Source of the DNA: Ophelia neglecta
Taxonomy: Eukaryota
Assembly: GCA_965285935.1 (NCBI GenBank)
Contig: OZ260662.1
Span: 109,430,001 to 109,494,000, forward strand
DNA length: 64,000 bases
Reading direction: 5' to 3'
Shown here: in pieces, positions 1 to 64,000 of the stretch
Position numbering within the stretch: the first letter of the stretch is position 1
Layout of the letters: each line of letters begins with the position of its first letter
The notes under the pieces: model-generated
The model's database searches: none
Told to the model about the DNA's origin: nothing
Seen by the model: only the letters and a program-made list of their open reading frames with translations
Program-made: the position numbers and the translations under genes

Positions 1-846
1 CCTTCGTGTTCAACGCGGTGTTCTTGTGCACTCAGGGCGCAGGGCGGGCGTGGCTAACTTTGTCGACGACCTTGTGATTACGGATTCAGATGATTAACCT
101 CTACATCAATCAGTCATTTTAGCAACTTAATTAAATCCCCTATTTTCGCCATAGTATTTGTCGTATTCTGAGCGATAGCTAGTTTATGTGCTTAATAATT
201 CAAATACAATATATTATTATAAACTATATTTTGTGAGAAAAACCCTACCACTTTTTCATTGTGACCAATAAAAACTGGCCCAATCGACGAAAGCAAGATT
301 AAATTTAACTGCTGAAAACATTGAGAAAAACGTCACCAATACGGCTTGATCACTGTACAGCAGTGCATGGGCTCTAAATAAAAAATAATTCAATTGTACA
401 AACAGTTTTTAGTAGGTGAATTCTTAAACAAGAATAGCCATAACAATCATCGAGCAGATATATATACTTATTTACGATAATCATGTGATTAATAATATAT
501 CATTTCTGCGTTGTCTTTCAACTCCTTGGCAATGTCTTCTGCTTTAGGCTAGTCATATGCATACATCGATACTCTACACACATATTCCTAAGCCTGCCAT
601 TTAAGAGCAATCGATCGATCAATGTATTCCTGAGCTCGTCAGGCTTTCAGCTGTGACTTATACAACCTAAGTGCCGTATCTTATCCATTGGTAAGAGATG
701 CACGGCAGGGGCTCGGGCGGGGCGGGTGGTGGCGGTGACCGGACCCCTTTTTCTCAGTACGAATTCATCCGGAAAAAAAATCAAATGTGCGGGATGGGTG
801 TCAACTGAATGGGGTGGGGGGCTTAAGCTCCCAAGGACCCTTCCGG

Positions 847-996
847 NNNNNNNNNNNNNNNNNNNNNNNNNNNNNNNNNNNNNNNNNNNNNNNNNNNNNN
901 NNNNNNNNNNNNNNNNNNNNNNNNNNNNNNNNNNNNNNNNNNNNNNNNNNNNNNNNNNNNNNNNNNNNNNNNNNNNNNNNNNNNNNNNNNNNNNNN
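847..996. other. Assembly gap (150 N)
   Basis: Run of N characters. Confidence 0.99.
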
Positions 997-1777
997 GTAC
1001 TTGAATCTCAGACGTGTGCAATTTTGCTTTAGGAAAAAGAGATAGCTTGCGATGGGAAGTGAATCCCGACATCTGTCGCCTGCGAAAAACTGGGCCATCG
1101 CGGTCCTGGATATATTTTAAGTGAAAGAACGAGGGAGGGCAAGGCTAGGAGGGGGGGGGGGTTGCTGACAGAGAGGCAATTGAGGGGAGTGTCGGGAACA
1201 TACAACGATGAATGCGGATGGTTGTGGGAGGAAGGGGGGGGGGGGTTAATGAGCTGGGGGTTCATTACTTAATAGCTGGTATGTGTTTGGGAGGGGGTAT
1301 AACGAACAGTAGGCATTCAGTTGTTGCCCGAGAAAAACGAGCTGTTAGGAGACCCAGGGGGTTGAAAGCCAGCGTAGCGAATAGGATTTTCTAGTCTATA
1401 CATGTGCAAATTGCAACGCACATATAGTTAATCTATGTACATGTTATTTTATAGAACCGTTATAGGTCCTGTGTACTTAAGGGTTGGTGGGCGCAGTTCA
1501 TTTTTGGGCTGTGGTGTGGTCCGGGGCACCGACCACAAATACTTCTGTTTAGACCAGGAGCTTTAATGAATGCGGGGAGACAACACACGAAACGAAAACA
1601 AGACATTTGCCAGCTAGTGATTACATTAAATATTTAACACAGGAGCAGCAGCCGGCTGCGAGCTATCAAAGACGTACAGAGTACTGAGAAAAAGAGGAAA
1701 AAAAACAATTCTAGATACACAGGGAATGATGACGCAAACCTGCCACGGATTAGCTAGCTCGACAATAGTTTACAGAC

Positions 1778-1942
1778 CAGTGGCGGATTTATGGGGGGGG
1801 GGGGGTAGAGGACCCGCCCCCCCCCCCCTTGCCAAAAAGTGGGCCCGGACCAGGGCCTATTTCTGGGCCCACGCAAGATGGTTTCAGAGGGTTGGTAACG
1901 GGGACAATCCAGACATTTGTTGGAATCCTGGATCCGCCACTG
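1778..1942 (-). mobile_element. MITE family 1 (CAGTGGCGGAT...ATCCGCCACTG terminal inverted repeats)
   Basis: 11-bp TIRs. The internal sequence is the reverse complement of the copies at 3104 and 8690. CAGAC flanks both ends (possible TSD). Confidence 0.85.
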
Positions 1943-2880
1943 CAGACAAAATTGTTTAGGAGTTAGTACAGTCCACTGCGCGATAACACGGGAAGCTAAA
2001 ATTCAAAGATCTAGGTCCATTTTTATGTCATATTAGCCATGCAAAACTGCGGATCACACATATAGCTGTGGAACGTCCCATATCCTGTCTGTGATGAGAG
2101 ACGAATTCGCTCTGATTCCGGCCAAGGCGCTATTCACACGGCAATACATAGCTGGTACACGCACATCTGAAGGAAAAATAAACTGATCGGCGCTATTATT
2201 GTACCTGTAAAATAACCATTTCTTAAAAAAAAATACAAGTTTTATTTTAAGAACTTGGACGCAGATAGCAGCCATCTGTTTCCGGCAGAATTTTAAACCC
2301 CAGAATGCAAATCGCCCTGGTTACGGGCGCCGAAGAAATCCGCTCGGAAATATATTAAAAAATATCTAAAGACAAGAATGTTGGAAGGTCAAGTAATATT
2401 CGAAGACACAGTAGTATTTTAATGTCGATCTGCACTATAGGGTCATATTGTAAAAGAATATATATATTGTTAAACAGTCATTTTATGAATGTTGGCGGTC
2501 GTGGGCTTTGAAAACCCATTTTAGGTCGTAGTCTTGGGAAGTACATTTTTATAATATAATGCGTAGAAGAAATCTTTGTCCTATTTGATGTGCGTTGAAC
2601 TGCTGCAGTAAATATTAGCTCATTACTTATGAATACATACTACAATTCATTTGTAAATATAGATTGTACTGAGATGGGTGATTCTATTTAAACAACCATC
2701 ACAAATTGTGAATGATATAGACTGATTTCGGTGTATTGCTTTCGCAAAGCAATCGCTAAAAATTGAAATGCTGTCGGATTGAGTACATTGTAAGCCTACA
2801 CAATATCCATATAACATACTGACATTTGCAACATGCAACATATCATACACAATTAAGGCGTTTCACACTAGATCAGTATA

Positions 2881-3058
2881 CAGTGAAACCTGCCTTAAAG
2901 GCCACCTTTATAATCAGACCACCTGTCAATTCAGACCACTAATATGAAGACAATAATGTACGCTTTTAATGTAAAGTAACCTGTGTAAACAGACCACCTC
3001 CATAATCAGACCAGTATTTTCCAGTCCCCTGTGTGGTCTTAATTCACAGGTTTCACTG
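2881..3058 (+). mobile_element. MITE family 2, Tc1/mariner-pogo-like (CAGTGAAACCTG TIR, TA TSD)
   Basis: TA|CAGTGAAACCTG...CAGGTTTCACTG|TA with repeated internal (A/G)GACCACC motifs. Three copies occur in the window. Confidence 0.9.
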
Positions 3059-3103
3059 TAGTGTGAATATTATCCGTTTGAAATCTGCCAGCAGGGCGTG
3101 TGG

Positions 3104-3307
3104 CAGTGGCGGATCCAGGATTTCAGGAAAGGGCGGGGGGGGGGGGGGGCAAATTTTCCAAGGCTGATAAGGCAAACGTCTGGATTGTTCCCGTTACCAA
3201 CCCTTTGAAACCACCTTGCGTGGGTCCAGAAATAGGCCCTGTTCCAGTCCCACTTTTTGACAAAAGGGGGGGGGGTGCCCCCCCCCCCCCCCCAGAATCC
3301 GCCACTG
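3104..3307 (+). mobile_element. MITE family 1
   Basis: CAGTGGCGGATCCAGG...AATCCGCCACTG with internal G and C runs. Flanks are GTGTGG/GCGTGG (imperfect). Confidence 0.85.
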
Positions 3308-3853
3308 GCGTGGTGTGACTAGATTGTATTGTTCAAGTCTAGTTGATGTAAATAACATGCCACTGAGTCAATTTAACTTCAAACTGGGTATATTTACTCG
3401 TAAATATATATAGATCACGTGTTATGTGTCTATCAGTTTATGACCATGGGTATTAGAATAAACAGAGATAGGACTTGTACAACCGGAATTAGCCCTATTA
3501 ATCTGAGATAATCCCTTCCTAATTAGACCGGTACTAACCACATAGAAGGAGGGTATTGATTAATTGGATATTCCTCATTGACAGAAATGTACGATGTATA
3601 ATTTTCTTATATGATCTAATGACTAATAAATTCGCATGGCGGATGAACAGCTGTAGTGGAAAACTAAAAACTAACAAACCCATTTTATTGGAATATGGAC
3701 CTTTGTTCGATTTAAATTGTGATAGTGGTATTTTTTCCACTATATTTGCTTGATCTTTGAAGTGCGAACGGCTGATTGCTGGCCTGGTTAAATGTGGTCG
3801 GCTGTCCCATTGGTATTCCCGATCAAACCTAGCATATCATTGTCATACAAATA

Positions 3854-4031
3854 CAGTGAAACCTGCCTTAAAGACCACCTCTATATTCCGACCACCTGGA
3901 AATTAAGACCACTTATGTAAAGACCATACTGCATACTTTCAATGTAAAATAACCTGTCTAAAAGGACCACCTCCATAATCAGACCAGTATTTTCCAGTCC
4001 CTTGGGTGGTCTCAATTCACAGGTTTCACTG
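3854..4031 (+). mobile_element. MITE family 2
   Basis: TA|CAGTGAAACCTG...CAGGTTTCACTG|TA; colinear with 2881-3058. Confidence 0.9.
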
Positions 4032-4884
4032 TAAAGTCAACTGGGTTTTTTAGTTCACAATTGATCATAGCCATTCCATGCATCATTATGTGTTCAGCTA
4101 TTGGCTAATTTCGATTTATATTTTAACATTGACATCCGTGTCGGCAATTCTCCGACAGAGGCTGCAGTGAGCATCATGGCTGCTGCAGGGCTGAGGCAAC
4201 TTGGGGGACGGTTAGAACTTGGGGTGGGGGCACGGATGTTTATTTCCTCTTATGTGAGGAATCCCCCAATTCTGTCGTAACTGGTTATAATGGAGAAGCA
4301 GGGGACCCATGGTATGGGTGTTCCTTACCTCGCGGAGATCTTCACACACTCACGACACATTCTCTGAATCCCCCCCCCCTCCCCGCGCCTCCTTCAAACT
4401 GCTAGCTGTAGAAAGCGATTACTCGCGATACAATCGATGCATGGCTTCAGCATATTTCATGGTTGTTGATGCCAGGCATGCACAGATGATACCAAGGATA
4501 CTAGTATTTTAATCAATAACATGCATTTTAAAGTTATAGTATGTTGAAATATGTTACATGATATAGCAAAGGAGCATATGACATGGACCGCGATCATAAT
4601 GGTACATGGCAATATGGAACCCATGACAAAACTCATAGAATTTTCCATGACAGAAAATGTCAATTTGTCTCCCATAGCCATAACAAAAGTATGTTTTCCT
4701 AAAAGGGAAATAGCTCAAAGGAATACTTCTACCCGTGAAGTAAATCCTATCTTTATTACTTTTGGGGTGCGTTACTGCCTGCTGACATTCCTGTAATATT
4801 TAGGATATCTACACTTAAAAGTTCACGATCTTGCCCGGGAAAACCGATCCCATATAGCCATAAGAAAAGTTTAAAATGCCGACT

Positions 4885-4971
4885 CTGGTGGATCCAGGAA
4901 TTCAGAAGGGAGGAGGGGGGCAAATTCTCCAAGGCTGACAAGGCAAATGTCTGGATTGTCCCCGTTACCAA
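4885..4971 (+). mobile_element. Truncated MITE family 1 (5' half)
   Basis: GGATCCAGGAATTCAG...AAGGCAAATGTCTGGATTGTCCCCGTTACCAA matches 3104-3200. Confidence 0.75.
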
Positions 4972-5875
4972 CGACGACCGGGGGCAGAGTTGTAGGAAAA
5001 AAACATACAAGGGAGTTGCAGGGGTATCAAGAAAGGATGGGGGTGGGGGTGGGGTGAGCAGAACAACTGTGGAACAACAATGGGAGACTTTCAATTATTT
5101 TTGTCCACAATCCCGTCCCCAGCCCCAACCCCCTGGTGCCAAATACCCGCCCCGTAATTACGACCTTGGCCACTCGCAAACGTCTGCCAATTAGTATCAT
5201 AACCGTCGAGCACACACACCCCACAGCCCCGGTACGTCCGACGTGAGAGGGTGTGCACGGAACATTAAGCCTGGACCCCCCCCCCCCTCGCCTTCGCCAT
5301 GTAAATTATAAATAAAACGGAAATTCCCAATGAAAAATATGTCAGCTTGACCTACAAGAAAACAATTCAGTATTCAAGCAGACAATCGGATTTCCTCACC
5401 TGCAAAGCTGAATGGTTAGTCTATTGACACGGTACTTACATAACATTATTAAATGTGTTGATAACCCAGTTGATAACCTACTTGTGTTATCCGGACTCAA
5501 CAGGTATCCTTGCCTTGTAGTGAGTACAATACACGATAGAAGCGGCTCCTTTGATATGTTAGCTTTCATCAGCAGCCGGTGTTGAGAGTTGTAACACTCT
5601 CGAGAGGCTAACGACAGCCGGTCACGCAGGCGCTCTCCGGGGCCGCCGAGCACGCGTGCCAGCGCCTGCATGGCACAGCGCCTCGGGGCCACCCACAGGT
5701 TAGGGATTATCACTGGCATGTGGTCATGGGCACGGCACGAGGAACGGCTTAAGTCTATGAATTTAAAGTGTTTGTCGCAAACGTTTTGTTGGTTGGGGCT
5801 GGCAGCGGTGGTGGTGGTGGTGGTGGTGGTGTGTGTGTGTGCGATTGGGGGGGGGGAGCAAGTATTTTCGATATA

Positions 5876-6054
5876 CAGTGAAACCTGTGAATTAAGACCA
5901 CCAAAGGGACTGGAAAATACTGGTCTGGTTTGCAGAATTGGTCTGTTTAGACAGTTTATTTAACACTGAATGCATACAGCATGGTCCCCATATCAGTGGT
6001 CTGAATTAGCAGGTGGTCTGATTATAGAGGTGGCCTTTAAGGCCTGTTTCACTG
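5876..6054 (-). mobile_element. MITE family 2 (reverse orientation)
   Basis: TA|CAGTGAAACCTGTG...GTTTCACTG|TA; reverse complement of the 2881 and 3854 copies. Confidence 0.88.
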
Positions 6055-6921
6055 TATTTATTATATATAGGCCTAAGCCGGAATATTTCGGAGTACAAAA
6101 TGGGCTTTAACGTGTAGGCAACTATATATATAATTAAAATAAATATACATTTGGTTTGTCCAGATTCTGCATTACTTTTAAGTAATATAGATTTGTTCGC
6201 TTAATGAATGCATGGATTTGATATAAATCACAGCACTCTGGTCACTGTATTAGCAGACGACAATGGTCTTGGGGTATAGGGTGCTTCACTATTTGTTTGC
6301 AATCTAATGTTGCGTTTCTCTTGAAAATAGCAAAAAAAAGTGGGTAGGCACTACTCGAAATAAGGGCTCAAAGAATAAATCCACTTTACGGTTTGATCAG
6401 GTGGCCTATAGATATATGTGGGCCGTTAGGGTCATGCAGGGTCAGCAGGGTTATATGTGAACCGATACAGTGTTTGTTACGGTCAGCAAGGTTATTGATT
6501 ATGGCTCGTGTCTGAGTCCATATTTACATGTTACCGGTACAGGGATCACGAGAAGTGGTGATTAATAAATATAAATACATGTATTTTATTTAAATATTAA
6601 TATATTTGGTTGGTTGTCGACCTTATGGTACATTGTAATAGGCGCTAAACGCTCTTAACATGTCAAATGACAATGGATTTATCTATGTTTTCCTCGACAT
6701 TTATCGGTCACTTTCATAAGTATTTAATAAATTCAATAGCGATTTGTTCAAATTTCACCATTGACTTTTAACTTGCGCCATAAAAGAGTGAATCCTATAT
6801 AAATAAACCTCATTAAAAGTGTGTTTCTGATCATTCACGATGGCAATTATTCATTTTCTTCGCCGGAGGAGAAGCTTGGATATCGGGCGAAAATATCTAA
6901 AGTCAAGATGTATCACTAGGT

Positions 6922-7060
6922 AGAACGAGGTACGCGCCCTCCCCCCTCCCCCTCCAAGAACGAGGGACGCGCCCTCCACCCTCCCCCGCCCCCTCCAAGA
7001 ACGAGGGACGCGCCCTCCACCCTCCCCCGCCCCCTCCAAGAACGAGGATCGCGCCATCCC
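6922..7060. repeat. C-rich 41-bp minisatellite (about 3.5 units)
   Basis: AAGAACGAGGGACGCGCCCTCCACCCTCCCCCGCCCCCTCC starts at 6956, 6997 and 7038 (partial), with a degenerate unit at 6922. Confidence 0.9.
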
Positions 7061-8689
7061 CCTCTCCCGAGCGTCCCTAAAAGCTGTGTTCGGGGAGTTG
7101 TCCCCGGCAGTGACCCCCCCCCTCCCCTCCCCCTCAAGGAAAAGTCGACCCCTACTTTCCCGCTGACTCTCCATTGGGTAGCAACCCCCCCCCCCCCAAC
7201 AATCCCGACTTCTCCAGTATCCCATAGGTCGGCCGGTTTACATGGCCAGACCTTGGCTATCCGCCGACCAGATGCTTCATTACACCCTCCAATAAACCGA
7301 TAAATCAATATGGCGAGGGATAATCACACGTGTATGAGATGAATATCTACTCAAAGACAACATAACATGCCCCAGGCATATTCATGGCTGCTTAATAATC
7401 CGCATAGCTAGTTGTATGAATACATAATGAGCGTTCATTCACTGTATCATGGTTGTGCTTACAGATTTTATTTAAATCCCATTATTATAACAGGTGTCTA
7501 CATTGTTTTACTCAGTTCAGTACACATATTGAGTACACACAATTGAGCCGTTTTAAATGCTGTTCCTTAAATGATGAGAATTTCGTCACATTAGTACATT
7601 TTATTTGTAAAATGCAGCAGTTCGTATTATGGTACTCATTTTGTTTCCTGTCGCAAAATTGTGGTCTAATCCAAGTTTTTGTGCGGATTTTTCGGCTAAC
7701 CCTAACATGGATGGGTTATCCAGAGCCGAGATTTACTTGCATGTGTACACTTTCATATTTGTTAGGTACGATTTACATGGGTACCTCCCCGTCTAAACGA
7801 TATCAAGCTAACCCCCCCCCCCCCCCCCGCCGCCGAGGTCTTAGAAGCTTAAATGTGTTGATAAAGGTCGTCTGCAAGTCGTTTGACTTCATTGATGGCG
7901 GCTTATCGATCTTCTGGTAAATCAATGATAAGCATCAAATACACAGCCATCTGAGATCAACATAAATGGCATCCAGGTTATTTACCAATAAAACCTACTA
8001 TGTGCGATTCCGAGTTCAATTCAATTCAATTCAGCAGTTGTTTCTAATTATAATCAAATGATTCCAAATCTTTTGTTTTAATAATTCACTATGTTCTAAC
8101 TCTTCTTTAACCTCGATTGCATTCCACTTTGACTAAAACAAACTTAATTTAGATCTAGTTTTTAGTCAGGATTAATAACTTTCTAAGGCAGCGATTAAGC
8201 GCTTCCTTCCCGGACATGGCCGGAACTCTCATTATGAACTCGTCACAGCCGGCGCCGACATCTGTGATGTGTTATTATGCGACGGACACCTGTTAACTTT
8301 ATGCGTTATCACACTGAGCACGGGGCGGTCCCAATCTTTGGGATATTGGGCTAGGTGTGTTCTCATTGTGAAGGTGTTTTCTGCTTTCTCAAAGAGTGCC
8401 TGGTGTTTAGGTTATAAAACCCTGCTCTGCGGAGCTCCCGCCCACGACGCCAACCCGCTCTACGGAGTATTCTGTGGACAGGGGGGGGGGGGGGGGTCCC
8501 GCTGCATCTGTGCATCCGCCCTTTGGAGCTTAGAACGCTGGTTCTGTATTTGATTTGCATATTTCGCCCTAAAGCGTAGTGAATGAAGCAGTTAAGAGCT
8601 CAAGCACGAACGTATGAAGAAAGGCATGAAGTCACACCATGTCTGAACCCATTAATTCAATAATGACACGTTTAAAAAGTACACTGTAG

Positions 8690-8871
8690 CAGTGGCGGAT
8701 CCACGATTTCAGGAAGGGGGGGCAACATTTTTCAAGGCAAATGTCTGGATTTTCCCCGTTACCAACTGTTTGAATGCATCTAGCTTGGGTCCAGAAAAAG
8801 GCCATGGTCCAGGCCCACTTTTTGGAAAAAAAGGGGGGGGGGCAGCCCCCCTGCCTCGGAATCCGCCACTG
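8690..8871 (+). mobile_element. MITE family 1
   Basis: CAGTGGCGGATCC...AATCCGCCACTG; colinear with 3104-3307. Confidence 0.85.
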
Positions 8872-8925
8872 AAACATCAAATTCTAAGTGGAGTTTCCCA
8901 ACTTTCTGGCAGAGGATTTCCATTA

Positions 8926-9124
8926 ATTAAACGCAGACGCGGAGGTCATGGGTATTTCAGAGTGACAGGAAGCAAAAAAACATCAGCAAGGCTAGAGTTA
9001 GGGCTGAGGGTCAATTTCTGGGTTAGGGGAAGGGTTAGGGACAAGTTTAATAGGTCTAGTGCTCTGTTCTAATTTCGGGATTTACCTCCGCAAGGCTCCA
9101 CGCTTTCGCTTTTAATCAAGAGCC
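8926..9124 (-). mobile_element. Short dispersed element with TTAGGG-like motifs (possibly Helentron/HINE-like)
   Basis: Reverse complement of 24959-25177. Contains subterminal inverted GCGGAGG/CCTCCGC and GGTTAGGG motifs. Confidence 0.7.
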
Positions 9125-9153
9125 CAGAGAATTACGAATCCCACCGCTTTGTA

Positions 9154-9243
9154 AGTATTTGTCTTTATAGTAGTATTTGTCCTTATAGTAGTATTTGTCC
9201 TTATAGTAGTATTTGTCCTTATAGTAGTATTTGTCCTTATAGT
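9154..9243. repeat. 18-bp tandem repeat x5
   Basis: AGTATTTGTCCTTATAGT repeated five times. Confidence 0.95.
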
Positions 9244-12200
9244 GGCTGTCTGAGTTAAATGTTTTCTGAAAACATACAGCGCCACCCTGTGCGCGGTTTG
9301 ATGGGAATGGCTTCCAAACTTCACTAGCAAAACACTGGCTGGAGAAGCATTTCATCCTGCTATTCAATCTGTCCATTTATTAGGCACATGTCTGCTTTTT
9401 TCTCAATTGAGCTCATAGTTTTTGTTTTAACTTAATACCAACCGTCTGGTGACTTTAGTCACTAATATAAAGTTAACTGGCATGTTCTGACCTAATGTAG
9501 AGCGTATACTGCTATATGCCCTTAAAGTACCACCGACCGTGGCGACTATATGGGTTACTACTCATCAAAAGTTTCAATGAGAGATATTAATCCATATCGG
9601 ACACGTTAGAAGTATACCAAATGAATAATATACGGGCAGGCGACGATCCTATTAAATTACAAATACACATGCTTCATTGTCTTAGATATGTAAGAAGAAT
9701 CAAATCATAGTATATCAAAAGCCCAAACTCAATCCATCAAAGAAGCACTAAGCCACCTCTTGGCAAAGACTTGGTTCAGTGTATGTTTTATAAAGCTATT
9801 GTTTTAATCTGAAACGACCGCAGTCCACAACTTTGGTTCAACCAGTGTGAAGCGCAATATGATACATAGGTCCCACCCATTGAAACATCATATATAAACG
9901 ACTGGGTGCGCGCTTGTAAAGAGAGGAACATCAGGACAATAAAGTATAACACAACGGCTAACTCGTCTGTCTTATAGATATAACAGGACTGCATGGCATA
10001 AAGCTCCTTAAATAAAGCTAGACACCTACATATTCATAGAGCAGTTTGTCGTATAACGAATCAAGGGCAAGTATTAAGCTATCGGGGCGGCTTTACGCAT
10101 CCTGGCTGTTTGAGTGTGCTGGTTTTGAAAAATGGTTGTGTAAATTGAATGTAATTTTCTAAGATGTAATATTCCAAATGGCATTTATATATTTCCTTTT
10201 AAATGTATTGGTATGTTTTAAAACTACTAGAGTTGCAGGGCCTAGCTCGAAAGAAGATATACAGTATATGGATCTGTTTCGATTCTGATGTATTTTTCAT
10301 GTTTATTAAAATCTACATTAATGACATGTTACGTTATTTCCGGGAGAAACAGACACTGTCATCAGACCAAATGCATTAAAATTTATTATCAAAACTAACA
10401 AAACTAACTCACATTAATGGTAGTGGGTTGACAAGGAGGGCCATGTGGTTTTGTTTATCTGCCTCACCTTGAACTCCTAATCACAGCTGGTCAGGAGAGA
10501 AAAGGGAGTGTTTGGGTTTGGTGAGTGAATGCCAAAATGTTTATGGTATACAACCAATAGGGTTTCACTTCTCTAGAGGGTAATCAATGCCAGAGAGAGG
10601 CTAGCCAGCATGTAAGGGTCTGTTGGTACCAGAACTTCATATAGGAGAGGAGGATTGTGACTTTGTTGGATCGTAAGGAAGAAATGTTACCAAGAGTCGG
10701 TGTCCAGAGTGAGGCAGTCAATGTCCCCAGTGCCAGCTCAGTGTCAGTGTCAGGCTCCATCCCCCATGGTGTTAATTTAAAGAATGAGAATGATAAGCTC
10801 TACTAATTATACAAGTTACAATCAATAAAGAAGCAAATTGTTTCACACCCCGCTTTGACTTCTTTAATGCTAACACTAAAAGCTATGAAGCCAGGTTACA
10901 CTATAGAAAATCAATAATAAGAATGAAGTAACCAATAAGTCTATAGTATATATAAATATACGAGATGTTTATGTTAAATATTACCACATTTGTAGTTAAT
11001 AAATATAGCATTGCTAGACATGAAGTCCCTCTCGGTGCGAGGCCAGAACCGCTTAATAGTTGGCTTGTCGTTTATTGGCATACACTCCTTAATTCATCAA
11101 ATATCAACCAATTCCCATGTTTGCTTTCAACAACAATGGTGCATCACCTTAATTTCTAACGTTTACCTACACAGAAATCAATGACAAGGCGCTGCGCACA
11201 CAACCAAATGTATATAAATAAAGGGGCTGTTTGTACTGTTACCTGTTCATGTTTAATATGATAACTGATATTTGATGTCGTATGCATTACTAGTAGCATT
11301 AGTACATATCAACATCACTGAAGAATGGTTTCTGAGAAAAATGTTGTGTTGCATGTTTTTTAGCTTATTTGGTTCACCGGCTGTTAACTGTGCTAATATA
11401 TGTCATTGATGTGTTTTTATGTCAATCAAGTGGCAATATTCACACCTGGATTACTATCTATCATACATAAATCAAATTGCCAATAATATAGACGGGGCAT
11501 TTAGCCGATACATCAACATTTATATGACATTTTCATTTGCAAACATCTGACCGACGGGCTTTGTACGTGATTAAGTCTTTTTTAGGGTTAAATTAACTCA
11601 ATAACCCAAGGCTGTTCCCACTGTCACGCAGAATAAATAAATGGTGTTTCACAGAGAAAAAATTTAGAATTGATAGTTGAGTTTAAAATCAAGTTCCACA
11701 ATTTAGCTCCATTTTGTTTCTTTCTAATATATGTTGGCGCGACATATGCTATGAGGGCACTTTCAGAAGCTAGATATGTTGTGTTGCCAAGGGCAAGATA
11801 ATGTTTTATTGTATGCATCTTGAAAAAGTTTTAAAGTATTCAAAACACAAGTTCTAAAAAGGTACTGCTGGTAAAGTAACTGCTGGTTAGAAATAACTAA
11901 TGCATTTCAAAAAGATAATGCGTAATTCGTAAAATATTAAATTGCAATGTTTATGCAAATTGACTGTACACATTAATTTGTTTATCAAATGCGTTACTCT
12001 GAAAACAGATTATGTATGCTTATAAGCCATCTTATCAACTAGTATTTAAACATTGATTGACAGGGTACTGTGGATATTCTATTGCAGAAAAATTACAATT
12101 CTGCGTAAATATTCGATTGTTTACATGCGTAAATTAATATGCCTCTGTCGTCTGCTCCACTAGAATATATACCATGTCTTGAATTAGAATCAGGACCTTA

Positions 12201-14483
12201 GTCAATTAATCGTGTTTTTAAGTTGTTCCTTATGGAATGGGTTTGTTTCTGGTTGCACCAATCCGGTTTTGAACTGGAGAATCGAGGAAAAACGGGTTAA
12301 CGATGCAACGGTTGCTGGCCGAACCACGATGATTAACTGGTGGTGCTTGACTTTGCACAAGGCCCTGCGCGCTTTGCCAGATTTGCACATAACAGTGTTT
12401 ATACGATATGGAGTTAATGAAACAGCGTACCCTTGTAAAAAAAAACAGGGGTGGATAGCCGGCAGACAAAGCCAGATCATTGATCAAGAACGGTAAATTA
12501 AATCAGTTCGAAGTCATCAGGAACCAGCACTCACAACACAGGATACATCAATTTCCGACTCCCAAACAGTGAAAAAACATATAGCGAAACTGAACATTCG
12601 AAAACGAAAAATTGATGTAGGTTGGAATCAGTCAATCACCATCTACTTCTCCCTCTTTTATATCGTATCATTAATAGAAATTATTATTAACGTGCATTAA
12701 ATTGAGGCCGCTGACTGAGCGATCTCGCCCACTTGAGGCCGCTGGTCGAGCTACCTCGCTTTGATTGGGCTGCGAACAGCATATGGCCCAAGTATTGCAT
12801 TGGCTATGTGTAAATATGCAAATTACATCCAAGCACTTTATTTTCAGTTGTGTCATAATTAATAAGATATTTTGTTTAATGGTCTTGTCTCTGTTCGAAG
12901 TTCGAACATAGTATTTATTTTGCTGTGACTTTTTAACCTCGGTTTAATAGCGCTGGAAATTTGTCTCAATATTAATTGTGGGGTATGGTATTGCAGACAC
13001 CCGCATTTAAATTGCAAGGGTTTTTGAAATCTCTTATTTAACGATGGACATAAATAGCAAAGCAGTAAGCAAAGACAGTAAATGTATATCAACCCACACT
13101 ATATATCTTTTTAACCTTTGTGCCTATAGGGCGTGTATGTGATGTGATCAAAAACGTGGTACATTTCTTAATATATTGAAACAAAACCATTACCATTGAA
13201 AAGTGGACCCAGACATAGGGATTTTACCTTAGGCCCACATAGAAATATGTCGCTGATTTAATAGGTACCAGAAACATACACTGCTCTCACAGGTGGGCTG
13301 GAATAGTTAAATGCATCTGCATAATTAAATCGCAAAGCTTATATTTTTAAGAAAACGGATAAAAATGTGACTTTCCAAACTTGAATGGGTATTTGATTGT
13401 ATCTGGACAGCATGTATTTAAATTTGTTTCAGCTTGTGTTCAAACTGACTACCACGCCTCATAAGAAGCGTATTTAATTTCTTTTTTAATATTCTGATTA
13501 TACTGACCGAATAAGTTGGTAATTTTACTAATTTTAGATTGACTGCCGGGTACTCACTCCAGCTTTTGTTTTGAATAGGAAATACTTCCAGATTTCAAAA
13601 TAATCCAAAATATTGTCTTATTGCATCGAAGCAGATTGTACTGGAATAGGGGTGTTTTTTAGAAATAGTGCTGGGTATTTATGTTTTGTAGGTCTGTGGT
13701 GGGCCTGTGATGTTGGACGTTAGTCCTATATGATGACTTGACTTGTCTGATACAATGACTATATCATATGACACAAAGCTGTTCAAGCCTATACATATGG
13801 ATTCATTGTAGAAAAACTGCCGATTTCCATTAGAATCAACCGGATGATGGTAAAACATATTCATCACCTTTTTTTTTGAAAATATGAATATTTGTGTTTA
13901 TTGGCAATCTCTTTCTAAACGTAACCATGTAGAGGGAGTATATACGTTCATTTGTGTTTATAAACAGGTAATATTGGCCCCCAGGTAAATGTTTTCTTCG
14001 TGGAAAACAGGTGAAGCCGAACAGTTCCTCTGATACACATCTAGATGTCATACAGATTTATAGTCTCTTGATAGATTATATGGACCACAGTGCAGGTCGT
14101 GTGAATAACATATATATCCCAATTAATCAAAGTCCATGCTCATTTCAGTAAAAAGAGTGGAAATGAAATTGAAAGCAAAATGTGACTGATTTATGACTCA
14201 TGTTGAAGCTCACACAGCTGTTGCTTGATGCTTCAGGGTTATGCCTAATGGGATTAGTCTGTATATGCCTAATAGCCTCATACATTATTCATGATTATAG
14301 ATTAGGTTGTCAAAATAAGCGACGTATACATATACTATGAAATAATATTGTCGCTGCCTATCATAGTTGGCATTTTCTGCGTTCAAGACGTATATCACTT
14401 GTTGACTGCTTTCCGAAATCTGCACTATTTCGAACTAGAAACGAACGAAGGACGACCCTCGAAAACAATTGTTAAATTGTACA

Positions 14484-15545
14484 ATGAATTCTACAATCGA
14501 GCCCACGGAATCCCTGAATCTGACAGAGAACTCTGAAGCGGACAAAAGACTCCTTGCCGTCGGAATCTTCCTGATGATATACGTCTATCCTGTGGTTATA
14601 ACGGTTGGCATCATTGGTAACTGTCTAACTGTAGCTGTCATGACGCGGAAGTCACTGAGATCGAGCTCCACCAGTCTGCACCTGATTGTTCTAGCTGTTT
14701 CAGACTCTATTTGCCTTGTGCTGGATACTCTGTACTATTGGATTTACAGCATCCATGGTATTAAATTGAGAACCAGCAGTGATGCAATGTGCAAAGGCAT
14801 CGCGTTTGTGCTGTTTTTGTGCAGTCATTACTCGGCGTGGATCCTTGTTAATATTACAATCGAGAGATTTGTGGCTGTAACCTTTCCTTTCAAAGCGGCA
14901 TTGCTTTTTACTAAACGAAAGGCCGCTTTGGGATTGCTTATTACCTTTGTAATACTGGCGGCTTTCAATGCAACAATACTGAAGTATTTTTCAGTACACC
15001 CTGTGGACGGGCAGATGGATTGTGGCTGGAGCGACCAATCGTCTGAACCATATTTTGAGCCAGTCGATACGGCCTTGTCGTCGGTTGGTCCGTCTGTGAT
15101 CATGGTCGCTCTTAACTTAGTTATTATCTACAAACTGCATACTTCAGTGGCTTTTCAAATACAATCTTCATCTAGTCATAACAACTATCAGAAGTCACTT
15201 ACCATTATGTTGCTATGCGTAAGTTTTGTTTTCATAATTTGCACCTGTCCAATTGATTTTATATTAATATATTATGAGAATAGTAGAAACGGAAGAGAAG
15301 AAATCCATGGAATACAACTATATGCTGTAACATTAATACTCTTTCTCCTTCAAAACGTCAACTATAGCGTGAATTTCTTTTTATACTGTCTGACCGGCAG
15401 TCGGTTTAGAAAAGAACTAAAAGACATGTTCTGTTCTTTGAGATGCAACTACGGCGATCGTAGTGCCACTCCGGGCGTGAAATCCTTATCTGCTAAAGTA
15501 CATGTTCAAAATTCACAGCTTACCAAAAAGGAAACGAATAATTAA
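14484..15545 (+). CDS. Class A (rhodopsin-like) GPCR 'A', FMRFamide-receptor-like, single coding exon
   Basis: Seven hydrophobic segments with GIIGN (TM1), LAVSD (TM2), C...IERF (TM3), CTCP (TM6) and NYSVNFFLYCLTGSRFR (TM7/helix 8), plus N-terminal NxS/T sites. First ATG at 14484. Confidence 0.95.
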   Translation: MNSTIEPTESLNLTENSEADKRLLAVGIFLMIYVYPVVITVGIIGNCLTVAVMTRKSLRSSSTSLHLIVLAVSDSICLVLDTLYYWIYSIHGIKLRTSSDAMCKGIAFVLFLCSHYSAWILVNITIERFVAVTFPFKAALLFTKRKAALGLLITFVILAAFNATILKYFSVHPVDGQMDCGWSDQSSEPYFEPVDTALSSVGPSVIMVALNLVIIYKLHTSVAFQIQSSSSHNNYQKSLTIMLLCVSFVFIICTCPIDFILIYYENSRNGREEIHGIQLYAVTLILFLLQNVNYSVNFFLYCLTGSRFRKELKDMFCSLRCNYGDRSATPGVKSLSAKVHVQNSQLTKKETNN

Positions 15546-15789
15546 ACCATTCAATGTTTTGTTTCATAATAGCATTTATTATTAGCAACTTGTGGGTCTT
15601 TTAGCATAGACCTGTTTTTTTATTAACATATAACGAATACAATTCTACCTGAAACAGCAACAAATACATTGCGTCAGCTGCTCCACTTATGTGTGTATGG
15701 ACTGAATAATTAATGATATACCCAACTCAGTCACCAGCTACTCAGCAATTATCAGAATATTCATTCCATGTTACATACAAGGTGTAATA

Positions 15790-16052
15790 TATGCTATATA
15801 TAAGTATGCTTAAATATATTCGTACATATTTATGGATTTAAGGCTGGCTATATTAGCTGTTATTTACCCTTGCATTGCTTCTAGTAAATCTAATTATATT
15901 AGCCTACATGTAGATACGCTATATGTAAGTTTGTTGTATGCTTAAGTATATTTATACATATTTATGGATTTAAGGATGGCTATATTAGCTGTTATTTACC
16001 CTTGTTTTGCTTCTAGTAAATCTCATTATATTAACCTACATGTAGATACGCT
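15790..16052. repeat. About 130-bp tandem duplication
   Basis: Two copies of ...GTATGCTTAA...GGATTTAAGG(C/A)TGGCTATATTAGCTG...CCTACATGTAGATACGCTA. The same duplication is present in the paralogous block at about 58525-58793. Confidence 0.85.
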
Positions 16053-16550
16053 AAGAACCAGAAACCTGCATCTGAAGCCAAGTTCACTACGAATTAACCA
16101 ACTGTTAGCAATTAATATTTTTGTGATTAATATGTAGGAGTTTTTTGAGAAAAAGAAGTAATTTATTTATAGTAATACTTTTCATATCAACACGCTTGTC
16201 GCTTTATCAAAATGGTAAATTAAACTTTAATAAATAAGATACTTGATTTTAGACAATATCATTGTTTTTGGTATTTTTAACTGAAAAAAACAACCCCCTG
16301 CTCTCATAGGCTTAATTGAAGTCTTACTGCTTATTTGCTATTAATGTTTATTGTACCATGCCATTATATGTTTTGTGTCGTTATAAGCCCAAAATCCAAA
16401 TCAATTATTATATGTATGTGGAACGATTTCGTGGCCTCCTTAACATAAATCGCCATTACTACTAATCAATATTACCATACTAAAACAAAAAGGTATTGTC
16501 TGTTTGTGTGCATTGCGGACGGTGGCAATGGCATATTACAAATAAGCAGA

Positions 16551-19500
16551 TTGGTTTAAACATATTTATTTTCAATATTTTGGATTTTACAGAAGCTTAG
16601 CTTAAAAATCTCCAAAAGGTCATAATATACAAAAATATACACAGAGCGCATGTTGTGAAGGTAAATGGGTGAGATGGTAGTGAGATGATTGAGGTGATGA
16701 ATCAGTCCCACAATAAGATAATCAGACAGTCAGGCTGTCAAGCGAAAATAAAAGGAAAAGAGAAAATGAAAAAGAAAACCCCAAACACCGGCCACGTAGA
16801 CAACCCGATTAGTGGAGAAATCTATTAGATTTGACGATGTAACCATCAATTGTTTTAGATAAATCTTCATACATGCTTTTATTATCACAATATAAAATAG
16901 TAGACATGTATTTTTCACGCGGTACAGATATATCATTTGAAAATTTTAGCAGTGGATTACGCAAAACGGAATGAGCATCACAAGTAAAGAAATAATGAAC
17001 TAGCGTTTTGTTATCGGTACCACAGTGACATACAGGAGAGCTGATACAGTGGTTTTCATAAAGATGATAATTAAGGCATGAGCAGTTTTGCGTGACCCCA
17101 TAAAGTAATACTTCGGAGGCTTCTTACATTTTTCCCGTATCAACGAGTTAAACGTGGATTTCCGACCTAAATTACGAGTAGTCAATGGAAGCCTGTTCCA
17201 ATCGCAGATGGTTTTATGAAAGAAAAAAAATTTGTAATTTTGAGTGCGACAGAAAGGTAGTGGCACATATTCCTCAAAAATTCTCCTAGTGGGATAGGAG
17301 TGGCTAATAAGTGGGGGAATGTGGTTCCGGAGCTGAGCAGGAGTATTGTCAAATAACTTGAGAAGGCGAGACGCTTTACGGCGTGCACGAAGAGATTCCC
17401 ACCCCACTTCCTGTAGAAGAGCATCATGAGAAGTGCCCTTACGGGCACCACAGACAATACGGGCTGTATATCGAGCAGTTCAGCAGAAGCATTATCAAAA
17501 AGTATTGACCCATATTCAAGTAGGGGCTTAACATATGACTTGTAAGCCATGTCGAGGCCTTTGCGAGACATTTTATATTTAACAGATTTAAGAATATTAA
17601 GCCTAGAAGAAGCTTTTTTGGCAATAAGCAGGATGTGTTCCTCCAAGTTATTGGTTAATAAAGCACCTAAGTGGGAATGGGAAAAAGACTTGATGATTTT
17701 GTCAGAACCAAGGAAAAGATTTAGTTCATAGTTAACAGAGCGGCGGTGACGAGAATACAGGATGTATGTAGTCTTTTTGGTGCTGATGGAAACCTTCCAA
17801 GTGTTGCACCAGGCTTTAATATAAGCAAAATCCGCATTGACACGAACAAGCGAAGACGCAATATTGTCAAGTTTTACTTTGGCAAAGAGCGACGTGTCAT
17901 CCGCAAAAAGGTAAGCTAAATTTGATATCTCCAGTACGATGTCTTTATGTATACTAGAAAAAGTAGGGGCCCCAGGACGGACCCCTGGGGAACCCCCACA
18001 GGAACCAATTTGTAGGACGAGGATCCGCCAGGTAAAAGGTAGTGCTAGTTATATCTCTTCAACCTGTAAATTAGGCCTTTGTGCCATACTTTATCGAATG
18101 CCTTTGTAAAGTCAATGAAGATTCCAATAATTGAATCGCCCAAATCCAATGTTCTGTGTAAATTCTCACATATGTCGAGAAGTTGATTAATAGTTGAATC
18201 ATTATGAATGAATCCCGCTTGATTAGGCACAAGGGTATTTTGGGTTTTTAAGTTAGAGTATAGGTGATTGAACATCAAACGTTCAAAGACTTTAGACAGG
18301 CAAGGCAAAAGTGAAATTGGGCGGTAATTATTACAGTCATGGATATCACCTTTTTTTTATGTAACGGAATAACATCTGCTTGCTTCCAGCACGAGGGAAA
18401 TTAACACTGCACTAAAGATATATTAAACAAACATGAAAGTGGATCAGGAAGAGGGAGAGCGGCCTCGCGAAGAAGATAGTTGCTTAATTTATCAGCACCA
18501 GTCGCTTTAGAAGTATTTAAGTTTTTGAGAACATTATATACCTCAAGAGCTGATATTATTTTTGAATCGATGCTGTCAGGAGAGATTAGAATTGGTTCAC
18601 TAGGAACTTCATCACTACTTCCGTTGTCAATTGTTGACTGCTCTATAAAAAAATCGTTGAAAATGATTAGGGTCAGAAATAATATTGTCACCTTGGTGCA
18701 AAGCAGGGGAAGAAAAGGAGGAAGAAGTCTTAATTATAGCCTTCATAAGTCGCCTCCAGTTTGGAGATGAAATGTTACTAGAAATGGCTATTTCATCTGT
18801 CGAGGCGTCAAGATTAGCTTTAGCCTCGCGCACAAGGTCAGTGACATGGTTACGGGCAGTGTTGTATCGGGTAGTACGATGAATACTAATATTTCTGGAT
18901 TTATGAAGGCGATCGCGTCTTGCCATGGCACGTCAAACAACGGAGTTCATCAAGGGCTTATCCGAGGGTCTTATAACAACCTCGCGGTGTGGAAAGCAAT
19001 GCTCTGCGATTTGTAGCAAAGTAATAGTAAAGTTTTCAGTAATATCGTCGATGTCACAGAGAGAAAGTACCAAATCCCAAGGGGCCGAGAACAAAAGATC
19101 CTGATAGATTTCGTGATTGCCGTTTTGGAAATCCCATATTTCCCGTTTAAATGCTCGAGGTTTGCGCACGGCATGAAACATTTCAACAAAAATTGGGAGA
19201 TGGTCACAGTTATCTACCATACGTGGTAGAGTACCGCTGGATATCGAAGGACCGGTAGAGTTAATAAATATATGGTCGAGGCAGGCCTAGGAGTGAGTGT
19301 CACTACGGGTTACTTCATGTATAACTTGTGAGAAACCTCGTTGGCTGTAAAAGGCATGTACTAGACGGCCGTCAGCATTAGTACTATCTGACGGAAGCCA
19401 GAGTTCATGTTTAGCATTGGTATCCCCAATAAAGACCAAAATTGCGTGACTTTCGGAGGCCGAGTCTATGATTTCGTCTATACCAGTAAGAAAAAGAAGA

Positions 19501-19685
19501 CAATCTTCAGAAGGTGGTCTATAGTAAAAGCACAGCAAAACCAGGGAATTTTGAACTTTGGTACTTATACAAACATTAGTGACTAAATTAGACTCTACTG
19601 CTTTCATCCGTTTGCCTTTAAAAGATTCAGATCGATAAACAGCGAGACAGCCTCCAACCCCCTCGCGATCCCGTCGGAATGGCGG
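16551..19685 (-). mobile_element. 5'-truncated, degenerate non-LTR retrotransposon (CR1/L2-group LINE; APE endonuclease + RT)
   Basis: Fragmented ORF2. Endonuclease motifs RRDR..GG, YYRPP, GDTNAKH, CLDHIFIN. RT motifs [49 protein letters not shown]. 3' tail AATAAATATGTTTAAACCAA. An empty site is visible at about 59285. Confidence 0.93.
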
Positions 19686-20919
19686 ATTAATCGAGCAGGT
19701 TTCTAATGTCAGTAGCAGGGCTAGCCTATACACATTCACTATATCAAATATTATCACAAATAGATATGGGGCGATGTAGGTGGATGTTCGTGGCGACCAG
19801 TTAACGGACAGTGGTATTACCAAAATATTCACAGTCGAAAACCGTCGAGCTGGTGAAGATTAACTTAGTGCAATACCACAGTTGATCAATTTGTTTAATT
19901 AACAAAATATATATTTCGTCCCCCTGTAGGCTCATTTTAGAACCAATTAATCGCCCATTTAGATGAATACACTTGTGCTTGTAGTATCTGTAGCTAGTGC
20001 CATTTTACATTTAGGTTTTTTTTAATCTATTTGCTTTCAATGAAAAAAAAGGTGAACGCATTTGTAGATTATTACTAATAAGACTTAGGGTCGTTTCCGT
20101 GCAACGGAAAAAGATTGTGAACGCATTTTTGTAGACTAGAATACGTGTTATATTTTATTCATATACAATGATATTAATTACGCATAGGATAAGGCGTCCA
20201 AACGAAATGTACCCAATGGCATTGTGTGCTCTCAGGTTTAAATAACCTATCCATACTGCCATATTTTAACATTTATTTATTGGTGAGTAACACGAATGCA
20301 TTAAATATGCTTCCTTTGACTTGGATGGTGCTTGCAGACCAATATATAATATACATTTACCGAATTGCATTTTGTTCGAAATTTTTCATCGGGCGACATT
20401 ATTAGTAGAACCAACGTCTATTCTGCTTGTCTTTTGATTTGCAGGAATTGGAATAAGGAGTGAGGATGAGCCATGGATTCTAATACTAAGCTGATCCCAC
20501 AATTTGACATTGGTCACATGCATGATGTACTGTTGGTCCTTATTTTATTCATATTATAAAACGCAAATGATGAGCTGTTAATGTATATATATTATATATT
20601 CATAAATACTAATACGTTACTTTGTCCCCGTTACTTTGTCCCCCATATCGGACAAGGAGTGGATGTAAGTCATCTACCCCCCCCCCTTTTCCCTGTTAGT
20701 CAACATTTGTTGTTTTAAAGTCGCCCAAAGTACGAAATACCTCCCAGAGGGTCCCTATTGTTATTGGCTGACAATTGGACGCTTTCAACTATGGTACTAC
20801 CAGCACATTTTTACATTTTTGCATCTCAAACTGATATTATACACAGGAATTGAGCAAAGACTACTCTCTGTTGGAGACATAGGGGCGAAGCACTTCTACC
20901 CGGCTTTTGAATCAGTCCG

Positions 20920-21075
20920 CAGCACTGGGAACTGTTTATCTGTTGTTTGTCTGTTGTCTATTTTTATGTAGCCACTTTTCCGCGTGGATCCTTGTTAAAA
21001 TAACAATCGAGAGATTTGTGGCATTTCCTTTCAGAGGCAGTCCTCTTAACCAGACGAAGGGCCGGTTGAGATTTG
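20920..21075 (+). pseudogene. GPCR TM3-ICL2 fragment
   Basis: FLCSHFSAWILVKITIERFVA is near-identical to TM3 of GPCR A. The flanking coding sequence is lost. Confidence 0.8.
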
Positions 21076-22420
21076 AGTATTGGTGGCTGCTCATTTCGAG
21101 CATACAACCTGCGGTGTCAATTTGTTGTTAGCAGTACGCATTGGCGTGCTGTCGTTAAAATGAGTTGATTGGGTTAGGTCCTAATGTAGGATGCATTAGG
21201 GGTAAATGAGGGTGTTTGTATAATAAGTAGAAAGGAATAAAACACCTTCTTTAAATTGGTTTGTATGGGACTAATGGTAGAAAGAACTATTGAGTAAACA
21301 AGGTCTATTTAAACTTGCAATCGACAAACATGTTGGGCTTCGCACTTTTACCAAGATTGACACGCATGTTGTCAAACAAACGAACATGGTAGGCACCAGG
21401 GAGTAAATTTTCGTGTGACTCGTGGATTGAGCAATACCAGAGGACAATATCTCATGTCGAAAATCTGACAGAACCTCCTGCTATGATACACCACTTTTGC
21501 CTGCGGACTTGTCATCTTACTCGACGAAATGTGGATGCTAAAAAGACTAACCATCATAAACGTGTAATGCCATATAATAACGCGGATGTTCTTTCTTCTT
21601 CATGAGAACTAATCATATTTCTTTTACTACTTATCACAGAAATGAAGAAATATCTGCTGTTTTCTAAACAATATTTTTGACAATAGTTTTATGATTTGTC
21701 CTATTAATTTTTTTGCGTTATAACCCAGATATCGTTCAGCAGACAAAACAGCGCCCTTATACTGACAAGCACTCACACAGAGATAAACATATCAATACGA
21801 ATTAACAATGATATTCGCTCATACCATGACATTGGATATCATTACTTTTTAATATTGGGCTTCTCGTGATTAACATATGGCGAATCAATGATTGAACCTG
21901 CACTTTATACTAATCGCACTTTTAAAATAAGACAACAGTTCAGTTCTTATCTATCGAACAAGAGCATTTTGGGCGTTCGCATCTACGGTTTGACCTTAGA
22001 AATGCAACTCAAAGGTAGGCATTGTGCAACACGATTCAATTCAATTCAAAGATGTTGTATTGTGATGAATAATAAAAATACACCATTTATGCAAGATACA
22101 TCTTAAAATATCCCTAGGATACCAAGACCTACGGGACGTAATAAACCAATGTTTGCGACAAGGAAAACGTAATAAGCCAGGGCTTTCAAACCTTTCAAAT
22201 AGGTATTTCTTGTGTACAATATAATACATTGTACGGTATAATAATAGTAATAATAATAAAGTATGTAATTCTAAAGGGAACTGGGCACAAGGGTGCATGT
22301 GTTCCATCATTAGTGACATTATATTGATATAGGTATATAATATCGATCAGTATATTATAGACATATTCCTGCAATACTCAGGGTTTCAACTATTGCATGT
22401 CGCCCGGCCTTTTATAGGTT

Positions 22421-23437
22421 TTATAAGCGTGATATTGTGGTCAACGAGGGGTGTGAAGTTACATTGGCTTGCCTTTTTCTTGGTGCGCAAAACATTGTTT
22501 TCATTTCTCTCCTAAATCTACTTCCCGTCAGACAATACATATAAAAGTTTACACTGTAATTGATGGACAGTAATAAATTACTAACATCATAAATGATTAA
22601 CAATTCGTTTTCATATTTAACCAAGTCTGCCGATGCAGCATTCATTCTATATAACCACAAACAAGTAAAGGGGAGGGTGCACAATATGAAAACAAAGCTC
22701 ACACACAACACTGTGACTGTCACGGATTTCTGATGATTGTTCTGTCCAGGTGAGTACTGTTCTGTGAATGCCTTTGAAATATGAAGCTTATATATAATAA
22801 CCAAATTTAATGATATAATTATTATTGAAGGGAAGAGTGACAATATACATAGATCCAATGCCGCGACCAACCTGCCTGCCTTTAGATTACTCCAAATGCA
22901 TATCTCATCGTATCCAGTCTGGGTCTTCAGCGACGAAAACACCAACACGGGTAGATCAATCACAGCAAGTACGGCAAAACTAATGATTAGTCCACAAGTG
23001 ACTTTTGATTTTGTGTATAGCCGAGCAGCCTTGAGTGGAAATACAACAGCGACACATCTTTCTACTGTTATACTCACAAGAATCCACGAAGAAAAATGAG
23101 TAAATAAAAACATCAAATATGACATAAGTTTGCAAAGTGCTATACTAGTAACTCTCCAGTCAATTGTAAAAGTAAGGAACAGCCAACTATGTAGCATGGA
23201 GATCACTAGGTTTATCGTGTCTGTAATTGCCAGGAATATTAAATGCAAACTGATCGAGGCCGATCTCAGGGATTTTCTCATCATTACCGCGGCAAACAAA
23301 GAGTTACCAATGACACCAACCACAACAACGACTGGCAATACATAGCGTGTCAGGCTCATCCTATATGTGGGGCTGGTCTCTTGTTCAGTGGATCCTGTAG
23401 AATTTCCAAACTCTGTTGGAGTGACCGTAGAATCCAT
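22421..23437 (-). CDS. Class A GPCR 'B', FMRFamide-receptor-like
   Basis: 338-aa ORF with 7TM: GVIGN, LAITD, VERC, CTLP, NYSVNFYMYCLTGSRFR. Confidence 0.95.
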   Translation of the reverse strand: MDSTVTPTEFGNSTGSTEQETSPTYRMSLTRYVLPVVVVVGVIGNSLFAAVMMRKSLRSASISLHLIFLAITDTINLVISMLHSWLFLTFTIDWRVTSIALCKLMSYLMFLFTHFSSWILVSITVERCVAVVFPLKAARLYTKSKVTCGLIISFAVLAVIDLPVLVFSSLKTQTGYDEICIWSNLKAGRLVAALDLCILSLFPSIIIISLNLVIIYKLHISKAFTEQYSPGQNNHQKSVTVTVLCVSFVFILCTLPFTCLWLYRMNAASADLVKYENELLIIYDVSNLLLSINYSVNFYMYCLTGSRFRREMKTMFCAPRKRQANVTSHPSLTTISRL

Positions 23438-24958
23438 TGTAACACAAAATATAGTATTCCTTACGCGTACCGCTATTCTAAAGTACTTACAGCTAAATGT
23501 TATTATTGCATACAGTCACACGTTGGCACGGTGACTCCGATCCCTTTGCAGTGTTAGCTGTTAATAATGATCCCAATGAAAGAGCTAACTAATGCTAGTA
23601 AATGGTCAAACGATACAACGGAAATGTATCATCTTCTTGCGAGGCTAACTAAATGAGTATTTACTTTGTTAAGGGATCAATACCTAGGACATTGTTTGAT
23701 GCATTCAAAGCTAAACACTATAACTATCGTGTGTGCATTAGACGTTGAGCAAATGTGTTCCTTATCTGCTCTCAAACAAAATGTCCGCTGCTTTCAACAT
23801 CCAACACCTAGGATATTGGGACACAACATCGAGCAATAATATACACGGTACATGTACTTTGTATTATCACCAAAGGTTGACCTGACGATTACACATCTAG
23901 CAGAACTATTCAAAATGCCTGCTTATTTTGTTGTTTGGCTATTCACACCACTTTCGGCTTCAGGCATACCTGTTTATAGGCGCGTTTATGTACCACACCG
24001 TAGGCCGAGTCAAGTCATGGTGTAATTGATCGTATCCATGGTCCAGAAAGCAGGGTATATGAGGGCAAACGGGGTCCTGGATCGTCTTTACACATAATTG
24101 TGGACACAATTCATGCATGTTTGTTTTCGATCACACAATCTGCGATACAAAGCTTGACAGGTTCAAACTAATACAGGGGGCTGATCCATTCGTCGATGCA
24201 TCATGTGAAATTTCCCACATTTGTTGAAGTGAACATGGACTAAGAAACGCTGTCGAGGTTATAGGTTCGCATTTAAGATGCTTGTTTATCTTCATTACTT
24301 TATTTCGCTGTATTAAACAAGACAACTGGCCCAACTAATAGATAAGGTTAAATTCATAACATATTGGCCTTGGTAAAGCAAGCGCATGCGCTTAATGGAT
24401 TATGCAGTTGTTGAGTTAGCTTGCGCCCATGCAAAGTTTCCTCATATCACTGACGCGTGGTTAAAATACTACTGACTGCTCGTCCCAAAGATCAATAGAT
24501 TATGCTCAGAGGTCGCCAACAATGTACAAAAGGCAAAAATTAAAAATTTTTAATGGGGCTAACCTGGTGTTGAATTCAGTCTCGAAGCATAACACGTCGA
24601 ACGATAACCGCCTCCCATAGGTACAGAACTTTAGATCGATAATAGATAGGATTCGAATACTCATAAAAAACGGGTTTAAAGCAGGTTTAAACTCGAAAGT
24701 ATGTTGCCATGTTTTCAGTCAGGCGGTCTAGCAACTAAGTGATGACCAATGCTCACTTGTTTTATTCAACAGGCCAGTGAATCAGATTTTACATATTCTA
24801 TGCTGTAGCCGAACTCCACCACATGATGAAAGATTATCAGTCCTCACTAAGTTTATTATTACCCGGGCTCTCCGATGTCCTGAACCTATTTATGTGAGGA
24901 ATATGTCCATATGTGATCGTCAGATCAACCCAAAGTACCAAACCGATTAACCTGAAAT

Positions 24959-25177
24959 GGCTTTTGATTACAAGGGGAAGCGCGGAGCCTTGCGGAGGTA
25001 AATCCCGAAATCAGAATAGAGCACTAGACATATTAAACTTGTCCCTAACCCTTCTCCTAACCCTGAAAATTAATCCTCAGCCCTAACCCTAGCCTTGCTG
25101 ACGCCATTTTGCTTCCTGTCACTCTGAAATACCCATGACATTCGCGTCCGCATAGCTTCCGCACGTCCGCGTTTAAT
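24959..25177 (+). mobile_element. Short dispersed element with CCCTAA motifs (same family as 8926-9124)
   Basis: Absent from the paralogous site at about 55835 (GGAAATCTACATTAC), which defines the insertion. Confidence 0.8.
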
Positions 25178-25541
25178 CTACATTACACGACTTTGCTCTC
25201 TCTAATCCGCAGGCGCTGATCTAGCGACACTTATGGACTTCGTTTGCAAGCATATAAACACCCATTTGCTATACCTACAATGAACTGACACTGACAAATA
25301 GATCGTATTGCAAACATTAAGGCCATTATTTCTTTACGAAGAATTTTCCGTACAGCAGAAGTAGCCATCTATCGAGACTATCGATCGTCCCTTTGACAAC
25401 CATAATGTAGTTTCTTTAATTTGAACCTGCCTCTAACAACTTTCATATTAAATTTGTTCAAGTTAATGCGTGGTTAATATGCACACATGATTGCATATTT
25501 TAGCGATACTCATCATAGGGTGGACTGTATTTTGTTTTTCA

Positions 25542-26507
25542 ATGGAGTCCATGATAATTCCAACAATTTTTGACAATTCCACACGATCCACTGAAGAAGG
25601 GGCTAGTGCCAGATACATCAGGATGGGCTTTATGCATTATGTCTAGCCCTTCGTTGTAGTGTGTGGCATCATTGGTAACGCGCTGGCGATAGAAATGATG
25701 AGACAAACTCCAACACCGACCAGTTTGTATATGGTAAGGCTAGCCTATTCTAAAACTTTAACCCTAGTGCTATCCGTACTGGACAATAAGCTGCCCTCTG
25801 TGTTTTCATTGATATTAAAGCATCGAGTATGACAACGTGCAGGGAAATGACATATTTTATTTCTTTGTTCTCTCATATTTCGTCTTGGATTCTTGTACAA
25901 TACTACTATAGAAAGTTGCGTTTTATTTAAAGCAGGTCAGGGTTTTAGCAAACATAAATAAGCACCTATTGAACTTTTTTCGCCGTGCATGCTGTTGTTT
26001 ATGTCTACGTGGTAGTATTCACGCCGCTCTGATCTCTAATTGGAAATATTATTTGCAATTGGAAAAATCACATGTTTCAAGGATTGTTGGAGGCATTATA
26101 ACCCTGTATGCTGTTATTCTGCCCACCAGTTATTGGGAAATAATGATTATCATAGTTTAAAATGTTTTCATTGTGTAGAGACGTCATATGGCTAAGCAAT
26201 GCAAGCACAATCTGCCTCTGGGGAGACCATCTATCAGAAATCACTGTCAGCCACCTTCATGTTAATAGGCGTTGTATACATGCTATGTACACAGCACATT
26301 ATATGCGCACTGCTCTGTATAACGAATGCTGCCCCAACCGAACTGGTTAGATATAAACTGTAATTGCCACTTGTGGTGGATGCAGGTAAATTATTGCCCT
26401 CTTTTAATTACACTGTGCGTTTTTTCCTGTGTGGCCTGAGAGGAAATATATTTAGAAGAGAGCTGAAAGCCATGCTGTGTGCACCAAAACTAAGTAATTC
26501 AATGTAA
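25542..26507 (+). pseudogene. GPCR pseudogene 'C'
   Basis: Pieces in several frames: MESMIIPT, VVVCGIIGNALAI, TSLYMVRLA, SHISSWILV, FNYTVRFFLCGLRGNIFRRELKAMLC. Contains stops and frameshifts. Confidence 0.85.
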
Positions 26508-28106
26508 ATGCGAACCCGACTTCGGTTACTACGTCTCGCTTATAACGAGCAAAATGAACAAATCATGTGACATTGGATGACCCTAACATAAACAGGCAAG
26601 TGGCTACGATCAACCCAAGGCTTTGGAAAGTACGCTATAGTCCAAAGATTAAACTAGTACATTATCTGTATTGTTTCTATCGAAATATACTTTTTCCCTT
26701 AAATCAGTTGATAATCACTAACACGACATATTGGCAACTGACTGATTTTGTCCGTACGCTGTAATCTATTGAATTGATTGTGTAAACACCAATTAAATAT
26801 CGTATATCGGTACGATTTATTTTCTCATCGATGAAACTATAGGAATTATTAGTGTTGGTTATCTTTGCTGATCTATGTATATTATCGTTATGTATTATTA
26901 TTTCGTTGTACTTTCTATTAACAAAAGGATTTAACTGCTAGTTAACTTATAAAACACGTTATTCACATTTGGGCTTGTTGCCAATGTTCTCATGTCTCAG
27001 GTGCTACACAGTGTATAAACCAATTACATGTATATTTCAAAATCTTACGCTGTAGTCACTTTAATTATAACAATAACCATACTACTTAATACTAAATGAA
27101 TGATAAAACGAGAATACAAATAAAACACATAGAATAGAGGCGGGTGGACGGGTCTAACGTCTTTATGACAAGATGGCGCATAGAATTAGCAAAACCAGGC
27201 TACGCTTGGGTTGCGTAGGGGAAGTGGGAAAAGTGGGCTATTGTTCGCTGACACCTTCTTGGGACCATGGGTAACCATGTATCGATCACTTGCTCTGTGG
27301 GCCATGAGTAAGGTGGATTATAGTGTTCTTTAGCTTCCAATGGTGTCTGAAGTGCAATCTCCCTACGCTGAGATAGACGCTTGCCGAATGTATTCTGAAG
27401 CATGTATGTAAGCATTCTATTCTGCCTGTATAAGAGCTCGGTGATTAATCTCCAGCCTCCCCTTACCCCTTCTAAAGGCCGCTAGCGACTTAAAGCTTCT
27501 AACAACGTATGCAGCACTAAACTGACCATTGTGGACAATTGGTAGAGTTCCAAACCCATATTTCATTCTGAATTGGGCGGGCTGGATTTCCAATCAATTC
27601 ATTTCTGTTATACCCCAGTTTACAAATACACAAATGTCCAATGCTTTCAACGCATTAAACAAACGAGCGCATTTGTGATTATTGCATCTGACATGAGAGC
27701 TTATGAGCAATCATTTAATTTGGCACCACGATCCTGATGTGGTTTGAAAGCACTTCTTAATCAAACAAGCTATTTGATGTTCGCTCCCGCTGCAACACAG
27801 CTTGGTCGAGACAAACGACACTATGATCAGAAAACTGCTCTGCAGTCTAGTATTGATTCGAACATTGTAACCGTTAAACATATCAAACAACCGACAATTT
27901 GTAGAGGGAGGCATATTTATACCACAAAATTGGCGCTTCCCGTCGAATCTGGCTGCTTTTGTGAATGAATTTATTCGTTTTTGTGTCCTATTTTTCCAGC
28001 AAGGAATCATTTCATACATCGCGAGGCAGCAATTGCTTTAGTTCAACATTGTTTCACAAACACAGACGACAATACAGCCTGGGACTTTCTACCAAAAGCT
28101 AATACC

Positions 28107-29069
28107 ATGGAAACGACGACGGATTCTTGGAATATGACAGAACAATCACCAGTAGAGACAAACTTGATTCCCATTCGGTTAATTCTGATGAAATATGTGT
28201 TTACCTCGGTGGTGGTTATCGGTTTAGTTGGAAACTCGCTGTCTATCGCTGTCATGACTAGGGCGTCACTGCGATCAACATCCACCAGTTTATACATGGT
28301 GGTGCTCGCCATCTCGGACTCTATAAACCTCCTTCTTTCCATTCCGTACATATGGATATATAATGTCTTTGGCATCAATTTGAGAATAAATAGCGAGATA
28401 TGCTGTAAAGTACTTACATACATGGTGTATGTGTTCGCTCACACCTCGTCTTGGATTCTTGCCAACATAACTATTGAGAGATTTGCCGCTGTGGCAGTGC
28501 CACTGAAAGCGAGGATATTATTCACCAGGAAGAAGGCTGCGTTTGGATTACTGCTGATGTTCTTGGTTCTTGCCACTGTCAATTCGCCAATATGGAGGTA
28601 TGTTTCGATTCTCCCTCTAGATGTCCATAAGGAATGCATTTGGGTCGATGAAATATCAGCAGTGGCCATAGAAGCGTTGGATCTGGTTTTATTTTCCGTT
28701 GTTCCATCCTGCATAATAGTGACTCTAAATTTGGCTATTCTCTATAAACTGAATAGATCAAAGTCAATACAAGGAAACTTTACATTGAACAATAGTAGTT
28801 ACCAGAAATCGCTTACCATCACCCTTATGTGTGTCAGCTCAGTATTTGTCCTCTGCACCTTACCACTTACATGTGCTTTGCTGTATTGGGAAACTATGCC
28901 AGTCAGTGGCCCGGATGTGTTCGACACGACATCAATGTTCCTTAGGGAGGTGTTTGTTACATTATTGTATGTGAATTATAGTGTAAATTTCTTTCTTTAC
29001 TGTCTAGCTGGTAAACGTTTCAGGGCTGAACTGAAAAACATGTTTTGTCAATGTGGAAACCTTACTTGA
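28107..29069 (+). CDS. Class A GPCR 'D', FMRFamide-receptor-like
   Basis: 7TM: GLVGN, LAISD, IERF, CTLP, NYSVNFFLYCLAGKRFR. ACCATGG start context at 28107. Upstream TTTTTCCAG is a likely 5'UTR splice acceptor. Confidence 0.93.
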   Translation: METTTDSWNMTEQSPVETNLIPIRLILMKYVFTSVVVIGLVGNSLSIAVMTRASLRSTSTSLYMVVLAISDSINLLLSIPYIWIYNVFGINLRINSEICCKVLTYMVYVFAHTSSWILANITIERFAAVAVPLKARILFTRKKAAFGLLLMFLVLATVNSPIWRYVSILPLDVHKECIWVDEISAVAIEALDLVLFSVVPSCIIVTLNLAILYKLNRSKSIQGNFTLNNSSYQKSLTITLMCVSSVFVLCTLPLTCALLYWETMPVSGPDVFDTTSMFLREVFVTLLYVNYSVNFFLYCLAGKRFRAELKNMFCQCGNLT

Positions 29070-31453
29070 TCTAGTTTTTTTTTACTAGGGATTGCCAGTT
29101 ACAATTTAAACAGGGCAACCCGGCGAGGGTTTACTCCTTAGTGGCCCTTATTGATACCTTTAAGGCTTAATACCAGATTGTCCACTGGTCTTGTAATATT
29201 TCTTATTATGATACAATCTACGTCTTCTAACAATTTATCCCCCAGGAGGCACTACGTCAGATTTTTATGCCCCAGGAAACATGCATACTAGGTGTATATG
29301 TGAAGGCGTTTATTCCTGGGAGCTACCTCCACTGGCATGCTAGTTTTTTTTGGCAATAGTGTTTTTTAATTCGCTTGATTTTGATGCCTTTCTTGACTGT
29401 CTGTATCCATAATGAAAATAAAATATGTGTTGCCATAAAACGACATATTTTAACAATCAACAGAGCTCTCATGAAGTTTAGTAATTTGCTTATAACATGT
29501 TTACATGTTTTATGCCAAAGTACATGGTATTGATTTTGGCAAATAAAAGACTAGGAATGACATAAAACAAAGCTTTGGTTTATTTTGTGCCTGAAAGGAT
29601 ATTCGTGTATTTAATATTTGATATATGTCCAGACACATCCGTGCATACTTCTCAGTATGTCAGCTAAATCAAAAAGAGCGAACGGAAAGAAAAAAATGTA
29701 CAAACAAATGTGATATTAGGAAATAATATTGTGTATTTGCCTTGCTACGTTCTGTATAGCTATTCATTAGGCTAGTAGGAATGACACCTACACTTATGCA
29801 ATAAACCGTTATATGCATGCTTTAAAGCAATGCCAAATCTCTGTCGCATTTGATATCGCGAAGTTACAAAAACTTTACGCTTATTACATTGGTTCTAGGG
29901 ACCAATTCTGTGAGCAAATAATCGGACAAATAAGGAAAGATTGTAAGATGTGTTTCAGTAATGTACGGTGTAGCGTAAAAGGAAACTGCGAGCCGCATGA
30001 CGTCTCGGAAAGGAAAGCGGTTTGCCCCGGTTGGGGTCGAAGGCTTGTGAAGACCGGGAGAACCGCTTTAACTTTGCGCCGCTAGTGGGTTTCTATCTTC
30101 AGAGGCGAAGAGGTACTTGCTGTGGATTCCGTTGGGTTCTTGAGGACCCGTTCGTAGACGTGGTTTCGGCTGGTAGAGTGCGTTAGCTGGTTAGTGCGTG
30201 TTGGCTGAACCCCGTTGGTCACGTAGACAGCAGTAGCAGGAACTCGTATTATGAGGGGAAACCATGTTAATTTAACATGAATAGGTCTTAATTAATTTGA
30301 TAGATAGAAAATAATTTTTTTGCTAGATTCACATAATCCAAAAGCAATTGCAATGAGATAAAACAAGTTTCAGTCAAAACCAGTGAGCAGAGGACCAAAA
30401 GTCCTGCATACAAGTAAGGTATGATGGATCAGCATCAGCTACCAAGCCGGCCCTAACTGTGCTTGAAAGAAGCAGTAAGCCTCGTCCCGTCTACTAATAT
30501 CAATACTGAAATCCGTCTTACTACTATTCTAAGACATAAAATCCACCGTATACAGCGCTGGCCCCTGGCGGAAGGAAAACCAGGCAACCAACTTTTGATG
30601 AAATCTCGTGACATCGCTGAGGTTTCGGAGGTTGCCCCCCCCCCCTCCCCCCCCCCGCACACACACACACTATTACAGCGGCGATGATTATCTGCAGTTG
30701 ACCCAGTTCACAGCACATTCTCGCAAGGATGGCTTCATGCCTGAGAGATGTCGGGTGTTGTTTGTCTGTTATTCTTATTTATGATCGTCTGGGATGACTC
30801 ACCGTTGAAAGCTCCGTTGCCGTGTGGAGAATACAAAAACACATTGCACATGAATCTTCTTTTGTTCGGAGGTAGCCTCTACAGCATTAAGAAGCAAACA
30901 GTGCCAAAGACACCCCACGGACACATGTATGTCCAAAGACATATGAACATTCTCACGGGACGCTAGATGAATACAGGTAACTTATGTGTTTGACTTCTTT
31001 AGTTATAAATAGGTCGTATTTGAAACACTGTGAAAAATTGCTTAAGGGGGCAATATAACCGAGGGGCTTGGTATTTAGTGTATGAGGTGGATTGTGAAGT
31101 TATGCTCTGAATGTTATGTGCACGTATACATCCACAGTCTGCATGTTGATGAAAGTCACAACAGGTGTTTGTTGAAGACTAACCCGGGGATGAATTAAAA
31201 GTGATAAAAGCTTGAACATATGGATAAATAGACCTCTATAATATCCATACCTCCCTTTTAATCAGCAAGTGCCATAATGTTGCATATTGTAAGCCCCACT
31301 TTTCAATTTTCATCTTCATTCAAGATTCCTTCTCTGAATGTAGAGTTTCTCCTTTCAAAATGTAAACTTCACATGATGGAAAATATTGCTTCAACCGGAA
31401 TGGGTAAATATCACAGGGGAAATTTGCCATTTGCCATTTTTTCCCTTTGAATG

Positions 31454-31697
31454 GGCATACTGAAAAAGCTGATACGAAATACCAGATACGAGACGCTGAT
31501 ACGAGATACGAGGTGTTTAAAACGTAGCCATATGGACTAGGTTAGGGTTAGGGTGAAGGATAAAGTAAGTTATGGTTTAGTTAGGTTGCTAGCTTAACCC
31601 TACCCCTTACCCTGTCATAATCCAACTCAATCTCAATTTTTCGTATCTGTGTATCTCGTATTTCCTTTGTATTTCGTATCAGGTTTTCCAGTATGCC
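31454..31697. mobile_element. MITE with 9-bp TSD (Mutator/MULE-like)
   Basis: TIRs GGCATACTGAAAAAGCTGATACGAAATAC / GTATTTCGTATCAGGTTTTCCAGTATGCC. TSD CTTTGAATG at 31445-31453 and 31698-31706. Empty site at about 46555. Confidence 0.88.
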
Positions 31698-33979
31698 CTT
31701 TGAATGCACCTGTATTTCACTTGAGGTTGTTTGTAGGCTTACTAGACAGGGAACATGTATATGAGCCATCATACGAAGAAACATCGTATAATCATACAGT
31801 TTGTAATACCCAGATTTATTCATAAACAATTCGTGCCGCACAGTCAGATAGAGTGTACACCCAGAGTTTTCTATGGCTTAGTTCCACACAATCAAATTTA
31901 ATTTGCCCAAATATTTATACATCAGTTCCACGCGGTAAAATATTTGTTACGGTCTAGGGAGGCTAGCGTTACCTTGACGTAAGTTTTGACTGACTAAAAT
32001 TAATGTAGCGTGCATACAGAAGCATAACTTCGAAGCTAGAAATAACTTACGGTTAATATTAACATAGTGTTTGAAATACACTGCAAAGAAGGTACTGAGT
32101 GAACTGCCTATTGCTTGATAGAAATAATCTGATAGCCCAAGGGTGTATACTTCGACAATTCGATTGGATAAAAAGGTATTTAGCCTTTGAATGAGGTGTC
32201 CTCCATATAGCGTGGAAATTCATGTCCACGAGACCTGCCCGAGTGCGAGCTTTGAAAATAATCATGGCTGCCATCGGCTCTCTGAGCGGCTACAGCGGCC
32301 GTAATATTGCCGACAAACTCGCTTATTCATAGGTAAAGAATAAATAGTGGTGCTAAGTCACACCAAGTATTATTTAATTGTATACGTCTTGGTTTATGTC
32401 ATTGGTTCGCTTATTACATTGGTTCTAGGGACCAATTCTGTGAGCAAATAATCGGACAAATTAGGAAAGATTGTAAGATGTGTTTCAGTAATGTACGGTG
32501 TAGCGTAAAAGGAAACTGCGAGCCGCATGACGTCTCGGAAAGGAAAGCGGTTTGCCCCGGTTGGGGTCGAAGGCTTGTGAAGACCGGGAGAACCGCTTTA
32601 ACTTTGCGCCGCTAGTGGATTTCTATCTTCAGAGGCGAAGAGGTACTTGCTGTGGATTCCGTTGGGTTCTTGAGGACCCGTTCGTAGACGTGGTTTCGGC
32701 TGGTAGAGTGCGTTAGCTGGTTAGTGCGTGTTGGCTGAACCCCGTTGGTCACGTAGACAGCAGTAGCAGGAACTCGTATTATGAGGGGAAACCATGTTAA
32801 TTTAACATGAATAGGTCTTAATTAATTTGATAGATAGAAAATAATTTTTTTGCTAGATTCACATAATCCAAAAGCAATTGCAATGAGATAAAACAAGTTT
32901 CAGTCAAAACCAGTGAGCAGAGGACCAAAAGTCCTGCATACAAGTAAGGTATGATGGATCAGCATCAGCTACCAAGCCGGCCCTAACTGTGCTTGAAAGA
33001 AGCAGTAAGCCTCGTCCCGTCTACTAATATCAATACTGAAATCCGTCTTACTACTATTCTAAGACATAAAATCCACCGTATACAGCGCTGGCCCCTGGCG
33101 GAAGGAAAACCAGGCAACCAACTTTTGATGAAATCTCGTGACATCGCTGAGGTTTCGGAGGTTGCCCCCCCCCTCCCCCCCCGCACACACACACACTATT
33201 ACAGCGGCGATGATTATCTGCAGTTGACCCAGTTCACAGCACATTCTCGCAAGGATGGCTTCATGCCTGAGAGATGTCGGGTGTTGTTTGTCTGTTATTC
33301 TTATTTATGATCGTCTGGGATGACTCACCGTTGAAAGCTCCGTTGCCGTGTGGAGAATACAAAAACACATTGCACATGAATCTTCTTTTGTTCGGAGGTA
33401 GCCTCTACAGCATTAAGAAGCAAACAGTGCCAAAGACACCCCACGGACACATGTATGTCCAAAGACATATGAACATTCTCACGGGACGCTAGATGAATAC
33501 AGGTAACTTATGTGTTTGACTTCTTTAGTTATAAATAGGTCGTATTTGAAACACTGTGAAAAATTGCTTAAGGGGGCAATATAACCGAGGGGCTTGGTAT
33601 TTAGTGTATGAGGTGGATTGTGAAGTTATGCTCTGAATGTTATGTGCACGTATACATCCACAGTCTGCATGTTGATGAAAGTCACAACAGGTGTTTGTTG
33701 AAGACTAACCCGGGGATGAATTAAAAGTGATAAAAGCTTGAACATATGGATAAATAGACCTCTATAATATCCATACCTCCCTTTTAATCAGCAAGTGCCA
33801 TAATGTTGCATATTGTAAGCCCCACTTTTCAATTTTCATCTTCATTCAAGATTCCTTCTCTGAATGTAGAGTTTCTCCTTTCAAAATGTAAACTTCACAT
33901 GATGGAAAATATTGCTTCAACCGGAATGGGTAAATATCACAGGGGAAATTTGCCATTTGCCATTTTTTCCCTTTGAATG

Positions 33980-34223
33980 GGCATACTGAAAAAGCTGATA
34001 CGAAATACCAGATACGAGACGCTGATACGAGATACGAGGTGTTTAAAACGTAGCCATATGGACTAGGTTAGGGTTAGGGTGAAGGATAAAGTAAGTTATG
34101 GTTTAGTTAGGTTGCTAGCTTAACCCTACCCCTTACCCTGTCATAATCCAACTCAATCTCAATTTTTCGTATCTGTGTATCTCGTATTTCCTTTGTATTT
34201 CGTATCAGGTTTTCCAGTATGCC
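33980..34223. mobile_element. MITE with 9-bp TSD, copied by the tandem duplication
   Basis: Identical to 31454-31697, with the same TSD. Confidence 0.88.
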
Positions 34224-35418
34224 CTTTGAATGCACCTGTATTTCACTTGAGGTTGTTTGTAGGCTTACTAGACAGGGAACATGTATATGAGCCATCATAC
34301 GAAGAAACATCGTATAATCATACAGTTTGTAATACCCAGATTTATTCATAAACAATTCGTGCCGCACAGTCAGATAGAGTGTACACCCAGAGTTTTCTAT
34401 GGCTTAGTTCCACACAATCAAATTTAATTTGCCCAAATATTTATACATCAGTTCCACGCGGTAAAATATTTGTTACGGTCTAGGGAGGCTAGCGTTACCT
34501 TGACGTAAGTTTTGACTGACTAAAATTAATGTAGCGTGCATACAGAAGCATAACTTCGAAGCTAGAAATAACTTACGGTTAATATTAACATAGTGTTTGA
34601 AATACACTGCAAAGAAGGTACTGAGTGAACTGCCTATTGCTTGATAGAAATAATCTGATAGCCCAAGGGTGTATACTTCGACAATTCGATTGGATAAAAA
34701 GGTATTTAGCCTTTGAATGAGGTGTCCTCCATATAGCGTGGAAATTCATGTCCACGAGACTTGCCCGAGTGCGAGCTTTGAAAATAATCATGGCTGCCAT
34801 CGGCTCTCTGAGCGGCTACAGCGGCCGTAATATTGCCGACAAACTCGCTTATTCATAGGTAAAGAATAAATAGTGGTGCTAAGTCACACCAAGTATTATT
34901 TAGTTGTATACGTCTTGGTTTATGTCAAAATTCACCTATTTACGCACATGGTTTGTGCTCTTTTGACACCTTGCCTAAACGGAGTATCATGCATAGCTAA
35001 ATGGCGGCCGTTTCCTAACAGTAGATATATAATTGTCTATAGGACGGTTCCACACAGTCAAATACACTGTAGGTTTCTTCCAAAATTACTTGTATTCAAT
35101 AAAATATGTGGATATAAATCCCACTTATCCATCTACCTATGATTTTGACAAATCCCACCTTCATAGCAAAGGGCTTAAACTAAACAAAACATATTCTTTC
35201 GTGATATTCTTGCCTGCCGATTTTGTATTTTATTGTAGTTACTTCAGGGGCGAAACACAAGCTAGCAGAAACTTAGTTCTCCGCCTTCGCATATTGTTAA
35301 CAGCCATCCTAATGTATTGTTTACTCGAGGCACACCTAACGGCTCGTGGACGTATTAGGGTTGGGTTTTGAATTGTGAGACAACTGTCGATGGCAAAAAT
35401 TTGTCTTCTGCTTACCTT

Positions 35419-35741
35419 GTTGTTGTTTGGGGTTTTACGTTGCTTTCAACACTTATCGGTCATATCGCCACAGTGCCTACTTGTGACAGTGGGCTCAATG
35501 CCGTCTTTAGAGTGCTGCCTCACTGGAGTACCTGCCGTAGACACCAGACAGGGAACCCCACCCAGTCACATTATACTGACACCGGGTTGACCAGTCCTGA
35601 TACTACCCCCGAAATACCAGGCGCCTGGCAGGGGAGCTATCAGACCCGATTTTGCGTCTTAGGTTTGACGCGATCGAGCTTCGAACCCCGATCTCCCACT
35701 TGCGAGGCGGACGCCCTAACCACTCAGCCACGCTTTGGTGG
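35419..35741 (-). mobile_element. tRNA-derived SINE (central domain resembles Meta/MESC SINEs)
   Basis: Minus-strand A box TGGCTGAGTGG and B box GGTTCGAAGC, core CCCGGTGTCAGTATAATGTGACTGGGTGGG, (AAC)n tail, 12-bp TSD TCTGCTTACCTT. Confidence 0.9.
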
Positions 35742-37583
35742 TCTGCTTACCTTACTCATTGATATGGTTATGTTAATCCTTGTTGGATTGGGGTCTACTC
35801 CTAGGAATGTAGCTCTCAAAGGCTCTCAGAAAGTTAGGGAAAGAGGAATAGTAGTTTGTGGAGCTGCAGCTTGTGGTTCCTGATTGTTTTTGGTCGATTC
35901 CAAGGACATTTCCTCTTGTACGATGTTGCCTGTCTGATCCTGCTTTTTTAGTGTTGTTATCAAATTACTTGTTTCTCGAACGTCAAAGGCAAATTAATAA
36001 TTTTGTATGTGACATTTGAATTTTGTCACTTCGACGCGCATGTCATTATAAAATCATTGTTAAGTATTTGCTGACTAATGCGACTTCTCATAGGTATACT
36101 ACTTGAAACAGAAGGTATACTACTTGAAACAGAACTTGTATTTAATTGCTCAATATAGAAACGACTGTTATGCGTCAGTGTATTTCTTATGAAATATACA
36201 TTGTAGATAAAGTTATTACATATGAGATATGGTCACACTTATGTAAAAACAAAGCAACACTTAAAAAGGCACCTTTTTATGGTACAATGCTAAATGTTCT
36301 ATTGCTAATTACTATCATAAGTCGAAGTCTTTTCTTTTTCTTTGATATTTTGCCTAGTACAATAATTTACAGGCTCACAGGGACACTAATTGTTATTTGC
36401 GAATTAAGAAAGTTAACCCTATCAATTTATGTTGATTTGTTTGCATATGTCAAATTATGCTCTCATCGGAAATTAAATACATTTTCTGTTAACATATATG
36501 GAACCCCAGTATTAATTCCATTCTTCCTACGAATATGTCTTGTGATGTCTTGGGGTCGGGGAGCGTCACACCGGGGCTGGTGGGTCCGAGTGCTTCCCTC
36601 CTTGCTGGAACTACGCTTCCCGTATCTGATGGTAACACCGGATAAACTCAATTCAAAGAGAAATCAAATTGAAAATCTATGTTTGACATTTTTACATAGA
36701 CAAAGAGGCCAACGGAAAAGGTTAAGATTCATCATACATCACTTTTCAGAATAGATTAATCAATAATGTGTCTATGGTACGTGATCATATTGTTTTAATG
36801 GACGTGCCCTAATGATATCTGTAGCTTGAAGCTGCAGCTATGGCGCGCCGTGGTTCACCCCGAACGACTCCAATTTGGACATCCATTCAGTCGTTTTTGT
36901 TATAGATAGCATAGTTTGGGTAGACATTCTAAGGCATTGTATTTCGAGCAAGGTATTTTCTTTGTAATTAAATCCGACTGAAGACATTGCCCAAAACATT
37001 CTTACTACCACTAATTGTTTCTTATGCAATTAACTCAATCTTGTGTAATATTAAGAAATATTATGATTATTTCATCAATTAAGAAATGTCCAACTCCAAA
37101 GCGAATCCACTTTGATAAACGTTGCTACGAGGTTATACGTAGGACATCACATACATGTAGTAAGGGTAATCATAATTATTTTAAATCTTAATATTTAAAA
37201 TCATTGAGTTAATTGCAATGTATTTGCGGGTTCTTTAGGAAATTATTCAGAATATCATAAATGATGGAGGAGTGGTCAATTTAATTATCTAATCCCATTT
37301 TAAAAGTCGGTGATATACACCAAAGATGAAACGCACCAGGCGGGAATGAGGAAGACCAAAATGATTCATAGAAATTTGACGCCCGGACAACGGGCACCTG
37401 TTGTTTATTGGGGAACCGGTTATCGCATTAGCTATGATCCCTCAATTCTGCTACTGGTGTGAACCGCGGGAATTAACTTTTTGTCTAAATATCGCACAAA
37501 TATCAGAGTATGAGAAAAACGTGGGACGCCATATGAAACATGCTAAATGTACTACTAAAACAATTTTTATTTTTATTTCAGCC

Positions 37584-40458
37584 ATGAGTAGACAACTATC
37601 TATACTGCTTTTCTGCTTATATGTGCCCAAGGCGGATGCTCGTGTCAACAATGTGTGTAAGACATCACTTAACTCATATGGAATAGAAGAGGACTGCAGT
37701 TCTATGGATCTCACCCATGTACCCAGTTATTTATCTTCATTTATTGTAGGATTGAATCTACGATTGAACAATATTTCGTTCTTATTGGCAGATAATTTTG
37801 GTCGATATCCAAGCCTGCGAACACTTGATTTGAGTTTCAATCAACTTGAAGTCATTGTCGATGGTGCATTCAGCGCATTGTCACAATTAGAAACATTGGA
37901 CGTTCGTTTTAACCGATTAACCTACGGTAAGGACAGCTTCTCTTGCATCTCCATCAAACATCTTAACTCTTTAAAGGTCCTAAAGCTTGATTCGGATATA
38001 TATCCTTTGACGCCAAGTCTTCATCAATGTGTCTGCGTTACCTATGTTAAGGGTCCTTTATATCAGTAGATGCAAACGTTTCAAAAGTTTCCTACCGACT
38101 GAGAATCGAATGACTCACATTCAAGAATTAGACCTCACTCGAATTAAAGTTCACCGTGTGTCAAGACGCTTCATGGAATACTTCCGGAATAGCTCTCTGA
38201 AGGCGATATCGTTCCGAAACGGTTATATAGACACTCTGCAGGAAGGGTTATTCGCAGACTTGGACAATCTTCACACTATCAACTTGGCTTCTAATCCCAT
38301 TTCTCTACGAGACGCTGTCTCTGCTCTGGCACATCTTGGAACAACCCCTCTCAGGTCTCTCATACTGGACCCGAAAGAATACTTAGCAAAGAGCGACACC
38401 CTCAATAGTAGTGCTTTCTGTAACGATGTCGGAGACAGGCTGGAACGTCTTACAATTAGGAACATTCGGACTTTTACGTTAGATTTTTCCTTTCTAAAAT
38501 GCTTAAAGAAACTAAGAATATTATCAATGTCACACATATTTATATTACAGTTTTCATTGAATGGCCAACTAATCGAATCTGAAAATTTCTTTCAAACAAT
38601 GTCTGCCTGGTGTCCGATTCAACTAGAGCTTTTGGACTTAAGTTATCCTCTCAGTGCGCGGAGAGTTTATCAACAAGCGTTCAGCAATTGTAAGAGATCG
38701 AACCCAACTCCCTGCAACTTACAACCGGAAGATTTTTTTCCAACAAAAAGCGTTATTACGACTTTGGAGAGTGACATTGTACCGACTAGGCAAAGCACTG
38801 AAATTTTCAACCACACGGAAATCGTTCATCGTCTGCCTTCGAACTTACCATACTTCTACATGTCCCACTTTAAGGGGTTGTGTCGCTCTGACGTCACAGA
38901 GAAGGGGGCATTTTATTTTGACCCTATGAATTCTTTATATGCTCTTAATTTTAGCTTTTCTTCTAGTATGTGCTTCGTTGGAAAATTTAGACCTACAGCT
39001 GGATTATACGGGCTTCCAGCCTTGGTAAATTTGGATGTTAGCCACATAGAAATCACAGAACTATTTCCAATACATGGCTCGGACAACATCAAATTTGTAA
39101 ATGCTTCTCATAATAAATTGGGTTCTAAAATAGGCTGGGACATTGCAAAAGAACTCCATTGGAACACCTCTGCACTTGAGCTGTTGGACCTTTCCAACAA
39201 TCTCATTCATTTTGTTGGTCGGGATCTATTACGTGTCTGCCCAAATCTACGAATAGCTAATTTCGCCAACAATCAGCTATTAAATATCGACATTACTTTT
39301 TATCAAACAGGGCTACAAATACTCGACCTTTCCCACAATTCATTGGCATTTTACCCTAGAAACTTCACGGAGAATTTAATCCAAATGACTAATACAACTC
39401 TAGCTGTAGACTTGTCAGCAAACCGATTTCAGTGCAGTTGTGATCTAGTTAATTTTGGTATTTGGTTGAATGTCACAGAAATAACCATCCTAGGAAAAGA
39501 AAAGTACAAGTGTTTCTCCAATAATACCAACAAAGGATATGTAAACATACTAAAGATGGAACCAGCTGACTTCTGTCATGACCGCTTACCTTTGCACATT
39601 TATACGGCGTACATTATTCCACTTATATCAGTAGTAGCCACGTTTTGTTCCTTGGTTTTTGCTGCGCTAATTATATATAGATACAGATATCGTATACTAC
39701 TTCGTTATTATTTGTTACGATTTCAGCTGTGCAACATTGGGCAAGACCATAAACAATTTGATGGTTATTTACTGTATAATAGTGAATCAGACAATGACAG
39801 ATTATTTGCAACTAGGTTCCTCAGAGATCGATTGGAAGAGGAGCGAGGATTTACACTGTTTATTCCTGATCGAGACGCGAGGGTCGATGCTGCAACAGCA
39901 GAGGAAATTGTGAGAGGAATGATGGAATCAAAAAGCATACTTATATTGCATAGTCCTTCCTTCTTTTACAATGAGGTACATGACCGGAATAATCTTACCA
40001 GCACTCATGCGGATGTTCTGGCATCGAAGGAGGTTAGTCATTCTCTTATTATCAGTAGCGGAAGTGAATTGTTTGACCATGGGGATGATGATGCTAAGGA
40101 AAGCAACCTCATGCAAGTACAAGAACAAAAAAACTCTTTATCTGCTGTAAAACCTATGTACCACAATAACTCTGAGTGTCCCGAGTCCGAAACAATGCTT
40201 AATGAAAAAAAAGTTCACCCAGACAATTGCAGATACAATGAGTGGGTAGACTTCGCATTGCTTACAGCCATGAGATTCATGAGAGATAAACGGATATGTA
40301 TAATAAGACTCGGAGACGTAAATCAGGATAAAGTTTCCTCTAAATGGCACCCTCTATTGTTTCCGAATCCTTTTATGTGTCCAATAGCTGTGCTTAATGC
40401 CGGTAGCAAAAATTTTCTTGTTAAAATATCAAATGTTCTTCTTGGTAAAATGGCATAA
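37584..40458 (+). pseudogene. Toll-like receptor copy 1, frameshifted
   Basis: ORFs 37401-38069 and 38029-40458 together match intact copy 2. There is a 2-bp deletion in a TG run at about 38030. This could be a sequencing error. Confidence 0.8.
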
Positions 40459-40540
40459 GAAACACATATTCGCTATTCATTAATAAACATTTACGTGTCT
40501 AATAAAGCGTTTAGTAATGTTTTCTGTCCTTGTGGAACTT

Positions 40541-40864
40541 CTACCAAAGCGTGGCCGAGTGGTTAGGGCGTCCGCCTCGTAAGTGGGAGATCGGGGTTCG
40601 AAGCTCGATCGCGTCAAACCTAAGATGTAAAAATAGGTACTGATAGCTCCCCTGCCAGGCGCCTGGCATTTCGGGGGTAGTATCAGGACTGGTCAACCCG
40701 GTGTCAGTATAATGTGACTGGGTGGGGTTACCTGTCTGGTGTCTACGGCAGTAGAGGCAGTGAGGCAGCACTCTAAAGAGGGCATTGAGCCCACTGTCAC
40801 AAGTAGGCACTGTGGCGATATGACCGATAAGTGTTGAAAGCCACATAAAAACCCCAAACAACAA
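40541..40864 (+). mobile_element. tRNA-derived SINE
   Basis: A box TGGCCGAGTGG, B box GGTTCGAAGC, (AAC)n tail, TSD CTTGTGGAACT(T/A). Confidence 0.9.
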
Positions 40865-41586
40865 CTTGTGGAACTATTTAAGTAAGAGGTTAAACCAAGA
40901 AACATCAAGTGATTATTAACCCTCAATGCTTTGCCTTGATCTGTTAGATATCGGAGTGTTGCAGTGCAGACTCGTATTTAGCCAATTAGGCTATTTATTA
41001 ATAAATTAATAATTCTATTTCTTGTAGTCAAACTGCTCTCAGTAAGTGCTAGGATACACATTCCGTGTCCAATGATAATGTTGTGATTTCATTTAAAGGA
41101 CGCCAATACTAACACAATGGGATTGGACAGTGCGAGTTATAGGGAACATGGCAAGTTTGGTGTAATGTGGCTGATTCGACCGCAGAGGAATAATTATCAA
41201 AATTGATGTGGGTCATGGAAAGTTTTAAATCGGCTTGCCACTAGATTTAATAATAGTGCCTATAGCATATACTGGTTGTGTGCTAACCTTCTGTCCATCC
41301 TCCCCCCCCCCCCCCACACTCCCAGCCCGGTTGCCCCAAAAGTGGTTTGCAAACACTTATCCGATCAATGGCCGTAGGATTGACACTTCAATTCCAAGGC
41401 CGACACGCTAACAACTACGATCTGAAGTACACTGGTAGTTTATTGATCGGCGCACATTATGAATACTGATGAGTTGTGCGCTTAACTACTGGTTATACAG
41501 CCCAAACAGAAGGGTATATCAACTATTTCTCCTGTGAGGGATCACACATTTTGTTTCATAATTTTTGTGCAAAGTCTTGTTTCGTA

Positions 41587-53049: not shown

Positions 53050-53771
53050 CTTGTGGAACTATTTAAGTAAGAGGTTAAACCAAGAAACATCAAGTGATTA
53101 TTAACCCTCAATGCTTTGCCTTGATCTGTTAGATATCGGAGTGTTGCAGTGCAGACTCGTATTTAGCCAATTAGGCTATTTATTAATAAATTAATAATTC
53201 TATTTCTTGTAGTCAAACTGCTCTCAGTAAGTGCTAGGATACACATTCCGTGTCCAATGATAATGTTGTGATTTCATTTAAAGGACGCCAATACTAACAC
53301 AATGGGATTGGACAGTGCGAGTTATAGGGAACATGGCAAGTTTGGTGTAATGTGGCTGATTCGACCGCAGAGGAATAATTATCAAAATTGATGTGGGTCA
53401 TGGAAAGTTTTAAATCGGCTTGCCACTAGATTTAATAATAGTGCCTATAGCATATACTGGTTGTGTGCTAACCTTCTGTCCATCCTCCCCCCCCCCCCCC
53501 ACACTCCCAGCCGGGTTGCCCCAAAAGTGGTTTGCAAACACTTATCCGATCAATGGCCGTAGGATTGACACTTCAATTCCAAGGCCGACACGCTAACAAC
53601 TACGATCTGAAGTACACTGGTAGTTTATTGATCGGCGCACATTATGAATACTGATGAGTTGTGCGCTTAACTACTGGTTATACAGCCCAAACAGAAGGGT
53701 ATATCAACTATTTCTCCTGTGAGGGATCACACATTTTGTTTCATAATTTTTGTGCAAAGTCTTGTTTCGTA

Positions 53772-54653
53772 ATGTCGTGTTGTTGTTGTGCCGGCGGTGA
53801 AGTGGGGCCTTCAGAAGGTGCAGTGGTCAAGAAAACGAGTATTGACTTCGATATCCCTGTACAAGCTCTCACATTTGACACTAAACGCCAGAGACTGGTG
53901 GTCAGGAGCCTGGATACCACTGCCCCAATCAAGGTGTTTAGCCTCGATGGTATACTACTACAGGAGATGGGAAAAGATGTGGACGGAATCATCCATCCGT
54001 GGCGCTTGGGATCTATATCTATTGACACTAAACGCGACCTATATATGATCCCATGTCTAGGCTACCTCCAACTACTAGATACGGCGAACGGGGCTGTGCA
54101 GGGAAGTGTCCAGGTAGGACAGACGCTAGGTGGTGTGGCCTATGTAAATGAGAGCGACTCCTATGTAGTATCTGACAGAGATGAAGTGCATCATTTCTGG
54201 GGCGATATCTTCGTGATAAACGCCAGCACCAAACAGGTGATCCTAAAGATTGGGTCACCTGAACATTCGAGAGGAATGTTCAAAGCTCCAGTTGATCTGT
54301 GTGTGGGGAGAGTAATTGGTATTGATACTCCTGTTATAGTTGTCAGTGAAGCTTCCCATAATAACGGAGCTGTAGTTATATGTGACATGGGGGGAACGCA
54401 CATCATGAAATTTGGAGGCTTGGATACCCCGGCTGGAGCAGCAATAGACGCTGCTGGACGCATCATAGTGTCTGAATCCGGCTCCCGGAGAGTTGAGGCT
54501 CACTGGGTTGAGAATGGCCAGAACAAGCGGCACTGCCTGCTTAATACCGGCTACTGCACCATACCATTGCGTGTGGCTATAGATCCTATCAAGGGAGCAA
54601 TGGCGGTTTTGATGGGCCCTAAAAAGGTTGAAATTTACCACACAGTGGGTTAG
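53772..54653 (+). CDS. Stand-alone NHL-repeat-like beta-propeller protein with N-terminal Cys cluster
   Basis: First ATG gives MSCCCCAGG. Blade-like motifs FKAPVDLCV, GLDTPAGAAIDAAGRIIVSESGSRRVEAH, PLRVAIDP, GSISIDTKRDLY. Resembles the C-terminal NHL region of TRIM-NHL proteins. Confidence 0.8.
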   Translation: MSCCCCAGGEVGPSEGAVVKKTSIDFDIPVQALTFDTKRQRLVVRSLDTTAPIKVFSLDGILLQEMGKDVDGIIHPWRLGSISIDTKRDLYMIPCLGYLQLLDTANGAVQGSVQVGQTLGGVAYVNESDSYVVSDRDEVHHFWGDIFVINASTKQVILKIGSPEHSRGMFKAPVDLCVGRVIGIDTPVIVVSEASHNNGAVVICDMGGTHIMKFGGLDTPAGAAIDAAGRIIVSESGSRRVEAHWVENGQNKRHCLLNTGYCTIPLRVAIDPIKGAMAVLMGPKKVEIYHTVG

Positions 54654-56217
54654 GATTGGTAGTTATAATGACAGCGATGTATATATTCATATACATGTGA
54701 CTGCATGGAAAGGTATACTGATTATAAACCTCAGTACTCGTCAAAATGGAATACGAGTATTTGTTGGATATTGTTTAGTTTTTCTATTCCAATAGGTAAA
54801 TATTGGCGCCCTTAATATCAGAAGGAGGACCCAAGAATTACCCGACGATACATGTTGAATTCTGATATAAACTTTATGAATTTCAACAGAATAAGTTTTG
54901 AATAGTCAGTGAACATCCATGTCATTTTGTTTACTACTGTACAGGCTTAATGCCAATTAGTGCTTAAATAATTGTATATAAATGATATTAGTTATATATA
55001 CTTAGTTTGCTAAACATTATATATTTGATGAAATAAACTACTGCGCGTCTTACAATTGGGTTTATCTACTGCTACCGTGAAAAATACAAAAATATATCCT
55101 GTGTTTTAGTATATATTGATATAAGATCATTTCAGATTGATGTAGCAAAGCCCTATTCGGCAAAACCTCTTGAACTTATCAGGCAAAGGACTGTAAATTT
55201 TATGTAAGCTTGGCTGAATTTATTTGCACTGAGCCTAGGGTACATATCGTATTTGAATTCAAGCATCTGTAAATATACAAGTCCCATATAAAAGGCTGCA
55301 CAATTGTCAACAGGTAATGTTTGTGCTCTATAAGAGTAGGACGACAACTGGGAGGCAACCTTTGTATCACACTTTGAATCATATTCAAACATCACGCAAA
55401 GTATGTATCTACAATCTTCCACAGAATACGGTCGATATATCAAAGGCATACAAGACATAGGGAAATATTAATAAATGATTCGCAAGGAATATAACACATG
55501 ACATTTTCACAAACCTAATCATGTTTGATGCTCCCATGTTTTATGCTCAGCGGCTGTTCCTGAAATATTGCGGGTATATTGCGAGTTATTAGTTTTCGGG
55601 GAGGGGGGGGGGGGTGCGGGAGGGGTGGGAGGAAGGGGGTGATGTTACAGTTGAACCTAGAGGGAATGTCTTGATTAATTAAGTAATTAAAACTTCTATG
55701 CTTCAACTGCGAATGTTTCATCATTCATACTGTGGCTCTTCTCACATAACGTCATAAGTCCAGCATGTTTTAGTAAGATTGGAAACAATGTCAGCACTGG
55801 GTACGGTATGTATATGTAAGATGGACCGATTAACCGGAAATCTACATTACACGACTTGTCTAGTTGTTTGCTCTCTCTAGTCCGCATGCGCCGATCTAGC
55901 GACATTTATGGAGTTCGTTTGCAAGCATATAAACACCCATTTGCTATACCTACAATGAACTGACACTGACAAATAGATCGTATTGCATACATTAAGGCCA
56001 TTATCTCTTTACAAAAAAATTTCCGTCCAGCAAGAAGCAGCCATCTATCGAGACTATCGATCGTCCCATTGACAACAATAATGCAGTTTCTTTACTTTGA
56101 ACCTGCCTCTTACAACTTTTATATTAAATTTTTTCAAGTTAATGCGTGGTAAATATGCACACATGATTGCAGACTTTAGAGATACTCATCAAAGGTTGGA
56201 CTGTATTTTGTTTTTCA

Positions 56218-57268
56218 ATGGAGTCCATGATAATTCCAACAATTTTTGACAATTCCACACGATCCACCGAGGAAGGGCTAGTGCCAGATACATCAGGATG
56301 GGCTTTATGCATTATGTCAAGCCCTTCGTTGTAGTGTCTGGCATCATTTGTAACGCGCTGGCGATAGTCATGATGAAACAAACTCCAACATCGACCAGTT
56401 TGTATATGGTAAGGCCACGCTATTCTAAAACTTTAACCCTAGTGCTATCCGTACTGGACAATAAGCTTCCCTTGGTGTTTTCATTGATATTGAAGCATCG
56501 AGTATGACAATGTGCAGGGAAATGACATATTTTATTTCTTTGTTCTCTCATATTTCGTCTTGGATTCTTATACAATACTACTGTAGAAAGATATCTGGCT
56601 GTAGTGCTTTCGTTAAAGCAAGTAAGGTTGTTAGCAAAAATGATCAAGCACCTATTGGCCAGACTTTTTTCGCCGTGCTTGCTGTTGTTTATGTCTACGT
56701 GATGGTATTCACGCCGCTCTGATCTCTAATTGGAAATATTATTTGCAATTGGAAAAATCACATGTTTCCAGGATTGTTGGAGGCATTATAACCATGTATG
56801 TTGTCACTCTGCCCTCCAGTTATTGGAAAATAATGATTATCATAGTTTAAAATGTTTCATTGTACAGAGACATCATATGGCTAAGCTATGCAAGCACATT
56901 CTGCCTCTGGGTAGATCAGCTATCAGAAATCAGTGTCAGCCACCTTCATCTTTATAGGCGCTGTATATATGAGGTGTACACAGCACATTATATGCGCACT
57001 GCTCTGTATAACAAATGCTGCCCCGACCGAAGTGGTTAAATATAAACTGTAATTGCCACTTGTGGTGGATGCAGGTAAATTATTGCCCTCTTTTAATTAC
57101 ACTGTGCGTTTTTTCCTGTGTGGCCTTAGAGGAAATATATTTAGAAGACAGCTGAAAGCCATGCTGTGTGCACCAATTCTAAGTATTCAATGTCAAGGCG
57201 AACCCAACTTCGGTAAGAACGTCTCGCCTATAATGAGCGAAATGAACAAATCATGTGACATTGGATAA
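56218..57268 (+). pseudogene. GPCR pseudogene C'
   Basis: Paralog of 25542-26507, broken across ORFs 56298, 56504, 56730 and 57053. Confidence 0.85.
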
Positions 57269-57604
57269 CCCAAACATAAACAGGCAAGTGGCTACGATCT
57301 ACCCAAGGTTTTGGAAATCACGCTATAGTCCAAAGATTAAACTAGTACATTATCTTTAAGTTTTTCTATCGAAATATACTTTTTTCCTTAAAATAGTTGA
57401 TAATCACTAACACGACATATTGGCAACTGTCTGATTTTGTCCGTACACTGTAATCTATTGAATTGATTGTGTAAACACAAATGAAATATCGTATATCGGT
57501 ACAATTCATTTTCTCATTGATAAAACTATAGGAATTATTAGTTTTGGTTATCTTTGCTGAACTATGTATATTATCGTAATATATTAGTATTATCGTAATA
57601 TATT

Positions 57605-58013
57605 AGTGGCCATAGAAGCGTTGGATCTGGCTTTATTTTCCGTTGTTCCATCCTGCATAATAGTGACTCTAAATTTGGCTATTCTCTACAAACTGAAAAT
57701 GTCAAAGTCAATAGAAGGAATCTTGGCGTTGAACAACACTAGTTATCAGAAATCGCTTACCATCACCCTTATGTGTGTCAGCTCAGTATTTGTCCTCTGC
57801 ACCTTACCACTTACATGTGCTTTGCTGTATTGGGAAACTATGCCAGTCAGTGGCCCGGATGTGTTCGACACGACATCAATGTTCCTGAGGGAGGTGTTCA
57901 TTACATTAATGTACGTAAATTATAGTGTAAATTTCTTTCTTTACTGTCTAGCTGGTAAACGTTTCAGGGCTGAACTGAAGAACATATTTTGTCAATGTGG
58001 AAACCTTACTTGA
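57605..58013 (+). pseudogene. 5'-deleted GPCR D' (TM5-TM7 only)
   Basis: 135 codons nearly identical to the C-terminal part of D. About 1.77 kb of upstream sequence is deleted and there is no ATG start. Confidence 0.88.
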
Positions 58014-58075
58014 TCTAGTTTTTTTTTACTAGGGATTGCCAGAAGAGTCGCCAACAATGTACAAAAAGTGAAAAT

Positions 58076-58270
58076 TACTCTTTCTCCTTCAAAACGTCAA
58101 TTATAGCGTGATTTTCTTTATACTGTCTGACCGGCAGTCGGTTTAGAAAAGAGCTCAAAGACATGTTCTGTTCTTTGAGATGCAACTACGGTGATCGGAG
58201 TGCCACTCCGGGCCTGAAATCCTTATCTGCTAAGGTACATGTTCAAAATTTACAGGTTACCAAAAAGTAA
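58076..58270 (+). pseudogene. GPCR A' 3' fragment (TM7 + tail)
   Basis: Matches 15337-15535, with a small deletion and an earlier stop. Confidence 0.85.
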
Positions 58271-61200
58271 ACGAATACCTTATTCGCCGTGTTTCATAAT
58301 CACGTTTATTAGCAACTTGTGGGTCTTTTAGCATTGAGTTGTATTGTTCTGTTTTTTTATTTACATATAACGAATACAATTCTACCTGAACCAGCAAAAA
58401 ATACATTGCGTCAGCTACTCCACTTATGTTTGTATGGACTGAATAATCAATGATATACTCTCCAGTCACCAGCTACTCAGCAATTATCAGAATAATCATT
58501 CCATGTTACATACAAGGTGTAATATACGCTATATATAAGTATGCTTAAATATATTTATACATATTCGTGGATTTAAGGCTGGCTATATTAGCTGTTATTT
58601 ACGCTTGTATTGCTTCTAGAAAATCTAATTATATTAACCTACATGTAGATACGCTATATATAAGTTTAAGTTTGGTGTATGCTTAAATATATTTATACAT
58701 ATTTATGGGTTTAAGGCTGGCTTTATTAGCTGTTATTTACGCTTGTATTGCTTCTCGTAAATCTAATTATAGTAACCTACATGTAGATACGCTAAGAACC
58801 AGAAACTTTTCATCTGAAGCCTAGTTAACTACGAGTTAACAAACTGAAAGCAATTAATATTTTTGTGATTAATATGTAGTAGTTTATTGAGAAAAAGAAG
58901 TAATTTGTTTATAGTAATACTTTTCATATCACCACGTGTGTCGCTTTATCAAAATGGTAAATTAAGCTCTAATAAATAAGATACTTGATTTTAGACAATA
59001 TCATTGTTTTTGGTATTTTTATAACTCAAAGAACAACCCCCTGCTCTCTTAGGCTTTATTGAAGTCTTACTGCTTATTTGCTATTGATGCTTATTGTACC
59101 AGACCATTGTTATATGTGTAGTTATACCCCCATCATCCAAATCCATTATTATCTTTATGTTGAACGATTTCGTGGCCTCCTTAACAGAAACGCCATTACT
59201 ACTAATCAACATTACCATTCTAAAACAAAAAAGGTATTGTCTGTTTGTGTGCATGGCGGACGGTGGCAGTGTCATATTACAAATAAGCGAATTAATGGAG
59301 CAGGTTTCTAATGTCAGTAGCAGAGCTGGCCTATACACATTTACTATATCAAATATTAACACAAATAGATATGGGGCGATGTAGGTGGACTTTCGTGACG
59401 ACAAGCAGGGCGAATAACAAGCATCGTAATTAAAGTCAATATGTTCCTTCGTGTTCACAGAACCTGGTACATTAATAAATTATCGCAATATCAATTTATA
59501 TGACTGGCAACAGCTAGCAGTAACAAGAGAATTTGATTTAAGAATTGCCATTTCTCATAAAAAAAATCCCACAAAGAGCCGAATTATAGCGAAAAGGAGA
59601 AGCAGCAATTGGCAAATGTTTAAATAATTTTAACACGATGACCAATTACGTTAATTAGAACTATAGTACTAAGAGAAATCACTGTAATATAGAGAAATAT
59701 GTGCGTAAGGGGGTGGGTTGGCGTTGGTGGATGTGGCAGAAAACTCTATGATATGTTTAACATCACAGCATAAAACAACCAAACATTCCTGGAGTAGCCT
59801 AATCACTCATTTCTTAAGTAGTATCCATTCTTCGAGCTGGTGAAAATTGACTTAGTGCAATACCACAGTTGATCAATTTGTTTAATTAACAAAATATATT
59901 TCATCCCCCAATTAATCCAGTTAGATCAATACACATGGGCTTGTAGAATCTGTAGCTAGTGCCATTTTACATTATAGGTTTTTTTTTAAATCTATTTGCT
60001 TGCAATGAAAAAAAGATAAACGCATTTGTAGATTAATACCAATGAGACTTTGGGTCGTTTTCGTGCGACGGAATAATGATTGTGAACGCATGTTTGTAGA
60101 CTAGAATATGTGTTATATTTTATTTATATATAATGATGTTTATTACGCATAGTATAAGGCGTCCAAATGGAACGTACCCACTGGCATTGTGTGCTGTCAG
60201 GTTTAAATATCCTATCCATATTGCCATATTTTAACATTTAATTATTGGTTTTTAAGTAACACATATGCATTAAATTTGCTACCTGTGACTTGGGTGATGC
60301 TTGCAGACAAATATATGATTTATATTTACCGCAATGCATGATGTGCTTTTGATTGAGACTTTTCATCGAGCGACATCATTAGTAGAACTATAAAGGTAAA
60401 ACGTCTATTATCTTGTCTTTGATTTGCAGAAATTGGGATAACTCCAGCTCACTCTATTTATACGTCGGCTGTACTGATGAGGGAGTGCCCCCCCCCCCCC
60501 CCGCCCTCGCCACTAGAAACATTACAACATCCGCAAAAATAACCATTAGTTGGCCATGGATACACACATTGGAAGTAAATATTTTATGATAAAAAATTGT
60601 GCAATTGTCCAGTACAGCATTCAGCCAGAGTCTGTGCGGGCACATCGCAGCGCAGTCAGAATGCCTTAAAGCTAAAAGAGGTAGCACGAAATTGTAAAAC
60701 CCCTTCGGCCCGAAAACAGCGGTGAATAAAAATGCATCAGCAAGGCATCATATCGAAAAGACAAATCAGTGAAAGCATTTCGGGAACTCGATTAATCAAC
60801 GCTGGCAATACGTGTAACATTTTTATTTATTTTGATATTGTTATGGTGATTACAAACATATGCTGTATTGAAATGGATAGGAAAAGTCTATAAAAACAGT
60901 CGATTACGCCCAGGGATGTATCATATACTCTGAACAAGTATTGACCCAACCAGTTCATCAGTGCGGGGTTGCCATTCATTAATTACTCACTCGGATTGAT
61001 TACTGGGTAAACTTATATATCATGGATTCTAATACTAAGCTGATACCACAATTTGACATTGGTCACATGCAAGATGTACTGTTGGTCCTTAATTTATTCA
61101 TATTATAAAACGCAAATGATGAGCTGTTAATGTATATATATTATTTATTCATAAATACTTATGCGTTACTTTGTCCCCGTTACTTTGTCCCCCATATCGG

Positions 61201-61439
61201 ACAAGGAGTGGATGTAAGTCATCTACCCCCTTCCCTTTTTCCCTATTAGTCAACATTTGACGCCCAAAGTACAAAATACCTACCAGAGGGGCCTTATTGT
61301 TAATGGCTGACAATTGGACGCTCTCAGCTATGGTACTACCAGCACATTTTCACATTTTTGCATCTCAAACTGACATTATACACAGAAATTGAGCAAAGAC
61401 TACTCTCTGTTGGATACATAGGGGCGAAGCACAATTAGT

Positions 61440-61610
61440 CCGCAGCACTGGGAAGTGTTTATCTGTTGTTTGGCGGTTGTCTATTTTTATGTAGCCACTT
61501 TTCCGCGTGGATCCTTGTTAAAATAATAATCCAGAGATTTGTGGCCATAACATTTCCTTTCAAAGAGGCAGTACTCTTTCCCAGACGATGGCCCGGTTGA
61601 GAATTAGATT
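61440..61610 (+). pseudogene. GPCR TM3 fragment (paralog of 20920-21075)
   Basis: FLCSHFSAWILVKIIIQRFVAITFPFKEA. Confidence 0.8.
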
Positions 61611-61800
61611 TGAATGTAGAAATTCTAACTTCTGTTGCCACCATATTATGGATATTATTCCATGTCACAACACCTTGATATTTCATAGTTCTTTAGGTGA
61701 GAGAATAAACATTTTGGCACATGTAATTTTGTGCTGCTTCTAGTACAATAACTATGAAGTTCACTATTTATAGTGAACATTTTAAAGAGCAGCAGACGTC
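61610..61800 (-). mobile_element. Degenerate LINE ORF2 C-terminal fragment
   Basis: Minus-strand translation FTINSELHSYCTRSS.KLHVPK...KYQGVVTWNNI resembles LINE ORF2 C-termini. The sequence is absent from the paralogous block. Confidence 0.5.
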
Positions 61801-62510
61801 AGATAATATTGTTTCTAGTACCGAAGACTCCTGGGTTGGTGTAAGGGTGAGTAAAGTTAAGTATGGTGAACATGCCATCCAGGGGTCTTCCAAACCTTCT
61901 ACAACGGTATAATTTACGATTGTGTTTATTATACACATATCAGAATAATGACAATATATACCTGGCCGGGTTTTCATCAATGCCTCGCTCTTCATAAATA
62001 ACGCATTAAATATCAACGTTAAATATGATATAGCTCTAAAATCTGCTCATACTACTCGTGATTAAGATGTATGATTCAACGGATCATAAACACAACTTGT
62101 TACAAGCTCCATCACTAAGACAGATCGCTAATGGAGATCTCAGACGTAATAACATTAAGCACAATCAAGAAGTAAAGAGATGATTTACCAATTAATTGAC
62201 TTACATCTCGTCTGTATCAATGAATACAAAATATATTCTGGCTGACATTGAAAATCACCAAGAAACTGTAATTTGATCATTGAACTAATAACAAGTTGAG
62301 TGTTATACAAGTTGTGTTGATAGAATGCATTCATGTCCAGGCAACACGTTTGTTTCCCATTGTTAAATCATATTAAGTGACTAGACATGTTAGTGCGAGC
62401 TAAGGCCACACTATTATTAATGTTCCTTCATGTCGATCAGCATATTATAGACATATTCCTGCATTACTCAGGGTGTCAACAATTACACATCGCCCAGCCT
62501 TTCACAGGTT

Positions 62511-63527
62511 TTATAGGCGTGACATTGTGGTCAGCGAAGGTTGTGTAGGTACATTGGCATCCCTTTTTCTTGATGCGCAAAACATTGCTTTCATTTCTCT
62601 CCTAAATCTACTTCCCGTCAGACAATACATGTAAAAGTTTACACTGTAATTGATGGACAGTAATAAATAACTAACATCATAAATGATTAACAATTCGTTT
62701 TCATACTTAACGAGGTCTGCCGATGCTGCATTGATTCTATATAACTCCATACAAGTAAAGGGGAGGGTGCACAATATGAAAACAAAGCTCACACACAACA
62801 CTGTGACTGTAGCGGATTTCTGATGGTTGTTCTGTCCAGTTGAGTACTGTTCTGTAAATGCCTTTGAAATATGAAGCTTATATATAATAACCAAATTTAA
62901 TGATATAATTATTATTGAAGGGCAGAGTGACAATAAAAATAGATCCAATGCCGCGACCAACCTGCCTGCCTTTGAATCACTCCAATTGCATACCTCATTG
63001 TATCCAGTCTGTGTTTTCAGCGACGAAAACAGCAATACGGGTAGATCAATCACAGCAAGAACGGCAAAACTAATAAAAAGTCCAATAGTGACTTTTGATT
63101 TTGTGTATACCCGAGCAGGCTTAAGTGGAAATACAACAGCGACACATCTTTCTACTGTTATACTCACAAGAATCCATGAAGAAAAATGAGTGAATAAAAA
63201 CAGCAAATATGACATTAGTTTGCAAAATGCTATACTAGCTACTCTCAACTCAATTGTAAAAGTGAAGAACAGCCAATTATATAGCATTGAGATCACTAGG
63301 TTTATCGTGTCTGTAATTGCCAGGAGTATTAAATGCAAACTGATCGAGGCCGATCTCAGGGATTTTCTCATCATAACCACGGCAGACAAAGAGTTACCAA
63401 TGATACCAACCACAAAAACGACTGGCAATACATAGCGTGTCATGCTCATCCTATATGTGGAGCTGGTCTCTTGTTCGGTGGATACTGTAGAATTTCCAAA
63501 CTCTGTTGGAGTGGCCGTAGAATCCAT
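62511..63527 (-). CDS. Class A GPCR B' (intact paralog of B)
   Basis: 338-aa ORF with the same length and motifs as 22421-23437. Confidence 0.95.
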   Translation of the reverse strand: MDSTATPTEFGNSTVSTEQETSSTYRMSMTRYVLPVVFVVGIIGNSLSAVVMMRKSLRSASISLHLILLAITDTINLVISMLYNWLFFTFTIELRVASIAFCKLMSYLLFLFTHFSSWILVSITVERCVAVVFPLKPARVYTKSKVTIGLFISFAVLAVIDLPVLLFSSLKTQTGYNEVCNWSDSKAGRLVAALDLFLLSLCPSIIIISLNLVIIYKLHISKAFTEQYSTGQNNHQKSATVTVLCVSFVFILCTLPFTCMELYRINAASADLVKYENELLIIYDVSYLLLSINYSVNFYMYCLTGSRFRREMKAMFCASRKRDANVPTQPSLTTMSRL

Positions 63528-64000
63528 TGTAACACAAAATTTAGTATTCCTTACGCGTACCGCTATTCTTTAGTACTTCCAGCTAAATATTATTATTGCA
63601 TACAGTCACACGTTGTCACGGTGACTCATGATCACTTTGGGGTGTAAGCTGTTTGTAATGATCCCAATGAAAGAGCTGAATAATGTTGGTAAATGTAGCA
63701 TCTGCTTGCACTGCTTCGTGAGTATTGACTTTGTTAACAGATCAATACTTAGGACATTGTTTGATGCATTAAAATCCAAACACCATAACTATCGTGTGTG
63801 CATTAGACGTTGAGCAAATGGGTTCCTTATCTGCCCTTTATCTATGCCAATGCGAACTGCAAACAACAAATTGACACCGCAGGTTGTATGCTCGAAAGTG
63901 AGCAATACCAGAAGACATTATCTCATGTCGAAAATCTGACAGAACCTCCTGCTATGATACATTACTTTTGCCTGCGGACTTTATCATACTTGACGAAATG

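Follow-up and report, generated by a model that had tools for sequence, protein, structure and literature searches.

The TLR gene and the NHL-propeller gene that stand side by side, twice over, in this stretch of the Ophelia neglecta genome were probably copied together as passengers of a larger segmental duplication, and probably comprise a signalling-impaired TLR beside an independent orphan TRIM domain. Self-BLAST of the window (the whole 64,000-nt stretch that was analysed) reveals a direct duplication in which both genes lie and whose outer ends match the coordinates of the first-pass annotation, and rhodopsin-type GPCR genes flank the duplicated TLR/NHL block on either side. The features on which the analysis rests are listed below by their position in the window.

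14487..15545, plus strand: GPCR A, intact rhodopsin-family 7TM, with an ATG one or two codons before the start used
22421..23437, minus strand: GPCR B, intact
25542..26489, plus strand: GPCR C, pseudogene that has numerous stops and frameshifts
28107..29069, plus strand: GPCR D, intact
29328..43269: duplicated block 1 (self-BLAST), with a 2.5-kb internal tandem repeat at 29878-34927
37533..40458, plus strand: TLR copy 1, reading frame broken where 2 bp are deleted from a TG repeat near 38027
39976-40242, plus strand: TIR insert of copy 1, the same insert as in copy 2
41587..42466, plus strand: NHL propeller copy 1, reading frame broken where 2 bp are deleted from a G run near 42119
44369..55459: duplicated block 2 (self-BLAST)
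49723..52650, plus strand: TLR copy 2, one intact ORF of 975 aa counted from its first ATG
51253..54937: homogenised tract that differs from 39061-42750 by 0.2-0.6%
52168..52434, plus strand: TIR insert of copy 2, 267 bp or 89 codons, stop-free and in frame, residues 816-904
52651..53771: TLR-NHL spacer of copy 2, 1121 bp, with a ~320-bp dispersed repeat at 52732-53050
53772..54653, plus strand: NHL propeller copy 2, intact, 293 aa, MSCCCC start
56218..57175, plus strand: GPCR C', pseudogene with stops in common with C
57606..58013, plus strand: GPCR D', last 135 codons only
58076..58279, plus strand: GPCR A', reduced to its 3' end (match over 55 codons), with a 31-bp filler between it and the D' flank
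62511..63527, minus strand: GPCR B', intact, 87% identical to B

The ORF coordinates agree with the first-pass annotation in that a TLR and an NHL propeller occur twice on one strand, with all four ORFs on the plus strand and a gap between the two genes of 1128 bp in copy 1 and 1121 bp in copy 2. That annotation also held that the two-gene cassette had been duplicated as a unit. Both genes are indeed present twice, but the copied unit is a block of 11-14 kb and not two genes. Likewise, both copies of the cassette are present, but the deletions truncate TLR copy 1 after about residue 167 and NHL copy 1 after about residue 178, leaving a single intact pair. The pair was thus not duplicated as a dedicated unit that has been kept intact. 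The GPCR array drawn around the cassettes (A-B-C-D on one side, C'-D'-A'-B' on the other) stands in part, as GPCRs do flank both sides, but it is mostly debris: A, B, D and B' are intact (B and B' on the minus strand), C and C' are pseudogenes and A' and D' are fragments. The stops common to C and C' mean that already-dead DNA was duplicated too. Flanks of the block differ by 3.9-8.3% between copies and the GPCR-region duplicates by 4.8-13.5%; the duplicated unit and the GPCR duplicates are of similar age, and the internal tandem repeat of block 1 has diverged by 0.2%. The duplication junctions carry templated filler and the order is rearranged. An Rfam scan of 29000-56000 gave no match, and a tRNA search found none. 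Co-duplication, the sole evidence of a functional link between the two genes, is therefore explained by a larger block that includes pseudogenes and non-coding DNA, and the earlier caveat that the linkage could be simple hitch-hiking becomes the better-supported reading.

The homogenised tract is 3.7 kb long, ~0.3% diverged overall with its non-coding DNA included, and spans the TLR's C-terminal half, the spacer, the NHL ORF and the near 3' flank. Non-coding differences occur at 4 of 1405 sites within the tract versus 69 of 932 outside it (Fisher p=1e-23). Selection alone was rejected as the source of this near-identity, because protein-level selection cannot yield a tract in which non-coding sites are equally homogenised. 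The tract was made either by gene conversion, as in TLR1/TLR6, or by an assembly effect. The 5' half of the TLR has a pN/pS of 0.41 (19 nonsynonymous and 13 synonymous codons; p=0.016). That the tract joins exactly the TIR half and the NHL gene is what co-evolution predicts, and counts against the passenger reading.

TLR copy 2 encodes an LRR ectodomain (Pfam LRR_8 match) with one LRR-CT (C635-x-C637, the sole CxC motif), a TM at about 698-716 and an interrupted TIR, and the only hydrophobic windows in a hydropathy scan are those at residues 11 and 698, in keeping with a signal peptide and a single TM. The true start is likely Met18 at 49774, directly after a strong splice acceptor at 49771. 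Two AATAAA signals lie 24 and 43 nt past the TLR stop in both copies. For the N-terminal half of the TIR the matches are TIR_2 (E 6.7e-5, which falls short of the curated cut-off) and IL1RAPL1 (E 4e-7), and the best solved-structure matches are IL-1R-family TIRs, with SIGIRR among them at a score that is not significant. Searched alone, the half after the insert gave no significant match (E 0.71 to P0169), and it adds 18 bits on a five-sequence TIR profile once the insert is omitted; a word-index search with the TIR region returned 0 of 922 candidates. In enzymatic NADase TIRs the catalytic Glu lies four residues after the helix-C Trp. The alignment places Ala at this position, and an NADase TIR was rejected. 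The Box 2 motif of MyD88-recruiting TLRs is RDxxPG in the BB loop (PMC7075850). Here R781-D782 is kept and followed by A-R-V-D, while at Box 3 F962 is followed by Leu in place of Trp. Box 3 FW is also missing in one named vertebrate TLR5 match and so is a weak sign by itself. The earlier observation that the TIR is missing the usual adaptor-recruiting residues holds, with BB-loop Pro-Gly and Box-3 Trp both absent and an insert present, and judged by these motifs the TIR indeed seems incapable of the normal recruitment of MyD88.

The insert separates strand C from the Trp of helix C, has copies of a 9-bp direct repeat at its two boundaries (at 52159-52167 and at 52426-52434) and is absent from all five relatives aligned over the TIR. 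It has no Pfam match, its PDB matches are at chance level (E 0.18 or worse), and the window holds no other copy besides that of cassette 1; a MITE origin was rejected, with no inverted ends by eye and a single copy. The insert could instead be an exitron-like or target-site-duplication intron whose splicing restores the TIR and yields two isoforms, a reading that we regard as improbable. Exact removal of the repeat-bounded 267 bp does give the top score of 126 offsets on the TIR profile (39.8 bits without the insert versus 21.9 plus 1.6 with it). Furthermore, a stop-free segment of 3n length that starts GT and ends AG within a single-ORF gene is what exitrons look like (PMC4484396), the terminal direct repeat recalls introns derived from target-site duplications, and acceptors derived from repeats are known (PMC11282704). 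However, the acceptor needed is a GAG with no pyrimidine tract that falls at the 8th percentile of 3487 window AG sites, and a better-scoring, out-of-frame CAG stands 10 nt upstream, as scored with crude matrices. Unlike exitrons and such introns, the insert also has no inverted repeats by eye and no family members in the window, and a spliced TIR would still be without Pro-Gly and Box-3 Trp. Translation of the insert thus appears likelier than splicing because the acceptor is poor despite the GT-AG ends. A stop-free insert arises by chance in 0.3% of 10000 shuffles but in 166 of 4445 overlapping non-coding windows; its lack of stops argues no more than moderately for coding.

The propeller of copy 2 is predicted to form a complete NHL-type fold of 23 strands (pLDDT 91.6), and the earlier description of the neighbour as an interaction-type domain is upheld to the extent that the domain is real and foldable (pLDDT 92). 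NHL structures lead both the sequence and the fold matches; the Foldseek top match is 6d69, and the best TM-score among the matches listed is 0.74 (TRIM2 7qrv). Its relatives, at 24-47% identity, carry a RING or B-box in 11 of the 30 scanned (one below the Pfam cut-off), 20 of 32 are at least 400 aa, and those looked up are ENA proteins in 19 of 20 cases and JGI/IMG in one. In a tree the propeller sits on a long branch with a sister group that is without support, and a word-index search with the NHL region returned 0 of 1520 candidates. The propeller belongs to an invertebrate TRIM-NHL family as an orphaned C-terminal domain. It is apparently under long-term selection because it is intact and folds well in prediction and yet is this distant from its relatives, which counts against the passenger reading.

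It is very unlikely that the NHL ORF is the last exon of a longer gene or one part of a spliced TLR-NHL fusion. In most relatives the propeller is a C-terminal domain, the frame is open for 38 codons 5' of the NHL ATG, and a good in-frame donor (52225, 99th percentile) inside the TIR insert would suit a fusion. However, a profile of the relatives detects no RING, B-box or coiled-coil remnant in the six-frame window or the spacer, and a hidden TRIM N-terminus in the spacer was rejected accordingly. In addition, the nearest in-frame acceptor (53759) is mediocre at the 79th percentile, the best one (53510) has stops between it and the ORF, the full-length relatives each consist of one long ORF and, against a fusion, polyA signals come after the TLR. 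The MSCCCC start is encoded by a (TGT)4 run and places four Cys at residues 3-6 on a predicted disordered tail (pLDDT below 50 for residues 1-10). This start is absent from all 32 relatives examined, and at least two Cys in the first 10 residues occur in one of the 32, by inspection a B-box fragment. Gly-2 myristoylation was rejected, as there is no Gly-2. Lipid anchoring, which the first-pass annotation thought probable, is unsupported since its only basis is this start.

A linked receptor-adaptor module had been proposed for the pair and is quite improbable; in it, the propeller, S-acylated, would bind to the altered TIR or to the TIR insert and either pass on or hold back a MyD88-independent signal. 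Adjacency and joint homogenisation of the TLR and NHL genes, the degenerate TIR boxes and the Cys cluster on the propeller tail fit it, as does the TRIM56-TRIF precedent; this precedent for NHL domains in TLR signalling also counts against the passenger reading. However, the larger duplicated block accounts for the co-duplication, copy 1 is dead in both genes, the Cys cluster occurs in 0 of 32 relatives and the propeller has no effector domain to pass on a signal. The module is unsupported rather than refuted, and an old TLR-NHL linkage is possible. Highly improbable is a more elaborate design: a MyD88-free TLR with an 89-residue docking insert and a dedicated, linked, S-acylated propeller cut from a TRIM ligase, in which conversion would hold TIR and propeller in step as the ectodomain diversifies, and the partnership could be turned on and off by splicing of the insert. 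An assembly effect is unlikely as well, whether as haplotypes placed in tandem, a tract homogenised by polishing, or read-error frameshifts in an intact copy 1. Both frameshifts are 2-bp losses within simple repeats, the tandem repeat at 0.2% divergence is close by, and in sea urchin a few apparent TLR pseudogenes turned out to be intact in the traces, although confirmation was obtained for 80% of lesions. Against this, six other ORFs totalling about 7.9 kb are free of frameshifts, and the rearranged order, templated junction filler and 4-13% flank divergence exceed what simple haplotype duplication suggests.

In the passenger reading that we favour, two independently working single-ORF immune-type genes would have come to adjoin in an unstable region and been copied along with GPCRs in a patchwork segmental duplication. 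Gene conversion would later have homogenised the TIR-coding half, the spacer and the NHL gene, after which copy 1 would have decayed (or was mis-sequenced). The intact TLR may still bind ligand via its selected ectodomain and would itself be unable to nucleate MyD88 because both Pro-Gly and Box-3 Trp are absent and a polar insert of 89 residues interrupts the TIR; from its motifs, it may act as a decoy, damper or heterodimer co-receptor. The propeller would most likely compete or tether within TRIM-type pathways; it may be S-acylated and would have no particular connection with the TLR.

SIGIRR-type inhibitory receptors are membrane TIR receptors that are missing key signalling residues; unlike SIGIRR, the TLR here has an LRR and not an Ig ectodomain. 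Single-cysteine-cluster (vertebrate-type) invertebrate TLRs are likewise single ORFs with LRRs, one LRR-CT, a TM and a TIR, and the cluster of the best TLR match includes oyster XP_022330119.2 at 26% identity, but the present gene differs from them in its altered and interrupted TIR. Sea urchin TLRs are mostly single-exon, some of them are arrayed in tandem, and pseudogenes account for 67 of 253 (PMC3367398); tandem copies with pseudogenes are also what we observe here. C-terminal gene conversion is described for TLR1/TLR6 (PMC2077338), where tandem paralogs likewise diverge in their N-terminal LRRs and are homogenised over the last LRRs, cap, TM and TIR. Unlike that case, the tract here also takes in the spacer and an adjacent gene, has been observed in one genome only and has one copy frameshifted. 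The propeller shares sequence and predicted fold with the NHL domains of TRIM-NHL proteins (Thin/TRIM32-like, TRIM71, TRIM2/3, Brat and an unnamed invertebrate expansion) but lacks a RING, a B-box and a coiled coil, and has a unique Cys-rich start and a long branch. The NHL-like region of TRIM56 binds the TIR adaptor TRIF in TLR3 signalling, a MyD88-independent TLR pathway, but TRIM56 also needs its coiled coil and its partner is an adaptor; the available part of that source notes no genomic linkage to a TLR (PMC11067339). A linked TLR-NHL pair was not found in the literature searched, as far as the available parts of those sources go.

The most likely reading is a local case of invertebrate immune and GPCR clusters evolving by birth and death; its two modest curiosities are the TLR, whose TIR is interrupted by an in-frame insert with sharp boundaries, and the orphan TRIM-NHL propeller, which is intact. 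If the pair proved to be conserved and mutually binding, it would mean that an animal TLR can have a linked sensor-helper design and that TIR adaptors include a further, new class, with a bearing on how the hundreds of expanded invertebrate TLRs signal via few known adaptors.

Self-BLAST of the window shows that 29328-43269 is duplicated in direct orientation at 44369-55459, and these block ends agree with the duplication that the first-pass annotation placed at 29328..55459. That annotation had a TLR gene and an NHL-propeller gene copied together as a pair, and in both halves an NHL ORF does lie downstream of the TLR on the same strand (1128 bp and 1121 bp away). However, both genes of copy 1 are frameshifted and the intact cassette genes are those of copy 2 only:

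49723-52650, same strand as NHL: TLR copy 2, intact, 975 aa
53772-54653, same strand as TLR: NHL copy 2, intact, 293 aa
52168-52434: insert in the TIR domain, 267 bp, bounded by the 9-bp direct repeat TACAATGAG

In copy 1, 2-bp deletions near 38027 and near 42119 end the TLR after approximately residue 167 and the propeller after approximately residue 178. Read errors are possible since both deletions sit within simple repeats, although frameshifts are absent from six further ORFs of the window (~7.9 kb).

The TLR 5' flanks of the two copies diverge by 6.3%, the first ~510 TLR codons by 2.2%, the remainder of the TLR by 0.2%, the TLR-NHL spacers by 0.3%, the NHL genes by 0.6% and the sequence past 54937 by 8.3%. 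Non-coding DNA in the near-identical tract (51253-54937 versus 39061-42750) differs at 4 of 1405 sites versus 69 of 932 outside (p=1e-23), indicating that recent gene conversion or polishing of the assembly, rather than protein selection, produced it. In mammalian TLR1/TLR6 the converted region takes in the final LRRs, the cap, the TM and most of the TIR (excerpt of PMC2077338). The unconverted 5' half of the TLR shows purifying selection (13 synonymous and 19 nonsynonymous codons, pN/pS 0.41, p=0.016). Block 1 alone carries a near-perfect 2.5-kb tandem duplication (29878-32401 / 32408-34927; 5 substitutions, 1 indel) that is either very recent or an assembly effect, and an assembly gap of 150 N occurs at 847-996. 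A ~320-bp dispersed repeat, SINE-like in our judgement and matching neither tRNA nor Rfam, is present at 35419-35742, 40543-40865, 48107-48429 and 52732-53050, with the two TLR-NHL spacer copies inverted relative to the two upstream copies.

GPCR genes do lie on both sides of the cassette, which may either have been inserted into their array or have belonged to its repeating unit from the start. The array, given as A-B-C-D on the left and C'-D'-A'-B' on the right, was partly misdescribed. Four members of the rhodopsin family are intact (A, B, D and B'), but C and C' are pseudogenes whose common stops indicate that both were dead before copying, and D' and A' are merely the last 135 and last 55 codons. 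The right side is a patchwork:

57569-57607: C'/D' junction, 19-bp tandem repeat
58047-58077: D'/A' junction, 31-bp filler, copy of 24512-24542
63846-64000: stretch after B', with an inverted 59-bp piece

GPCR-region duplicates diverge by 4.8-13.5% and cassette flanks by 3.9-8.3%, which dates the copying of the cassette, within an 11-14 kb block, to roughly the time when the neighbouring GPCRs were duplicated. A degenerate minus-strand LINE (~16800-19859; endonuclease and reverse transcriptase fragments) lies between A and B; it is missing from the A'-B' spacer and was thus gained or lost after duplication. B (22421-23437) and B' (62511-63527), both intact, differ at 43 codons nonsynonymously and at 22 synonymously (pN/pS ~0.58) and are fast-evolving, and their family is chemoreceptor-like with weak Srw and Srsx Pfam matches. 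Small additional GPCR fragments occur in spacers (20958-21068, 61481-61651, 24142-24232), and the array seems to run on beyond the window end.

TLR copy 2 combines an LRR ectodomain with a single LRR-CT and a single TM segment. A strong splice acceptor lies immediately upstream of Met18 and suggests Met18 as the start, with a 5' UTR intron. Ten proteins scored among 7322 candidates in a homology search, the best cluster containing oyster XP_022330119.2, at 26% identity. With Box 2 and Box 3 as defined in an excerpt of PMC7075850, the TIR retains R781-D782 but lacks the Box 2 Pro-Gly and has Leu in place of the Box 3 Trp, bearing out the earlier view that it is without the usual adaptor-recruiting residues. 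The TIR of a relative, P0169, is degenerate as well, so this condition is not unique to the present TLR. Ala occupies what we take to be the catalytic Glu position of enzymatic TIRs.

The TIR insert is genuinely inserted sequence accompanied by a target-site-like duplication, since removing exactly the repeat-bounded segment gave the top score of 126 offsets (39.8 bits, versus 21.9 plus 1.6 bits with it retained) against a profile built from 5 related TIRs. It is stop-free, as are 0.3% of shuffles and 3.7% of overlapping non-coding windows, and polar or disorder-type residues make up 74% of it; no homologue was found in Pfam and PDB comparisons or, apart from the copy in cassette 1, elsewhere in the window. 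Precise splicing would accord with its GT start and AG end, also described for exitrons and TSD-derived introns (excerpts of PMC4484396 and PMC11282704), but the acceptor that it would need, a GAG, scores at the 8th percentile of 3487 AG sites in the window on crude matrices, and a CAG lying 10 nt upstream, though out of frame, scores better. Translation as a flexible loop is more likely. The TIR half after the insert, searched alone, gave no significant match and is thus quite diverged.

A full-library search for NHL homologues returned 1342 matches at E up to 0.001, and from the best 150 we chose 32 matching along the domain. Twenty of these are at least 400 aa, with shorter matches possibly being partial ORF calls, and 11 of 30 scanned have a RING or B-box (one below cut-off). 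The propeller is closest to the NHL domains of Thin, TRIM2 and Brat; its predicted structure is a complete propeller (pLDDT 91.6) with residues 1-10 disordered, and the window holds no RING, B-box or coiled-coil remnant. Its MSCCCC N-terminus, encoded by a (TGT)4 run, is found in none of the 32 relatives examined. As N-terminal cysteine clusters can serve as membrane anchors, S-acylation is plausible. Two AATAAA signals after the TLR stop in both copies favour separate TLR and NHL transcripts. Proteins P0001-P0164 represent a large RING/B-box/coiled-coil/NHL gene family, apparently without introns, from ENA contigs that lack annotation; in one cluster, equally long contigs carry several of the genes each.

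The first-pass annotation proposed that the TLR works with the adjoining propeller as a receptor/adaptor pair signalling without MyD88. In favour of this, the near-identical tract links precisely the TIR and the propeller, copy 2 has both genes intact, and the NHL-like region of TRIM56 binds TRIF (excerpt of PMC11067339), but such a module is very unlikely given that the linkage is seen once, that the surrounding block also carried dead DNA and that the other cassette copy is broken. No TLR-NHL gene pair appeared among the papers listed by searches of an open-access library. Tandem, single-exon TLRs are ordinary in sea urchin and often pseudogenised (67/253; excerpt of PMC3367398). With the layout, ages, tract and domains as observed, we think it rather probable that the two genes are independent passengers. 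The TLR would bind ligand with impaired signalling and serve as a decoy or co-receptor, and the ligase-less TRIM propeller may serve as a competitor or tether.
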